A stretch of 64,000 bases of DNA from an uncultured Actinomycetota bacterium (lineage in GTDB: Bacteria; Actinomycetota; Actinomycetes; JAHEKZ01), in NCBI GenBank assembly GCA_963829525.1, contig CAWHIJ010000003.1, positions 2,048,001-2,112,000 on the forward strand. Direction: 5' to 3'. The stretch's first letter is position 1. Every line of letters begins with the position of its first letter. Of the stretch, positions 1 to 64,000 are shown piece after piece. The translations under genes were made by a program, and so were the position numbers. The notes under the pieces were generated by a model. It did not search any database and was not told the origin of the DNA. It saw only the letters and a program-made list of their open reading frames with translations.

Positions 1-54
1 CGCGACCGGGTGACTGCGATCCTCGAAGATGAGCACGGCGAAATCATCAACTAG
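1..54 (+). CDS. 3' end of an unidentified CDS (partial)
   Basis: Frame 1 is open from the window edge (RDRVTAILEDEHGEIIN*) with GC3-rich codons; too short to identify. Confidence 0.4.
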   Translation, partial: RDRVTAILEDEHGEIIN

Positions 55-154
55 CGACGTGGTTGGGCGCGAAGACCTCTGACCAACCGATCTTGGCACT
101 TTGACAGAGGGAGCCGCCCCACCCACGGTCCGAGCCTGGGGCAGGATGGGGGCC

Positions 155-721
155 ATGGCTCTCACGTCGTCCCTCGTACCGCTCGGCACTCCCGCTCCTG
201 ACTTCACGCTGCCTGACGTGGCGGCCACTTCGCACTCACTCAGTGACTTCACCACGCCGGTGCTGGTGGTGGCATTCGTCTGCAACCACTGCCCGTACGT
301 CAAGCACATCGAGCTGGCGCTCGGACGGATCAAGGCGACCGACCAGGTCGCCATCGTCGCGATCAGCAGCAACGACATCGAGCGCTACCCCGACGATGCT
401 CCCCCGCAACTTGCCGATCAGGCCGAACGTGCCAACTGGACCTTCCCGTATCTAGTCGATACCGACCAGACGGTGGCGAGGGCCTACGGAGCCGTCTGCA
501 CTCCGGACTTCTTCGTCTACGGACCCGACCGCGCGCTGGCCTATCGGGGCGCCTTCGATGCGTCGACACCTGGCAACGGCGAGCCTGTCACCGGTGCCGA
601 CCTGACCAGCGCCATCGCACTGGTTGCAGCAGGACAACAGGTTCCCGAGCCGCACCGCCCGAGCATGGGCTGCGGTATCAAGTGGCTGCCCGGCAACGAG
701 GAGGCGGGAGTGAACCGATGA
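155..721 (+). CDS. Thioredoxin-fold AhpC/TSA-family protein (PRX-like1)
   Basis: LGTPAPDFTLPD, CNHCPYV, YGAVCTPDFFVY and PSMGCGIKW motifs; start moved to ATG 155. Confidence 0.9.
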   Translation: MALTSSLVPLGTPAPDFTLPDVAATSHSLSDFTTPVLVVAFVCNHCPYVKHIELALGRIKATDQVAIVAISSNDIERYPDDAPPQLADQAERANWTFPYLVDTDQTVARAYGAVCTPDFFVYGPDRALAYRGAFDASTPGNGEPVTGADLTSAIALVAAGQQVPEPHRPSMGCGIKWLPGNEEAGVNR

Positions 722-1239
722 TTCTCGGTGGAGCATTCGACGACGTTCTCGCGGCCAACGCGGAGTTCTCAGCGCACTTTGAGAACTCAGGTTTGCCTGC
801 CAGGGCCGCGAAGGGCTTGGCCGTGCTCACCTGCATGGACTCTCGGATCAACCCGTTCGACATTCTCGGGATCGGCCCCGGCGACGCCAAGGTGCTGCGT
901 AATGCCGGGGGCCGAGTGACCGAGGACGTACTCCGCACTCTGGTGCTCGGCGCCTACCTGCTCGACGTCACCCGGGTCCTGGTGATGCCGCACACCCACT
1001 GTCGGATGGCCGAGTCGACCGAGAATGACATCCACGCCCTGATTGGCGCCGAGTTCGGCGTGGACACCCGGAGCCTGGAGTTCCGCACCACCGACGACCA
1101 GGTGGCATCCCTGCGTCATGACCTCGTGCGCATCCACGCCTACCCGCTGCTCCCGAGGGGACTACAGATCGGTGGGGCGGTCTTCGATGTCGACACGGGC
1201 AGCCTGCATCCAGTGCCGCTCGACACGTCCTACGACTAG
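718..1239 (+). CDS. Beta-class carbonic anhydrase
   Basis: TCMDSR, LRNAGG and HTHC zinc-ligand motifs; ATGA overlap with the upstream stop. Confidence 0.9.
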   Translation: MILGGAFDDVLAANAEFSAHFENSGLPARAAKGLAVLTCMDSRINPFDILGIGPGDAKVLRNAGGRVTEDVLRTLVLGAYLLDVTRVLVMPHTHCRMAESTENDIHALIGAEFGVDTRSLEFRTTDDQVASLRHDLVRIHAYPLLPRGLQIGGAVFDVDTGSLHPVPLDTSYD

Positions 1240-1259
1240 CGGCGCGCGCTCTCTCTGCG

Positions 1260-1529
1260 CTAGTCGCGACGGGAGTAGGCGCCCGACGTGTAGGAGGCGA
1301 TGTCGAGTGCGACGCCGAAGAAGACCAGGAACCATCCGAATCCGGAGACCTCCTGGATCGGCGCCCACGCGATCGCCCAAAAGAGTGCAGTCCAGGGCAA
1401 GAAGATCAGCCCGAGGAGCTTGACCCAGAAACTGTCGATCGACTGGTTCACCTCGTTGGTGAAGATCCAGGCGAAGAGGAACGCAATACGGGGACCGACC
1501 AGGCCCATCAGGGCAACGATGCAGCACAT
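1260..1529 (-). CDS. Small membrane protein (about 3 TM)
   Basis: 89-aa hydrophobic ORF (LGLIFLPWT) directly downstream of parE. Confidence 0.75.
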   Translation of the reverse strand: MCCIVALMGLVGPRIAFLFAWIFTNEVNQSIDSFWVKLLGLIFLPWTALFWAIAWAPIQEVSGFGWFLVFFGVALDIASYTSGAYSRRD

Positions 1530-1547
1530 GGCCGCGACCCTACCGGC

Positions 1548-3726
1548 TCAGGCGTCGATGCGGGCCCGGTCGAGGTCAGCGGCTCCCTCGATGATGAAGT
1601 CGCGCCGTGGGGCGACCTCATTGCCCATGAGGAGCTCGAAGACACCAGAGCCCTCTTCGGCGTCGGCCAGGGTGATCCGCCGTAGCGTCCGGCGCCGGGG
1701 GTCCATGGTGGTCTCGCGCAGCTGCTCGGCGTCCATCTCGCCGAGCCCCTTGTAACGCTGGATCGGCTGCTTGATCCGCTTGCCCTTCTTCTCCAGGTCG
1801 GCGAGCAGCTTCTTCATTTCGGCATCGGTGTAGGCATAGATGTACTCGTTCTTCTTGCCGCCCCCGGTTACCACCTCGATCCGGTGCAGCGGCGGCACGG
1901 CCGCGTAGACCCGACCGGACGCCAGCATGGGGCGCATGTACCGGTGGAACAGGGTGAGGAGCAACGTGCGGATGTGGGCGCCGTCGACGTCGGCGTCAGT
2001 CATGATGATGACCTTGCCGTAGCGCACGGCGTCGGGGTCGAAGGTGCGCCCTGAGCCAGCGCCCAGCACCTGGATCAGCGATGCGCACTCGCTGTTCTTC
2101 AGCATGTCTGCGACGGACGCCTTCTGGACGTTGAGGATCTTGCCGCGGATGGGCAGCAGCGCCTGGAACTCCGACGACCGCGCCGAGCTTGGCGGTGCCG
2201 AGCGCGCTGTCGCCCTCGACGATGAAGATCTCGGTGCGCTCGACGTCGTCGCTGCGACAGTCGGCCAGCTTGGCCGGCAAAGACGAGGTCTCCAACGCGT
2301 TCTTGCGGCGTTGCAGCTCTTTGGACTGGCGCGCCGCGATCCTCGCGCGGGAAGCGCCTGCCACCTTCTCCAAGACCGCGCGAGCCCGTGTCTTGTCGCC
2401 TCGTTTGGTGGAGGTCAGCAGCTTGGTGAGCTCACGGTGCACCACGTGCGAGACGATCCTGGTCGCAGCCGAGGTACCAAGAACCTCTTTGGTCTGGCCC
2501 TCGAACTGCGGCTCGGCCAGCCGAACACAGACGACTGCGGTAAGACCTTCGAGGACGTCATCCTTGATGACGGGGTCGTCGTTGACCTTGAGCAGCTTCG
2601 CCGCCCGTAGCTGTTCGTTGACCGTGCGGACCAGCCCCCGCTCGAAGCCGGAGATGTGAGTGCCGCCCTTGGGCGTCGCGATGATGTTGACGAAACTGCG
2701 CACCGTGGTGTCGTATCCAGTGCCCCAGCGCAGCGCGATATCGACGGTGAGCTCGCGCTCTACCTCAGTTGGCGACATGTGCCCTTTGGAGTCGAGCACG
2801 GGGACGGTCTCGTGAAAGTGGCCAACGCCGTGCAAGCGGACCACATCGGCGATGGCTTCGTCGTTGCTCAGGAACTCGACGTACTCAGCGATACCCCCGT
2901 CGAAGCGGAAGGACTCTTCGACAACCTCCTCCGCACGCTCGTCGTGCAGGTGGAGGGTGAGCCCGGGCACCAGGAACGCGGTCTGGCGCATGCGCGCCCG
3001 TAACTCGTCAAGGGAGACCTCGGCGTCCCCCAAGAAGATCTCCCGGTCGGCCCAGTAGCGGACGCGGGTGCCGGTCTTCTTCCTGGGCGCCTTGCCCACG
3101 ACGCGCAGCCCCGAACGCTTGACGAAGTCGGCGCCGTTGTCGGGGCCGGCAAACTCGCCAGGAATGCCGCGCCGGAACGACATCGTATGGATCTTTCCGT
3201 CCCGGTCGACCTCGACGTCGAGGCGCGAGGAGAGTGCGTTCACCACCGAGGCGCCGACCCCATGGAGGCCTCCGGACGCGGTGTATGACCCACCCCCGAA
3301 CTTCCCTCCGGCGTGCAGCCTGGTCAGGACCACCTCCACGCCGGTGAGCTTGGTCTTAGGCTCGACATCGACGGGAATGCCACGCCCGTCGTCCTCGACC
3401 TCGACCGACCCGTCCGGCAGCAGTCGTACGTCGATCCGGTGGCCGTGGCCGGCGAGCGCCTCGTCCACAGCGTTGTCGATGATCTCCCAGAGGCAGTGCA
3501 TGAGACCGCGGGAGTCGGTGGAACCGATGTACATGCCGGGGCGCTTGCGGACGGCCTCCAGGCCCTCCAGCACCGAGAGGTGCTTGGCGGTGTAGCCGCC
3601 GCCCCGGCCGGAGCCGGAAGCAGCCCCCTTCGCGGCCGGTTTGCGAGTCGGGGAAGGGGTCGACTTGGCGCCCTGCCCGGCTGCGGGATCTGCTGTGGGA
3701 CTGGCGGAGGCACGGGCTGCTGACAC
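1548..3726 (-). CDS. parE: Type IIA topoisomerase B subunit (topoisomerase IV ParE/GyrB2), +1 frameshift at about 2183-2185
   Basis: GHKL motifs [19 protein letters not shown] and [14 protein letters not shown]; TOPRIM IVEGDSA, then [19 protein letters not shown] and YKGLGEM in the next frame; removing one base in CTCGGCGCGG restores KLARSSEFQ. Confidence 0.93.
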
Positions 3727-3986
3727 GCCTCTGAGGCTATCTGGCAGGTCCGACCGGGTGACGTTGGCGCACCGATGGGTGCAGTTCGGTCACAATTGGC
3801 GTGTCGTGACCCAGATCAGCCGATGCTCTGGGTGATGGTGTACGCCAACGGCGAACCTAGCCGCTGGCAGCAGCGGGAAGTGTCGGACTGTGATGTGATG
3901 TTGAACAAGGAGCCGGGATCTTCCCGGCACCGACCCGACGGTCACGTGGCCACGGCCGCGAGGCTCTCAGTGAGGAGTGAGGCGAC

Positions 3987-4187
3987 GTGACAACCACACT
4001 GGCCCCCGACACCACGCTGACCGCTGCCGACCGCTGCGACAAATGCGGCGCGCAGGCATATGTCCGAGTGCGCCTGATCACCGGCGAGCTGCACTTTTGC
4101 GCCCACCACGCCAAGCAGTTCGAACCCAAACTGAAGTCCGTAGCCGTCGAGATCACCGACGAGACCGCTCGCCTTGGTGGCAACTGA
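3987..4187 (+). CDS. Conserved small actinobacterial Cys/His (zinc-finger-like) protein, DUF7455-like
   Basis: DRCDKCGAQAY...LHFCAHH; GAGGAG RBS; divergent from parE as is typical in actinobacteria. Confidence 0.85.
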   Translation: MTTTLAPDTTLTAADRCDKCGAQAYVRVRLITGELHFCAHHAKQFEPKLKSVAVEITDETARLGGN

Positions 4188-4337
4188 GCGTCTCGCGCAG
4201 ATCGGTCGCACGCTCGTCGAACCGTCGCGGAAGCGAATGACGACGGGTTGGACGCCTTAGGTCCGAATCCAACCCCCGCGGCTGCGATTCCTCGCCCACC
4301 TCCGGCTCGACTGATCAATCGTTGCGGTCGCCGATGA

Positions 4338-4376
4338 GTCAACAGTGTTGACAACAGCGCTGACACCGCCCAGGAT
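4338..4376 (+). promoter_or_regulatory. Sigma70-type promoter overlapped by a palindromic TetR operator
   Basis: Palindrome GTCAACAGTGTTGAC (4338-4352) plus an imperfect copy (4350-4364); TTGACA (4348) -17 bp- CAGGAT (4371); the GTG start lies 7 nt after the -10, implying a leaderless mRNA. Confidence 0.7.
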
Positions 4377-4382
4377 GTCTCC

Positions 4383-5066
4383 GTGGCTACCCGAACGGAG
4401 CAACGCGCCGAGCTCTCCCGCGAGCGAATTCTGGACGCCGCGCAGGCGGTGATCGAGCGCGACGGTGACACCGCCTTGACCTTCCGGCGCCTTGGCTCAG
4501 AGCTCGGCGCGGACCCCACCGCCGCCTACCGCTACTTCCGAAGCAAGGACGACCTGTTGCTGGGGCTCGGCGACCGACTGCTCGGCCAAGCGATGGACTC
4601 CGCTAACGCGCAGGCCTCCCCCGGCGACGGATGGCGGGAGAACCTGCTGACCTTGAGCCACTCGCTGCGCAACGCCCTCGTGCGGCACCCCCGTCTGGCC
4701 GTCCTGATCAGCGTCCGCACTACCCAGGGCGAGCAGGAGGCGCGCGGCATTGAGCGGATCCTTGCGACTCTTTCCGCGACAGGCCTGTCGACCCGTGAGG
4801 CGGTTGGTGTTTGGCGCGCACTCGCCGACACCGTCCTGGCCTGGTCGAGTTTCTCGGCGGCCTACGTGGCGCTGCCCGACGAGGCCAAAGCACGTGACGC
4901 AGCCGCCTGGACGACTACCTACCGACAACTTCCGGCTGACAAGTACCCCTACATCCATGCCGCGCGTCCCTATCTGGATGAATACGACGACGCCTTCGAT
5001 TTCGCCATCGGGCTGCTGCTCGACGGTGTGGCCAACCGCATCACCACCCCTCACCAGGAGTCCTGA
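4383..5066 (+). CDS. TetR/AcrR family transcriptional regulator
   Basis: N-terminal HTH LSRERILDAA...LTFRRLG..LG.DPTAAYRYF.SKDDL; TetR_C-like C terminus. Confidence 0.93.
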   Translation: MATRTEQRAELSRERILDAAQAVIERDGDTALTFRRLGSELGADPTAAYRYFRSKDDLLLGLGDRLLGQAMDSANAQASPGDGWRENLLTLSHSLRNALVRHPRLAVLISVRTTQGEQEARGIERILATLSATGLSTREAVGVWRALADTVLAWSSFSAAYVALPDEAKARDAAAWTTTYRQLPADKYPYIHAARPYLDEYDDAFDFAIGLLLDGVANRITTPHQES

Positions 5067-5068
5067 AA

Positions 5069-6979
5069 ATGAACACCCTCAACCGTCGCCAGTTCCTCGC
5101 CGGAGCCGGCGCCACCGGAGCCGGCCTCGCCGCCGCGACGATCCCCACCGCAGCCAGTGCATCGATCGGCCACAACAAGGCCAGCCGGATCATCCGGAAC
5201 GCCCGCGTCTTCGTCGGGGACCGGCAGAACACAGTCGCCGAGGCAATTGCCGTTGGGAGAGACGGAACCATCGTCGGCGTCGGCTCGTATCAGCGGCTCA
5301 AGCGCTACGCGAACTCCAAGACCGAAGTCATCGACGGCAATGGCGGGACAGTGATCGCCGGTCTTCAGGACGGTCACTCCCACCCCATGTACGCCGGCTT
5401 GCGCGCGATGAACCCCTCGTTGGAGGACGCCGAGCTCAGCGCAGCAGACATCCAGGCGCTCGTTGCCAACTTCCTGACCGACCCCACCTACGGCAACGAG
5501 CCAGACACCTGGCTGACGGTAGAGGGCTGGAACCCAGCTGGCACCCCCACCGACACCCTCCCTCACAAGGACATCCTCGACTCGCTCAACACCGCTCGAC
5601 CGATCGCGCTCAACGGCTCGGACGGTCACAACCTCTGGGTCAACAGCAAGGCGCTCCAGATCGCTGGCGTCAACGCATCCACCAAGGACCCGTCTGGTGG
5701 CGAGATCGTTCGGGACAACAACGGTGAGCCGACTGGCGTACTGAAGGACGCAGCGCAAGATCTCGTGCGCCAGTACATCCCAGGGGTCACTCCTGAGCAG
5801 ATGTACGACGCGTTTGCCTGGGCATACGCGCAGATGGCGGCCGGTGGAATCACGTCACTCTTCGACGCCTGGGTCGAGCCATGGCAGCTCGGCTTCTACG
5901 CAGCTCTTGCCGAGAACAGCCAGCTGCCACAGCGCATCTACCCGGCGATGATGGTACCGACCAGTGCGGTCTCCGATCCGGACGCCGTTCTCGCCAAGGT
6001 CACGCGGCTCGCTGCGAAGTACGCCGGCGTCCCCAACCTCAACTTCGGCGCCGTCAAGGTCTTCATGGACGGCGTCATCGAGTACCCGGCCCAGACTGCC
6101 GCCCTGCTCGAGCCCTACACCGATGCGAACGGTAACCCCACCGAGAACTACGGCGACCTCTATGTGGACGCTACGACGCTTGGCGCATTCACCACCGTGA
6201 TGGACAAGGCCGGATGGCAGGTCCACACCCACGCCATCGGCGATGGCGCCGTCCGTGCAGCCCTGGATGGCTTCGCCATCGCGAGGGCAGCCAACGGGAT
6301 GTCGAACAGCCGGCACACCATCGCGCACCTCCAGCTGGTGCACCCCGACGACTACGGCCGATTCGCCGAGCTCAACGTCATCCCCGACATGCAGCTGCAG
6401 TGGGCTACCCGCAATGTCTGGACCATGGAGGCGCTGCTGCCGTTCATCGGCGAAGAGCGTCACGCCCGCATGTACCCGGCGAACAGCATGCTCAAGGCCG
6501 GTGCGCCACTGGCCGGTGGAAGTGACTGGCCGGTCGACCCGCTCTACCCATGGAATCAGGTGCAGTCGGCGATCGACCGCGTCGGGCTCTACGGCGAAGG
6601 TGCTCCACTCAACCCCTGGGAAGGCATCAGCCGCACCCAGTCGCTGCGTATGCACACCAGCGGAACGGCCTACCAGCTGCACCAAGAGAAGAGCACCGGC
6701 ACCCTCGAGGTCGGTAAGCAGGCCGATCTGGTGCTGCTCGACATCGACATCGCGACGTGCCCGGTCTCGCAGATCAAGGATGCCGTGCCGCAGCTGACCA
6801 TGCTCGGCGGCGATCTCACCTTTGAGCTTGCCTCGTCCTCCGGTCGCGCCGTGGCGCGGTCCATGGAGTCTGCGGCTGCGGCCAAGAAGATCGTCCAGAA
6901 GGGACAGGGCCGGCTGAGCCACGACCAGCTTCGTGGACGCCACGAGGGTTGCCCCTGCACCGCGGGCGGCGGCCACTAG
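5069..6979 (+). CDS. Tat-exported amidohydrolase family 3 protein (YtcJ/NfdA-like)
   Basis: NRRQFL twin-arginine signal; DGHSH, KVFMDG, HTHAIGD and GSDWPV motifs. Confidence 0.88.
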   Translation: MNTLNRRQFLAGAGATGAGLAAATIPTAASASIGHNKASRIIRNARVFVGDRQNTVAEAIAVGRDGTIVGVGSYQRLKRYANSKTEVIDGNGGTVIAGLQDGHSHPMYAGLRAMNPSLEDAELSAADIQALVANFLTDPTYGNEPDTWLTVEGWNPAGTPTDTLPHKDILDSLNTARPIALNGSDGHNLWVNSKALQIAGVNASTKDPSGGEIVRDNNGEPTGVLKDAAQDLVRQYIPGVTPEQMYDAFAWAYAQMAAGGITSLFDAWVEPWQLGFYAALAENSQLPQRIYPAMMVPTSAVSDPDAVLAKVTRLAAKYAGVPNLNFGAVKVFMDGVIEYPAQTAALLEPYTDANGNPTENYGDLYVDATTLGAFTTVMDKAGWQVHTHAIGDGAVRAALDGFAIARAANGMSNSRHTIAHLQLVHPDDYGRFAELNVIPDMQLQWATRNVWTMEALLPFIGEERHARMYPANSMLKAGAPLAGGSDWPVDPLYPWNQVQSAIDRVGLYGEGAPLNPWEGISRTQSLRMHTSGTAYQLHQEKSTGTLEVGKQADLVLLDIDIATCPVSQIKDAVPQLTMLGGDLTFELASSSGRAVARSMESAAAAKKIVQKGQGRLSHDQLRGRHEGCPCTAGGGH

Positions 6980-7045
6980 GTCGTTGTCGACCCGTCTACG
7001 ACGTGACCGGTGCTAGCGTCGAGCCCTCAGAAGCTAGGGGGACTG

Positions 7046-7928
7046 ATGAGGCGCCACACCACGGCGGGGCTCTTGTTGTTCACCGCGATTGCTGGCGTCG
7101 GCTGCACTGACTCGACCGAGCCGGCAGCGACCTCGCCCACGAGTAGCGCATTCATCCACAGAACCAGATGGCGGCGATTCCTCACTGAGCCAAGACGGAG
7201 CCCAAGCGGCCCTCAACGACGCCATCGCGGCCGTGGACGAACAAGGCTCGGTCGGCTTCACCTCCCGAGGCGAGAACGTGATCGATGACGAACTCACCAA
7301 GATTTCGGGCTCGGGCGCCTGGACGAAGAAGCCGCTGGCGTGGACGACGACGACCACCCTCGATCGACCGAGGGGCCGCACCTTCGATTCCCCAGGAGAC
7401 GAGACCACCGAACAGATCTACCTGGGCTCGACGCCGGCAGGTCCTTACGTGAACCTCACCTATCCCGACCTACCGAAAAGGTGGCAGCCTATTCCGTGGA
7501 TCCAAGTTCCCGGGTACGGCGTTCGTGAAGGTGTCACAAGAGAGGACATCCGCACGCCACTCGATCTCAGGATGCTCCTTCAGACCGAAGCTTCCACCGG
7601 CTCCGCCCTCGGCGACACCTTGACGATCAGCGGAACCATTCCAACCTCGTCGGCGCTCGACGTGCTTGACCTGACCAGCCATCTCGGCGGCCTCGGTTTC
7701 GCGAACCGCTTCGAGGACAGCACCACTCGAGTTCTGGTCACCATCGGAGCCGACGGTCTGCCACAGACGCTGGAGTTCGCTGGAACCAACATCAGCCTGC
7801 CAGGGGTCGGTCTGCCCGACTACGTGGCCGAGGAACTGGCGGGCGCCCGCTACTTCGTCGAGTACGGGGATGCGAAGTTGAACGGCCCCATCAAGGTGCC
7901 GGCCAAAGTCCCCGACGTCACACCCTAG
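7046..7928 (+). CDS. Putative lipoprotein (LppX/LprAFG-like), +1 frameshift at about 7151
   Basis: Signal peptide with lipobox-like GVGC in the frame of ORF 7010-7288; body in the frame of ORF 7089-7928; removing one T in GCATTCATCC joins them. Confidence 0.65.
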
Positions 7929-7946
7929 CTACTCGCGCGCCGCGAT

Positions 7947-8742
7947 TCAGCATCCGATATCAACCCAGTGCGGCCTGCGACCCACAAGAACCCCGTGTGC
8001 ACGAGCTCTCTGCCGCATGTGGTTCCGATACCTATGCATCGTGTGATGCGAGAAGTCGGTATGGGTCATGCACTTCCATGACCTGTACCGCTCATAGCGC
8101 AGTGGACTGAGCAGGCTCTCGCCATGGCCGATGACGTTGCGCAGTTTGATGTTGTACTTCGCCATCAGCCACAGCGTCAGGTGGAACGACGCTTTGCGCT
8201 GCCGATCGCGACTCATGACCTGGCGGTCAGATGTGCCCACATGCTCGATGCCGATGGCCATCTGATTCAGTCCAATCGTGTGCCGGCAGCGGAGGTCGAG
8301 CGGCACGGTGCGATATATGCGGCCTCGCGCATCGATGATGAAGTGCGTGCACACCCCTGGCGACTCTCCGATGTCCTTGGTGTTGTTGGCCATCGTCCAC
8401 CAGGCGCTCATCATCGACGGACCATCGGTGTAGTGCTCGACAATCACCCGCGGATTGTTGAGGTGGTACTGCCGCTTTCCATAGTGACGCCCCGAGTATC
8501 TCGCCATTTGCATCTTGCGCATGTGGTGGAAGGGAATCAGCTTGGTCGTCATCTCGGGTCGCAGCGACGAGGCACGCTGCTTCTGGGCCTGGCTGGACTC
8601 CGATCGCGTACGCCTGAGCGGGGCGCGGTGCCCACGCGTGGCTCCAAACGCCGACCACGAGGAGCGCTCCCACCAATGCAACGCCGAGAACTCTGCTGCC
8701 GCTACCCACGTGCCGGTCCGAAGGACTTCTTCGTAGTCTCAT
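7947..8742 (-). CDS. Secreted N-acetylmuramoyl-L-alanine amidase (Amidase_2), frameshift near 8600-8660
   Basis: VIVEHYT, THFII, NQMAIGIEH and VIGHGE motifs in ORF 7947-8681; the hydrophobic signal peptide lies in the adjacent frame. Confidence 0.75.
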
Positions 8743-8815
8743 TCTGTTAACACTAACCTCGCGCTCCATGTGATCCAGTGCTCAGCAGTGGCTCAATACA
8801 TCCCGGAGGTCTCTC

Positions 8816-10261
8816 GTGCCCACTTATGACGCCCAGCTCTTCATCGCCGGCTCCTACGTCGACGGCGACACCGACGAGGTCATCACCGTCCACTCCCCCG
8901 TCACCGGAGAACACCTGGTCGACCTGCCGGTCCCGTCCGAGGCGCAGGTGGACCAGGCAGTCGATGCCGCCCGGGCCGCCTTCGACCAGTATCGGCACTG
9001 GTCGGCCCAGGAGCGCGCCGACCTCTGCCACCGGGTCGCCGACCTCATCGAGGAAAACGCCGACGAGCTCGCGCGCCTGACCACGATCGAGCAGGGCAAA
9101 CCGCTGCACGCCGAAGCGCACGACGACGTCGAGGACACCGTCAGCCTCTTCCGCGTGTCAGCTGAGGACTCGCTGCGCCTCTATGGCGAGACGATCCCCT
9201 CCGGTGAGCGCAACAAGCGCATGTTCACCTGGCGCGCACCGATCGGCGTCTGGGCAGGCATCACACCGTGGAACTTTCCACTGATGATCGCTGCCGAGTT
9301 CATCGGACCGGCTTTGGCCACCGGTAACGGCATCGTCGCCAAACCGCCGTCCATCACCCCTCTGGCGGCCCTCAAGCTCGGCGAACTTCTCGCTGCGGCG
9401 GGCGTCCCTGACGGGCTGGTCTCGATTCTGCCCGGCGAAGGTGCCATTGGTGAGCAGTTGGTGACCCATCCGGGCGTTGACGCCATTGGTTTCGTCGGAT
9501 CGTCAGCGACCGCCGAGAGGATCGTCAAGGCGGCCGGCCTCAAGCGGTCGATCATCGAGGCTTCCGGCAACGGCCCCGTGGTCGTCCTCGCCGACGCCGA
9601 CATAGAAAAGGCCGCAGCGGCCGCCGTCTATGGCGCCTACTGGAATGCTGGCCAGGTCTGCTGTGCCACCGAGCGGGTCATTGTCGACGCGTCGGTCAAG
9701 GACGAGTTCGTCCAGGCGGCGTTGAAGGCGGCCGAGGCGGTCTCTCTCGGCGACCCGTTCGACAAGCAGACCCTGATGGGCCCGCTCTGCAACGAGATGA
9801 CCGCGGCGAAGATGGATCTCCATGTTGCAGACGCCGTGCAACAGGGCGCGTCCGTGTTGGCCGGGGGCCAGCGCCATGGCGGTCAGCCGACCGACCTCTA
9901 CTACGAGCTCACCGTGCTCGACGGCGTGACCGAGCGGATGCTCGTCTCTCGCGAAGAGTCGTTCGGCCCCATCGTTCCGGTCATTGCCGCCAACGGCGAC
10001 GACGAGGCGCTGCGGATCGCCAACTCTGACTCACTTGGGCTCCAGGCCGCAGTCTTCACCCAATCGCTGCAGCGGGCCTTCCGGTTCAGTCAAGAGATGA
10101 AGTTCGGCTCGGTCGTCGTCAACGACTCCACGGACTACTTCGAGAATGCGCAGCCGTTCGGCGGCGCCGGTGGCACCCGTACTGGCTGGGGACGCGTCGG
10201 TGGTATGGCCCAGATGCGCGACATGACCGACGTCCGCACCACCGTCATCAGCCTGGACTGA
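8816..10261 (+). CDS. NAD(P)-dependent aldehyde dehydrogenase
   Basis: ITPWNFP, FVGSSAT, IEASGNGP, NAGQVCC and EESFGP motifs. Confidence 0.95.
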   Translation: MPTYDAQLFIAGSYVDGDTDEVITVHSPVTGEHLVDLPVPSEAQVDQAVDAARAAFDQYRHWSAQERADLCHRVADLIEENADELARLTTIEQGKPLHAEAHDDVEDTVSLFRVSAEDSLRLYGETIPSGERNKRMFTWRAPIGVWAGITPWNFPLMIAAEFIGPALATGNGIVAKPPSITPLAALKLGELLAAAGVPDGLVSILPGEGAIGEQLVTHPGVDAIGFVGSSATAERIVKAAGLKRSIIEASGNGPVVVLADADIEKAAAAAVYGAYWNAGQVCCATERVIVDASVKDEFVQAALKAAEAVSLGDPFDKQTLMGPLCNEMTAAKMDLHVADAVQQGASVLAGGQRHGGQPTDLYYELTVLDGVTERMLVSREESFGPIVPVIAANGDDEALRIANSDSLGLQAAVFTQSLQRAFRFSQEMKFGSVVVNDSTDYFENAQPFGGAGGTRTGWGRVGGMAQMRDMTDVRTTVISLD

Positions 10262-10361
10262 CCCCGGAGTCTCGCCGCGTGCGCACCAGGTTGACGCATA
10301 GGTGCGCTGAGTGCCGGTTCTGCGACAGGCTGGCGCTGATCTGACACTCCGGAGGTTTCTC

Positions 10362-10988
10362 ATGTCCTGGTCCCCGTATCCGACCGAAGCGCGCCAACGT
10401 CGAGCCACCGTCTCGCGCGACGTCCTGGCCATCCTCGCGATCGTCCTGCTGGCCTGGCTGGGACGCCGCGTCTATCAGCTCGTCGACGACCTCCGGACGG
10501 TCACCGACGCCGTTAACAACGCAGGCGCCTCCGTGCAGGACGGCTTTCAGACGGCTGCTGATGCCATTTCAGGGACACCACTAATCGGGGACGACATTGC
10601 CGGCGCCTTGGAGTCAGCCGGTGACGCAGGCGGCGGTAACGTCGTCGACCTCGCCCTGACCGGAGACACCGCGATCCACCGACTTGCGCTCGCCCTCGGC
10701 CTGTTGACCTTCCTCATTCCGACCCTGATCCTTTTGCTTCTCTACATCCCGATGCGCGTCGGCCAGACCAGGCGACTCCACGCGTCACGACTGGCCTACC
10801 GCGACGAGCACAACCCCGAGCGGCGAAGACTCCTCGCGATGCGGGCGGCTATGTCGCTCCCCGCCGACCACCTTCTCAAGTTCAGCCCTGACCCGATCGG
10901 TGACCTCCTCCGCGGCGACCACGATGCCCTTGTGGCTGCCCTTCTCTCCGAGGCTGGAATGGCTCCTGCCCGGGCACCGGCTGGATAG
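10362..10988 (+). CDS. Conserved membrane protein, 2 TM
   Basis: GGAGG RBS before ATG 10362; two hydrophobic segments. Confidence 0.75.
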   Translation: MSWSPYPTEARQRRATVSRDVLAILAIVLLAWLGRRVYQLVDDLRTVTDAVNNAGASVQDGFQTAADAISGTPLIGDDIAGALESAGDAGGGNVVDLALTGDTAIHRLALALGLLTFLIPTLILLLLYIPMRVGQTRRLHASRLAYRDEHNPERRRLLAMRAAMSLPADHLLKFSPDPIGDLLRGDHDALVAALLSEAGMAPARAPAG

Positions 10989-11086
10989 CCCAACGTCCCG
11001 ATCCGGCGACAGTGGACATTGGTCACTTGCCACACAGGGGTCGACACCAGTAATCAGGACATGTCGACCATGAAAGGCGGCTTTGA

Positions 11087-12238
11087 ATGGGTCTGCTCAC
11101 TTTGGGTGTGCTCGGTACCTCCACCAAGGAGAACGAGAAGCGCCTCGCGATCCACCCCTCTCACATCGAGCGGATCGACGAGGACCTGAGGGCGCACATC
11201 TACCTCGAGCACGGCTACGGCGAAAGGTACGGCGTCCGCGACAGCCATCTGGCGCCACTGGTGGGTGGCATGATGTCGCACGACGAGATCATCGCGGCGT
11301 CAGACATCGTGCTGCTCCCCAAGCCGACGCTGGCCGATATCCGCGGGCTCCGTGACGGCCAGGTCTTGTGGGGCTGGCCACACTGCGTCCAGGACGCACC
11401 GCTGACCCAGCTGGCGATCGACAAGCGGCTCACGCTGATCGCGTGGGAGGCGATGAACCACTGGACTCCGCACGGCACGTTCATCGTGCACGTCTTCCAC
11501 CTCAACAACGAGATGGCCGGCTACAGCTCGGTGTTGCACGCCCTAGCACTCGCCGGATCGACCGGTCACTACGGCCGCCAGCTCAACGCAGCAGTGATCG
11601 GGTTCGGTAACACCGCTCGGGGCGCCATCACCGCCCTGCAAGCTCTTGGCATCCACGACGTCACCGTTCTTACCATGCGAGACGTGACTGCCGTCGCTTC
11701 ACCTATCCCGTCGATGGTTCTCGACCACCTCGATCGTCGAACAGATGACCCCACCCGCACCCAGGTACTGGTCGACGAGGAGTACATCACCGCGGCCGAG
11801 TTCCTCGCCGGCCATGACATCGTCGTGAACTGCGTCTTGCAGGACACCGACAACCCTCTGATGTTCGTAGACGACGAGGAGGTAGCGCTCTTCCCAGCGG
11901 GCTCCCTTCTGATTGACGTGTCGTGCGACCTGGGGATGGGCTTCTCGTTTGCCCGCCCGACCACCTTTGAGGAACCGACGTTCACCGTCGGCGACGGTGT
12001 CATGTACTACGGCGTCGACCACAGTCCTGCGTACCTCTGGAACTCAGCCACCTGGGGCATCAGCGAGGCGCTCCTGCCCTATGTACGGACCGTCATGTCC
12101 GGCTCCGAAGCATGGGATGACGAACCGACCATCAAGCGGGCGATCGAGATCCGCAGCGGCGTCGTCCAGAACCCGAAGATCTTGACCTTCCAGCGCCGCG
12201 CGACCGATCACCCGCACCCGCACGTCGACAACTTCTAG
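11087..12238 (+). CDS. N5-(carboxyethyl)ornithine synthase / alanine dehydrogenase-family protein
   Basis: KENEKR.AIHP, WGWPHCVQ, VIGFGNTARGA and IDVSCD motifs. Confidence 0.85.
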   Translation: MGLLTLGVLGTSTKENEKRLAIHPSHIERIDEDLRAHIYLEHGYGERYGVRDSHLAPLVGGMMSHDEIIAASDIVLLPKPTLADIRGLRDGQVLWGWPHCVQDAPLTQLAIDKRLTLIAWEAMNHWTPHGTFIVHVFHLNNEMAGYSSVLHALALAGSTGHYGRQLNAAVIGFGNTARGAITALQALGIHDVTVLTMRDVTAVASPIPSMVLDHLDRRTDDPTRTQVLVDEEYITAAEFLAGHDIVVNCVLQDTDNPLMFVDDEEVALFPAGSLLIDVSCDLGMGFSFARPTTFEEPTFTVGDGVMYYGVDHSPAYLWNSATWGISEALLPYVRTVMSGSEAWDDEPTIKRAIEIRSGVVQNPKILTFQRRATDHPHPHVDNF

Positions 12239-12263
12239 CTGCGGGCCAACGGCCCACAAGCGG

Positions 12264-13067
12264 CTAAGGAAGACACGCCACCCAGAGCTCTTCGGCCGGC
12301 CACCGACTGGCCCACTCAGCCGAGACGATGTCGTAGTACTCGGGGGACGCCGAGCCGTCGGGTGGGTAGAGCTCGTGCAGCGCTTCGACGACAAAGCCAT
12401 GCCGGCGGAGCACGGCGATCCACTCCCCATGACTGAGGTGGTGTTCCACTCCGCCCCCCGGCCAGGCGACCGGCGAGAGTCCTCGCTGCCCCCGCAGCAA
12501 CCGTTCACCCGCGATGCCGCCTTCTGCGGGTACACACAGAGTCGACAACAGGCTGTTCACCAGGAAGACCAGCCGTCCCCCCGGACGCAGGAGTCGGGCG
12601 GCCTCACGGACCCAGGCGTCCGGACGGCACCACACACCGGCACCGTGCTCGCTGACGACGAGGTCAAAGCCGTCGTTGGGCAAGGGCACGTCCTCGGCGT
12701 CGGCCTCGACCAGAGGGAACGAGAGCCCGAACTCCTCCTGGCACCGGCGAGCGGTCTCCAGCTGCGCCGGCGTCAGATCGACGGCCACCGGGTGAGCGCC
12801 CGCCCGCATCAGCCACGCCGAGAAGTACGCGCTGCCGCATCCGAGCTCGAGGGCGTCGAGGCCTGAGACGTCTCCCAGGACCTCCAGCTCTCCTTCAGGG
12901 ATGCCGAACAGCCCCCAGCGAATGTGATCGGCTGCCCATTGGCGACGGGCGTCCTCATCGGTGTGCTGGGCGTTGACCAGCGTCCAGATCTCACGGTTAC
13001 CGGCGAGGTCGGGATTCGGGGTCGGCACGTTCCGAACCCTGCCACATGTGAAGCAGAGCAGGCGCAT
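12264..13067 (-). CDS. Class I SAM-dependent methyltransferase
   Basis: LELGCGSAY, VDLT and LLRPGGRL motifs; start uncertain. Confidence 0.88.
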   Translation of the reverse strand: MRLLCFTCGRVRNVPTPNPDLAGNREIWTLVNAQHTDEDARRQWAADHIRWGLFGIPEGELEVLGDVSGLDALELGCGSAYFSAWLMRAGAHPVAVDLTPAQLETARRCQEEFGLSFPLVEADAEDVPLPNDGFDLVVSEHGAGVWCRPDAWVREAARLLRPGGRLVFLVNSLLSTLCVPAEGGIAGERLLRGQRGLSPVAWPGGGVEHHLSHGEWIAVLRRHGFVVEALHELYPPDGSASPEYYDIVSAEWASRWPAEELWVACLP

Positions 13068-13071
13068 TCTT

Positions 13072-16000
13072 CTAGGGCCCGACGTCGCCTGGTTCCGGCA
13101 GATACGGTGGGACGTTCGTAGTCTCGTTCGGTAGGAATCTCACACCCAGCCGAGCAAAGAGTTCCTGGCCTTCTCGGGTCACCCTGACCCCCTCAGCAAT
13201 CCGCTCTTCCGCCACGAGGCAGCGGCCGAGGCCGAGGAGTGCGAAGCCTTGCTCCGGCACTACACCAAACTCCCTCCATCTACGTTCGGCTTCGATGTAC
13301 AGGGCCACTGCACGAACGGTGTCGCCCGTCGCCTCAGCCAATGCTGCGTTCGCGGCCAGTCGTGCATGCTGGGTGTAGAGGTACGGGGTCTCGATGCCCT
13401 CCACCAGCCGTCGAGCCAGACCGACCTGCCCCTGGGATATGGCGGCCCGCACCATCGCGGGAAGCAGCGCCGGGTAGTACTGCGTATCGCGCGCACCGGC
13501 TCTCGCATCGACCTCAGCGAGCAGGGCGATGGCTGTCTGGCCTTCGCCCCAAGCGACTCGCGCCAACGCGGCGGACCCCAATCCGATCACAACGTCCTCG
13601 GCCGACCCCTGCTCACGTGCGATGGACTCGACCCAGTCGACGTCCTCTCGCACAACTTCCGCTTGCCCTCGCAGGGTCAGAACACGAATGAGAACGGCGC
13701 GAACTCCCATTAAGTCGAATACGTCACCTGAATCTTGCAGGTGCTCGACCAGGTGGCGCGCCACATCGTCAACCTCATCAAAGGCACCTATGTCGGTGAG
13801 GCAATCAAGTGTGCTCGCTGAGATGGTGACCGCCCAACCGGCCAACCCGCGCGGCTCGGCAAACGCGATGCCCGCCCGTAACACTCCGAGAGCAGCCCCT
13901 GGGCCCTCGAGCGTCCAAAGCGCCATCCCCAGATTGTTGTGCAGCATGGCGACGCCTTCTCCCTGGCCTGCTTCGGTGGCCAAAGCGATCGCCTGCCGCA
14001 TGTCGTCGATACCCCTTCCGTCTCCTAGCAGGCTCCGAGCAACCCCGCGGTATCCCAGCGCTCGGGCGGGCTGAGGCAGACCTAGCTCGTCTGCCAAGGT
14101 CAGAGCGTGGTCCGCATGCTCGAGCCCCGTCAGCGCACGTCCCTGGAGGGCCTCGTCCATAGCCAGACTGGCCAGAGCGTCGACCAGTTGGGGCCCGGGA
14201 GGCAAGGGACTGAGAATCTCCACCTCTTGCGCCGAAAGAGTCGCCCATCGTCGATCACCGAGCCTGGACAGTGCCGTGGACAACTGTGTCATCGCTGCAG
14301 CAGCGTCGGCCAGGTTGTCAGACTCCCTGAGGGCTGGGATCGCCTCCTCCAGCGGAGCGACCGCATCGGCATAGCGGCCAACATCGGCTAGCGCTTCAGC
14401 CCAGCGAGTCAAGATCTTGGGCCGTTCTGCGTCCCCAGCAGCGGTGAGGCGCAGGGCACGCTCCAACGAAGTCAAAGCAGCACCGGTGTTCAGCCCAAGG
14501 GCTCGTTCGCCGGCCAGCGTGAGAAAGTGAAGCGTTGGCGCTCGAAGCTCTTCGGCCAGCTCGGGCTCGCCAGCGGCTTCTGCCAGTTCGCGCGCCGTGG
14601 CGTAGTGGTGTGCAAGTACGTCGGCCGCGTCTTCGATCCGCGCTGGCGCCATTGTCTCGATCCATCGCGCGGCAACCACGTGACGTGAGGCACGCGCCGC
14701 TCTGGGCAGATGCGAATACGCGACCTCGCGCACCAGCGAGTGAACAAAGGAGTACTCCAGCTCACCTTCGAACGACGGCTGCCGGACTGGGCGAACGAGT
14801 TCCCTGTGCGCCAGTTGCTCCAGCACCGCGACGACCTCATCCTTCGACCGATCCGCCATGTCAGCAACAGCGCCAGCCCAGAACACCGTTCCGATCACGG
14901 ACGCGTCGGTGAGTACGGACTTCTCCTCGCGACCCAGACTGTCAAGGCGGGCGGAGATCAGGGCACGAACCGAGTCAGAGACTGGCACGTCAGCGTTCTC
15001 GACCAGCTCCCATCTAGGCCCCTGCTCCACCAGCAAGTCCCGGTCTTTCAGGAGGCGCACGAACTCCTCGGCGTACAGGGGATTGCCTCCCGACCGAACG
15101 ACCACCGAGTGCTGCACCTCCTCGGGAAGTCGAGCCGAACCCAGCAGACCCGAGATCAATCGGGCGGTCTCACGTTCTGACAACGGCGCAAGATGGATAC
15201 TCGAGTTCTCCCGGATCGAGGCTGCATAGCGCGGATGTTCGTCGAGAAGCTCGGGTCGTGCTGTTCCCACCACAAGCAGAGGAACGCCCTTCGCATGGTT
15301 CGACAGGTGCTCCAAGAACTCCAACATCGCCTCGTCTGCCCAGTGCAAGTCTTCAAAGACCACGACCGTGGGGTCGGCCGCGGCGATGTACTCAAGGAAT
15401 CGACGCCATGCGGTGAACAGTTCCTCCCGCTGTGCTCCGGACGAAGCCTCGACACCGAGCAGAGGCAGCAGCCGCTGGTGAAACCACTCACGTTCTGGAC
15501 CTTCGGGCAGCACCTCGGCCAGTTTGCGGGCAGCAACTCCGGCTGAGTCAGACTCCAAGATCCCGGCATGCGACTTGACGATGTCACTCAGCGCCCAGAA
15601 GGTGATTCCTTCTCCGTACGGGAGGCACCGACCCTGTCTCCAGTTGACCAGCTCGGGACGCGCATCGACGTAGCGGGCGAGTTCGGTGACGAGTCGGCTC
15701 TTGCCGAGCCCGGGGTCACCAACGACAGTGACCGACTGAACGGTCTCCTCCTCGAGCGACTTACTGAAGAGCCCCTTCATCAAGGCGAGGTCGACGTGGC
15801 GTCCCACGAATGGAGCATCGAAACTGCGGCTGAGATCTGCCGAGACGCGGGCGCGCGGTGATTCGGCCAGGAAGACCTGAAGCGGTGCCGACTTGCCCTT
15901 GACCGAGACCGGAGGTAGCGCGGTGTAGTTGATCACCGTTGAGGTCGCCAGATAGGTCGCAAGCCCAACAGCAACACCCATCTCTGGCGCAATCGATTGC

Positions 16001-16500
16001 AGACGTGATGCAGTGTTGATCGTGTCACCAGTGACGAACCCCTCTACGTCACCAGCACTGAGGCCCATGCGTACCAGGACCTCGCCGGTGTTGATCCCAA
16101 CACGCAACTTGAGCGGGCTGGAATCCACTGCCCGCAGCTGCTCAATACTCTCAACCATTCGGTGCGCAGCACGCACTGCGCGTTCGGGATCATCCTCGTG
16201 TCCAGCGGGAACTCCGAACACACCGACAACGGCGTCTCCGATGAACTTCTCGACAATCCCTCCATAATCCTGAACGTACTGGCGTGCCATCGTGAAGTAC
16301 GCCGACAGCATGTGCCTCACATCTTCAGGATCAGCTAACTCGGAGACTTCGGTGAACCCCACCAAGTCACAGAACAGAACCGTTACGACCTTTCGTTCCT
16401 CAATCACGGGTTTTCCCGGCTGTGACATTGCTGCACCACAGTGGCCGCAGAAGTTGCTGGCCGCAGAGTTCTCATGACTGCACGAAGCGCACTTCATCAC
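13072..16500 (-). CDS. Zinc-ribbon class III adenylate/guanylate cyclase fused to a STAND AAA ATPase and TPR-like region
   Basis: CASC..FCGHCG; FCDLVGFT, KFIGDAV, GDTINTASRLQ; Walker A GDPGLGKS; FEDLHWAD; GGNPLY. Confidence 0.92.
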   Translation of the reverse strand: MMKCASCSHENSAASNFCGHCGAAMSQPGKPVIEERKVVTVLFCDLVGFTEVSELADPEDVRHMLSAYFTMARQYVQDYGGIVEKFIGDAVVGVFGVPAGHEDDPERAVRAAHRMVESIEQLRAVDSSPLKLRVGINTGEVLVRMGLSAGDVEGFVTGDTINTASRLQSIAPEMGVAVGLATYLATSTVINYTALPPVSVKGKSAPLQVFLAESPRARVSADLSRSFDAPFVGRHVDLALMKGLFSKSLEEETVQSVTVVGDPGLGKSRLVTELARYVDARPELVNWRQGRCLPYGEGITFWALSDIVKSHAGILESDSAGVAARKLAEVLPEGPEREWFHQRLLPLLGVEASSGAQREELFTAWRRFLEYIAAADPTVVVFEDLHWADEAMLEFLEHLSNHAKGVPLLVVGTARPELLDEHPRYAASIRENSSIHLAPLSERETARLISGLLGSARLPEEVQHSVVVRSGGNPLYAEEFVRLLKDRDLLVEQGPRWELVENADVPVSDSVRALISARLDSLGREEKSVLTDASVIGTVFWAGAVADMADRSKDEVVAVLEQLAHRELVRPVRQPSFEGELEYSFVHSLVREVAYSHLPRAARASRHVVAARWIETMAPARIEDAADVLAHHYATARELAEAAGEPELAEELRAPTLHFLTLAGERALGLNTGAALTSLERALRLTAAGDAERPKILTRWAEALADVGRYADAVAPLEEAIPALRESDNLADAAAAMTQLSTALSRLGDRRWATLSAQEVEILSPLPPGPQLVDALASLAMDEALQGRALTGLEHADHALTLADELGLPQPARALGYRGVARSLLGDGRGIDDMRQAIALATEAGQGEGVAMLHNNLGMALWTLEGPGAALGVLRAGIAFAEPRGLAGWAVTISASTLDCLTDIGAFDEVDDVARHLVEHLQDSGDVFDLMGVRAVLIRVLTLRGQAEVVREDVDWVESIAREQGSAEDVVIGLGSAALARVAWGEGQTAIALLAEVDARAGARDTQYYPALLPAMVRAAISQGQVGLARRLVEGIETPYLYTQHARLAANAALAEATGDTVRAVALYIEAERRWREFGVVPEQGFALLGLGRCLVAEERIAEGVRVTREGQELFARLGVRFLPNETTNVPPYLPEPGDVGP

Positions 16501-16607
16501 TTGGTCAGACTAGAGCGTGCTTCTCGACGAGTCAGCAGTCTGAGAACTGCTGGCACACCAAAATGAAGGGGCTCGACGTCACGATCACCAAAGGACGACG
16601 GGTGCAG

Positions 16608-17696
16608 CTAGGCGGACTTACTGCCTTCCACAGCTGTACCCCCGTGGTGCAGTCGGTATTCGTACACCGGGCGGTATCGGTCGTACAGCGTGATCAGGAC
16701 GCTGAACAGCACCAGGAAGAAGATGAGATCGCCGAGAGACGTCTGGATCTCAAAGAAGATGTCCAGGCCGACGATCAACCCGATGTTGACGACCAGTCGT
16801 GCCACGAAGGTCGCCAGCACCGACTCAGTGCTGTAATTGCGGCGCGCGACCCATAGGCCGATCACTGCGTTCAGCAGAACGAAGACGCCCACCCAGACGA
16901 AAAGCCTCACGTTGCTGAGATCCGTGGTCGGCAGAACGGAAGCGAAGATGATGAACAGCAGCCCGATGAGGAAGGTCTTCTCCAGGGAGGCCACCGACCA
17001 GACCTTCCCGTAACGCGCCATGTAGGCCGTGCGCTCGCCTGCGGTGTCGATCTCCGGGGGAATGGGCTGGGCGACGATCTGCCACCTGTGGTCGGCCGGG
17101 TCGAGCCGCGGCCTCACGGCGAACCACAGTACGAGCACGATGACGATTGACCCGCCGATGATGAGCGGCGCGAACCACGAGACGTCCTTCCAGGTGTCGG
17201 TGAAGTCCAGCTGTGCGATGTGGATCCAGTACTCCTGCGGCAGCTTGATGAAGATCCAGATGAACGCAGCCGTCAGCACCCAGAACTTCATCTGGAAACG
17301 AACCGTGTTCCAGCGCGAGCGAATTCCTTCGTAGGCGATGAAGAAGTACTCGAAAGTGTTGGGGAAGATCAGCAGGATGGCTCGCACCTGCGTCAGCTCG
17401 AAAGCGACGACACCGATCTGACGGTAGAAGAACAAGAAGCGCGAGACGCTGAAAGCCGACAGGTTGACCCAGTTTCGCATCGTCGATATGTAGGCGACGC
17501 CGAGGTAGAAGACATCCATGGCCTTGTCGTAGCCCTGGTACCACTCGGGGTCATAGCCGAACCACTGGAAGATCGTCTGGTCCATCCCGTCGAGGACGAG
17601 GCAGGCGACGACACCCGGAAGCGGATACCTCAAGATGGTGAGGGGCAGGACAAAGCGCGCCAGCAACACGGTTCCAAAGACGACCTCGAACGGCAT
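16608..17696 (-). CDS. Multi-pass membrane protein of unknown function
   Basis: 362 aa with many hydrophobic segments, strong GC3 bias and an AGGAG RBS. Confidence 0.8.
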   Translation of the reverse strand: MPFEVVFGTVLLARFVLPLTILRYPLPGVVACLVLDGMDQTIFQWFGYDPEWYQGYDKAMDVFYLGVAYISTMRNWVNLSAFSVSRFLFFYRQIGVVAFELTQVRAILLIFPNTFEYFFIAYEGIRSRWNTVRFQMKFWVLTAAFIWIFIKLPQEYWIHIAQLDFTDTWKDVSWFAPLIIGGSIVIVLVLWFAVRPRLDPADHRWQIVAQPIPPEIDTAGERTAYMARYGKVWSVASLEKTFLIGLLFIIFASVLPTTDLSNVRLFVWVGVFVLLNAVIGLWVARRNYSTESVLATFVARLVVNIGLIVGLDIFFEIQTSLGDLIFFLVLFSVLITLYDRYRPVYEYRLHHGGTAVEGSKSA

Positions 17697-17820
17697 GGAC
17701 GTGCTCCTCAGGGCTGGTGCGCAGAACTGTAGGCTGGACCTTATCGTCCAACCCCTTAGGATCCAGCCCTAATGGCTGCGGCAAGGTTGGAGTGTCCTTT
17801 CACTCACACGAGGAGATCGC

Positions 17821-18447
17821 ATGAGCATCCGTCTGGGCGATGAGGCCCCGAACTTCAAAGCCGACACCACCGACGGCACCATCGACTTCCATGAGTGGAA
17901 GAGCGGCTCGTGGGCTGTGCTCTTCAGCCACCCGGCCGACTTCACACCGGTCTGCACCACCGAGCTCGGCCGCACTGCTGGACTGCACGACGAGTTCACC
18001 AAGCGCAACGTCAAGACGATCGCGGTGTCGGTTGACTCACTCGAAAGCCACAAGGGTTGGGCTCCCGACATCAAAGATGTAGGTGGAGTCCCGCTCAACT
18101 TCCCGATCATCGCCGACCCAGACCGCATGGTTTCAATGGCCTACGACATGATCCACCCGGGTGAGGGTGACAGCTCCACCGTCCGTTCGGTCTTCATCAT
18201 CGACCCGAACAACAAGGTGCGGCTCACCCTGACCTACCCCAAATCAGTCGGCCGCAACTTCGACGAGATCATCCGCGTGATCGATGCCCTGCAGCTCACC
18301 GATTCGGCGCCGGTATCCACGCCTGCCGACTGGACGCCTGGCGGCCGAGTTATCGTGGCCGCAACGATGTCCACCGACGATGCCAAGGCCCGGTTCGCCG
18401 ACGTCGAAGAGGTCAAGCCCTACCTGCGTTGGGCGGCGCAGCCCTAG
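17821..18447 (+). CDS. 1-Cys peroxiredoxin (Prx6)
   Basis: FSHPADFTPVCTTE and GRNFDEI motifs. Confidence 0.95.
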   Translation: MSIRLGDEAPNFKADTTDGTIDFHEWKSGSWAVLFSHPADFTPVCTTELGRTAGLHDEFTKRNVKTIAVSVDSLESHKGWAPDIKDVGGVPLNFPIIADPDRMVSMAYDMIHPGEGDSSTVRSVFIIDPNNKVRLTLTYPKSVGRNFDEIIRVIDALQLTDSAPVSTPADWTPGGRVIVAATMSTDDAKARFADVEEVKPYLRWAAQP

Positions 18448-18488
18448 CGAGGGCCAGCCCGCTGGGCAAATCCTGCGGGCTTCGCCTC

Positions 18489-19295
18489 TCACGAGACGTT
18501 GTCGGTCCACTCTCGTCCGTCCCACCAGCGCAGCCGGGCCTCGCCCTTCGGATCGGGGAACCAGCCGGGCGGCGCTGCCGCCGGCGTCGCCGCAAGAGGT
18601 GCAGGGGCCGGCGCTGGACCGGGAGGCGCAACCGCGCCCGGTGCACTCCACGGGTCTGCAACAGGTGCCACCGGCCCACCACTGGCAGCCACAGCCGCCG
18701 AAGCAGGGCGGCGTCCGCGGACGAAGCCGACGATGAGGAGCACGAAACCGATCACTGCCACAAAGCCACCGATGCCTACCAGTGCCAGCCAAGCCACTGC
18801 GCTACCGAACGAGCCAGCGATGCTGGGCGCCACAAGCACTTGTCGGCCGTTCCCGAGCACCGTGATGCGATACAGCCCGGGCTCGACAACGGCAAAACGA
18901 GCTGCCCCCGTGAACGAGTCACCATTGCGGTCCACCGTCTCGGTCAGGCTCATCGCCTGAACCGGAACCGATGCCCCCGATTCGCTCACGACCTCGATGG
19001 CGCTTGGCGTGATCGTGGTCATACCTCTGGGCATCGGGTCGGTCTGCTCGTAGACAACGTAGGTTCCGTCGTCCAGATCAGCTGTAAAGTCGGCAGGCGT
19101 CGCCCGCACCGGGGCGGTAAAGGTCTCTATCACCTTGCTACCGGCGGTTCCAATGAAGAAGGCCCCCCCGGCAATCGCCAGAAGCACACCTAAGACCATC
19201 AAACCCGCCCCCCACCAGACCAGGCGGCGACGCGGTTGGGGCATGTCGTGCGTATCAGGAGTCACGGGTTCATGATGGCAGAGCCGGCTGCTCAA
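18489..19295 (-). CDS. DUF2510-domain membrane protein
   Basis: Two TM segments, Pro/Ala linker, C-terminal PPGWFPDP...LRWWDG..WT; the true start may be further downstream. Confidence 0.85.
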   Translation of the reverse strand: MSSRLCHHEPVTPDTHDMPQPRRRLVWWGAGLMVLGVLLAIAGGAFFIGTAGSKVIETFTAPVRATPADFTADLDDGTYVVYEQTDPMPRGMTTITPSAIEVVSESGASVPVQAMSLTETVDRNGDSFTGAARFAVVEPGLYRITVLGNGRQVLVAPSIAGSFGSAVAWLALVGIGGFVAVIGFVLLIVGFVRGRRPASAAVAASGGPVAPVADPWSAPGAVAPPGPAPAPAPLAATPAAAPPGWFPDPKGEARLRWWDGREWTDNVS

Positions 19296-20104
19296 TTACG
19301 GGTAACTGGGCCGTCACCTGTGGTGGTCGTCGAGCCGTCAGGCCAGACCACGAATCCGGTTCGTCCGGGGCGGCTCGACAGCCAGTGCGAGGCCTTCTTG
19401 CCCAACACGTACGCCGACGTTGCATCGATGTCGGCGACTGTCAGCGAGGCAGCCACGACCGTCACCGACGCGACACCACGCACAGGGAGCCCCGTTCGTG
19501 CATCCACCAAGTGCTCGCCACGATGCGCACCCCCGGAAGTTGCGATGGCTCCGTTCTGCAGCGGAACCACCGCAATGAGGCGGCTCAGATCATGCGGATG
19601 TTCGATGCCGATCCGCCAGGCAGGCGCATCAGGTGACGCCACGCGACACACCATGTCTCCGCCCCCGGAGAGGCAAAAATCGGTCTCATCGAGAAGGCGC
19701 AGCGGAGATGATGCGCGCTCGATTGCCCACCCTTTGACGACACCATTGGGATCGAGGTGCCTTGCGCCGTCGCCGCTCGGGCGCCAGATGTCGAAGGCTC
19801 CACTCGTCTCGTTCCTGGCTAGCGCAGCCAGCTCGAAGACCTCGGCAACCTCAGCTGGACAATCGTGGGGGCTGATCTCAGCGCGATCGAGTTGGGAGAT
19901 GACTGAAGACCTGCGGTAAGTGCTGAAGATGGTGTCGAGGCGGCGAAGTTCGGCCATGACGTCGGCCCATGCGGTGCGACCCAGTCGAGTGCGGGCGTGG
20001 CGACCGCGCATCGCGAGGCTGATGGGTATACCCATCACATGGTCGACGAAGCGAGCCGCACCGTGTGCTGCGGGCATCCGTTTCCCCGTCTGGATGCTCG
20101 TCAC
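19292..20104 (-). CDS. apbE: FAD:protein FMN transferase
   Basis: HVMG, LDPNGVVKGWA, GGDM, IATSG and ADIDAT motifs. Confidence 0.9.
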   Translation of the reverse strand: MTSIQTGKRMPAAHGAARFVDHVMGIPISLAMRGRHARTRLGRTAWADVMAELRRLDTIFSTYRRSSVISQLDRAEISPHDCPAEVAEVFELAALARNETSGAFDIWRPSGDGARHLDPNGVVKGWAIERASSPLRLLDETDFCLSGGGDMVCRVASPDAPAWRIGIEHPHDLSRLIAVVPLQNGAIATSGGAHRGEHLVDARTGLPVRGVASVTVVAASLTVADIDATSAYVLGKKASHWLSSRPGRTGFVVWPDGSTTTTGDGPVTRN

Positions 20105-20538
20105 GACAAGCCCACCTGGTCGAGCGCGGCTTGAAGCGACTGAAGGTATCCGGTGCTCGTGACCGTGGCCCCGCTCACCATGTCGATGTTGGCGCTCTGG
20201 GCCTGCAGTGTCTGGTCGATCAGAATCGGCAAGGCATAGCCGTTGATCTGGTCATCGGTGGAGGTGCCCGTTGGATACTGCAACGGAGTCACATCAGTGA
20301 TCGTGTCCCCGTCGACGGCCACCTGTACCTGAACTGGTCCCCACTGTGTCGGAACCACAGGTCCGGTGACCACGCGGGTGTTGGCCGTCGACTTGGACTG
20401 TCCAGATTTCCCAGCTTGGGGCGAGATGGCCGTCACTCCACTTGGCACCCCAAAGACGCTCGATGTCGACGTGTGGTAGCCGAAGAGAAGCACCAAGATC
20501 GTCACGGTGCTCATGAGCCAGGTGATGATGCGCCGCAT
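20101..20538 (-). CDS. Membrane-anchored FMN-binding (flavinylated) protein
   Basis: Signal anchor MRRIITWL...; WGPVQV; flavinylation motif IDMVSGATVTS. Confidence 0.9.
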   Translation of the reverse strand: MRRIITWLMSTVTILVLLFGYHTSTSSVFGVPSGVTAISPQAGKSGQSKSTANTRVVTGPVVPTQWGPVQVQVAVDGDTITDVTPLQYPTGTSTDDQINGYALPILIDQTLQAQSANIDMVSGATVTSTGYLQSLQAALDQVGLS

Positions 20539-20542
20539 ATCG

Positions 20543-21952
20543 TCACCACCGAAACATCTCGACGTGGATCTGGTCGCTGTCGACCCCCGCCTTGCGGCAG
20601 GAGCTGATGACGCTCTCCGTCCAGGCATCGGGCCCGCAGATGTAGACGTCTCGGGTGTGAATGTCCGGAACCCAGTAGCGCAAGGCCGTGACATCCTCTG
20701 CTCTGCCGACTCCGTCGCCCAGCCACGATGACGCAGACCGACGCCGTCCAGGCAGCCAAAGCACGCGCAAGCCGCGCTCCCGACCGAGCTCCTCGAGCTC
20801 ACGGTGGAAGAGCGGCTCGCCGCTGAACCGGTGCAGCAGGACAGCGTCACCGGGCGAATAGTGGAGTCCTTCCGCCAGCGATCGCAACGGCGCCACACCG
20901 ACACCAGCGCCAATGAGTGCGACCCCACGCTTCGTCCGGCTGCGGGAGGTCAGGCGTCCGTATGGACCTTCGAACATCACCCGAGCCCCCGGCCGAATCC
21001 GCCGAACTCGGCCACTGTTGTCGCCGAGCGACTTCACCGTGATCCGCAAACTGCGTCCATCGGGGGCCGCCGACAACGAGTACGGGTTCGCGCGGGTCCA
21101 TCCGCGGCTCCCCAGGAACCGCCAGACCCCAAACTCCCCTGCCCGCATCGGCAGGCGGTCAAGTCGGCGACCGGTCATGTAGACCGAGAAGGTGTCCGAC
21201 GACTCCTGCACAACCGTCGTTACCCGCAGTCGGTGCCGGATGCTTCGCCAGGTTGGCAGCAGAACGCGCCAGATCACGATGGAGGCAGCCGCGGCTGCCC
21301 ACAACCCCCACCAGAAGATGGTGGCCGCTGTCGACGAGGTGAAGGTCTGGCCAGTCCAAAGCTGGTGCGGTAGGGCCAGACCGACACCCAGGTAGGCGTA
21401 GAGGTGCAACAGGTGCCATGACTCGTAGCGCATCTGCGACCTAGCAACCCGCAGACTGGTGACAACGCTAAGGACCAGACAAGCGGTTCCTGCTACGGCC
21501 AGCAGCATCCCCGGGTAGTCCCAGGTCATCGTCCACAGTGTTGAGGGCGCTTGGGCAAGTTGACCGGCACCGTAGCCCAACGTGATCAACCCGATATGCG
21601 CCAGCATGAGGTTGAACGAGGTGAACCCGATGACACGGTGGATACGCACCAACCTGTCGCGCCCATAGGCCCTCTCCAGAAGCGGTAGGCGAGCCATCAG
21701 CAGCACCTGAACCAGAAGCAGGTCGGCGGCGAGCAGCCCGGTCAGACGACCTAGCGACGTCAGTGCCTCAGCGCCAGTGCCGAGAGCCTGGATGCCGCCA
21801 CCGACCATCCACCAGTAGGTGACCAGCAACAGGCTCGACCAGAGCGAGACGCCAGCAACGGTCCGCACACTACTGTCGGTGCGGGCCTCGACTCCGAGCG
21901 GCGGACCGGTCGGAACGCTCGCGCCCCGGGGTCCATGCACTTCGGGGTCCAC
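20543..21952 (-). CDS. Ferric-reductase-like membrane cytochrome fused to an FNR-type FAD/NAD(P)-binding domain
   Basis: TM haem His motifs (IHR..G, LAH, WHLLHLY, PHQ); NPYSLS, EGPYG, GAGVGVAP and YICGP motifs. Confidence 0.9.
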   Translation of the reverse strand: MDPEVHGPRGASVPTGPPLGVEARTDSSVRTVAGVSLWSSLLLVTYWWMVGGGIQALGTGAEALTSLGRLTGLLAADLLLVQVLLMARLPLLERAYGRDRLVRIHRVIGFTSFNLMLAHIGLITLGYGAGQLAQAPSTLWTMTWDYPGMLLAVAGTACLVLSVVTSLRVARSQMRYESWHLLHLYAYLGVGLALPHQLWTGQTFTSSTAATIFWWGLWAAAAASIVIWRVLLPTWRSIRHRLRVTTVVQESSDTFSVYMTGRRLDRLPMRAGEFGVWRFLGSRGWTRANPYSLSAAPDGRSLRITVKSLGDNSGRVRRIRPGARVMFEGPYGRLTSRSRTKRGVALIGAGVGVAPLRSLAEGLHYSPGDAVLLHRFSGEPLFHRELEELGRERGLRVLWLPGRRRSASSWLGDGVGRAEDVTALRYWVPDIHTRDVYICGPDAWTESVISSCRKAGVDSDQIHVEMFRW

Positions 21953-21976
21953 AGTTCTCCTTTGCTGATGACCCTG

Positions 21977-22032
21977 ATCGTGCTTGAGTCGCCTGAGAAC
22001 AAATGAAGAAGACCCTGTGTATTCCCTGAGAG
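21977..22032 (-). promoter_or_regulatory. OmpR/PhoB-type direct-repeat boxes upstream of the flavinylation operon
   Basis: CCTGAGAA/ATGAAGAA/CCTGTGTA/CCTGAGAG at 21992, 22003, 22014 and 22025 (11-bp phasing), followed on the minus strand by -10-like CACGAT. Confidence 0.55.
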
Positions 22033-22107
22033 TCCGCTCGAGAGGGTTCGCACCACAGACTCGTCACCCGATCATCAATCAGGGGCGTCCAAACGGACTC
22101 ACCCCTA

Positions 22108-23229
22108 CTACAGGCCCAAAGCCGTCTCGATCTTCTTGATCGGTTGCCAGACGCCGTCCTGCATGTTGCTCAACATCGCGAGTGTGATGCCGGTACTCGG
22201 GTAGTGACAGAGCGCTGCACTCACCCCAACGTTGTGCCCCTCCTTCCAGTAGGACCGCACCTTCCCCTCTGCGTTGGTCTCGAACTCGAAACCGAAACCG
22301 GTCATGTGAAATCCGGCTCCCCGCGGTCGGTACCTCACGTGTGGCGCAAGCATGGCAGCAGTCAGAGTGGGGCCGAGCAGTTCTCCACCCACGAGGGCTT
22401 GGTGGAACCGGAAGAGGTCGTCAGCGGTAACCTGCGCACCTGAGTCCGGGGAACCAACGGGTGGAAACGAATAGATGTTGCGTCGCCAGGCGACAACCTG
22501 CCCGGACTCGTCTACCACCGGGTCGGCTCCCTCAGCGATACCCGCAGTGACAATGTCCATCGAGGCAAATCCCGAGTGAGTCATCCGCGCCCGTTTGAAC
22601 ACGCTGTCCGCCACGTAATCGCGATAGGACCGGCCGGTCGCACGCTCGACCATGAGCCCCAACAACACGTACCCGACATTGCAGTAGCGGCACCCCTCTC
22701 CTGGTGCGAAGTTTGGCGCCTTCTCGATGAACTGGGGAAGAAAGTCTGCGGTGGCGCGAATCGCGTAGTTCGGTCTATCGACGAAGAGGGCCTCGTACAC
22801 CTCACCAGCGTCTTCGTCCGCATCGTCACCAATACCGGACGAGTGAGTCAGCAGGTGGTGGGGCGTGACGTCCGGACTAATCGGGGTACCACCAAGCCCC
22901 AGATATCCGGTCACGCTGGTATCGAGGGCGAAAGCACCAGCCTCAACCTGTTGGAGCGCTGCAACAGCAGTGAACAGTTTCGTCGTTGAGGCAGTGTCGA
23001 ACCTCGTCGTTACCTCACACGGCGTCTCCCAGGTGCGACTTGCCCATCCATAAGCCCGACGCAGGAGCACCGTGCTCTGTCCTGGGGTACCCGAAGCGTC
23101 GTTGCGATCGAGGCGAACTACCCCGGAAAACAGCCCCTCCTGCGTCCGCTCGCGCAGGTAGTTGTCAATATCGGCAAGGTCCCTGCCGGCAATCCCACCC
23201 GGCGCCTCGCGCACGTGCTCGCCTTCCAC
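22108..23229 (-). CDS. Serine hydrolase, beta-lactamase/PBP fold
   Basis: SxxK (ASTTK), LLTHSSG and YCN motifs; GTG 23229 with a GGAGG RBS. Confidence 0.88.
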   Translation of the reverse strand: MEGEHVREAPGGIAGRDLADIDNYLRERTQEGLFSGVVRLDRNDASGTPGQSTVLLRRAYGWASRTWETPCEVTTRFDTASTTKLFTAVAALQQVEAGAFALDTSVTGYLGLGGTPISPDVTPHHLLTHSSGIGDDADEDAGEVYEALFVDRPNYAIRATADFLPQFIEKAPNFAPGEGCRYCNVGYVLLGLMVERATGRSYRDYVADSVFKRARMTHSGFASMDIVTAGIAEGADPVVDESGQVVAWRRNIYSFPPVGSPDSGAQVTADDLFRFHQALVGGELLGPTLTAAMLAPHVRYRPRGAGFHMTGFGFEFETNAEGKVRSYWKEGHNVGVSAALCHYPSTGITLAMLSNMQDGVWQPIKKIETALGL

Positions 23230-23230
23230 A

Positions 23231-24265
23231 TCAGCCTCCGACAGTCCCGGCTTCGATCTCTTCGCCGACAGACGTTCGCACGATGATCGAGAAGCCATTG
23301 GGCACCTGACCATCAAGGTCGGCTACGAGCTCTTCGACAGGAGGCAGGTCACCGGGCGTTTGAATCTCGACGATGTAGTCAGGCGACGCAAACGTGACGC
23401 TGTCGACTGACGCGCCCGGAACCTCCGCTACCCAGTTGTCGGCAGCGGCTTGAATACGGCCGGACCACACCGCGACCAAGTAGACGGCAGCAGTGTTCGC
23501 CACCAATGGGACCAACACCACCACCAGCATGATGCTGATGGTCAAGTAGGCACCCCTCCGAGAACCTTCGCGCAACACCTCTGCCTCTGCGGCATACCCG
23601 AGGACGGTGAAGACCAAGGAGCCAGCAAGCACGAGAGCCAGAAGATTGGAAAGGAAGAGAACAAATGCCCCAAGAGCCAGGGCAAATGCTCCTTGCCCGA
23701 AGCACACGCCAACCACAGCAAGCGGGGGAACCAGCGAGATAGCGATGGCGACACCTGGTAGGACGGCAGCGACATCTCGTCGCGCCATTGCGACAGCGCC
23801 CGCAAAACCTGTGGCGACGGCCGCTACGAGGTCGAGGAGACCAGGCGAGGTGCGTCCAGAGATCTGGGGGTTGCCGAGCAAGTCATAACTACCCGGTACC
23901 AGCAGCGCGAAGGCGACCCCGACGATCACCACAAGCGCGGCCCCGAGTGTGACGAACCGTATCGCTTGCCGGCTAGTTGCCGAGTCGCGCTTGGCGATGC
24001 CCAAGGCAATGCCCATGATCGGGGTCGCCAGGGGGGCAATGATCATGGCGCCGATCACCGTTGCCGTCGAATCTGACAGCACACCGGCCGTGGCGATCAC
24101 GGCTGAGAGCGCCAGCATCGTCCAAAATGCTGACTGTTTCGACCTCGAGTCGCCAGCAGTCAGATCAAGATCTTCAGTCAGCTCGGTAAGAGTGCGTCGC
24201 TGCTGGTCCGGCAGGACCCGGTCCGAAAGGCGAAATGGCATGTCCCGAGCATGGCTGAGTCGCAC
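23231..24265 (-). CDS. DUF389-domain membrane protein
   Basis: VIGAMIIAPL and LPGVAIAISLVPPL motifs. Confidence 0.9.
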   Translation of the reverse strand: MRLSHARDMPFRLSDRVLPDQQRRTLTELTEDLDLTAGDSRSKQSAFWTMLALSAVIATAGVLSDSTATVIGAMIIAPLATPIMGIALGIAKRDSATSRQAIRFVTLGAALVVIVGVAFALLVPGSYDLLGNPQISGRTSPGLLDLVAAVATGFAGAVAMARRDVAAVLPGVAIAISLVPPLAVVGVCFGQGAFALALGAFVLFLSNLLALVLAGSLVFTVLGYAAEAEVLREGSRRGAYLTISIMLVVVLVPLVANTAAVYLVAVWSGRIQAAADNWVAEVPGASVDSVTFASPDYIVEIQTPGDLPPVEELVADLDGQVPNGFSIIVRTSVGEEIEAGTVGG

Positions 24266-24355
24266 GACCGGGCGAAGGGCATCGGTTGGCGTGTCGCGGG
24301 CTGCGAAGGCGCGAGCTGTAGTCGGTAGGCTCCTCGTGATCGCGAGAGCCTTGAC

Positions 24356-25717
24356 GTGAGTGATCGTTTGCCCGAAAGGACACCCGTGCCCAGTCCCGAC
24401 CCCGCCGTCACGGACCCGAAGAAGCTGCTCCGCAGCAAGGAGTACCGCCGTCTCCTCGTCCTGGCTGCCCTTGTCGGGCTACTGGTGTCATTTGCGTCTT
24501 GGGCCTTCCTCGAGGTCGTCCACTGGACGCAGGTGGGCCTCTACAAGGACCTCCCCGACCAAATGGGATTCGACGTAGCCCCTTGGTGGTGGCCGCTCCC
24601 CATTCTCGCGGTTGCCGGGATCCTCACTGCTGCAGCAGTAACTCGGCTGCCAGGCCGGGGTGGTCATGTTCCTTATGAAGGCATCAAGGGTGGAGCGACG
24701 TTGCCCGAGGCCGTGCCCGGCGTTCTGCTCGCGGCACTTGCCAGCCTGGGGATGGGGCTCGTGCTTGGTCCGGAGGCGCCGCTGATCGCACTGGGTTCGG
24801 GCCTGGCGATCTTCGCGGTCAACAGACTCAAGAAGGACACCCCGGACCAAGCACTTCAAGTCATCGCAGCGTCGGCTGCCTTTGCCGCATTGGCCAGCAT
24901 CTTCGGGTCGCCCGTTGTCGGCGCCGTGATTCTCATCGAAGCAGCCGGGCTTGGCGGGGCCATGTTGCCGATCATTCTTCTTCCTGGCTTGATGGCTGCC
25001 GCAATCGGCTCCCTCGTCTTCATCGGGCTGAACGGCTGGGCAGGACTCAACAACAACGATTACGCATTGAGCCCGTTCACGCTGCCTGCTTACAGCAGCC
25101 CAACGTTCGCTGACTTCGGTTGGACCATCGTCCTTTCCTTACTCGCGGCAGTTCTCACCTACGCCATCCTCCGGCTGTCGCATCTATCAGCAGTTCGAGT
25201 CAATCAGCACCCCTGGGTCCTGATACCTGGGGCCGCAGTTCTCGTTGGGGTGATCGCGGTGGTCTTTGCCGCCTTCTCGGACATGTCAGCCGATGCAGTT
25301 CTCTTCTCCGGTGAGTCCGCCTTTGGTGAACTGCTCGACCCCTCCGCAAATATCACACTCGGCACGCTGGCACTGCTGCTGATCTGCAAAGGGCTCGCTT
25401 GGGCCGTGTCCATGGGAAGCTTTCGCGGCGGCCCGACATTCCCTGCGCTCTTCGTTGGTGCCGTTTGTGGCCTGATGGCAGCCCAGCTCCCCGGCTTCTC
25501 GGAGACCCCGGCGGTGGCTGCCCTGATGGCAGCCGCAGCCGTCGCCGTTTTGCGTCTTCCGCTCTCGGCCGTTGTCATCACGTTGCTTCTCACTGGTTCA
25601 GCCGGAGTCGCTGTGGCACCGATCGTCATCGTTGCCGTCGTTGTCGCCTACATCACTGTCGAGTCGCTTCCGCATCGACCGTCGGGGGATGGCATCACAC
25701 GCGAGTCCGCGGCCTAA
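24356..25717 (+). CDS. CLC-family chloride channel/transporter
   Basis: LGPEAP (gating Glu), FGSP and FRGGPTFP motifs; many TM helices. Confidence 0.85.
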   Translation: MSDRLPERTPVPSPDPAVTDPKKLLRSKEYRRLLVLAALVGLLVSFASWAFLEVVHWTQVGLYKDLPDQMGFDVAPWWWPLPILAVAGILTAAAVTRLPGRGGHVPYEGIKGGATLPEAVPGVLLAALASLGMGLVLGPEAPLIALGSGLAIFAVNRLKKDTPDQALQVIAASAAFAALASIFGSPVVGAVILIEAAGLGGAMLPIILLPGLMAAAIGSLVFIGLNGWAGLNNNDYALSPFTLPAYSSPTFADFGWTIVLSLLAAVLTYAILRLSHLSAVRVNQHPWVLIPGAAVLVGVIAVVFAAFSDMSADAVLFSGESAFGELLDPSANITLGTLALLLICKGLAWAVSMGSFRGGPTFPALFVGAVCGLMAAQLPGFSETPAVAALMAAAAVAVLRLPLSAVVITLLLTGSAGVAVAPIVIVAVVVAYITVESLPHRPSGDGITRESAA

Positions 25718-25720
25718 TCA

Positions 25721-27241
25721 CTACGCAATGGCCGCCTCGACGCGTGCTGTCGCTTCGGCAGTCCAAGCACGCGTGGCATCCACCAGGGCATTGACCTCTT
25801 CAGCTAAGGCGTCGCCGGTCACCCGGTCCGCCAGAGACGTGACGTTGATCTGAACGTTGTATGCCGCGCCACGACAAGCGGCCTCAGCGAGGAGCGCCGC
25901 GACGCCCGCGTCGCTAACGGTGTTGACGTTTCCTTTCGCTGCGCAGGTCACGGCAAGTCGCGCAACATCGCTGCACGCTCTGGCCGTTTCGAGCGGCACC
26001 TCGGCAGCCGTCGTGAGAGCGGCCTGGATCGCCTCATCGCGGGTCGTGGCCGCGCCAGGGCTGTCCTTGGGCAACCGGTAGGCCGAGCTCACCAAGCTAT
26101 AGGCGTCGGCGTCCTCCTGAACCAGTGCACCGAGCCGTTCACCGAGGGCTCGCGCCACGTGGGCCACCTCTTGCATCTCGCCCTCGACTTCGACGTACTT
26201 CTTGCGGCCCACGGTGAGTCCGGCCACCATCTGGGCCAGTGCCGCCGCCAACTGCCCAGCGAGAGCGCTGACGCTTCCTCCGCCGGGGACCGGTGAGCTA
26301 TCAGCCACACTGGTTACGAAGTCACCCATCGACCCCTGCGGTTTCGATGCGGCCCGCACCTGGCGCTCCAGCACCATGTCGGTGGAGAAATCGGGGAGGC
26401 CAAGGTGTCGTGCCGCTGTCTCGAAGAGCACTTTCTCCGGGACGAGGCCAACCAGCTCGCTGCTGGTGGGCGACACACCGCGCGCTTCAGCCTCCATGCG
26501 CACCATGTCGTAAGCGCGGTGAAGGGGTGTTTGGTCGGTGTCGACCAAGTTCATCGAGACCTGTGCCTGACCGTCGACCTCCAGGCCCAAGCCCTTGACG
26601 TACCTCAACCCGCCACTCGAGCCCCTCACCGCCTTGGCCACCTCCTTGGCCACCCCGAGATTCTCAGCGCCACCGAGGTAGACGTTGTAGGCAACCAAGA
26701 AGGGTCTTGCCCCGATGATGGTCGCGCCCGCGGAGGGATGCGTCGTCTCCGGGCCGAAGTCCGGAGCGCGATCGGGGTTGGTGCCGATCTCGGTGAGCGC
26801 CAGCTCGAACCCGCCACGACGGATGTTCACCAGGTTCTCTCGGTCTGGGCGCGTGGCGGCTCGTTCGTAGAGAAAGACCGGGATCTGCAACTCGTCACCC
26901 ACCCGCCGTCCAAGCGTTCTGGCTAGCTCGACGCACTCGTCCATCGTCGTGCCATCAAGTGGAATGAACGGGCAGACGTCGGTGGCGCCTATTCGTGGGT
27001 GCTCACCGTCGTGAACCGTCAGGTCAATCAACTCGGTGGCCTTCGCGATGCCGGCGAATGCCCCCGCCACCGCGACATCAGTCGGCGCCACGAAGGTGAC
27101 AACTGTCCGGTTGTGGCTGGGATCCGATGAAACATCGAGAATGGTGACGCCCGCGACAGAGGCAATCGCATCCCGGATCGCTGATATGACCTCGGGGCGA
27201 CGCCCCTCGGAGAAGTTGGGCACGCATTCGACGAGTTCCAT
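25721..27241 (-). CDS. ftcd: Bifunctional glutamate formimidoyltransferase / formiminoTHF cyclodeaminase
   Basis: ECVPNFSEGR, HNRTV, HPRIGATDVCPF and QVSMNL, followed by the cyclodeaminase motifs PVPGGGS and GNVNTVSDA. Confidence 0.93.
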   Translation of the reverse strand: MELVECVPNFSEGRRPEVISAIRDAIASVAGVTILDVSSDPSHNRTVVTFVAPTDVAVAGAFAGIAKATELIDLTVHDGEHPRIGATDVCPFIPLDGTTMDECVELARTLGRRVGDELQIPVFLYERAATRPDRENLVNIRRGGFELALTEIGTNPDRAPDFGPETTHPSAGATIIGARPFLVAYNVYLGGAENLGVAKEVAKAVRGSSGGLRYVKGLGLEVDGQAQVSMNLVDTDQTPLHRAYDMVRMEAEARGVSPTSSELVGLVPEKVLFETAARHLGLPDFSTDMVLERQVRAASKPQGSMGDFVTSVADSSPVPGGGSVSALAGQLAAALAQMVAGLTVGRKKYVEVEGEMQEVAHVARALGERLGALVQEDADAYSLVSSAYRLPKDSPGAATTRDEAIQAALTTAAEVPLETARACSDVARLAVTCAAKGNVNTVSDAGVAALLAEAACRGAAYNVQINVTSLADRVTGDALAEEVNALVDATRAWTAEATARVEAAIA

Positions 27242-27302
27242 GCGCTGGAGACTACAACGACAGACCCGGTCTGCATTGGGCCTTGGGTGCCCGACCGGGC
27301 AG

Positions 27303-28739
27303 TCAGCCGCGGTACTCCGGCACTGGCTCGGGTTCGGTCATCTTGTCGCGCTGGGCAAGGTAGACAGGGATCCCAACGAGGAAAGCGACTCCGGCCATGA
27401 TGAACGGCGCGTACTCCTTCAGGAATGGCTCTCCGGTCATCCTGGAGTACCAGATGAAGAGCAACGAGAACACGAGAGCCACGATGGCCACCGCAACGTC
27501 GCGGGCAAACCGGGGGGTGTGAATCTGCCGGTGGTCGACGAACCGCCACTTCAACTGGGCGAGGGCAGAGAACGCATAGGGAATGGCTGCCGTGATGCCG
27601 GACATGTAGACAAGGACATTGAAGACGTCGTAGCCGGCGTTACCGATGAACGACACCATCATGGCCACCGAGGCAAGTACGGTACTGCTCACGATGCCGA
27701 AGACCGGCATCTGACGCCTGGACAGATGTGCAAACCGAGCTGGGAAGACACCATCTCGGGCCGCAGCCATCGGCATTTCGGCACAGATCATCGTCCAGCC
27801 GACAAGGGCACCAAAACCAGAGACAATCACAGCAAGTGCAGCCGCCTGGCTTGCCCAAGGACCCCACATCTCGCCGAATGCGGTGGAGAACGGGGCTGCG
27901 GACTCACTGAGTGCGGGGCTTCCCACGATGCCAAAGACTGCAAAGAGGGAGAGCAGGTAGACGACCGCCGCCGCAAGAGTTCCGAAAATGGTTGCACGTG
28001 GGACGTTACGGTCCGGGTCCTCGACCCGGCCAGCAGCAACGGCCGCCGTCTCGACGCCCAGATAGCTGAAGAGGCAGAGAGCCATCGCTCCGCCAATCGC
28101 GGCCGTCGTGCCTTCGCCACTCACATTGAACGGAGTCAGGTTTCCAGTCGAGACGTATAGCAGGCCTATGGTCGACATGATCGCCAACGGGACAAACTTG
28201 ATGATCGACGTCCAGTACTGGAAGGACGCCATGTTCTTCATCCCGCTCGCGTTAATGGCCGCAGGGAGCCACAGCCCGGCAAGACAGAGGCTGATCGCCA
28301 GCAGGTTGACCTCGGTGCCGGCAATGACCAGCGTCCAACCAAGCGTCCAGTACTCAGCCAGGAAGTACTGGACATAGAACACCCACCCAACCACGATCGC
28401 GGCATTCCCCGACCATGCCGTGATCCAGTAGAGCCATGCGTTCGAGAATCCGGTTGCGTTTCCAAAGGCGGCGCGCGCGTAGGCGTACGGACCTCCGTCA
28501 GCGGGAAGCCGCCGCGACATCGTGGCGAACAACACAGCCAGGGAGAGTGCCCCGACCGTAGTCAGCGCCATTGCCACCAGGCTGATCGGTCCATAGGCGG
28601 CCAACGACCCGGGGAGGTTGAAGATCCCAACCCCGATGATCGTGCCGACAATCAGTGCCGTGCTCTGCGGCAGCCTCATCCGAGGGGAAGCCGTAGCCGC
28701 TGGTGAGTTCTCGCGCCGAGCCGGCGCAAACGTTGTCAT
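27303..28739 (-). CDS. APC-family amino acid/polyamine permease
   Basis: IIGVGIF, GGPYAYAR.AFG, FSYLGVE and MAAARDG.FP motifs. Confidence 0.92.
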   Translation of the reverse strand: MTTFAPARRENSPAATASPRMRLPQSTALIVGTIIGVGIFNLPGSLAAYGPISLVAMALTTVGALSLAVLFATMSRRLPADGGPYAYARAAFGNATGFSNAWLYWITAWSGNAAIVVGWVFYVQYFLAEYWTLGWTLVIAGTEVNLLAISLCLAGLWLPAAINASGMKNMASFQYWTSIIKFVPLAIMSTIGLLYVSTGNLTPFNVSGEGTTAAIGGAMALCLFSYLGVETAAVAAGRVEDPDRNVPRATIFGTLAAAVVYLLSLFAVFGIVGSPALSESAAPFSTAFGEMWGPWASQAAALAVIVSGFGALVGWTMICAEMPMAAARDGVFPARFAHLSRRQMPVFGIVSSTVLASVAMMVSFIGNAGYDVFNVLVYMSGITAAIPYAFSALAQLKWRFVDHRQIHTPRFARDVAVAIVALVFSLLFIWYSRMTGEPFLKEYAPFIMAGVAFLVGIPVYLAQRDKMTEPEPVPEYRG

Positions 28740-28846
28740 CTCGCACGCTCCCTGAACGAACCGACATCACAAAGACGCCGGATCTGACTCTAGGAAACCG
28801 CAACCGATGACTGTGGACAACGGCCAAAAGACCTACGAATCCTGAC

Positions 28847-29122
28847 CTAGAACCAGGCCTTCTTCTCGACCATGTAGAGCTGGTAGAACTCCGCGTCCGA
28901 CTTGGTGAGGTAAATGATGCCCTCAATCAGGCCGACGATCGAGCCAACGCCGCAGGTGAAGACGGTGATCAGGATGCGATAGATGCCGCCGGGTGTGTCC
29001 CCCAGCAGGAACCGGTGGATCCCCAATCCCCCGAGGATGATCCCCATGATCCCGCAAAGAATCTTCTTGGAGTTCACGTCGGGCGGAAGTGCTGGCTGTC
29101 CCATAGGTTGCTCGGTGCTCAT
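28847..29122 (-). CDS. TM2-domain protein
   Basis: SKKILCG..GIILGGLGIHRFLLG; GAGG RBS before ATG 29122. Confidence 0.9.
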   Translation of the reverse strand: MSTEQPMGQPALPPDVNSKKILCGIMGIILGGLGIHRFLLGDTPGGIYRILITVFTCGVGSIVGLIEGIIYLTKSDAEFYQLYMVEKKAWF

Positions 29123-29251
29123 GTCGACCTCTCTTGTCGGCTCGGTGCCGGATGGCATCCTACGCAGCCGCCCCGGCCAAGTCAGCCAGTGACGCCCACA
29201 TGTTGCGGACTAGCTTTCGCCGAAACCGGACGAGGCGCGATACTCGCACCA

Positions 29252-31645
29252 ATGCTCTCCTTCTCCAGCTGCACCCTTGATGTCGCGGGTCGGGTGCTGA
29301 CGCTGAACGGTCGCGTCCAGCATCTCGAGCCGCAAGCCTTCGATGTCTTGGTGCACCTGCTGGAGAACCGCGAACGCGTCGTTGCCAAACAGGAGCTCTT
29401 GGAAACCATCTGGGGTGGGCAGTGGGTCTCCGAATCCGCCCTCACCACCAGAGTCAAGGAAATCAGGCGGGCGACCGGCGACACCGGCGAAGCCCAGGCC
29501 GTGGTTCGTACTGTTCGAGGGCATGGCTATCAGTTTGTGGCCGCAGTGGCGGAGGACAGAAGTTGGGATTCTTCGCCGCATCGACTAGTGGGGCGCGCCC
29601 GCGACATGCAAGAGCTCAGTCAGCGAGTTCAGCCAGGGGCGCTGGTGACGCTGGTCGGGCCTGGTGGAGTCGGGAAGACGACCCTGGCACGCACCTTGGT
29701 GGCCCAGTCGGCCGCTCGCTTCACCGAAGGTGCCATCGTCGTGGATCTCACGGTGCTGAACGACTCATCGCAACTCTTGGGCGCCGTTGCGCGTACAGCC
29801 AAGGCGGTGGAGCCGCCTGACAGCAAGCTCTCGTCGACGCTGAGTGCACTCGATGCCGTCCTGCTGCTCGATGATGCGGACGACCTCGTGCCCGAAGTGG
29901 CCCAGCTCTGTGCAGAGCTGGCTGAAAACCCCGATCGCCTTGCGGTAGTTGTCACCTCGAGAGAGCGCCTCGGCGTCCGTGGAGAGCAGCTCTGGCCCGT
30001 GCTTCCGCTCTCAGCTTCCGCTGCTCGAGAGCTGCTCGCGGCCAGGGCACGCGACCTCGCACCACTCGGTAGCCTCAGGGCGGCAGCCCCCGCGGATCTG
30101 GACGCCCTGAGCTCCGCGGTGGACCGCTTGCCCTTGGCTCTGGAGATGCTCGCCGGTATGAGCGCCGTTCTCGGGGTCGACGACCTCTCGGCACTGGTCG
30201 ATGCCCGACTCGACCTCATCACGACCGCACAACGCAGCACCCCTAAACGCCACCAGTCGCTCCAGCTGCTCGTGGCTGGTTCGATCAATCGGCTCGACGC
30301 TCATGCATTGGATGCGCTGACGGCGCTCACCAGCTTCGCCGGCGCCTTCACCCTCATCGACGCTGCGGCAGTTGTGAATGAAGGTGACAATGGCCTGTCG
30401 GTGGTTCGGGAACTGGTCGACCGTTCGCTGCTCTCCCCCGTCGATAGTGCCGACGAGCCGCGATTCCAGATGCTCCGCACGGTGCACCAAGCCGTCCTGA
30501 GTAAGGCCGATTCCGGGGAGCTGGAAGCAGCCGCTCGGCGGCATGCCGAGCTGGTGATCGCAGCACTCGATCACGCGGACGCACAGCTACGGGGTACTGA
30601 GGAAGCCCGCGGGGCTGGGGCGTTCGAACGGCTGGCGGACGAGGCACGCGTTGCTCACGCTTGGGCCCGCCGACGCGACCCGGCCCTGGCCGTTCGCCTC
30701 ACGGCGGCACTGCACCTGTACGCCTACTCGCGACTCTGGGCCGAACCCGCACGGTGGGCAGAGGCGATCGCGGGCAGCGCAGGTCAGCAGGGGTCAGTGC
30801 TGGTGGCTCTGGCCTCGCAAGCTGCGCAAGAGGGGCGACTGGCCGAGGCCGCAACCTCGTCCGAGAGGTTGCTTGCGGATGATGACTCGCGGGTGCGTGC
30901 TTGGGCACTGGAAGTGCTCTCCGACGTCGGGATCTACCGAGGAGATCTCGAGCGAGCGAGGGAGTGCTCGCTCGCTCTGATCGACCTGGGGAAGGAGCAC
31001 GGCGAGCCCCGAATGGTTGCCATTGGGCTGACCAATGCCGCGCTCTCGTGGCTCTACCAAGGACGCCCGGACCAAACGATCATGCTCCTGGACACCTACG
31101 CCCGCGATGTCATCGATTCGTGCGCGCCGTCAGAGCAGGCGTGGCTCGCGTTCGCCCGCGGCGAGGCACTCGCCGAGATCGACGCCAACGCCGCTGATGG
31201 ATTCCTGCTCGAGTCAGTCCGGCTGGGCAACAGCGTCGGCAACAGATTCGTGGCCGGTATCGCCACCTCAGTACTTGCCGCGCTGGAGGCCGAACGAGGC
31301 AATCTCAAGGGTGCGGCCGCGTCCTACATCGAAGTTCTTGGAACGTTCCTTCGACAGGGAAACGTCACCCATCTGACCACCTTCCTGCGCAACATAGTCC
31401 CGCTGCTGGCGAGCCTGGGCGAGGCAGCCACCGCCGCCGTTGTTGGTGCGTGGGTACTCGGACCCTCGGCAAGGCCCAGCTATGGACCAGATGTCGAGGC
31501 AGCCCTCGCAACGCTAGAAACCCTCCGGGGCAGCCACGGCGATACGCAGCTGGAAACCTGGACTGAGCAGGGCCGGCCTCTCACCGCACCCGAGGCAGCA
31601 GAGTTGGCCCTTGTCGCACTACGCCGGCACACCGAGTCCAGCTGA
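29252..31645 (+). CDS. OmpR/PhoB-type winged-helix + STAND ATPase + TPR-like transcriptional regulator
   Basis: LEPQAFDVL..L..NRERVV.K.ELL...RTVRGHGYQF; GPGGVGKT; TSRERL; DRLPLALE. Confidence 0.9.
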   Translation: MLSFSSCTLDVAGRVLTLNGRVQHLEPQAFDVLVHLLENRERVVAKQELLETIWGGQWVSESALTTRVKEIRRATGDTGEAQAVVRTVRGHGYQFVAAVAEDRSWDSSPHRLVGRARDMQELSQRVQPGALVTLVGPGGVGKTTLARTLVAQSAARFTEGAIVVDLTVLNDSSQLLGAVARTAKAVEPPDSKLSSTLSALDAVLLLDDADDLVPEVAQLCAELAENPDRLAVVVTSRERLGVRGEQLWPVLPLSASAARELLAARARDLAPLGSLRAAAPADLDALSSAVDRLPLALEMLAGMSAVLGVDDLSALVDARLDLITTAQRSTPKRHQSLQLLVAGSINRLDAHALDALTALTSFAGAFTLIDAAAVVNEGDNGLSVVRELVDRSLLSPVDSADEPRFQMLRTVHQAVLSKADSGELEAAARRHAELVIAALDHADAQLRGTEEARGAGAFERLADEARVAHAWARRRDPALAVRLTAALHLYAYSRLWAEPARWAEAIAGSAGQQGSVLVALASQAAQEGRLAEAATSSERLLADDDSRVRAWALEVLSDVGIYRGDLERARECSLALIDLGKEHGEPRMVAIGLTNAALSWLYQGRPDQTIMLLDTYARDVIDSCAPSEQAWLAFARGEALAEIDANAADGFLLESVRLGNSVGNRFVAGIATSVLAALEAERGNLKGAAASYIEVLGTFLRQGNVTHLTTFLRNIVPLLASLGEAATAAVVGAWVLGPSARPSYGPDVEAALATLETLRGSHGDTQLETWTEQGRPLTAPEAAELALVALRRHTESS

Positions 31646-31658
31646 AACGAAGCGGCGA

Positions 31659-31686
31659 TCCTCAGGCACTCCCCACGTCATCCTCA
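31659..31686 (+). promoter_or_regulatory. Three phased direct repeats, a candidate winged-helix activator site
   Basis: TCCTCA (31659), TCCCCA (31670) and TCCTCA (31681), exactly 11 bp apart. Confidence 0.6.
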
Positions 31687-31720
31687 TGCATCGGCGGCAT
31701 AAATCTGCTCAACTCATGGC

Positions 31721-32665
31721 ATGACAACACAGCACACGGGCGACCTCGTACCCGATGACCTGATGCTCACCGACGGCGGCCTCGAGACGGTCCTGGTCTT
31801 CGAAGACGGGATGGACCTCCCCGCCTTTGCCGCATTTCCCCTTCTCGACACCGATACCGGCAAGGATCGACTCCGCCGGTACTACCGTGACTACATGGTG
31901 CTGGCTGCCGAGGCCGACGCCGGGTACGTCCTGGAGACCCCCACCTGGCGTGCGAACCCCGACTGGGGCGCTCAGCTGGACTACTCGCGCAACGACCTGC
32001 GCCGCATCGCACACGACGCCGTGGAACTCGGCGGTGGGCTGCGGGAGACGTGGGACGGAGCTGGACGCTTCCTGATCAGCGGATGTATTGGCCCGCGAGG
32101 TGACGGCTACATCCCTGGCCAGACGATGTCTGGCACAGAGGCTGCCGAGTACCACCGGCAACAGGTCGGCGACCTCGCTGACGCAGGCGCTGACCTGGTG
32201 AGTGCGTTGACGCTTTCCTACGTCGAGGAGGGGGTAGGCGTGGCAGCGGCGGCCGCCGAGCGCGGCATACCCTCGGTGATCGGCTTCACTGTGGAAACGG
32301 ATGGGCGCCTGCCGTCGGGTCCCTCGCTTGGCGAGGCGATCGAACAGGTCGACGCCGCGACTGGCTCGGCTCCCGCGTGGTTCCTGGTCAACTGCGCCCA
32401 TCCGGACCACGTTCTTCCAGGGCTACCCGAGCAGGACGAACCATGGCTGTCACGGATCGGCGCCTACCGAGCCAACGCGTCCCGCATGAGCCACGCCGAG
32501 CTCGATGAGATGGAGGTGCTGGACGACGGTGACCCCACCGATCTCGCTGGAGGCTACCTAGCGCTGCGATGCCGAGTACCGGGGATACGCGTGATCGGCG
32601 GGTGCTGCGGCACCGATGTACGGCACGTGGCGGCAGCATCGAAGGCCTGGCAATCGAGTTCCTGA
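31721..32665 (+). CDS. Homocysteine S-methyltransferase family protein
   Basis: LTDGGLET, IGPRGDGY, VNCAHP and GGCCGT zinc motifs. Confidence 0.92.
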   Translation: MTTQHTGDLVPDDLMLTDGGLETVLVFEDGMDLPAFAAFPLLDTDTGKDRLRRYYRDYMVLAAEADAGYVLETPTWRANPDWGAQLDYSRNDLRRIAHDAVELGGGLRETWDGAGRFLISGCIGPRGDGYIPGQTMSGTEAAEYHRQQVGDLADAGADLVSALTLSYVEEGVGVAAAAAERGIPSVIGFTVETDGRLPSGPSLGEAIEQVDAATGSAPAWFLVNCAHPDHVLPGLPEQDEPWLSRIGAYRANASRMSHAELDEMEVLDDGDPTDLAGGYLALRCRVPGIRVIGGCCGTDVRHVAAASKAWQSSS

Positions 32666-32796
32666 CCATATCGCCCTCGTTCGTAACGGTCCCGGAACGC
32701 TTGCAGCGAAGAATCACAGCGGCTCCAGAAGTCACCTGAATGAGTCGGTGGTTCTGCTGACGTCAGGGACGCAAACGCACAACGAAGGGACCGGTT

Positions 32797-33636
32797 GTGA
32801 AGCTCCATACGAAGGTTTCTGTTCTCATGGTGGCCGCGTCGATCGCTGCGGCGGGCCTGGCCATCGCCCCCGGCACTGCAGCATCCGGAGCAAGTGACGC
32901 ACTCGCACGACCGGGAGCCCCCGGCCAACCCAAATTGGTCAAGATCCGAAGCAACGACAAGAGGGTGACGGTCAGCGATGCACACTTCCGCCCAGGTGTG
33001 ACCGAGTTCCGAGTACGGCATACCACCCATCGCAAGACTTCAATCACCATCTTCGAGACCAAGAAGCTCGACCGCCTCTTCAAGAAGTTCGGTGAGGCTG
33101 GGCAGAGCGCCGACGCCATGAAGACAGTCGACCGCATCGCGACGTTCTACGGCGGTGGTGGTGAGGGGACCCGTTGGCAGGTCAGACTGAGCGAAGGCTC
33201 CTATTATGTGATCGGCGACAAACAGAATCTGACCACCATCAAGGTCAGCGGCGAGCGACGCAACGCCAAGATGGCCAAGGCCGATAGCGAGATCTGGACC
33301 ACCAAGGACAACCAGTTCAAGACCTCCGACAAGCTCAGTGGCAAGTGGGTCAGCTTCACCAACCACTCACGGGAGATCCACTTCGCGGAAGGCGACCACG
33401 TGGCGGCCGACACCAGCGCCAAGGACGTTCAGCAGGGGCTGAACTCTCCGAACGAACCTACCTGGATCCGAAAGGGCGGATTTCACTTTGACATCCAGTC
33501 GCCCGGAATCAAGACCGTTCACCGGCAGAACATCGAGGGCTACAAGTACCTGCTGATGTGCTGGATGCCAAGCGAGGAACAGGACGGCGTTCCGCACGCC
33601 ATGATGGGGATGTGGCACCTGGTCTGGGGGAGCTAA
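32797..33636 (+). CDS. Secreted cupredoxin-like protein with a putative type-1 copper site
   Basis: Signal peptide; N..REIHF plus Y.LMC-x11-H-x4-M at the C terminus. Confidence 0.7.
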   Translation: MKLHTKVSVLMVAASIAAAGLAIAPGTAASGASDALARPGAPGQPKLVKIRSNDKRVTVSDAHFRPGVTEFRVRHTTHRKTSITIFETKKLDRLFKKFGEAGQSADAMKTVDRIATFYGGGGEGTRWQVRLSEGSYYVIGDKQNLTTIKVSGERRNAKMAKADSEIWTTKDNQFKTSDKLSGKWVSFTNHSREIHFAEGDHVAADTSAKDVQQGLNSPNEPTWIRKGGFHFDIQSPGIKTVHRQNIEGYKYLLMCWMPSEEQDGVPHAMMGMWHLVWGS

Positions 33637-33641
33637 ATCCC

Positions 33642-35147
33642 ATGCGTCGACCTGATGGTCTGTCGATAGCGGTGAGCGCACTTGCGCTTACCGCCATCGC
33701 GGTCGTCTTGGCCCCCTCCGCATCCTCCGCTGGACCGTGCAGCAGAATTCAGAACGACAAGATGAGGCAGAAATGCCTCGATAGCCTGATGCCCGAGATG
33801 TACTCGATCCACGAGATGGGCACTCCTGTCTACGGCGGTGGAAGCCGTCACTACAACGGGACCATCCGTAGCGTGGCTCGACTTCGTGGCCCCGATGGCC
33901 CGGCCGACGTGTCTTACACGCTCGAGACCGCGTTCGAGCGAGCGAAGGTCGCGGGACGTCGACAGCTGGTCTACACGATCAACGGCAAGAGCCCAGGGCC
34001 GACTGTCTACGCCGAGCAGGGCGACGTGGTGAAGGTGACCCTGAAGAACCGCAACATCGCGGCCGGCACGAGCCTTCACTGGCACGGCATCGACGTGCCC
34101 AACGGCGAAGATGGCGTTGCCGGGGTCACTCAGAACGCTGTGCTGCCAGGTGACCGGTTCGTGTACCGCTTCCGCGCCCGCGATGCGGGGACGTACTGGT
34201 ACCACTCGCACCAGTACTCCGAGCGCCAGGTGACCCAGGGCCTGATTGGGGCGGTCGTCATCACCCCGCGGGGTGCGCCGACCCCACCGGATGCAGCCCG
34301 CGACGTGCCAGCCGTCGTGCACAGCTACCGCGGACGCAACACGATCAACGGCCGCACCGGAACCTGGGCCGTTAGCGGAAACGTCGGCGATCGTCGGATT
34401 CGATTCGTGAACACCAACCAGACGGTCATGCGGGTGGCATCAAGCGCTCCCTACAAGGTCGTAGCCATCGACGGCGTGAACGTCAACGGACCAACCACAG
34501 TCGGCGCTGGCACGTCGGTGGAGGTGCCAGCTGCGGGGCGGGTAGACATCGTGCTCGATGGCAGCGCAAGCTCTGCGCGGGTCGGTGTGCTGAACGGCCC
34601 TAGCCTCGTATTCGGAGGCGGCTCCCCCCCGGCCCTCTCAGCGAGCCAGAGCCTCGACTTACTGGAGTACGGCGCGCCGGACCCCTCGGTGAGCACTCCC
34701 ACTCCCGATCGTCGTTTCGACTACGTCCTTGGCCAGAAAGCCGGGTACCTCGATGGAAGGTACGGCACGTGGTTCAGCATCAATGGGGCGCTCATCCCTC
34801 ACGTGCCCATGTTCATGGTGAAGCCAGACGAGACGGTGCGGGTGCGCTTCAAGAACAACACCTCGATTGATCACCCCATGCACCTACACGGCCAACACAT
34901 GCTGGTGCTCAACCGCAACGGAGCGCCATCAACGGGGTCGCCGTGGTGGGTCGACACCCTCGAGATCCATCCCGGCGAGGAGTTCACCGTTCAGGTGACC
35001 ACCGATAACCCCGGCGACTGGATGTTCCACTGCCACATCCTTTCGCACGCGTCGGCCGGGCTTATGACGCATATGTCCTACCTGAATGTGCGCAATCCAT
35101 TCCGCATCGGTGTGATCACCCGGAATCTCACCAACCATCCGGAGTAG
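33642..35147 (+). CDS. Secreted multicopper oxidase
   Basis: Signal peptide; HWHG, WYHSH, HPMHLHG and HCHILSH motifs. Confidence 0.93.
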   Translation: MRRPDGLSIAVSALALTAIAVVLAPSASSAGPCSRIQNDKMRQKCLDSLMPEMYSIHEMGTPVYGGGSRHYNGTIRSVARLRGPDGPADVSYTLETAFERAKVAGRRQLVYTINGKSPGPTVYAEQGDVVKVTLKNRNIAAGTSLHWHGIDVPNGEDGVAGVTQNAVLPGDRFVYRFRARDAGTYWYHSHQYSERQVTQGLIGAVVITPRGAPTPPDAARDVPAVVHSYRGRNTINGRTGTWAVSGNVGDRRIRFVNTNQTVMRVASSAPYKVVAIDGVNVNGPTTVGAGTSVEVPAAGRVDIVLDGSASSARVGVLNGPSLVFGGGSPPALSASQSLDLLEYGAPDPSVSTPTPDRRFDYVLGQKAGYLDGRYGTWFSINGALIPHVPMFMVKPDETVRVRFKNNTSIDHPMHLHGQHMLVLNRNGAPSTGSPWWVDTLEIHPGEEFTVQVTTDNPGDWMFHCHILSHASAGLMTHMSYLNVRNPFRIGVITRNLTNHPE

Positions 35148-35177
35148 GCGGCCCTCGAGCAGGGACCGATCTCACGA

Positions 35178-36785
35178 CTACGCAGAAACCGCCTCAGGCT
35201 CTGGCTCCTTGCGACCAGGGAGTGCTTCATGGGGCAAATCCCGGGTGAACGGCAGACTCAAGAGCGCGAGGAGTGCGGCGGCCAGCAGCCCAGTCTTGAG
35301 CGCTTGGATCTGCGCCTGTGAGTAGTCGTCGACGATGGCTGACGCAGTCGCCTCGTCCACACCTGCGTCGTCGACCGCCGTCTGCACCTCGTCGACCGTC
35401 AAGAAGTCGATCCCGGTACCTGCCGCCACCCCCACCTGTGCAGAAACGTCAGCACCAATGCGTTGGTCAGTTGACACGTTAGTCACGAAGGCACTCGTCA
35501 ATCCGGAAAGCACGATCGCCCCGATGAGGGCGACACCGAGCGATGACCCGAGTTGCTGGCCGGTGTATTGCAGACCACCCGCCTCCGCCCGGCCGGACGC
35601 GTCAACGGAGGACTGCACCACGTTGCCGAGTTGAGAGGCAAGCAAGCCCATCCCAACTCCCAGCAAGCCCATCGCCCAGGCGAATGATGACTCGTCCAGT
35701 TCCACATTGACCGTGCTCATCAGAATCACCGCGGCCAACATGGTGAGGGTGAGGCCAGTGCGGACGATGCCTCGCACCGTGAACCGAGTCGACAGCCGCG
35801 AACCGACAACCGAAGCAACGAGCATGGCAACCGAAACGGGCAGCATCTTGATCCCGGTGTCCAACGCGTCAAGGCCGAGGACGACCTGCAGATAGAGGGG
35901 GACCACGAAGAAGACGCCCATCAGGATGAGGTTCTGTGACAGGAGCCCAACGAGGCCAGACTTAAGCGGCGCGATCTTGAGGAGATCGAGGTGGACCAGC
36001 GGGTCGTTGTCAGTCGCCTCGCGATGCCGCTGCCACCGTACGAACGCCCAGGCGAGAAGTGCGCCTCCCGCGATCACGAAGAGCGTGAGAGAGAACCCAA
36101 AGGGTTCGATCGGCGAGTCCTTCGGCTCGATCCACCCCCAGGTGCTCGACTGAAGCGTCCCCAGCACGATGGCGCCCAGTGCTGAGGCCGACAGCACCGT
36201 ACCCACAAAGTCCAGCGACAACTTCGGCCCTTCGCGCAGCGCATCCCCGACCTTGGACGTCATGACGAGGATGAAGATCACCAGGACAACCTCACCGGCA
36301 AACACCACTCGCCAACTGAGCTCTGTGGTGGCCCAGCCACCCAGGATCGGCCCGATAGCGATACCCGCTCCTGCCACACCGCCGATCACGGCGTACGCCG
36401 CCTTGCGGTGCTGCCCCTCAAAGTTTCCGGCGATCAAGGCGGCCATCGCCGGAAGCACCATCGCTGCCCCGAGGCCTTCCAGCACTGACCATCCAAGAGT
36501 CAAGACAGCCACGGACTGTGAAACTGCGGTAAGGGCCGAACCGAACCCATAGATGATCAGGCCAACGACAAAGGCTCGGCGGCGGCCGATGATGTCGCCA
36601 ATCTTGGCGCCGGTGAGCATGAACATGGCCATCACCAGGCAGTAGAAGGTGATGACTGCCTGAATCGTTGTCACGGTGGTGTCGAACTCGGCGACAAGCG
36701 TGCTGATCGAGACGTTCATCACCGACTGGTCGAGGACCATGATGAACTGCGCCGTTGCAAGCGCAACGAGAGCCGACCACTTCAT
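35178..36785 (-). CDS. MFS transporter (14-TM, DHA2-like)
   Basis: QFIMVLDQSVMNV, GDIIGRRR and GPILGG motifs. Confidence 0.92.
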   Translation of the reverse strand: MKWSALVALATAQFIMVLDQSVMNVSISTLVAEFDTTVTTIQAVITFYCLVMAMFMLTGAKIGDIIGRRRAFVVGLIIYGFGSALTAVSQSVAVLTLGWSVLEGLGAAMVLPAMAALIAGNFEGQHRKAAYAVIGGVAGAGIAIGPILGGWATTELSWRVVFAGEVVLVIFILVMTSKVGDALREGPKLSLDFVGTVLSASALGAIVLGTLQSSTWGWIEPKDSPIEPFGFSLTLFVIAGGALLAWAFVRWQRHREATDNDPLVHLDLLKIAPLKSGLVGLLSQNLILMGVFFVVPLYLQVVLGLDALDTGIKMLPVSVAMLVASVVGSRLSTRFTVRGIVRTGLTLTMLAAVILMSTVNVELDESSFAWAMGLLGVGMGLLASQLGNVVQSSVDASGRAEAGGLQYTGQQLGSSLGVALIGAIVLSGLTSAFVTNVSTDQRIGADVSAQVGVAAGTGIDFLTVDEVQTAVDDAGVDEATASAIVDDYSQAQIQALKTGLLAAALLALLSLPFTRDLPHEALPGRKEPEPEAVSA

Positions 36786-36970
36786 CGAGGTGAACTCTCG
36801 ACCAGAGCCTTGAGCTGACCTAGCCCCTTCTCGAAGTCCGGCCCGATCAGCGCGTCCATCGACTTGAAGATGCCCATGACGCGCCGAAAGTCGACGACGA
36901 GGGCGTAGATCTCTGCTGGCGCCGAGTCGATCGGGATTGACCGCTCCACGGTGTAGGTGTCATTGGACAT
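36782..36970 (-). pseudogene. SRPBCC/polyketide-cyclase-family gene with a large in-frame internal deletion
   Basis: 62 aa: N-terminal YTVERSI.ID..PAEIYALVVDF joined directly to the C-terminal helix SMDALIGPDFEKGL..LK. Confidence 0.7.
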
Positions 36971-37098
36971 ATCGGGGAGCGTAGTAACCATGACGCCATC
37001 CGTCGACAACCACCAATCGTACCTTGCCGGATTTCCTGAACGGCTTGTCAGGTCCACCGGCAGGGATGAGACTGGTCCTAAGCACCGAGGAGCCGCAG

Positions 37099-38268
37099 AT
37101 GACCCAGCAGCAGACTCCGATCCGGCCCGTCCAGACGCTGTCCTTAGCCGACCGTTACCTGGCGTTGGTGACGCCGGAACGCGAGTCGAAGTTCCACTAC
37201 CTCTGGCTGCGAGACAACTGTTGGTGTGACGCGTGTCGGGTTGCTCAGTCAGCTGAACGCCGTATCTACACCGCCGATATTCCTGCGAACATCGCGCCCA
37301 CGGACGCACATCTGGACGACGACACAGCCACGCTTCAGTTGCGCTGGAACGACGGCCACACCTCCAGCTTCAGCCTCGCTTGGCTGGAGTCCAACGACTA
37401 CTCCAACGGAGCGGCTGAACCGTCGCCAAAGGTGACGCTCTGGACCTCCAGTCTCGACGCTCCCCCGAGGTTCGAGCACAGCGAGGTCGTCGGGCAGCCA
37501 GACGTTCAGCTGGCCTACCTCGATGCCATCCGAGAGCACGGAGCGGCCATTGTTTCCCACACGCCGTCGCTAGACGGCGAAGTTGCCCGTTTCGCCGAAG
37601 TCGTTGGTCATGTACGCGAGACCGCGTTCGAGCGCGTCCACAATGTGCGCCACGACCCGCAGGGTTACAACGTTGCCCACACGCCGCTCGAGCTCAAGCC
37701 ACACACCGACCTGCCCAGCTATCACTGGCCGCCGAGTATTCAGCTGTTGCACTTCCTCGTGAATGAGTCCAGCGGTGGGGAGAGCACCCTGGTCGACGGT
37801 TGGGCGGTGCTGGCTGATCTCCGTAGTGAGAATCCAGCCGCGTTTGAGACCCTGTGCCGTGTCCCCGTCACCTTCCAGCTCTTTAGCGAGGATGAGGACA
37901 CCCGGGCCACCGCTCCCCTCGTCCAGCTCGATGCTTCCGGGCGGGTTCAGACCTTGAGATTCTCCAACCAGCTGGCATTACCGCTGCATGCACCCTTCGA
38001 CGATGTCGGGGAGTTCTACGACGCCTACCGACTGCTCGGCCAGATGATCGACAGTGATCACTACAAGATCGTCTTCAAGTGTCATTCAGGTGACCTCCTG
38101 ACCGTCCATTCGCACCGAGTGCTGCACGGACGTAAAGCCTTTGACCCAGAGAGCGGCGCGCGTCACCTGCAGGATGTCTACATGGAGTACGACGACCTGA
38201 TGGACCGACACAATGTCCTGAGTGGAACCCACAAACCAATGCCATCGACCGGAGTTGACCTAAAATGA
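37099..38268 (+). CDS. Fe(II)/2-oxoglutarate dioxygenase, gamma-butyrobetaine hydroxylase (BBOX/TMLD/TmpA)-like
   Basis: N-terminal zinc domain WLRDNCWCDAC...W.DGH; HTD and RVLHGR iron/2OG motifs; GAGGAG RBS. Confidence 0.9.
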   Translation: MTQQQTPIRPVQTLSLADRYLALVTPERESKFHYLWLRDNCWCDACRVAQSAERRIYTADIPANIAPTDAHLDDDTATLQLRWNDGHTSSFSLAWLESNDYSNGAAEPSPKVTLWTSSLDAPPRFEHSEVVGQPDVQLAYLDAIREHGAAIVSHTPSLDGEVARFAEVVGHVRETAFERVHNVRHDPQGYNVAHTPLELKPHTDLPSYHWPPSIQLLHFLVNESSGGESTLVDGWAVLADLRSENPAAFETLCRVPVTFQLFSEDEDTRATAPLVQLDASGRVQTLRFSNQLALPLHAPFDDVGEFYDAYRLLGQMIDSDHYKIVFKCHSGDLLTVHSHRVLHGRKAFDPESGARHLQDVYMEYDDLMDRHNVLSGTHKPMPSTGVDLK

Positions 38269-38837
38269 CCTCGACGTCGCACACTGTCTCGTTCACGGCG
38301 ATGGAGCATGGGACCCGTGAAGACTACGAGTTCCTAACCTCACTCGAGGAAGGCGAGATGCAGGGCTTCGCTGACCGCGTTCTCGGATGGCTGCAGACCA
38401 TGGACGACTCGGTCGGCTATCAGATTTCACGCCTGGATCACTCGCTTCAAGCCGCGACGCGCGCTCACCGATCGGGCGAAGACGAGGAGACCGTAGTTTG
38501 CGTTCTGCTTCACGATATTGGCGACTACCTGGCTCCCGCCAATCACTCGGAGGTAGCTGCGGCCGTCTTGCGTCCATATGTGAGCGAGAAGAACTACTGG
38601 ATCGTCAAGCATCACGGTCTGTTCCAAGGTGTGTACTACTTCCACTTCGTCGGCGCAGATCCCAACGCGCGCGATCGCTTCAAGGACCACCCCTATTACC
38701 AGGCAACCATCGACTTCTGCGCCAACTACGACCAGAACTCGTTTGATCCCGCTTACGACTCGGAGCCACTGGAGTTCTTCGAGCCCATGGTCCGCCGCGT
38801 TCTCGCCAAGCCTGTCAACTTCGAGAGCGACACGTAG
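38265..38837 (+). CDS. HD-domain protein (PhnZ/TmpB-like diiron motif set)
   Basis: DHSLQAATRA, LLHDIGD, NH, HH and D motifs; ATGA overlap with the dioxygenase. Confidence 0.85.
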   Translation: MTSTSHTVSFTAMEHGTREDYEFLTSLEEGEMQGFADRVLGWLQTMDDSVGYQISRLDHSLQAATRAHRSGEDEETVVCVLLHDIGDYLAPANHSEVAAAVLRPYVSEKNYWIVKHHGLFQGVYYFHFVGADPNARDRFKDHPYYQATIDFCANYDQNSFDPAYDSEPLEFFEPMVRRVLAKPVNFESDT

Positions 38838-38946
38838 TTGCGAAGACCCTCCCCGGCTGCGGCAACCAGGGGCCAGGATTGCTGTCAGACTACTGCTGAG
38901 GTGGCGGCACCAGTGTTCTTGTGGCCATGGAGAGTGGAGGAACAGC

Positions 38947-39375
38947 ATGCCGCAGACAACAGGCAGCGAGCTTGAGTCAGTGTCCCTGTTTTCGGGGCTG
39001 AATGCGCACGAGCTCGACGTCATCGCCGGACTGCTCACCATCGAGTCCTACGCGAACGGTCTGAGCATCGTTCGCGAGGGCGAAGTCGGGTATGTCTTCT
39101 ACGTCATCAAGAAGGGTCGTGCAGAGGCTTCCCACGAGGGCACGTTACTGCGGGAGCTCGGAGAAGGAGACTTCTTCGGCGAGATCGCGATTGATGGTGA
39201 CGGCAAGAGATCAACCACGGTGACCGCTCGCGGTGACCTTGAGGTCTGGGCCATGTTCGGCACAACCCTCGGCCAGCTCGAGCGCGAACATCCCGAGATC
39301 GCCTCAGCCCTCGGAGACACCGTGCGCGAGCGCCTGGCGGCTGACCGCGCTCAACATCCCCACCGACCGGATTGA
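38947..39375 (+). CDS. Stand-alone cyclic-nucleotide-binding domain protein
   Basis: LFSGL, IVREGE, GDFFGEIA...RSTTVTA motifs; GGAGG RBS. Confidence 0.88.
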   Translation: MPQTTGSELESVSLFSGLNAHELDVIAGLLTIESYANGLSIVREGEVGYVFYVIKKGRAEASHEGTLLRELGEGDFFGEIAIDGDGKRSTTVTARGDLEVWAMFGTTLGQLEREHPEIASALGDTVRERLAADRAQHPHRPD

Positions 39376-39455
39376 CTCCATGAGCTCATCGCTCGGCGTT
39401 ACTTCGTCATCGAGCTCGCCTTGGCCAGGGCTTTGCCTACCGGCTGGACCTAATC

Positions 39456-40412
39456 TCAGTGGCAACTTCCTTGAGCATCGTCGATGTACCGCGGCTGGCC
39501 GTCCGCAGACACCCAGCTTGACTCCCAGCGGCCGTCAAACAGGCGGAGCTCCACAAAGCCGAACGCCTTGCCCTGGCCGCGGACGAACGTTTCCGGCTGA
39601 GTGTGGAAGTTTCCGAAACCGTTGAGGTTGCGCCCGCCAGCCCCAGAAACGAACTGTGTGATCCCTCGGTCCGGGTCATACCTTCCGCTGGGATCGGTCG
39701 GCATCCACCGTGAGTAGTTGTGATTGTGACCCGCGAGGAGGATGTCCACCCCTTGGCGATAGGCCAGCCGGTAGAGAGGAGCCGTGCGGAGTAGCTCGTA
39801 GCTTTGGGTCCAATCCGCTTTCTGGTACTTCAGCCAGTCCCATCGGGGGTGGTGCCAGACCGCGATCGTGCACCGAGAGTCGCTCTGTTCCAGGTCCGCT
39901 TTCATCCATTCGTACTGCTCCGACCCAGGTTGGCATTCGACTCCCCCGGCGCCGCAGAGGGTGGAGTCCAGGGTGACGACATGCCAGCTGCTGCCCAGGT
40001 CATATGAGTACCAAGGGCCAGGCGCACGATTTCCGAAGTACCTGAAGTAGCCGTTCGCCCCTTCTGTTCCCCAGTCGTGGTTTCCGGCACTGGGAGCGGT
40101 GATGGGCAGGAGCTCCCCCCAGTACACGTCATAGTTGTCGACGAAGTTGCGGTACTCCCCGTACTCGTACTGAACGTCGCCCAGTAAAAGCAACTTGTCG
40201 TACGCCCCATTCAAAATCGACTTTGCGACGTCGTCGTACTGGCACACGCTGCGGTTGTTGCCTGGGGGGTTCTTACAGGCGATGTCGCCAACGGCGGCCA
40301 CTCGGACTGGCACAGGGCTGGGCGATGGCGCACTTCCCCCGGCGACAGGTGCGAAGACAAGAAAGACAGTGGCCGTCGCCACCAGAGCCGTGATGATCGA
40401 ACGCTTCACCAT
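39456..40412 (-). CDS. Secreted metallophosphoesterase (purple acid phosphatase-like)
   Basis: Signal peptide; VGDIA, GDVQY, GNHD, WHHP and GHNHNY motifs. Confidence 0.9.
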   Translation of the reverse strand: MVKRSIITALVATATVFLVFAPVAGGSAPSPSPVPVRVAAVGDIACKNPPGNNRSVCQYDDVAKSILNGAYDKLLLLGDVQYEYGEYRNFVDNYDVYWGELLPITAPSAGNHDWGTEGANGYFRYFGNRAPGPWYSYDLGSSWHVVTLDSTLCGAGGVECQPGSEQYEWMKADLEQSDSRCTIAVWHHPRWDWLKYQKADWTQSYELLRTAPLYRLAYRQGVDILLAGHNHNYSRWMPTDPSGRYDPDRGITQFVSGAGGRNLNGFGNFHTQPETFVRGQGKAFGFVELRLFDGRWESSWVSADGQPRYIDDAQGSCH

Positions 40413-40568
40413 GACCGCGAGGCTAGGTCTGCGCGCAGGGAAAGCGCAACGACTTCGGCGCGCGTATTGAGTCAGCCTGGCCGCCGCCCTTGAGGCGGTC
40501 GGCGCCGCTGCCGGTGCAGTTCGCCTGACTAACGGGCACTGTCCGGTGCGGGCTCCGCGCCGTTCAGG

Positions 40569-42122
40569 TCAGCAGCCGCCCGAGGTCTTGCTGCGCTGCA
40601 GGGACTGGCGGCTCGTCACAGACTTGCCGCGGTCCAGGTCATAACCGCGCTGCCAGTCGGAGATGAAAAGAGTCTTGTTCATCTCGTGGTTCCGGTCACC
40701 GTCGAGGCTCAGTCGCATCGTCAGCGGGACGCCAGACACGGCCGCGCGGCTGACGGTGCCGATTGCACCGCCGTTGTAGAACCACGTGATGTGCCCACGG
40801 GTGACCTCAACCGCGAAGGCCACCGCCCGGCCCTCGGGAAGTCGGATCTGCCGCTTTGCCTGCCACTGCCGCGTGCCGTGTCGAGCGCCAATAGCGACCG
40901 TCGAGCCGCCGACACGCACGCTGGCCACCGTGATATTGCGGCTCCCGCAGGCGTAGTCCCTGGCACGGTCGGGGACGAGTTCGATCTTGGCCGTGAAGTC
41001 CTTGGCACCGATTTCGAGCCGCTTAAGGCGCATCTTCGCTTCCCAGCGGCCGTATGTCCTTGCGTTGTCTCGCAGGGTCACTGACGTCGTCCCGAAGTCA
41101 CCAGGTCCAGACCATACGCGCCCGCTGTCCAGCAGAAGGCCGCCATTGTGCCGGCCCGCACGCCCCAGACCGTTGGAGCGGTCCGACCACCAGCCCTTGC
41201 GGTCAGTGCCCCGGCTGGGACGGCTGGTCAGCGACTGACCCTGCTCCCATGCGAAGTCCCACAGCGACTGACCCCACTTGTGGGTGCCACCGGCAGTTGC
41301 GGCAACCGACGTGTTGGTGCCGCTCTTCGTCGAGAAAGTCGTGTCACTTGGTGCAGACGGCAGCTTCACACACGAGCCGGAGGAGTTGGCGTTCGCCAGG
41401 ACGTCGACGGGAGTCGGGAACGACGGGAACCACCCGACCTGGCTGCCGCCCTTCGTCCAGTTCTCCTGGCGGACCCGGTACACCGGACAGCCTGGGTCAG
41501 TCGGGGGCACAACGAACGAACCGTTGCCTTTGGAGTCGGTCGTCGTGGTGGCCAACTTGTTCCAACCACCTTGGGCGTCGCGTCGCTCAAGTGTCAGACC
41601 GCGGCCCGGGAACACCGGCGACGGCAGGTCCGGCCGGTGCGACAGCACCGGCGTGGTGTCCACCTTGATGGTGAACTGGCGGCCAGACATCGCTTGTCCG
41701 AAACCAACGGAGGAGGAGTTGGGGACAACGGTCAGAACCAGATCCTGCGAGCGGGCGCTGAACGAATGCGCCGGTGTGGCCACGCCGCGCGAGGCCACCC
41801 GGTACTTGATGCCAAACATCGAGGGCGCTGGGTACTTGAACTTGAAGCTTCCGTCGCGCGAGGTCATGGTGCGAAAGCCCTCGACCTTGTTCCACTCGTC
41901 GCCTGGACGCCCCATGTTGGACTGAAGCCAGATCTTCCGGGCACCGTTAACGCCCAGATTGCCGCGGAATGTGACGGCCTGACCTCCGACGTACTGATTC
42001 GGCGATACGGCCAATGACCCACTGATTTTCGCTGCCGCCGGCCCAGCCGGGGCGATGTTGCCGAGTAGTGAGGCGGCGATCGCCCCAGCGACCACCAAGT
42101 AGAAGGGCCTGAACTGCTTCAT
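40569..42122 (-). CDS. Secreted protein with Ig-like segments and a C-terminal GH16/ConA-like domain
   Basis: Signal peptide; YGRWEAKMR and FAVEVT..HITWFYNG segments; no ExDxxE motif. Confidence 0.65.
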   Translation of the reverse strand: MKQFRPFYLVVAGAIAASLLGNIAPAGPAAAKISGSLAVSPNQYVGGQAVTFRGNLGVNGARKIWLQSNMGRPGDEWNKVEGFRTMTSRDGSFKFKYPAPSMFGIKYRVASRGVATPAHSFSARSQDLVLTVVPNSSSVGFGQAMSGRQFTIKVDTTPVLSHRPDLPSPVFPGRGLTLERRDAQGGWNKLATTTTDSKGNGSFVVPPTDPGCPVYRVRQENWTKGGSQVGWFPSFPTPVDVLANANSSGSCVKLPSAPSDTTFSTKSGTNTSVAATAGGTHKWGQSLWDFAWEQGQSLTSRPSRGTDRKGWWSDRSNGLGRAGRHNGGLLLDSGRVWSGPGDFGTTSVTLRDNARTYGRWEAKMRLKRLEIGAKDFTAKIELVPDRARDYACGSRNITVASVRVGGSTVAIGARHGTRQWQAKRQIRLPEGRAVAFAVEVTRGHITWFYNGGAIGTVSRAAVSGVPLTMRLSLDGDRNHEMNKTLFISDWQRGYDLDRGKSVTSRQSLQRSKTSGGC

Positions 42123-42380
42123 TAAGACGGTTCCTCCGGGTATCGCGGAAATCCGACTCTCTAGATGTCGGCCGGAAGTAAGGCTCGCTTGAGCCGATGC
42201 TTATTGGGGATTCAAAAAACCGTACACCAGCCGGCATGAAAACAAAGAACCCAACTGGCTACGGCGCGGCGAAGCCATCTCCACACCGGCACTCGTTCCA
42301 TATGAGACCGTCGGGTACCAGACCTTCCCATGCGGGGCCGTAACCATGTCGTGGAGTATGGTCCGGCTTCGCGACTGTGC

Positions 42381-42480
42381 GCATAATCATGCACGGGAAG
42401 CGGTTGAGCGCTGTGCGACCGCGCCTGCTAAACGTGCATGATCCTCAAACCCACCCTTGCCTGACCTTTGGTCGCAATGA
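42381..42480. repeat. Degenerate copy of the att-like inverted-repeat element
   Basis: 42401-42421 matches 45155-45175 at 20/21 nt; shared downstream TCGCAATGA; own inverted repeat ATCATGCACG (42386) / CGTGCATGAT (42433). Confidence 0.7.
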
Positions 42481-42600
42481 CTTGGGGACGGCCGGGGGTC
42501 GCGAGCCGGTGGGTGTGGAGGACGTAGGGCTCTGCCGGAACCAATCTGTGCTTGATGTACTGGCTCAGGACTCTCTGGGGCCTCATGCGCGGAGGTTCGG

Positions 42601-44025
42601 ATGCGTAACCCTCGAAGCGGGCAGAGTGGTTCCAGACGTCGCTTGACGTCCGTGCTGGCCATGACGAGCGTTTGCCTGGCTCTTGCCGCGTCGTTTCAGG
42701 CAGAACCCGGTAGTGCGCGTGTGATCGCCCCGAATCCCTCCTCTCTCCCCAACATCCTCTTGATCGTCGTCGACGACCAACCCAAGGGCACCCAGGACGC
42801 GATGCCCAATCTGCTCAACCGGGTCGCCGCCAAGGGGGCCACGTTCTCCAACGGCATCGCACCCACCGCACTCTGCTGCCCATCCCGATCGGCGTTGCTC
42901 ACCGGAAATCACTCCCACACCACCGGGGTGTGGGGCACCGACCCCGCGTCGCTCGGGGGATGGCCAGCCCTGCATCCCCACGAGTCGCAGACCATCGCCA
43001 CCGCCCTCGATACGGCGGGCTACCACACCGGTCTGTTCGGCAAGTACGTCAACGACTTCCATAAGTTTCGCCCCGACGGGTACATCCCACCCGGCTGGGA
43101 CACGTTCCGCGCCATCCTGGCTGCCGATGGAGGAGACGGCGCGTACTACCACTACAGATTGACCGGCCTCCACAGGCATTTCGGGGCGGAGCCCCGGGGC
43201 TACTCCACCGACGTCACCGGCAGGCTCGCTGTCCGGCACATCGAGAACACCCCAGCTGGAACCCCCTGGTTCGTCTACTACTCCCCGTTCGGCCCGCACT
43301 CACCCATGACACCTGCTCCCCGACACGAAGGGACCTGGCCCCTGGAACCGGCATCTGCCATCGACGCGTTCAACGAGCGACGGGTGTCCGACAAACCTCC
43401 CTGGATCCAGAAACTTCCCTTGGCCAACAAGCTGGTAATGAGAGCCCGCCTGACCAGGCAGCATGAGGTCGTTCGCTCCATCGACGAGCAGTTGGGCGAC
43501 CTACTGGACGCCGCTAACCTGTCCAAGACCCTCGTCATCTACCTGTCCGACAACAGCTTGATGCTCGGGGCGCACCGCATCACCGGTAAGGACGTTCCGT
43601 ACCGTCGCGCCACAGAAGTCCCGATGTACGTTCGGTGGGATGGGGTCACGTCGCCAGGGACGATTAAGAGCCGGGTCACCCCGCAGATCGACCTCACGGC
43701 GCTCATCGCAGACGCCGCACATGTCCCGTGGACGATGGAAGGTCGCAACGCCCTGACCACTCGGCGTGCGGGGTCAGTGGTAGAGCAGATCCGCATGACC
43801 CGGTCCTACGCCAACCACCCCGCCTACTGCGGATGGCGAAGCCGCCGCTACTTGTACGTTGCGTACGACACCGGGCAAGGCCGCGAGTTCTACGACTACA
43901 AGCGCGACCCGCAAGAGCTCGTCAATGTCATCAACGTGCGTGACTACGCGGACCGGGTCGCCAGACACAGAGCACAGGCCAAGGCTAGCTGCCGTCCCGA
44001 ACCTCCCGGCTTCAACTGGCATTGA
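42601..44025 (+). CDS. Secreted formylglycine-dependent sulfatase
   Basis: PNILLIVVDD, CCPSRSALLTG, GY.TGLFGKY and SDN motifs. Confidence 0.92.
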   Translation: MRNPRSGQSGSRRRLTSVLAMTSVCLALAASFQAEPGSARVIAPNPSSLPNILLIVVDDQPKGTQDAMPNLLNRVAAKGATFSNGIAPTALCCPSRSALLTGNHSHTTGVWGTDPASLGGWPALHPHESQTIATALDTAGYHTGLFGKYVNDFHKFRPDGYIPPGWDTFRAILAADGGDGAYYHYRLTGLHRHFGAEPRGYSTDVTGRLAVRHIENTPAGTPWFVYYSPFGPHSPMTPAPRHEGTWPLEPASAIDAFNERRVSDKPPWIQKLPLANKLVMRARLTRQHEVVRSIDEQLGDLLDAANLSKTLVIYLSDNSLMLGAHRITGKDVPYRRATEVPMYVRWDGVTSPGTIKSRVTPQIDLTALIADAAHVPWTMEGRNALTTRRAGSVVEQIRMTRSYANHPAYCGWRSRRYLYVAYDTGQGREFYDYKRDPQELVNVINVRDYADRVARHRAQAKASCRPEPPGFNWH

Positions 44026-44102
44026 ACCCCGACCCCCGTTAGCCCACCTCCGATAGACCTCAAGAGTCGAGCTAGACCGAACACTGTGCCAGTCTGTGGA
44101 AG

Positions 44103-45125
44103 ATGAATGCTGCAGATGACCGTGAGACGCGACTTGACGAGTTGATGACGGCCATTCAGCGGGCCGGCATTCTCCGGGCCTTTGTGGAGTTGGACCTGCC
44201 GGGGGCTTTGGAGGTCGACAAAGGAAGCAGTGTCGGTGATCTGGCCGATTCAGTTGGTGCTCTCCCGGAGCTGCTGGAGCGGCTCTTGCGGGGTGCTTCT
44301 GCTCTCGACCTCTGCGTAGAGGAGGTCGGGGCCTGGCGACTCACCGCGTCCGGTGCATCTCTTCGACGCGACGAGCCGGACGACCCTGCCGGGTGGGTCA
44401 TGCTGTTGACGGCACCATGGATGGCGTTGCCTTGGATTTCTCTCGCGGACGCGGTTCGAACCGGTGAGCCAGCCTTCTCGCAGGTTCATGGCGTCGGTTT
44501 CTGGGAGTTTCTTGCAGGCCATCCCGCGGAGGCCAAGGCATTCGATGCGGCGTTGGCCACCGAAGGTACCGAGCGTGCCTCAGACCTTCACCGAACCACC
44601 GACCTTGCCGGCGCAATCACCATCGTCGATGTGGGCTGTGGACATGGCACGTTGCTCGGCGAGCTCCTGAGCCGACTCCCGGAGGCAACTGGGGTCGCGT
44701 TTGATCGTGAGGAAGTGATTCGTTCAGTTCCCGAAGTCGTTAGGCTCGCAGATCGCTTGGAGCTCAGGGCCGGAGACTTCTTTGAGGAGATACCTCGCGG
44801 GGGCGATGTCTATGTGCTCTCACGAATCCTTCATGACTGGTCGGACGAGGATGCCGAGCGGATTCTCCGAAGCTGTCGACGCTCCGTATCGTCGACTTCG
44901 AGACTCGTCCTCCTGGAGCAGGTGGCCCAGGAAGCGTCAAGCCTCGATCAGAGTTCGAAACTCGAACTCGCTATGAAGGATCTCAACATGTTGGTCCTGG
45001 TCGGAGGCAAGGAACGCACCGTAGCTGACTACCGAAGACTCCTCGAGGCAGCCGGGTTTCAGCTGGAGCACGTCCACACAGGCGAGGCCTGCGACGTACT
45101 ACAAGCCCGTCCAGTCAAGGGATGA
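44103..45125 (+). CDS. O-methyltransferase (Methyltransf_2)
   Basis: VDVGCGHG, GDFF, ILHDWSD and GGKERT motifs. Confidence 0.92.
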   Translation: MNAADDRETRLDELMTAIQRAGILRAFVELDLPGALEVDKGSSVGDLADSVGALPELLERLLRGASALDLCVEEVGAWRLTASGASLRRDEPDDPAGWVMLLTAPWMALPWISLADAVRTGEPAFSQVHGVGFWEFLAGHPAEAKAFDAALATEGTERASDLHRTTDLAGAITIVDVGCGHGTLLGELLSRLPEATGVAFDREEVIRSVPEVVRLADRLELRAGDFFEEIPRGGDVYVLSRILHDWSDEDAERILRSCRRSVSSTSRLVLLEQVAQEASSLDQSSKLELAMKDLNMLVLVGGKERTVADYRRLLEAAGFQLEHVHTGEACDVLQARPVKG

Positions 45126-45126
45126 A

Positions 45127-45261
45127 CTTAGTCAAGATAGTCGCGCACCAGAAACGGCTGAGCGCTGTGCGACCGTGCTCAGCAAACGTCCAGGTCGCAA
45201 GCGCTGTGCAGTGCAATATCCTGGACTGAGCAGTCACGAAACCGGTTGCTGATCGCAATGA
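45127..45261. repeat. Direct copy of the hrdB 3' end embedded in an imperfect inverted-repeat element (att-like)
   Basis: CTTAGTCAAGATAGTCGCGCA (45127-45147) versus CTTAGTCCAGGTAGTCGCGCA (50809-50829); inner inverted repeat 45161-45174 / 45193-45205; outer inverted arm 45217-45230. Confidence 0.8.
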
Positions 45262-45378
45262 GCGGGCGGCGAGTCGTGACCCTCATCGGGGACGCGGGAC
45301 CGGTAGTCAAGCAGATGGCTCGCTTCGGGCGTCACCAGCCGCTACCGTCGGATGATTCGTCACGAAGGTGGGCCTAAC

Positions 45379-45987
45379 ATGAGCCTGTACCACGCCGGCA
45401 ACCGCCAACTTCAGGACCGCTTCGACACTCGACTGCTGGCGGACAGGCTTGACGAAGTCATCGTCAACGAAACGATCAGCGAGTCGGACGCCGAGTTGAT
45501 CTCCTCAGTCGACCACTTCTTTCTCGCAACAGTCAACCCGGCTGGGGCGCCAACGGTCAGTTACAAGGGCGGAGCACCTGGCTTCGTTCAGATAGTTGAC
45601 GAGCGCACGCTCGCGTTCCCGAACTACAACGGCAACGGCATGTACCTGTCGATGGGTAACGCGCTTGAGAACGGCATGGTCGGCATGCTTTTCCTTAACT
45701 GGTCGAAGGGGCATCGGCTCCGTCTGCACGGCTCAGCATCCATCAACCCTGACGACCACCTGCTCGATGACTATCCCGAGGCTGAGTTTGTCGTCCGGGT
45801 GCAAACCACCAGTGTTTTTCCGAATTGTCCTCGGTACATCCACCGCATGGAGAAGCAAGAAGAGTCGGTGTTTGTGCCTCGGGCTGGTCGCCGCACGCCC
45901 GTCCCGGCCTGGAAGCACTCTGACTGGGCGATGGAGGTGCTACCCCAGGGCGATGCCGCTTACGACCCAGATGCACCGGTCGCCTAG
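45379..45987 (+). CDS. Pyridoxamine 5'-phosphate oxidase-family FMN-binding protein
   Basis: FFLAT, SYKGG.PGFV, GNGMYLSMGN and NCPRYI motifs. Confidence 0.88.
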   Translation: MSLYHAGNRQLQDRFDTRLLADRLDEVIVNETISESDAELISSVDHFFLATVNPAGAPTVSYKGGAPGFVQIVDERTLAFPNYNGNGMYLSMGNALENGMVGMLFLNWSKGHRLRLHGSASINPDDHLLDDYPEAEFVVRVQTTSVFPNCPRYIHRMEKQEESVFVPRAGRRTPVPAWKHSDWAMEVLPQGDAAYDPDAPVA

Positions 45988-46009
45988 CGCTGCTCGGTCA
46001 ATGCCGTGA

Positions 46010-46520
46010 AGGTGGCGGTGCGCGCCCAAGTAGGTGAGTGCCTCGGCCCATCGCTCAGGGAGGTCAGAGAACTCTTCAGGCCCGGGGAGGTAGGCCCGCG
46101 TTGAGGTCACCAAACGGCGCGTACCAGCGATAGGTCCTCCCGGCAGGACGAACGGAAGGCAAGGCGACAACGTGTCGATGGCGGTGACGAACGGTCTCCA
46201 CGTCAGGACCATGTCATTGCGCCACTTGAGTGCCCTTATGCCCAGCAGGGAGCTTGAACAACATAACCCTGCTCGGCCCGCTCCCCCGGGATGTTGCTGA
46301 CCACGTAGGGGTGGCGGTCCCCACTCTGCCTCCGCGGCGGCGAGGGTCTGCTGGCCACGCTTGTTGCGGTAGGCGTCGACATCGATGCCCCCGACGTTGA
46401 CGGGGGGGCCGCTGGGCCAGGTCCCTTCCCGACGCTGCCGAAGGACTTCGTCGAGCTCCGCCTCGGTGAGGTCAACGCAAGCGGCTCCGGTCGATCCCAC
46501 CGGTACGTGGGTCGGGCCTG
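46010..46520 (-). pseudogene. Relic of a bifunctional DNA primase/polymerase (AICE/actinophage Rep-like)
   Basis: GIDVDAYRNKRGQQTL...WGP in one frame, GPDVETVRH..RHVVALPS..P.GRTYRW in another, then P.PEEF.DLPERW; multiple frameshifts; boundaries approximate. Confidence 0.65.
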
Positions 46521-46526
46521 AAGGGG

Positions 46527-46913
46527 TCAGGCCATGCCGGTGACGGTGTCGGCTGTGAGGACGCAGAACTCGTTGCCCTCGGGGTCGGCCATCACGGCCC
46601 AGGTGTCGGGGTTGGCCAACGTCTCGGGGTCCTGCCGCAGCTCGATGAGACGGGCACCGATGGCGACAAGCTGGTTGACCCCCTCGCCGAGGGGTCCGTC
46701 GACCGTGATGTCGACGTGGAGTCGGTTCTTCATTGACTTCGGCTCGGGCACGTTCATGAAGTACAACGGTGTTCCGCCACTTGACGGGTCGCTGACCTCG
46801 TACTCGTCGGTGTTGCGTTCCGATACGCGGTGGCCAAGAACGTCGGCCCACCAATGCATCTGCGCCAGCGAGTCGCGGCAGTCCACAACCACACCAAGCA
46901 ACGAAAGCGCCAT
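46527..46913 (-). CDS. VOC/glyoxalase family protein
   Basis: VVVDC, VPEPK..KNRLHVD and MADPEGNEFCV motifs. Confidence 0.92.
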   Translation of the reverse strand: MALSLLGVVVDCRDSLAQMHWWADVLGHRVSERNTDEYEVSDPSSGGTPLYFMNVPEPKSMKNRLHVDITVDGPLGEGVNQLVAIGARLIELRQDPETLANPDTWAVMADPEGNEFCVLTADTVTGMA

Positions 46914-47210
46914 AGGTCCTCCCGTTCCCCCGGCAAACTACCTCCGCCCGGTTGCCACAGACAAGGCAACAATCGAGGCGCCTGTCCATCGACCGCGCTG
47001 GATGCCGGATTCGCGGCGCCTAACGGCACGTCGGAGCGACCGTGTTTGCCGTCCTAACGCGTTCGGTGGTCGAACGCGGCCTCGGGGTTCAGGCAGGCGA
47101 GACTTACCGAGTCGTCGACTTCGACAAGGCCTCGTGGAGGACCCTCACCGCGATCACATGCGACGGGCGGGACCCGAAGGTCCCGCCCGCCAATTTTGAA
47201 TCCGGTTCTG

Positions 47211-48392
47211 TCAGCGGAACTTGAACTCAGCGGTGTGAGTGGTTCCGTCGGAGAGGGTCAGTGTCATGATTCGGCACTGTCCCTTGTAGAGCTTCGGGGT
47301 CTGCCAGTTGAACTGCCAGTTGCCATCCCCTTGGTAGAGGAGACCCGAGGCGTTGGTGTAGTTCTCAACCGCGTCGAAGCCAATATCCGATAGGTCAGTG
47401 CAGTTGATTTGCTGAGACCGCAAGGAGACGAAACTTGCCGCGTCTGATACTGGTGTGGTGCCGTCGAGTAGACGCCACTTCACCGGGATCGTCTGACCAG
47501 CTGTGGCCACGTTGACGAGGTTGTTGTCGATGGGACTCTTGAAGCCCTGGAACGCATACGTGGACGAGGTTGTGATCTTGAGGGCCACGGTTCCGTTCGG
47601 GGTCCAGTTGGTGTCCTCACGGAAGATCCCAACTCCTGCTGCCCCACCATCGGCGTACCAGCCCGCGGTTGAGGTGTTCCAGAACACGTTGTCCGTGTTG
47701 ACGTCGCTGCCGACCGTGACCGGCTGGTTCGAGGGAATTCCCACGTTCAGCGAGTTGTACGGTCCGTTTTGGCCGATCGGTGCCGCGCCGTAGTTGGCGG
47801 TGTTGTAGGCGATCCCGACGATCACTGAGTTCGGCAGGGTTGCGCCGAGACCACTCATGTCGAACGTCGCATTGAACGCTAGACCGTTGTAGCAGGTCCC
47901 GTTCCCTGCCCTCCACGCAAACCCGACCCCGTATCCCGTGTCGGGGCAGGTCGGGTCCGCAGCAGGACGCCACGGGATGGTCACGTTCTGTGTCGTTGTG
48001 CCCAAGAGGTTGTTTGGTACGCCTTGGGCGTCCAGTGTGTCGGCGTAGATGTTCACAGTGATCGGGTGCGTCCAGCTCGTCGAGTTCCCTGAGTACCGAG
48101 CATCGGACGCATAGTCGGCATACACCGCCCAGGTGCTCATCGTGACCGTGACGCTGCTCAATGCCCGGTTGGTTCCACCGAGGTTGACGTGGTCCCCGAA
48201 CTCAGCAGTTTGTGTCGCCTGAAAGCCCAGGCTCGGGACATTTGGCGGCAGCGGTGACGGGGTGGCGTCGTAGACAGTCACGCTTGCCGGGGCAGCGTTC
48301 GCTGGCGCGAACGTCATCAGAGAGCCAGAGACTGCAAGAGCGAGGCCGAACAGACCCACACTGCCCGCAGTACGTAACCGATTCAAACGCAT
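47211..48392 (-). CDS. Secreted protein with a C-terminal PxKF-like domain
   Basis: Signal peptide from ATG 48392 (GAAGGG RBS); FQGFKSPIDN...AGQTIPVKWRL...WQFNWQT. Confidence 0.8.
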   Translation of the reverse strand: MRLNRLRTAGSVGLFGLALAVSGSLMTFAPANAAPASVTVYDATPSPLPPNVPSLGFQATQTAEFGDHVNLGGTNRALSSVTVTMSTWAVYADYASDARYSGNSTSWTHPITVNIYADTLDAQGVPNNLLGTTTQNVTIPWRPAADPTCPDTGYGVGFAWRAGNGTCYNGLAFNATFDMSGLGATLPNSVIVGIAYNTANYGAAPIGQNGPYNSLNVGIPSNQPVTVGSDVNTDNVFWNTSTAGWYADGGAAGVGIFREDTNWTPNGTVALKITTSSTYAFQGFKSPIDNNLVNVATAGQTIPVKWRLLDGTTPVSDAASFVSLRSQQINCTDLSDIGFDAVENYTNASGLLYQGDGNWQFNWQTPKLYKGQCRIMTLTLSDGTTHTAEFKFR

Positions 48393-48638
48393 GTGATCAA
48401 ACCCTTCCGATCTTGTCGGGTAACACCAACTCGGGCCATCCACCTCGGGAAGAACAAGGAAGATGACGAGGGCTCTTGGGCTCTTCGACCCAAGTAACTC
48501 TCGTTCTAGCGTGCGACAGCCTCGACGCTCTAGGGGCTTTGTGCTCTCTGACTCCGCGTAGTCGCTTGGTGACAACTGAAGGGCGTCCATGCCACTCGTG
48601 GCACGCCGAGACGGGCTCTTTGCGTGTAGAGACCTGGT

Positions 48639-48660
48639 CTCGGAAACGAGCGTTTCTGAG
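48639..48660. other. res-site-like palindrome
   Basis: CTCGGAAACG-AG-CGTTTCTGAG immediately before the resolvase codons. Confidence 0.55.
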
Positions 48661-49299
48661 GTCAGCACACAAGAGCAAGACGAAGCACTCCAACGCGACG
48701 CCCTCGACGCAGTTGGATGTGAACGCCTCTTCGTGGACAAAGCATCCGGGGCCTTGGACAGTCGACCCGCCCTAGACGCGATGCTCGACCAGCTGCGAGC
48801 CGGCGACCTGGTGGTGGTGTGGCGGCTGGACCGGCTGGGCCGGTCACTACGCCACCTGATCGACGTGGTGGCAGACCTTGAATCACGTGGCGTGCAGCTA
48901 CGCAGCCTGACGGAGAACCTGGACACCTCCACACCGAGCGGGAAGCTCACCTTCCACGTCTTCGCCGCGATGGCGCAGTTCGAGGCGGACCTCATCCGGG
49001 AACGCACGCAAGCCGGCCTGGCTGCGGCAAGGGCTCGAGGCCGCACAGGTGGCAGACCGACGGTGTGGACCGCGGAGAAGCTGGCGACGGCACGGGCGAT
49101 GTACGAGTCCGGTGAGCAGGATGTCGCCACCATCGCCCGGGTACTCGGGGTCAGCAGGGCGTCGGTGTACCGAGGTCTCGCTGTTGGCTCTGAGCTCCTG
49201 AGGTCGGCGGCATCCCCAATGGCCCTCGATACCTCGTCGTGCGGCCCGCGGCCCCCCTCAACATCCATCCACAAACCTGAGGATCGCCAGCGGGAGTAG
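48661..49299 (+). pseudogene. Serine recombinase (resolvase/invertase), 5'-truncated
   Basis: VST.EQ...QRDAL, SGA..SRP, VVWRLDRLGRS, ERT.AGL.AARARGR.GGRP and HTH LGVSRASVYR; lacks the M..GYAR start. Confidence 0.8.
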
Positions 49300-49392
49300 C
49301 CCGGCGGGGACGTTGGCCTCTGGCCGTCAAGGTGCCGAGCGGCAGACTGGGAGTGGGCAACGAGTGCCCCAGCGAATTGGGAAGGGGTCAAG

Positions 49393-49740
49393 ATGTCCAC
49401 TGTTGCGAGCAACGCTCCAGCGACTAGCCCTGCAAAGAGGAACCTGATCCGCGCTTGGGTGTCCTTGGGACTGATGGTGCCCGGTTTCGTCGGGCTGATG
49501 GCGTTTGGCGAATGGTCGGATACCGAGAACGCTCCTGCCTTCGCGTCAGTGTTGACCGTGGTGATGGTCGCCCTCTTGGCGGCCTTCGCGGCGGGCGCCG
49601 TGTGGTTCGGCGTGCAAGCACGCAGGCTAGGCAGGCGTGCGGGCCTCGTGCCTGCGATCCTGGCCGGGCTCGGCGGTGCCTACTTCCTGGTCGGGTTCGT
49701 CGCCCAACTGCTCAACGGGGGGGAGCCCTTCGGGGGCTGA
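49393..49740 (+). CDS. Small 3-TM membrane protein
   Basis: 115-aa hydrophobic ORF with a GAAGGGG RBS. Confidence 0.7.
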   Translation: MSTVASNAPATSPAKRNLIRAWVSLGLMVPGFVGLMAFGEWSDTENAPAFASVLTVVMVALLAAFAAGAVWFGVQARRLGRRAGLVPAILAGLGGAYFLVGFVAQLLNGGEPFGG

Positions 49741-50156
49741 CCCCCCGGGCCGTCATCACTCTGATCCTGGGTGTGGCCTGGGCGGGGATCAGCATGTCGG
49801 TCTCACGAGAAGCCGTAGAGCCCCGCTGCACGAGAACGTTGAGTGGCTGGCCTCACGTGCCACCTGACCCCCACCGAGAGACCAACGAGCACCACGACGT
49901 CGCCACCATCGCCGGGTGCTGGGGGTCAGCAGGGCGTCGGTCTATCGCGGACTCTCGTCATGAGCCTTGGCGAACCCGCTCTCACGATTCCAGTGGCTAC
50001 CTTCGACCATAGGCTCTCAACCCACGAAGTCAGCTCAAGGCAGGACCCAGTGACAAGGAGAACAACCATGGCCCCGGATCTTGCCGGCGACTGCCCATCG
50101 CGCTGGGGCGGAATGAGGGAACCGGAGATCACGTGCGGCGCACTTCCGCCGAACCG

Positions 50157-50733
50157 TCAGGGAATCGCCACTCTGGTTTCGCAGGTGGTAGCGGTGTCAG
50201 TCCCGGTGCCCCCCGTCGCAAGTGTCGGTTCCCACACCACCCGTCAAGGCGTCGATACCGGCTTGGCCATACAGCTTGTCGTTGCCGCCCAAGCCGGAGA
50301 TGGTGTCGTTACCGTCCTGACCGGAGATCGTGTTGACTCCATCGGTTCCCGTTAGCTTGTCCGCACCAGGGGATCCGCTGATATTCTCCAGAAGGGACAG
50401 GGCGTCGGTGCCTTCACCGGTCGCGGTGCCGGTAGCCAGGTTCACGGTGACCGCAAGGGCCTTGCCGAAGTGGGCTGTGTCAAGACCTGCACCACCGTTG
50501 AGACGGTCGTTGCCAAGTCCGCCACCCATCGTGTCGTTCCCAGCGCCACCCAGGAGGTTGTCCGGGTTGCCCTGCCCCCAGATCCCGTCGTTGCCGCCGC
50601 CGCCGTTGAGAACGTTGGTGCCCCCGTTCCCGTCAAGCTTGTCAACGTAGGGCGAACTGACCAGGTTCTCGATGTCCTCCAGAGTGTCGGTGCCCTGACC
50701 AGTCGCCCTGCCGGTCGTGAGGTTCGCCGTCAC
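50157..50733 (-). pseudogene. 3' fragment of a hemolysin-type (RTX) Ca2+-binding repeat protein
   Basis: GGxGxD repeats; no signal peptide or N terminus; a +1 shift in the C6 run near 50210 restores ...CDGGTGTDTATTCETRVAIP*. Confidence 0.75.
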
Positions 50734-50809
50734 GCGACACGCCTTGGTGTCAAAACAAGTCAGGAATATGCCTCTGACCTGCGCAAATGTGATCTCAGCG
50801 CGAAAAGGC

Positions 50810-52234
50810 TTAGTCCAGGTAGTCGCGCAATACCTGCGAACGGCTCGGGTGACGCAGTTTGCTCATGGTCTTCGACTCGATCTGACGAATCCGCTCACGA
50901 GTGACGCCGTAGACCTTGCCGATCTCATCCAACGTCTTGGGCTGACCATCGGTCAGACCGAACCGCATCGAAACGACGCCTGCCTCGCGGTCCGACAGGG
51001 TGTCGAGCACCGCATGCAACTGCTCCTGCAACAAGGTGAACGAAACCGCGTCCGCGGGAACGACAGCTTCGGAGTCTTCAATGAGGTCACCGAACTCGCT
51101 GTCGCCGTCCTCGCCGAGCGGAGTGTGCAGCGAGATCGGCTCGCGACCGTACTTCTGCACCTCGACAACCTTTTCCGGCGTCATGTCGAGTTCTTTGGCG
51201 AGCTCTTCCGGAGTCGGCTCCCGGCCGAGATCCTGCAGCATCTGCCGCTGAACGCGGGCGAGCTTGTTGATGACCTCGACCATGTGCACCGGGATGCGAA
51301 TGGTGCGGGCCTGGTCCGCCATTGCACGTGTGATCGCCTGACGGATCCACCACGTTGCGTACGTCGAGAACTTATAGCCCTTTGTGTAGTCGAACTTCTC
51401 GACTGCACGGATGAGTCCGAGGTTGCCCTCCTGGATCAGGTCCAGGAAGAGCATGCCGCGTCCGGTGTAGCGCTTGGCCAGCGAGACGACCAAACGAAGG
51501 TTCGCTTCGAGCAGGTGGTCCTTGGCGCGACGACCATCTTCGGCGATCCACTCGAGCTCCCGGTGCATCTTGGCTGAGAGCTTCTTTGTGCCGTTGAGCT
51601 TCTCTTCGGCGAAGAGTCCGGCCTCGATGCGCTTGGCCAGCTCGACCTCCTGCTCGGCGTTGAGCAGGGCAACCTTTCCGATTTGCTTGAGATAGTCCTT
51701 GACCGGGTCAGCTGTGGCACCGGCAACGGTGACCTGCTGGACGGGCTCATCCGACTCATCTCGGTGTGAGATCACGAAGCCCTTCTCTTCAGGCTCCTTC
51801 TTCAACTCCTCAGCGATCTCTTCGTCGCTGACCGGCATGCCATCGTCGGCGACAGGGATCTCGACCGTCGCAGTCTCGGCAGCGGCGGCACCCTTCTTGG
51901 CGGCGATCTTCTTTGCCGGTGCCTCAGCCTTGGCGGGCGCAGCCTTCTTCGCGGAAGCGTCATTCTTAGCGGGAGCCTTGGCGGCCGACTTCTTCACCGC
52001 GACCGGCTTCTTGGCGGGAGCCTTGGTGGTCGGCTTCTTGGCTGGAGCGGCCTTCTTGGCCGTCGCCTTCGTTGAGGCAGGCTTCACTCCCGCCTTCACC
52101 GGGGCCTTCTTGGCGGGAGCCTTGGCGGCCGGCTTCTTGGGTGCCGAAGCCTTGCTCTTCGCAGCGGTCTTGGGTGCGGACTTCTTCGCAGGAGTCTTGG
52201 CGGCCTTGGTAGCAGTCTTGCGAGCAGCGCTCAT
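50810..52234 (-). CDS. hrdB: Principal RNA polymerase sigma factor (HrdB/SigA)
   Basis: [41 protein letters not shown] and TRERIRQIE motifs, LRDYLD end; Ala/Lys/Pro-rich N terminus. Confidence 0.98.
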
Positions 52235-52372
52235 AGGAGCGGTTGCCTCCTTGCGGGATGCGGGCAGCCGTCATGCGGGCACGCGTAACGGGAGTATGCG
52301 GAGATCGGCTGCTGCGCCGAGGGGTGGAAGGCTGACCTGGGGATCGGCCCCGGAGTAGGCGCGGCAGTAGAC

Positions 52373-52378
52373 ATTGTA
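52373..52378 (-). promoter_or_regulatory. Candidate -10 element of hrdB
   Basis: TACAAT on the minus strand about 140 nt upstream of the start. Confidence 0.45.
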
Positions 52379-52422
52379 GTCAACGCCATCGGTGGTCTTG
52401 CTCTTCCCCCGCCGAGGTGGGG

Positions 52423-52830
52423 TCAGGCGTCTGCGCGCTTGACCGCGAGAACCGGGCAGGTGGCGTCCAACAGGACACGCTGCGCGTTGCTGCCCATGAT
52501 CAACTTCCCCACCGGGGTGCGCCTCCGGAGTCCGATCACGATCATCTCTGCGGAAACTTCCCCGGCAATCGCCACCAGGTCGTCGGCAGGGTCATTGCCA
52601 CGGATGAGCCCTCGGACGTCGTGCTCGATGCCTTCGGCATGGAGGCGGTCGTGGATGGCCTCCACTTGCTCGTTGGTGAGGGCCATCTCCTCGTAGTCGG
52701 CCGTCCGGCCGCCCCGCTGAGAGTTGACCACCAGCAGGTTGCTCCCCCGAAGCTTGGCCTCATCGACGGCGCGATCGAGGGCCGCCTCGCCCTCTGGGCT
52801 CGGCACGTAACCCACCACGATCGTCCCCAT
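52423..52830 (-). CDS. Universal stress protein
   Basis: TIVVGY...IVIG.RRRTPVGKLIMGSNAQRVLLDA.CPVLAV. Confidence 0.93.
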   Translation of the reverse strand: MGTIVVGYVPSPEGEAALDRAVDEAKLRGSNLLVVNSQRGGRTADYEEMALTNEQVEAIHDRLHAEGIEHDVRGLIRGNDPADDLVAIAGEVSAEMIVIGLRRRTPVGKLIMGSNAQRVLLDATCPVLAVKRADA

Positions 52831-52941
52831 GCAGACCTCCTCGACAGTCCAGGACTCCTGTGAACGCCGGGCCAAATGGTCCGACCTTCCAGACAGAGCC
52901 TGGCCGGACGCTACCCCACCTGCGGGCTATGGGCCAGGACC

Positions 52942-53838
52942 TCAGCCGATGACGAGCTCAGCCCTGGCCTCGACCACCGACACCGCTAAGGGGCCGACCG
53001 TCTGAACGACCGGGTCACCCCCAACCGGCCACGGCCCCATGCCATCGACGGTGAACCACGCCTCCCAGGTACTGCTCACCGAAACGGGGTAGCTGCCCGC
53101 ATGTGCATAAGGGTGGTTGACCGCCATCTCCGGCCAGGCACCACCCGGCTCGTCAGTCGTAAAGGCGTGGCCGTCCCCGAAGTCCCACGTCCACGTCGCC
53201 CGGCCGTCGAGGACGATGTCGAAGCCGACGAGCTGAAAGCGACGCTCTCCCAGCCTTGCTGGCTGACCCGACGCGAACACCGCTGGCAGCCCTATCAGGG
53301 TGCCTCCCTTCGGCTGAGACGTCGGCTGCAGCGGTGGGACGTTCTCAACCACGACGTCGGAAAGCTCACTGGCAACGTCGTCGATCGTCGTTGGCGCACC
53401 GCCAACCAGACAGACCAAACCGACCTCGCGCCAATCGATGTCGCCGGGTCGGAGGAGCAAGACGATCCGCCGGAACTCCCCCGGCGGGCAGGACGCAGCA
53501 GCCCCACCACACTCGACCCCACCAGCCTGGCCGTTGCCGCGGCACATCGGCAGCAGCGCCCAGCGGCACTCCGGACAGGTCGCTGCGTCCCTGCGGTCGG
53601 CGTCACTACCCGTAAAGCTGCCGGCCGGGAGCAACAGGCCACCCCTCCCGACGTATTGAGCCCCATCAGGGTCGGCAACCACATCGCAGTCGGCGCCAAC
53701 GCACGGCTGCACGCTGAAGGCCGGAGTCGACGGCAGCCAGGCCACCAACAGTCCGAGCACACCGCTGACAACGAGCAATGCACGCAACGGCGTCCGCCGC
53801 GTGCGTGGCCCCGCGGCAACAGGTCTCCCCCAGATCAT
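52942..53838 (-). CDS. Secreted Cys-rich protein with a C-terminal PKD-like domain
   Basis: Signal peptide; eight Cys; WTWDFGDG...HPY..AGSY motif. Confidence 0.75.
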   Translation of the reverse strand: MIWGRPVAAGPRTRRTPLRALLVVSGVLGLLVAWLPSTPAFSVQPCVGADCDVVADPDGAQYVGRGGLLLPAGSFTGSDADRRDAATCPECRWALLPMCRGNGQAGGVECGGAAASCPPGEFRRIVLLLRPGDIDWREVGLVCLVGGAPTTIDDVASELSDVVVENVPPLQPTSQPKGGTLIGLPAVFASGQPARLGERRFQLVGFDIVLDGRATWTWDFGDGHAFTTDEPGGAWPEMAVNHPYAHAGSYPVSVSSTWEAWFTVDGMGPWPVGGDPVVQTVGPLAVSVVEARAELVIG

Positions 53839-53954
53839 GGGCTGGAGGGTAGGGCGGTCACGCTATGCCGTGGGCCCAATCCACAGGCGGCGGACCCAAC
53901 TGGAGCAACCTGACTACCGAGAGCGCTCAGCCGCTCACGGCCGGCCGCCGGGCG

Positions 53955-54269
53955 TCACCTGCCGACGCGGCCATCCCCGGCACCGGGCAGGTCCTCTTCG
54001 TTGAAAAGGTCGAGTAGCTCGCCGACTCGATGACCGGCCTCATGCGGGTGTCTGAAGTGCTTTCCGGAGTTGACGGCATAGTGGTTTCGCCGTCCCCGCC
54101 GCTCGCGACTGATGTAGCCAGCCCCTTCGAGGTCAGCGACGATCATCTGCACCGAGCGCTCGGTGATACCAACCGACGCGGCGACGTCGCGAAGTCGTAC
54201 ATCGGGGTCGCTGGCGATGATGAGAAGCACCCGACCATGGTTGGTGAGGAGGGTCCATTGCTCAGCCAC
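53955..54269 (-). CDS. Small winged-helix transcriptional regulator
   Basis: WTLLTNHGRVL...DVA..VGITERSVQ.IV.DL...GY..R.R.GRRNHY. Confidence 0.88.
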   Translation of the reverse strand: MAEQWTLLTNHGRVLLIIASDPDVRLRDVAASVGITERSVQMIVADLEGAGYISRERRGRRNHYAVNSGKHFRHPHEAGHRVGELLDLFNEEDLPGAGDGRVGR

Positions 54270-54332
54270 ACGCGAACGCTACCTCGCGAGATGCAGATCA
54301 GCCCAGAGGACGCGCATATCTCTCGCACTTGA

Positions 54333-55418
54333 TCACATGGCCGAGCGGGTCTTGCCCCAGGGTGATCGCTTGCGCTGGATCCGACGCCCAACGCGTCGGC
54401 AGTCCTCAGCGACTCCCGCAATGAACTCATGGGGGTTCATCCCACGCTGTTGTGCCTCGTCAAGCAGCCGCGCCATCGAGTAGTAGGGGTTGGCCGCTAG
54501 CGCCGCCTCGATCGCGATGTTGGCGCGCGCTCCGCTGCCTTCCGCCTGACACCAAAGGGCGTAGATGGTTGCGACGGGCGCCCGCCAGAGCGGTGGAGCG
54601 ACACGGACGAGGTCGCGCCAGGCCACCTCGACCTCGCGCTCGGGACGACTGGTGAGGAATCCGACCGTGGCGTCCCGGACGGCGATGTCCATCAACGCCC
54701 ACAGCACCCGCGCTGCCTGCTCTGGTGTCGGCAAGGCAGCCCCTCGGCGCGCGTCGCGGACGAAGCCACGCACCTCGGCCCAGTCCTCGGCACGCAGGAC
54801 AACTTCTGGTCGGTCGTCCTGGTCATCCCTCAGGGCGAGCAGCGCCTCGAGCACATCGGCCATGCGCTCCTGGTCAGGGTCGAGCTCGGCCTCGAGGTCG
54901 GCTCGCCCGGGAAGCGCGACCAACCCCTCGGCAACGGCGCCAGCTGCGAGCGCCCCCGCTCTCACCAACTCGGTCCCCTCAGGTGGGCAGCATGTGTCGT
55001 CCCGACAGCGGTAGGACCACCAGCGGCCGCCGCCAACGGCTAGCGCATCGACTTCCTTGAGCTCGTACTTGTCGAACACCCGCCGCAGTTCATCGCGATG
55101 GGCGCGGTGTGCCAGCGGGTGCCCGGCGATGGCGTCGTCATAGAGCGCGACCAGCACACCGGTCGCACCGGCGGCCGCCGCCGAGTGACAAAGCGGCTCA
55201 GCGCACTCAGGCGGAGCATCGAGGTCGTACCGGGCGCTGACCACCACAGCCTTGCCGCGCATGGCGACAATCACGACGCTGTGTTCGGGATGGAACCCCA
55301 GCAGGTACGGGATCACCTGCAAGATCTCCGAGGGCCCGCTGGCCCGCAGAGTGGGGCGGGACTCAAGTGACAGCTTGGACGCGTGGGCCGGGACTCCGGC
55401 CGGAAGTGGAAGGCTCAT
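54333..55418 (-). CDS. DUF4192-domain protein
   Basis: IPYLLGFHPEHSVV, RWWSY.C..D.CCP.EG and VRD motifs. Confidence 0.88.
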   Translation of the reverse strand: MSLPLPAGVPAHASKLSLESRPTLRASGPSEILQVIPYLLGFHPEHSVVIVAMRGKAVVVSARYDLDAPPECAEPLCHSAAAAGATGVLVALYDDAIAGHPLAHRAHRDELRRVFDKYELKEVDALAVGGGRWWSYRCRDDTCCPPEGTELVRAGALAAGAVAEGLVALPGRADLEAELDPDQERMADVLEALLALRDDQDDRPEVVLRAEDWAEVRGFVRDARRGAALPTPEQAARVLWALMDIAVRDATVGFLTSRPEREVEVAWRDLVRVAPPLWRAPVATIYALWCQAEGSGARANIAIEAALAANPYYSMARLLDEAQQRGMNPHEFIAGVAEDCRRVGRRIQRKRSPWGKTRSAM

Positions 55419-55471
55419 GCGCCAGACCGTGCCGTGGGTGAAGGCGACCAGCAGGGCTGAGGCAGCGATCT

Positions 55472-56299
55472 GTGGACAACTTGACTCCTCACAGTCTCGG
55501 GAAAACCCGCCAGAAAGCGGCGTCTCGTCTGGCCGTCGGGGGCAAGGCAGCGCATGCTGATCCGGTGGAGTCACAACCGGCACCCCCCGAAACCGACGTA
55601 GGACGCCCCTACGGGCGCCGCATCGTGCTGTCGGTCGTCGGGATCGGCGCTGTCGGTTTCGCGCTCGGCGGCCCACTGCAGAACGCCATCGACGCCGTCC
55701 TCTCCCCTGTGCGCCGGGCCGACCCAACGGGGCTGACCTCGCTGGTTCCGGGTGAGGGCGGTTGGCGCTACTACTCGGTTACCGCGCAGCAACCCGACCT
55801 GACAACCGATGACTACACACTGCGCGTCGACGGCTTGGTCGACCGACCAGCAACGCTCACCTGGGATGACCTCGCCGACCTGCCGCAGACCAATTGGACG
55901 CGCGACTTCCAGTGCGTCACCGGGTGGCGCGTCGACGACGCGGCCTGGCAGGGAGTCGAGGTACGAGCCATCCTCGACACCGTCGGCGTCCAGGGTTCAG
56001 CCCAAGCGGTCACGTTCTACTCCCACGACGGGACGTACACCGAGTCGCTCACCCTCGATCAGATCGAACGGGACGAGGTGATGGTCGCCACGCACCTGGA
56101 CGGCGAAGTGATCAGCCGCGACCACGGCGGCCCGGTGCGTCTACTGGTCGTCCCGATGTATGGGTACAAGTCGCTGAAGTGGCTGAGTCGTATCGAGCTG
56201 GTCGACGCTGTCGACCCCGGCTATTGGGAGGAGCGCGGTTATGACGTCGACGCCTATGTCGGATCGTCCAACGGACGCAACGACGACCCGATCACCTGA
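55472..56299 (+). CDS. Molybdopterin-dependent oxidoreductase (sulfite oxidase/MsrP-like)
   Basis: RR-containing hydrophobic leader; DFQCVTGW, HGGPVRL, YGYKSLKWL and GYWE.RGY motifs. Confidence 0.9.
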   Translation: MDNLTPHSLGKTRQKAASRLAVGGKAAHADPVESQPAPPETDVGRPYGRRIVLSVVGIGAVGFALGGPLQNAIDAVLSPVRRADPTGLTSLVPGEGGWRYYSVTAQQPDLTTDDYTLRVDGLVDRPATLTWDDLADLPQTNWTRDFQCVTGWRVDDAAWQGVEVRAILDTVGVQGSAQAVTFYSHDGTYTESLTLDQIERDEVMVATHLDGEVISRDHGGPVRLLVVPMYGYKSLKWLSRIELVDAVDPGYWEERGYDVDAYVGSSNGRNDDPIT

Positions 56300-56846
56300 C
56301 ACACGCTTCTCGACGACCGAAGTTGTGGTCCACGCTGCGTTCGCGCTGCTAATCGCCGTGGGAATCGTCACCGCAGCGATCATGTGGATCGACCCCTTGG
56401 CCATCGCGGTCGGCCGCCGCGACCTCGTGCGCACGGTCCACGTCACAGCTGGTCTCCTCGCTCCGCTCCCGCTCGCCCTCGGTCTGCTGTCCGCACGCTT
56501 TCGTTCTGACGTCGCTCGGCTCGAACGGTGGACGGACTCCGACGTCGAGTGGCTCCGCTCCAAAGACCGACGGAGCGGCCGCATCCCCGTGCAACGGTTC
56601 AATGCGGGGCAGAAGCTCAACGCTGCGCTCACGATCGGAGCGGTTATCGTCCTGCTCGGAACCGGGACCGTCATGGGCGGTTGGCTTTGGTCGTGGCCAA
56701 CGGCAGCACGCACCGACGCCACCTGGGTGCACGACTGGACGGCTTTCGCCCTCACGGCAGCAGTCATTGGGCACGTGGTCTTCGCGCTGCGTTACCGACG
56801 GGGCGATGCACCCCGTTCATCTGCCATGGCCCGAACCCTCCAGTGA
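56256..56846 (+). CDS. Di-haem cytochrome b (FdnI/HyaC-like) partner subunit
   Basis: Four TM segments with His; RFNAGQKL motif. Confidence 0.85.
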   Translation: MSDRPTDATTTRSPDTRFSTTEVVVHAAFALLIAVGIVTAAIMWIDPLAIAVGRRDLVRTVHVTAGLLAPLPLALGLLSARFRSDVARLERWTDSDVEWLRSKDRRSGRIPVQRFNAGQKLNAALTIGAVIVLLGTGTVMGGWLWSWPTAARTDATWVHDWTAFALTAAVIGHVVFALRYRRGDAPRSSAMARTLQ

Positions 56847-58409
56847 CTCCCAAGCACGGACGGCCAGCTCGAGGCGGAGCCGGGTCTCGGGGTTGCCCAG
56901 GTCGCGCCCAAGAATCTGGGTGATCCGCTCAACGCGGTAGTAGATGGTGCGCCGCTCGACACCGAGCCGCTGAGCTGCCGCGGTCTTTGAGCCGTTCTCG
57001 GCCAGCAGCGCCCGCAGCGTCAGCACGAGACTGGATCCGTGCGCGCGGTCGTAGTCCAGCAGCGGACCGAGCTCAGCCTCGAAGAAGCGACCCAGCTCGG
57101 GTCCCTCCGCCAGCCGATCGAGCAGCACCGAGAGACCGAGGTCTTCGTAAGGCACAACAGCCCCGGTGCCGCCTCCAGGCAGCCGCTCGGCCGCGTGCCG
57201 GACTGCGTCGACCGCTTGGCGGTAAGCACGCAGTACGTCGTGATCGTCAACCATCCTGCTGAACCCCGCGCGGCAGCTGGGATGGCTGATATCGGAGCAC
57301 AGCTGGGCGGGATCGACGGTCACCGGAACGGCAACTACCGCAACCACTCGCTCCCCGTCAGGAGCCACCAGCGCCCGACAGCCAGACGCATCCAGCGTCT
57401 TCGCGGTTCGGGTAGTAGCCGAGTCGCGCACACGTTCGCGAGCACGCGCACCTCCTTTCGGAAGCGGCAACGGTTCGACGACCAGGACGCGAAGGGGATC
57501 ACGTCCCAAGTCGATGTCGAGCGCGCGGGCTCGACGCCGCAGCTCGCGTCCAGAGGTGATGCGTTCCATGACCAGATCATTGATCAGCGCCGCCCGCGCA
57601 GTCTCGGTGATCAGGCTCGCTTCACGTTCGACCAGGAGCGCCAAAGCCACAGCCACGGTCGCACGGTCGACTGCCACAGCCTCAACCCGGCCAGGCTCGT
57701 TCCCGCAGTACACGCGCAACGTTCCCCAGCGCTCACCCCGGACGACGACATTCTGTTCGAGCAACTGACCGTTCTCACGCTTGACGCCCTCACGCACAGT
57801 CTCAACTCCGGTCGCGTCGGTGAGAACCACCGACCCGTCAACGATGTCAGCGAGCTTGCTGAGTATCTCGGTGATGTCGCCGCTGCTCACGACGAGATCG
57901 GTGAACGTCCTGGAGATTTCGTCGATCTTCTCCAGAGCCGCGATGTGCGCGGCGATCTCAGCCTCGGCGCGTTTTTGAGCAGTGATGTCTAGGAGTACGC
58001 CAGGCGAAAACCGGCGTCCATCCACCTCGACCGCCGACACCCGCTCCTCGATCCACACCGTCTCGCCCGTGTCCGGGCGGACGTATCGCCACTCCTGACG
58101 TCCGCCTCCCTTCTCCATGAGCCGGAAGGTGCCCTCGTAGGCACGGTCCCGATCCTCGGGATGAACGTGGTGGAAGGTTTGGTCGAAGTGAGGGTTGGCG
58201 ACATCCTCACGCTGCAACCCGAGAACCTGCTTGACCTGGGGGCCGATGTAGAGGGTTATCTGCTCGTCGGGTACATCGATGTAGGGAACGACCGGCATCG
58301 ACTCGAGGAGCATGGTGATGAGCTCCCATGCTTCGGGGCCGTCCCCGAGGGCCTGGGAGAGCGGCTCTGATGTGTGGGTTCTGGGTTCGGCAGCATCGCG
58401 ATCAGGCAC
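56817..58409 (-). CDS. PAS-domain PucR/CdaR-family transcriptional regulator
   Basis: PAS VHPEDR...DIT.QKRAE; C-terminal LGPLLDYD...L..TL, AAQRLGV.R.TIYYR. Confidence 0.88.
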   Translation of the reverse strand: MPDRDAAEPRTHTSEPLSQALGDGPEAWELITMLLESMPVVPYIDVPDEQITLYIGPQVKQVLGLQREDVANPHFDQTFHHVHPEDRDRAYEGTFRLMEKGGGRQEWRYVRPDTGETVWIEERVSAVEVDGRRFSPGVLLDITAQKRAEAEIAAHIAALEKIDEISRTFTDLVVSSGDITEILSKLADIVDGSVVLTDATGVETVREGVKRENGQLLEQNVVVRGERWGTLRVYCGNEPGRVEAVAVDRATVAVALALLVEREASLITETARAALINDLVMERITSGRELRRRARALDIDLGRDPLRVLVVEPLPLPKGGARARERVRDSATTRTAKTLDASGCRALVAPDGERVVAVVAVPVTVDPAQLCSDISHPSCRAGFSRMVDDHDVLRAYRQAVDAVRHAAERLPGGGTGAVVPYEDLGLSVLLDRLAEGPELGRFFEAELGPLLDYDRAHGSSLVLTLRALLAENGSKTAAAQRLGVERRTIYYRVERITQILGRDLGNPETRLRLELAVRAWESLEGSGHGR

Positions 58410-58585
58410 CTGCCACCTCCCAGCAACGAAGTCTTCACCCTGCAGTTCACTCTGTGCAGCGAACTTTCACATTCTGCGGCCCCACGGTCATGGGTGGAAT
58501 GTTTTTCGGTAACAGTCGGGAGTCGGTTGCCGCCCAACCCGACCCCGGGTGCAGGGTGGGAAATGGGGTTGGGCAGGATGCCCAC

Positions 58586-59230
58586 ATGCGGCTGGATCAC
58601 CTCTCATACGCAGCACCGACCGACCACCTCGCCGACGTCGTCCAGCGGTTGGGATCGCGGCTCGGTGCCGGATTCACCGATGGCGGTGTCCACCCCCGAT
58701 TCGGCACCCGCAACTTCGTCCTTCCCCTCGCCGGCGGTGCCTACCTCGAGGTCGTAGCGGCCCTGGACCACCCGGCAGCTGACTCCGCTCCCTTCGGGCG
58801 TGCCGTCAAGGCGCGCTCCGTCGACGGTGGCGGGTGGCTGGGCTGGGTCGTCGAGGTGCCGGAGATGGCAACCGTCGAGAGTCGCCTCGGCCGCGAAGCG
58901 GTCGAGGGTCACCGTCGTCGCCCAGACGGCTACGACCTGCGCTGGAAGCAGATCGGCGTCAACGAACTGCTCGGAGACCCGCAGCTTCCATACTTCATCC
59001 ACTGGGAGTGCGAGCCCGAGCAGCGCCCCGGCTACGGCAACGGAACAGATCTCCGCATCACCAAACTCGAGATCGCCGGGGACTCCGGAGTCGTCACCGA
59101 TTGGCTCGGCTCGCTCAACGGCGACCCTCTCGACGACGTTGAGGTCGAGTGGGTGACGCCGACCGACGACACTGAAGGTCTGGTTGCCGCACACTTCGCG
59201 ACTCCGAACGGCATCGTCCGCGTCGACTAG
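58586..59230 (+). CDS. VOC (glyoxalase-like 3) family protein
   Basis: MRLDHLSY, GGVHPRFGTRN, YLEVV and LPYFIHW motifs. Confidence 0.9.
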   Translation: MRLDHLSYAAPTDHLADVVQRLGSRLGAGFTDGGVHPRFGTRNFVLPLAGGAYLEVVAALDHPAADSAPFGRAVKARSVDGGGWLGWVVEVPEMATVESRLGREAVEGHRRRPDGYDLRWKQIGVNELLGDPQLPYFIHWECEPEQRPGYGNGTDLRITKLEIAGDSGVVTDWLGSLNGDPLDDVEVEWVTPTDDTEGLVAAHFATPNGIVRVD

Positions 59231-59275
59231 TGAGCTTGCCCAACCGCGACTTCAGTGCAACGAGTCCAACCCCCG

Positions 59276-59545
59276 TCACGCCTTTTCGACGAACCAGACC
59301 TCTGGGTGTCCGGACACGCCAAGCGCGGCCATCGCAGCCTTGAGTTCGTCAGATCCGGCGAACGCCTGCGCAGCGTCGATCGAGTCGAAGTCATGGACGA
59401 CCGTGAGGTTGTTCCCATCGTCTACTGAGCGGTAGACCGTGTCAGACCGAACTCCCCCGCTGGTCCGAACACTTACGTTCTCGTCATAGCCCTGGCGCCA
59501 CTTGGCGTAGTCCTGGACGTCGTGTCGGACGAAGAGTGTGACCAT
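59276..59545 (-). CDS. Small dimeric alpha/beta-barrel (ABM-like) protein
   Basis: VRHDVQDYAKW...VYR..DD.N...V.HDF...AM...GV...P; AGGAG RBS. Confidence 0.8.
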   Translation of the reverse strand: MVTLFVRHDVQDYAKWRQGYDENVSVRTSGGVRSDTVYRSVDDGNNLTVVHDFDSIDAAQAFAGSDELKAAMAALGVSGHPEVWFVEKA

Positions 59546-59649
59546 GGGGCGGCTCCTGAGGGGCTCAGCTTGTCCTCGATGTGGTGACCGGAGTCTCCTC
59601 GCACGGGGCAACGACCACAACCCCTGCGGATCTGGCCTACCGTTCGGGT

Positions 59650-59862
59650 ATGTGCCGGAGCATCAAGACCCTTCGCCCACCCTTCATCGACGCCGCGACT
59701 GAGGCCGACGTTCAAGCTGCGGCCCTGCAGTACGTGCGCAAGGTGTCAGGGTTTCGCGCCCCTGCCGCGCACAACCGCGAGGCCTTCGACCACGCCGTCA
59801 GCGAGGTGTCCGCAGCAACCGCGAACCTGTTGGCTGCACTAGAGGTCCGCGGCCAACGCTGA
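59650..59862 (+). CDS. DUF2277-domain protein
   Basis: MCRSIKTL...AAALQYVRKVSG. Confidence 0.9.
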   Translation: MCRSIKTLRPPFIDAATEADVQAAALQYVRKVSGFRAPAAHNREAFDHAVSEVSAATANLLAALEVRGQR

Positions 59863-59866
59863 ACCC

Positions 59867-60988
59867 TCAGAGCAGCCCAGGGTTCGGCAACAGCAGCTGT
59901 CGAAGTACCGACCCGGACGCCAGGTCGTCCAGTGCTGCTCCCGCCTCGTTCAGTGGACGTCGCGCCGAGATCATCGCGTCGAGATCGAGCTCGCCGCTCA
60001 TGTACCGGTCGACGAGGTCAGGGATGTCGCGATGCGGAACGCACGACCCGTAGTTCGACCCGAGGATGCGCTGCTCTGACTCGGCGAGGCTGAGGGGGTC
60101 GAATGTCGCCGATTGCCCTGCCGGTGGCAGCCCTACCACGACGGCTGCGCCGCCGATGCCGAGTGCGGCGATGGCCTGCTGAGTCGTCGCGATCGCCCCA
60201 ATGGCGTCGAAGATGAAGTCGAGGCCCTCGGGCACCAGTCGGGCCAGCTGCTCGACAACGTCGCCTGACCGACCATCGACGACATCGGTGGCCCCGAGCT
60301 TTGCAGCGATCTCGAGCTTGGCCGGCACCAGGTCGACGGCAACGATGCGGCTGGCCCCGACCATGCGTGCCCCTTGGACACAGGAAAGACCCACCCCGCC
60401 GCAGCCAATCACGGCCACCGTGGCACCCGCCGGCACCTGAGCAGTGCTGCGGACCGCCCCCACCCCCGTAGCCACCGCGCAGCCCACGATCGCGATCACG
60501 TCGAGCGGCGCGTCCGCGCGCACCTTGATGGCACCGGACTCGGGGACGATCGCCCGCTCGGCGTAGGAGGAAACGCCCAGGTAGTGGAAGCAATCCTCCC
60601 CGTCGATCGAGAGGCGCGGCGTACCGTCGAAGAGCGTGCCACCAGCGGCGATGACCTCCAGGGAGGTCCTGCACTGAGTTACTCGGCCCAGCCTGCAGTA
60701 ACGGCACTCTCCGCACGAGGGAACCCAGGAGAGCACCACGTGGTCCCCCACCGCTACGTCGGTGACGCCCTGTCCAATCGCGGTGACGACCCCAGAGCCT
60801 TCATGCCCCAACACCACGGGCGTGCGGTGCTCCCACTCACCACGCACCATGTGCAGGTCGCTGTGACAGACCCCAGCCGCAGCGATCGCCACCTCCACTT
60901 CGCGCGGGCCAGGGAGAGCGAGTTCAACTGGGCGAACGTCGATGGGCTGGCCTGCGCCACGAAAGACCGCGGCTGTGATGGTGGTCAT
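59867..60988 (-). CDS. Zn-dependent alcohol dehydrogenase (class III-like MDR)
   Basis: GVCHSD, LGHEGSG, CGECRYC and GCGGVG motifs. Confidence 0.93.
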   Translation of the reverse strand: MTTITAAVFRGAGQPIDVRPVELALPGPREVEVAIAAAGVCHSDLHMVRGEWEHRTPVVLGHEGSGVVTAIGQGVTDVAVGDHVVLSWVPSCGECRYCRLGRVTQCRTSLEVIAAGGTLFDGTPRLSIDGEDCFHYLGVSSYAERAIVPESGAIKVRADAPLDVIAIVGCAVATGVGAVRSTAQVPAGATVAVIGCGGVGLSCVQGARMVGASRIVAVDLVPAKLEIAAKLGATDVVDGRSGDVVEQLARLVPEGLDFIFDAIGAIATTQQAIAALGIGGAAVVVGLPPAGQSATFDPLSLAESEQRILGSNYGSCVPHRDIPDLVDRYMSGELDLDAMISARRPLNEAGAALDDLASGSVLRQLLLPNPGLL

Positions 60989-61088
60989 CGGCCCTGCCTA
61001 CCTCACGTGGGGGACCTGCGGCAATGGTCTGCTCCCCCGAATGTCACTAACGTGAAGGTCCACGACGTGGCGAACGGTGGAGGACTCG

Positions 61089-61757
61089 ATGGACGAACAC
61101 GACGAACAGCTCTGGACCGAGGTTGACCACTACATCGGCACTTACCTTGACGTCAACGACCCCGCACTGGATGCCACTCTGACCAGTAGTGCTGCTGCTG
61201 GTCTTCCTGAGATCGCTGTCTCACCTCCTCAGGGCAAACTGCTCATGCTGCTCGCCACTTCGTTAGGAGCCAGACGAATCTTGGAGATCGGCACGCTCGG
61301 CGGTTACAGCACCGTCTGGCTGGCACGAGCATTGCCGGCCGACGGCGAGCTCATCACCTGCGAGTACTCCAGCGAACACGCGCACGTTGCTCGGCAGAAC
61401 GTCGACGCGGCAGGCGTCGGTGGGCTCGTTGACATTCGGGTCGGCGCGGCCCTCGACACGCTGCCGACATTGAATGGTCCGTTTGACCTGACGTTCGTTG
61501 ATGCCGACAAGGAGCACAACGCCGACTATTTCCGGTCGGCCTTGAACCTCAGCCGACCAGGCTCATTGATCATCGTCGACAACACTGTTCGCGGCGGAGC
61601 CGTGGTCGACCCCTCTCGTTCCGATCCAGCGACCGAGGGAACCCGAGCGCTGTACGCCGCGGTGCGCGACGAGCCGCGGGTGTCGGCAACCGGAATCCAG
61701 ACGGTCGGAAGCAAAGGCTACGACGGCTTCGTGCTCGCGCGTGTGCTCGAAGTCTGA
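61089..61757 (+). CDS. O-methyltransferase (COMT/CCoAOMT-like)
   Basis: ILEIGTLGGYS, FVDADK, VDN and KGYDGF motifs. Confidence 0.93.
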   Translation: MDEHDEQLWTEVDHYIGTYLDVNDPALDATLTSSAAAGLPEIAVSPPQGKLLMLLATSLGARRILEIGTLGGYSTVWLARALPADGELITCEYSSEHAHVARQNVDAAGVGGLVDIRVGAALDTLPTLNGPFDLTFVDADKEHNADYFRSALNLSRPGSLIIVDNTVRGGAVVDPSRSDPATEGTRALYAAVRDEPRVSATGIQTVGSKGYDGFVLARVLEV

Positions 61758-61780
61758 GCGCTTGGGTCACTTACTCGCGG

Positions 61781-62620
61781 TCAGAGTTTGACCGCCTGAA
61801 GTGTGTACGTACACGCGAGCCGCTCGGGGCGCTCACTGAGCCGCCACTCGCCGTCGCTGTCGCAAGTCATCTGCCCCGGCAGTGCATCCCACGGGGCCGA
61901 GTCGTGCTCGACCAGACCGGTGAGCTGCATTCCGACGTTTGCCAGCGCGGTGATGATCTCTCCCAACCCGTGGTTCCACGAGTGGGTGAGGTTGTTGCGG
62001 AACTCCACGTCGGTCTCGACGTAGGTACCGCTGTCCTCATCGACGAGCGGATGCTCGGTTTCGAAGTAGGGATAGTCGACAACAATCCAGTCGGTTCGCG
62101 CCTCGTCGATCGACCAGAGCATGGGGTGACCCTCACGGATGAAAAGTCGGCCACCTGGCTTGAGGAGATCAGCGACAACCTGTGCCCACTCGGCGACGTT
62201 CGGCAGCCAACAGAGCGCGCCGACTCCGGTGAACACGAAGTCGAAGCCGTGATAGCCGAGCAGGCTGGGCGCCGCGTAGACGTTGGCCTCGAGGTACTCG
62301 ATCGGTGTGCCGGCCGCTTCGGCCAGCCGTCTGGCTTCGTCAAGCGACCGCGGGGAGAAGTCCACTCCGGTCATCTGCGCGCCGAGCCGAGCGAGTGAGA
62401 GCGTGTCGGTGCCGATGTGGCACTGCAGATGGACGCCGCGCTGGCCCTCTACTGAGCCGAGAAGCGGCAGATCGAACCGGACTACGCCCGATAGGTAGCT
62501 CGGATCGTCGAGGAACCTCTTGACGCCGTAGTCAGGTGACGCCGCATGTGCTGCCGCCCGGTCGTCCCAGTTGGCGCGGTTGATTCTCACGTACTCGGGG
62601 GTGTTGTCAGCGCTGCTCAT
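61781..62620 (-). CDS. Class I SAM-dependent methyltransferase
   Basis: NRANWDDR, HLQCHIGTDT, GVDFS and GALCWLP motifs. Confidence 0.9.
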   Translation of the reverse strand: MSSADNTPEYVRINRANWDDRAAAHAASPDYGVKRFLDDPSYLSGVVRFDLPLLGSVEGQRGVHLQCHIGTDTLSLARLGAQMTGVDFSPRSLDEARRLAEAAGTPIEYLEANVYAAPSLLGYHGFDFVFTGVGALCWLPNVAEWAQVVADLLKPGGRLFIREGHPMLWSIDEARTDWIVVDYPYFETEHPLVDEDSGTYVETDVEFRNNLTHSWNHGLGEIITALANVGMQLTGLVEHDSAPWDALPGQMTCDSDGEWRLSERPERLACTYTLQAVKL

Positions 62621-62831
62621 CCCCGCACTCTGCCATGGATCGCAGTACCCCGAGTGGCGTAGTCCGTCAGAGGCATTTCGTCCCGGCTCCGCACTTGAAC
62701 GCTGCTCTGTTCGGGTGAATCGGCGTAACGGGGGTGAGCCGTGACCAGGAAGTGGCCGATGTCCGGCAAACAGGGCGCGGCCATACCGAGCCGCGATCAG
62801 GGCGCCACAAGCGTGGCAGGAAAGGTTTCGC

Positions 62832-63332
62832 ATGTCCTCGAACAAGAAGCGTCTCGCATTTGTCTCCGGCAGCCTCGCTGTCGCGCTGGTCGGTGGCGGC
62901 CTCGCTATTGCCTACTGGACCACCACAGGTTCGGGCACCGGTGCCGGCACCGTCGGCACTAGCACGGCTGTGTCGGTGACGCAGGACAGCACGGTCTCCG
63001 GCCTCGTGCCCGGCGGTCCCTCTGCTGCGCTCGACTTCACCGTCAACAACGGGGGAACCGGCCCGCAGACCATCAACGGGGTCTCCGTGTCGGTCAGCAA
63101 GGTCACCAAGGCTGTGGGAGCCCCCGCCGGCGCCTGCACTGCTGGCGACTTCACCGTCGCCCAGCCGGCCCTTGGCGGCGCCATCGAGCTCGCTGTGGGC
63201 GACAACACGTTCACATCTGGCGCTGGTGGCGACTTTGCCAACACCACAGCGGCTGTGTCCATGAAGAACACCGCCTCCGACCAGAACGGGTGCAAGGGCG
63301 CAACGCTCGAGTTCACCTACACGGTCAGCTAG
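62832..63332 (+). CDS. Secreted pilin/TasA-like subunit with a SipW-class signal peptide
   Basis: KKR-hydrophobic-AIAYWT leader; LVPGG; C-terminal DQNGCKGA.L motif; AGGAAAGG RBS. Confidence 0.7.
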   Translation: MSSNKKRLAFVSGSLAVALVGGGLAIAYWTTTGSGTGAGTVGTSTAVSVTQDSTVSGLVPGGPSAALDFTVNNGGTGPQTINGVSVSVSKVTKAVGAPAGACTAGDFTVAQPALGGAIELAVGDNTFTSGAGGDFANTTAAVSMKNTASDQNGCKGATLEFTYTVS

Positions 63333-63350
63333 GACGCACGAGGACGCGAC

Positions 63351-63385
63351 AGCTCTGGGGTGGGTCACCGACCCACCCCAGAGCT
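63351..63385 (+). terminator. Strong intergenic stem-loop (terminator or mRNA stabiliser)
   Basis: Perfect 16-bp stem AGCTCTGGGGTGGGTC-ACC-GACCCACCCCAGAGCT. Confidence 0.75.
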
Positions 63386-63403
63386 CGCGACCGAAGGCCC
63401 TGG

Positions 63404-63934
63404 ATGCGCAGAGCATGGGACACCGCACAGCCCGCCCGGTCAGCCGGACGGGCTGCGATGGCTGTCGTCATGACGGTGGCGCTGGTGATCGGGTCGGTCG
63501 CCGTTGCGGCAACCGTCGCCGACGTCATCCAGTCCCGGCTCGGAGCATCCACCATGACCAAGGTGCCGACCGCGTCTGGCCTGAGCACCAAACAGAGACT
63601 CACGCTGAAGGCCAAGGTGCTGCAGGGCCCGCTGATCCCAGGCATCACAAGGCCACTCAAGGTGACGATGTCCAACCCGTTGAAGCAGCGGCTGAAGGTA
63701 ACTGCCGTGACCGTCACTCCGGGCAATCCCGCGGTCTCCGCCTGCAAGAAGTCGTGGGTCAAAGCGACGTCCTTCAAAGCCAGCAAGAAGACGAAGCCCA
63801 TCATCGTCAAGCCAAGCGGCAAGGCCACCGTAATGCTCACGGTGCAGCTGACGAACCTCAGCTCAGTCAACCAGGATGCGTGCAAGAACACCCGGATCCC
63901 GTTGAAGCTGAACGCAACCGCGCGCCAGGGGTGA
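63404..63934 (+). CDS. Secreted paralogue of the preceding subunit
   Basis: Hydrophobic leader; LIPG...N...V.AV, central Cys and NQDACKN motif; start uncertain. Confidence 0.65.
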   Translation: MRRAWDTAQPARSAGRAAMAVVMTVALVIGSVAVAATVADVIQSRLGASTMTKVPTASGLSTKQRLTLKAKVLQGPLIPGITRPLKVTMSNPLKQRLKVTAVTVTPGNPAVSACKKSWVKATSFKASKKTKPIIVKPSGKATVMLTVQLTNLSSVNQDACKNTRIPLKLNATARQG

Positions 63935-63938
63935 GGCC

Positions 63939-64000
63939 ATGGCGCGCACCACAGCTGTGATCGCGGCCCGCCGCATCCTGCCGATCATCGGGCTCACGGT
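63939..64000 (+). CDS. 5' end of the next operon gene (partial)
   Basis: MARTTAVIAARRILPIIGLT, 4 nt after the previous stop. Confidence 0.5.
   Translation, partial: MARTTAVIAARRILPIIGLT

Follow-up and report, generated by a model that had tools for sequence, protein, structure and literature searches.

The window analysed here, a 64,000-nucleotide stretch of actinobacterial DNA, raises the question of why the last codons of hrdB, the gene for the principal sigma factor, are found a second time downstream of that gene. The initial annotation had proposed that an element family targets these codons and supplies a synonymous replacement tail. Recurrence of the unit that carries the copy, and its linkage to an integrase and a phage, support that proposal, and we consider it highly probable that a widespread actinobacterial family of temperate phages and phage-like islands, equipped with a small Xer-like tyrosine integrase, uses the hrdB 3' end as its attB. 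The window holds the two scars (attL and attR) of one such insertion, now decayed.

Positions 45127-45147 (CTTAGTCAAGATAGTCGCGCA) and 50809-50829 (CTTAGTCCAGGTAGTCGCGCA) lie in direct orientation and are equal at 19 of 21 bases. Read on the minus strand, both give CGC GAC TAY CTN GAC TAA (RDYLD-stop), and the two base differences are synonymous, just as first described. With up to three mismatches allowed, these are the only two matches in the window (0.00 expected from 100 shuffles) and in the whole genome (2,959,090 bases; control matches 0), which removes the objection that similar matches might occur genome-wide. No open reading frame (ORF) of at least 60 aa terminates at the distal copy in an ORF scan of the window. 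As in an integrative element at a gene's 3' end, a direct repeat of the gene end bounds the insert and one copy completes the gene. Counting against this reading, a convergent methyltransferase gene ends directly past the attR core, and no ancestral hrdB flank can be recognised there.

The target gene has regions 1.2, 2, 3 and 4 of a principal (group 1) sigma factor, HrdB/SigA. Of 151 genomes sampled from the class, 139 have one gene whose product matches its last 263 residues at 74-100% identity, and most of these 139 give a single hit with an E value of 1e-110 or lower. The 20-nt core, with synonymous changes allowed, was found in 83 of the 151 genomes, three of them flagged unpublished (control matches 0), and in an Actinotalea island this block is the sole stretch that the hrdB terminus has in common with the unit at the island's other end. 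Because the target is the coding tail of a protein gene, the block is codon-constrained and variable only at synonymous positions; that this gene is an essential one makes the target unusual.

Table 1. Features of the hrdB locus, from the gene outward
Feature	Position	Strand	Evidence
hrdB/sigA-type principal sigma factor gene, 474 aa, intact	50810..52234	-	Pfam Sigma70_r1_2, r2, r3, r4
attL core: last six-and-a-bit hrdB codons and stop, 20-nt identity block	50810..50829	-	repeat search
Truncated P' arm of integrated element	50734..50809	-	CAGGTCAGAGGC motif at +28 past the stop
RTX/hemolysin-type calcium-binding repeat gene fragment, 5'-truncated	50197..50733	-	Pfam HemolysinCabind E 2.4e-17
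Second resolvase C-terminal HTH relic	49893..49954	+	direct repeats D7 and D15, 86-88% identity to 49117-49179
Small serine recombinase (resolvase) ORF	48589..49299	+	Pfam Resolvase E 7e-43, from profile position 7, and HTH_7
Secreted protein, C-terminal PxKF domain (cargo)	47211..48392	-	NCBIfam NF038114 E 1.5e-27
Glyoxalase_6 family gene (cargo)	46527..46913	-	Pfam E 2.3e-24
Possible primase-polymerase relic (weak)	~46303..46404	-	single match phrog_11515, E 4e-4, 34 residues
PNPOx-like gene (cargo)	45352..45987	+	Pfam PNPOx_N E 2.5e-11
attR unit: 85-nt P arm (45148-45231) and 20-nt core (45128-45147)	45127..45231	-	nhmmer 100.8 bits, E 9e-30
Sulfatase and O-methyltransferase genes, between attR unit and older relic unit	42601..45125	+	Pfam
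Decayed second unit (older attR)	~42383..42445	-	nhmmer E 3.5e-7, model positions 39-95; covariance model E 4e-6
517-aa gene	40569..42122	-	no Pfam or NCBIfam family

We assign 50734-50829 as attL and 45127-45231 as attR, since the 76 nt past the hrdB stop form the beginning of the second element arm, motif included. That motif had been noticed in the gap between hrdB and the next gene (CTGACCTGCG, 50774-50783). The integrase-bearing Actinotalea and Phycicoccus elements have it at the same +28 offset (as the variant CTGCTCAGAGGC in L216), and the G000 flank shares it. P' motifs lie at fixed offsets in general; the arm in the window breaks at +76, where the Actinotalea and Phycicoccus elements have a CACAGCGCT box (+75). 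At the far end, the displaced copy is more than a 21-mer: it closes a conserved, attP-derived unit of ~105 nt, whose 85-nt arm is unlike hrdB and whose 20-nt core equals the last hrdB codons and stop. The unit also scores 95.9 bits with a covariance model, is supported by alignment A1, and is bridged by metagenome contigs across 45006-45603. The genome contains one full unit and one relic, both downstream of hrdB. Rather than one clean element, the locus is a remnant built up in layers, and the older attR relic, a decayed second unit, points to at least two successive insertions. Contigs from four metagenome runs contained no excision or empty-site junctions; these contigs are of low depth and uninformative on the point.

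The same arrangement recurs in relatives. Among 17 family genomes examined, nine have full or near-full units at the hrdB locus, 21 units in all, every one co-oriented with hrdB. Across the class sample the unit is found in 16 of 151 genomes (two of which, G053 and G059, are flagged unpublished), representing 14 of 102 genera. Nine of these genomes have hrdB and the unit on one contig, and in every case the unit follows hrdB in the same orientation, 1.7-35 kb downstream. In sister species it forms integrase-free arrays with as many as six full units. Synteny is also broken, contrary to one possible objection: a conserved gene block starts 1.8 kb past hrdB in the sister genome G007 and ~12 kb past hrdB here. 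P' motifs follow hrdB in G007 and G017 as well, so the family offered no genuinely unoccupied site.

The initial annotation stated that no integrase survives at this locus, and searches of both window and genome agree. Between the att sites there is no PF00589 ORF, and tblastn of the window found no integrase or DUF3631 relic. Genome-wide, a search for a cognate integrase returned two Xer-like genes at 31-35% identity only. With no integrase inside the element, the window holds a remnant and not an intact member. Eighteen of 20 family genomes searched likewise yielded no cognate integrase, and the other two, G011 (same genus) and G015, have relics only, directly after hrdB. An integrase gene beside the att site, absent here, is present in all four distant islands examined and in a phage, so related intact elements do exist. 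In these islands (Actinotalea, Phycicoccus, Demequina and Nakamurella records) the integrase directly follows hrdB, and the unit closes the island 9.0, 10.3, 12.2 or 31.9 kb downstream. The order hrdB tail, then int, is also seen in two IMG/VR proviruses. The island integrases are 63% identical to each other. They are proteins of 300-326 aa with a SAM-like domain starting near residue 33, no lambda-type arm-binding domain, and a domain-level match to PF00589 (E 1e-23 to 1e-25). The Phycicoccus island carries a type I restriction system.

The phage is the cultured temperate Streptomyces phage Kromp (MH744420.1), which has the unit at L214:2334-2435 (nhmmer E 1.6e-8). The core, two synonymous positions off the consensus, ends 77 nt before the start of the gene 36 tyrosine integrase, and unit and int are co-oriented. 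Kromp is a free element whose putative attP bears the same core. Like the hrdB islands it has an integrase of this family (58% identical to the hrdB-adjacent one), and an immunity repressor is annotated nearby. It differs in being an intact 58-kb phage, whereas the window has att scars only, and its internal boxes are GCATGG rather than the GCACAGCGC of hrdB-site units. The accessible portions of the literature mentioning Kromp yielded no description of its integration site.

From the observed anatomy, recurrence and link to integrase and phage, we infer the crossover position, the binding of protein to the boxes and the order of events. The attP would span ~200 bp, in the order P arm, core, P' arm and int gene. 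Its 85-nt P arm would start with AGTCCAGGATAT, which is the hrdB tail inverted, and contain two GCACAGCGC boxes; its core would be 20 nt identical to the hrdB tail and stop; and its ~100-nt P' arm would carry CAGGTCAGAGGC (+28), CACAGCGCT (+75, the third box) and GTCCAGATAT (+88). On integration, crossover would fall inside the core, so that hrdB would stay complete, ending in a synonymous tail with P' and int after it (attL), and its original tail would move to the opposite end of the element, behind the P arm (attR). In the window, attL and attR would remain from such an event, with int lost and P' cut at +76.

Entry of an element at the 3' end of a conserved gene is a textbook process. In tyrosine-integrase prophages and islands at the 3' ends of tRNA and tmRNA genes, as with the hrdB-site elements, an attP with a copy of the gene's 3' end lies beside int, the gene is restored and the copy displaced to the far end, int adjoins the target gene, and repeated use of the site leaves tandem remnants. 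Those at hrdB differ in targeting the coding tail of an essential principal sigma factor gene, and in having a short Xer-like integrase without a lambda-type arm-binding domain. Examples of the tRNA and tmRNA type are mycobacteriophages that enter tRNA genes, and CrimD and Angelica, which enter the tmRNA gene (PMC3029335). Elements at dif that depend on XerC/D (IMEX) also use a recombinase that is Xer-like by sequence, but the hrdB-site elements encode their own integrase, to which host Xer genes are only 28-38% identical, and their target is the hrdB tail, not dif.

Unrelated cargo and gene fragments make up a decayed patchwork over the 5.5 kb separating attL from attR. Of the contents that the initial annotation listed, the gene cut off 76 nt from the hrdB stop is there, an RTX ORF that begins within its repeats. 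Truncation of the resolvase is plausible short of proof, because its usual N-terminal strand is replaced. The primase-polymerase relic stands as a weak call: its region has no Pfam match, and no tblastn match to the primase-polymerase or DUF3631 genes of the intact islands. We class the resolvase as cargo or a secondary insertion rather than as the recombinase acting at hrdB. Its homologues sit after hrdB in G015 and G017, and none of 44 ORFs scanned from other arrays has a recombinase domain. A protein of the G010 array has a C-terminus that, by eye, looks similar to that of the PxKF protein. Beyond attR, the sulfatase and O-methyltransferase genes form an outer layer of the variable region, with no close homologue at relatives' hrdB loci. 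The 517-aa gene comes directly after the last unit in four genomes (tblastn 72-81% identity in G005, G006 and G009c).

Could the repeat have arisen in some other way? By our own estimate, about one direct match of 19/21 is expected among all position pairs of a 64-kb window, and the minimum-free-energy fold of the unit is a long imperfect hairpin. A coincidence in GC-rich DNA, or a structured RNA or terminator motif with no role in recombination, might therefore be considered. We give these readings almost no credence. The repeat word is unique in the genome, and the unit recurs at the same place in many taxa, in physical linkage with an integrase gene. Rfam gave no match, and the fold is no better than that of shuffled sequences (z -1.1 and -1.05), with no covariation. 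Recurrence and integrase linkage already contradict both forms of the idea. The distal copy could also be what is left of a second, deleted sigma factor gene, a sigB- or hrd-type paralogue. The geometry fits, in that sigA and sigB of mycobacteria have the same orientation and lie a few kilobases apart, as the copy does downstream of hrdB, and RDYLD-stop is retained. The 85 nt upstream of the copy, however, resemble no sigma gene, yet different orders and a phage conserve them as non-coding sequence; no ORF terminates at the copy; and one array has up to six full copies. A paralogue remnant is extremely improbable, already contradicted by the conservation of the non-coding arm and by the multi-copy arrays.

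A harder question is whether the locus, or the arrays of the genus, are dead remnants at all. They might be a still-active gene-capture platform, in which integrase-less modules with complete P-core-P' junctions are excised, shuffled and put back beside hrdB, integron-like, by an integrase acting in trans; we regard this as unlikely. Recombinase-free arrays exist, with six full units and one partial over 13.5 kb in G005 and two to three units in G009 and G010. Their units are conserved as well as those of distant taxa (75-108 bits), P'-like motifs are retained at internal junctions, and two unit subtypes occur within one array. Module content is almost wholly genome-specific, and in G010 the module after hrdB recurs past the second unit, 100% identical over 642 nt. 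That repeat stops at a contig end, however, and may be an assembly effect, and tandem integration followed by deletion yields identical junctions. The near-complete lack of a cognate integrase in the family also speaks against capture. Integrons do resemble these arrays in their co-oriented short conserved sites, variable modules of one to three genes, fixed anchor site, Xer-like recombinase and inverted unit ends, but the hrdB-site integrase lies inside the element beside the anchor and is absent from arrays. It also falls far under integron-integrase cut-offs (TIGR02249, 20-43 bits vs 265; NF011946, 20-27 vs 435). Nor is there support for a folded attC hairpin, given the z-scores above and compensatory changes in 0 of 17 predicted pairs, and module genes lie on both strands. 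A specific version seems to us equally unlikely: infecting Kromp-type phages would supply the integrase in trans, and modules at the hrdB 3' flank of this genus, mostly for secreted beta-propeller, Ig-like and PxKF proteins and each with a complete attP-like junction, would be inserted, shuffled and lost. If it were true, read-through from the strongly expressed hrdB could drive the newest module.

We therefore return to hrdB as an attachment site for phages and islands. A full-text literature search, with most subscription journals and supplements outside its scope, found no paper naming hrdB, sigA or rpoD as attB, and the target appears not to be in print. Since the core is conserved in over half of the class genomes sampled, the integrase and attP pair could be made into a tool for single-copy integration in a broad range of actinomycete hosts. 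A lead is also gained on Cluster E mycobacteriophages (244, Cjw1, Pumpkin and others), for which a 2011 paper reported that the attB could not be identified (PMC3029335). Their integrases are 43% identical to the hrdB-site family, and upstream of int in phage 244 are two GATAATACAC...CGCT motifs that, by eye, resemble the A and B boxes; a search for the hrdB-tail core in these phages gave none. For the actinobacteria that carry these elements, the DNA after hrdB is a predictable hotspot for prophages, defence islands and strain-specific surface proteins.

The initial annotation proposed that the 3' end of hrdB serves as an integration site, citing a second copy of the gene's last codons. The two 21-mers that it singled out (45127-45147 and 50809-50829) lie in the same orientation and agree at 19 of 21 bases, and its RDYLD-stop reading holds as well: on the minus strand both copies read Arg-Asp-Tyr-Leu-Asp-stop, with two differences that are both synonymous. 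With up to 3 mismatches allowed, the 21-mer has two matches in the window and no others (expected number 0.00, from 100 shuffles), and the whole 2.96 Mb genome gives the same two known sites, so that random genome-wide matching can be set aside. The proximal copy ends the hrdB open reading frame, whose 5' part (window 51885-52202) encodes a Lys/Ala/Pro-rich N-terminal extension with degenerate 45-nt tandem repeats (families D1 and D2); no ORF of at least 60 aa was found to terminate at the distal copy. We conclude that the observation is confirmed and that its interpretation as an hrdB-tail integration site is supported.

A degenerate search for the tail across 40 relatives returned two copies in 3 further genomes of the genus, and the DNA downstream of hrdB was fetched for 17 family genomes (18 loci). 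RDYLD-stop ends hrdB at all 18 loci, and 9 of the 17 genomes carry extra, co-oriented tail copies downstream of the gene. Alignment of 20 copies (A1) revealed that the extra copies share the ~85 nt preceding the tail, which are unlike hrdB. Together these form a unit of about 105 nt that starts with CTCAGTCCAGGATATTGCAC, an approximate inverse of the tail, contains two GCACAGCGC boxes spaced about 39 nt apart, and closes with the 20-nt core TGCGCGACTAYCTNGAYTRA. A profile search of the family loci identified 21 full or near-full units, every one on the hrdB strand, including an array in genome G005 with 6 full units and 1 partial unit over 13.5 kb. By profile search the window's genome holds one full and one decayed unit (see table), with no further significant unit elsewhere in it. 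Extra copies in G001 and G010, two of the compared genomes, have no ORF ending there, and a sigma paralogue was rejected on this ground. A folded site or RNA was also rejected: DNA folds of the two strands did not outperform shuffles (z -1.12 and -1.05), RNAalifold gave 17 pairs with 0 compensatory changes, and Rfam, searched to E 1, had no match close to the unit, leaving the hairpin idea with no support.

Units also occur in islands that retain an integrase. A loose gapped-pattern scan of species-representative genomes listed at least 120 matches, which give no basis for prevalence; among the 120 loci listed, nhmmer recognized a real unit at 21, and the unit-bearing records among the matches listed include Nocardioides, Kribbella, Aeromicrobium, Nakamurella, Actinotalea fermentans, Phycicoccus, and Demequina sediminis. 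We sought hrdB in five unit-bearing records and found it on the same contig as the unit in four, with the unit co-oriented and 9.0, 10.3, 12.2, or 31.9 kb downstream. In all four islands a gene for a 300-326 aa tyrosine integrase begins ~100 nt past the hrdB stop, on the hrdB strand, although the Demequina gene is in two pieces. Further island genes are DUF3631 or primase-polymerase genes and a tape-measure-like or capsid gene, and the Phycicoccus island carries a type I restriction system. The island integrases share 63% identity; among curated models XerC fits them best, at 136 bits, far under the 335-bit cut-off.

The closest relative of an island integrase in the phage collection comes from Streptomyces phage Kromp, whose tyrosine integrase is 58% identical; Cluster E mycobacteriophage integrases come next (43%). 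Kromp carries, 77 nt upstream of int and co-oriented with it, a unit-like sequence with an hrdB-tail core at its end, and an immunity repressor is annotated near int. The hrdB tail is likewise followed by int in two IMG/VR proviruses. A blastn search of the unit against the phage collection gave no match, and the Kromp attP region matched nothing there beyond Kromp itself. In Mycobacterium phage 244, two GATAATACAC...CGCT motifs lie upstream of the integrase gene (locus L215, 1790-1975) and look similar to the GCACAGCGC box and the motif that opens the unit. A 2011 paper describes Cluster E attB sites as not identifiable (PMC3029335), and the phage 244 motifs may aid in locating them.

In integrase-bearing elements, the landmarks of the P' arm follow the hrdB stop at fixed offsets (see table). 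The CTGACCTGCG motif noted in the initial annotation proves, on the plus strand, to be the P' motif at +28, within the 76 nt after the window's hrdB stop. The flank then breaks exactly where the +75 box is due and continues into a 5'-truncated RTX gene. With the +28 motif kept and the break at the +75 position, 50734-50829 is thus an attL whose P' arm is truncated, and 45127-45231 is an attR of the corresponding type. P' motifs follow most family hrdB genes, including those of G007 and G017, two genomes without a nearby unit, and integrase relics directly follow hrdB in G011 and G015; no clean empty site was seen among the family hrdB loci. The predicted synteny break is present, as a conserved gene block begins 1.8 kb after hrdB in G007 versus about 12 kb in the window. 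Logan contigs from four metagenome runs contained no excision joints, at a depth of about 2-5 that is too low to be informative.

Features of the hrdB flank in the window's genome and of the P' arm in integrase-bearing elements
Feature	Position	Strand	Description
hrdB ORF, proximal copy at its end	50810-52234	-	474 aa; sigma-70 regions 1.2, 2, 3, 4
Full unit, window genome	45128-45230		profile 100.8 bits
Decayed unit, window genome	42383-42439		profile E 3e-6
CAGGTCAGAGGC-like motif	+28 after hrdB stop		integrase-bearing elements
CACAGCGCT box	+75 after hrdB stop		integrase-bearing elements
GTCCAGATAT	+88 after hrdB stop		integrase-bearing elements
int start	near +100 to +115 after hrdB stop		integrase-bearing elements

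The observed facts fit classical integrase-mediated recombination at the hrdB tail, in which an attP of about 200 bp would recombine with an attB inside the tail. The 20-nt block of identity would keep the hrdB reading, and we infer that the crossover falls there; in the Actinotalea island this block is the sole stretch shared by the hrdB end and the far-end unit. Successive insertions beside hrdB would displace older elements outward, producing internal P-core-P' junctions, and int and the bulk of each element would be lost to later deletions. On this scheme at least two insertions, both since decayed, would be recorded in the window. In metagenome contigs of related samples, the attR core varies only at 45128, 45134, and 45137 (single contigs, depth <5). 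All three are synonymous positions of former hrdB codons, a pattern that fits, weakly, an origin of attR cores as real hrdB tails.

The modules between units of integrase-less arrays could instead be moved in trans, a reading that the conservation of their units, equal to that of units from distant taxa, would favor. So would a module after hrdB in G010 (locus L032, 6183-6824), which reappears behind the second unit (11638-12279) with 642 nt at 100% identity. However, this repeat runs to the contig end, and it may reflect duplication or re-insertion of a module, a tandem or circular form, or an artifact of assembly; overall, we think movement in trans improbable. Searches for an integrase agree with the initial annotation that none survives here: tblastn of the island integrase, DUF3631, and prim-pol proteins against window 38000-53000 gave a best E of 0.047, and the tyrosine recombinases of the window's genome are all distant from hrdB. 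The resolvase in the window, the sole recombinase among the unit arrays, was rejected as the enzyme responsible for the hrdB site because a Pfam scan found no integrase or other recombinase domain in 44 ORFs of the other arrays. These 44 come from 67 candidates that had cleared filters on length (at least 100 aa) and GC3, the others being overlapping antisense frames or ORFs previously scanned in the window.

Homologs of this resolvase (window 48589-49299) lie close after hrdB in G015 (locus L058, about 2206-2577) and at the G017 locus, representing two other genera, with 69% and 43% identity. The G015 gene directly adjoins the integrase relic, and the resolvase may thus mark a second kind of element landing in the same region. 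Array cargo, found on both strands, includes secreted beta-propeller, Ig-like, BNR, RCC1, and pentapeptide proteins, as well as a GGDEF protein, a GNAT acetyltransferase, and an aldo-keto reductase. Module content is almost wholly genome-specific; secreted PxKF-domain proteins recur in hrdB-flank arrays of different genomes (window 47211-48392 and L032 9741-11426). A 517-aa gene with no Pfam or NCBIfam family (window 40569-42122) is an exception and follows the last unit in G000 (the window's genome), G005, G006, and G009c, the other three matching the window's at 72-81% identity; it may have been the neighbor of hrdB in the ancestor of this subclade, or it may be a module that spread very successfully.

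For prevalence in the class, we applied a covariance model of the unit, built on sequence alone, to 151 evenly drawn genomes from 102 genera. The unit was present in 16 genomes (two of them, G053 and G059, flagged unpublished) and 14 genera. In the nine with hrdB and the unit on one contig, the unit invariably lies 1.7-35 kb downstream of hrdB in the same orientation; the remaining seven have them on separate contigs. The core, with synonymous changes allowed, was found in 83 of the 151 genomes with no control matches, and in two or three copies in 11 genomes (G025, G047, and G053 among the 83, and G053 also among the 11, are flagged unpublished). One contig, G155:C1, carries three co-oriented core copies at 828874, 863608, and 891891, the last being hrdB; these spacings suggest that two islands, of about 28 and 35 kb, lie in tandem.

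We found no published description of hrdB, sigA, or rpoD as an attB, supplements aside, where for instance the provirus-border tables of PMC13626063 could list such a site; the 'sigA' passages of PMC9934374 and PMC13626063 are irrelevant to hrdB/sigA in this role. We conclude that the window holds the remnant of an integrative element with an unusual target, the hrdB tail, and that this target is of practical interest.
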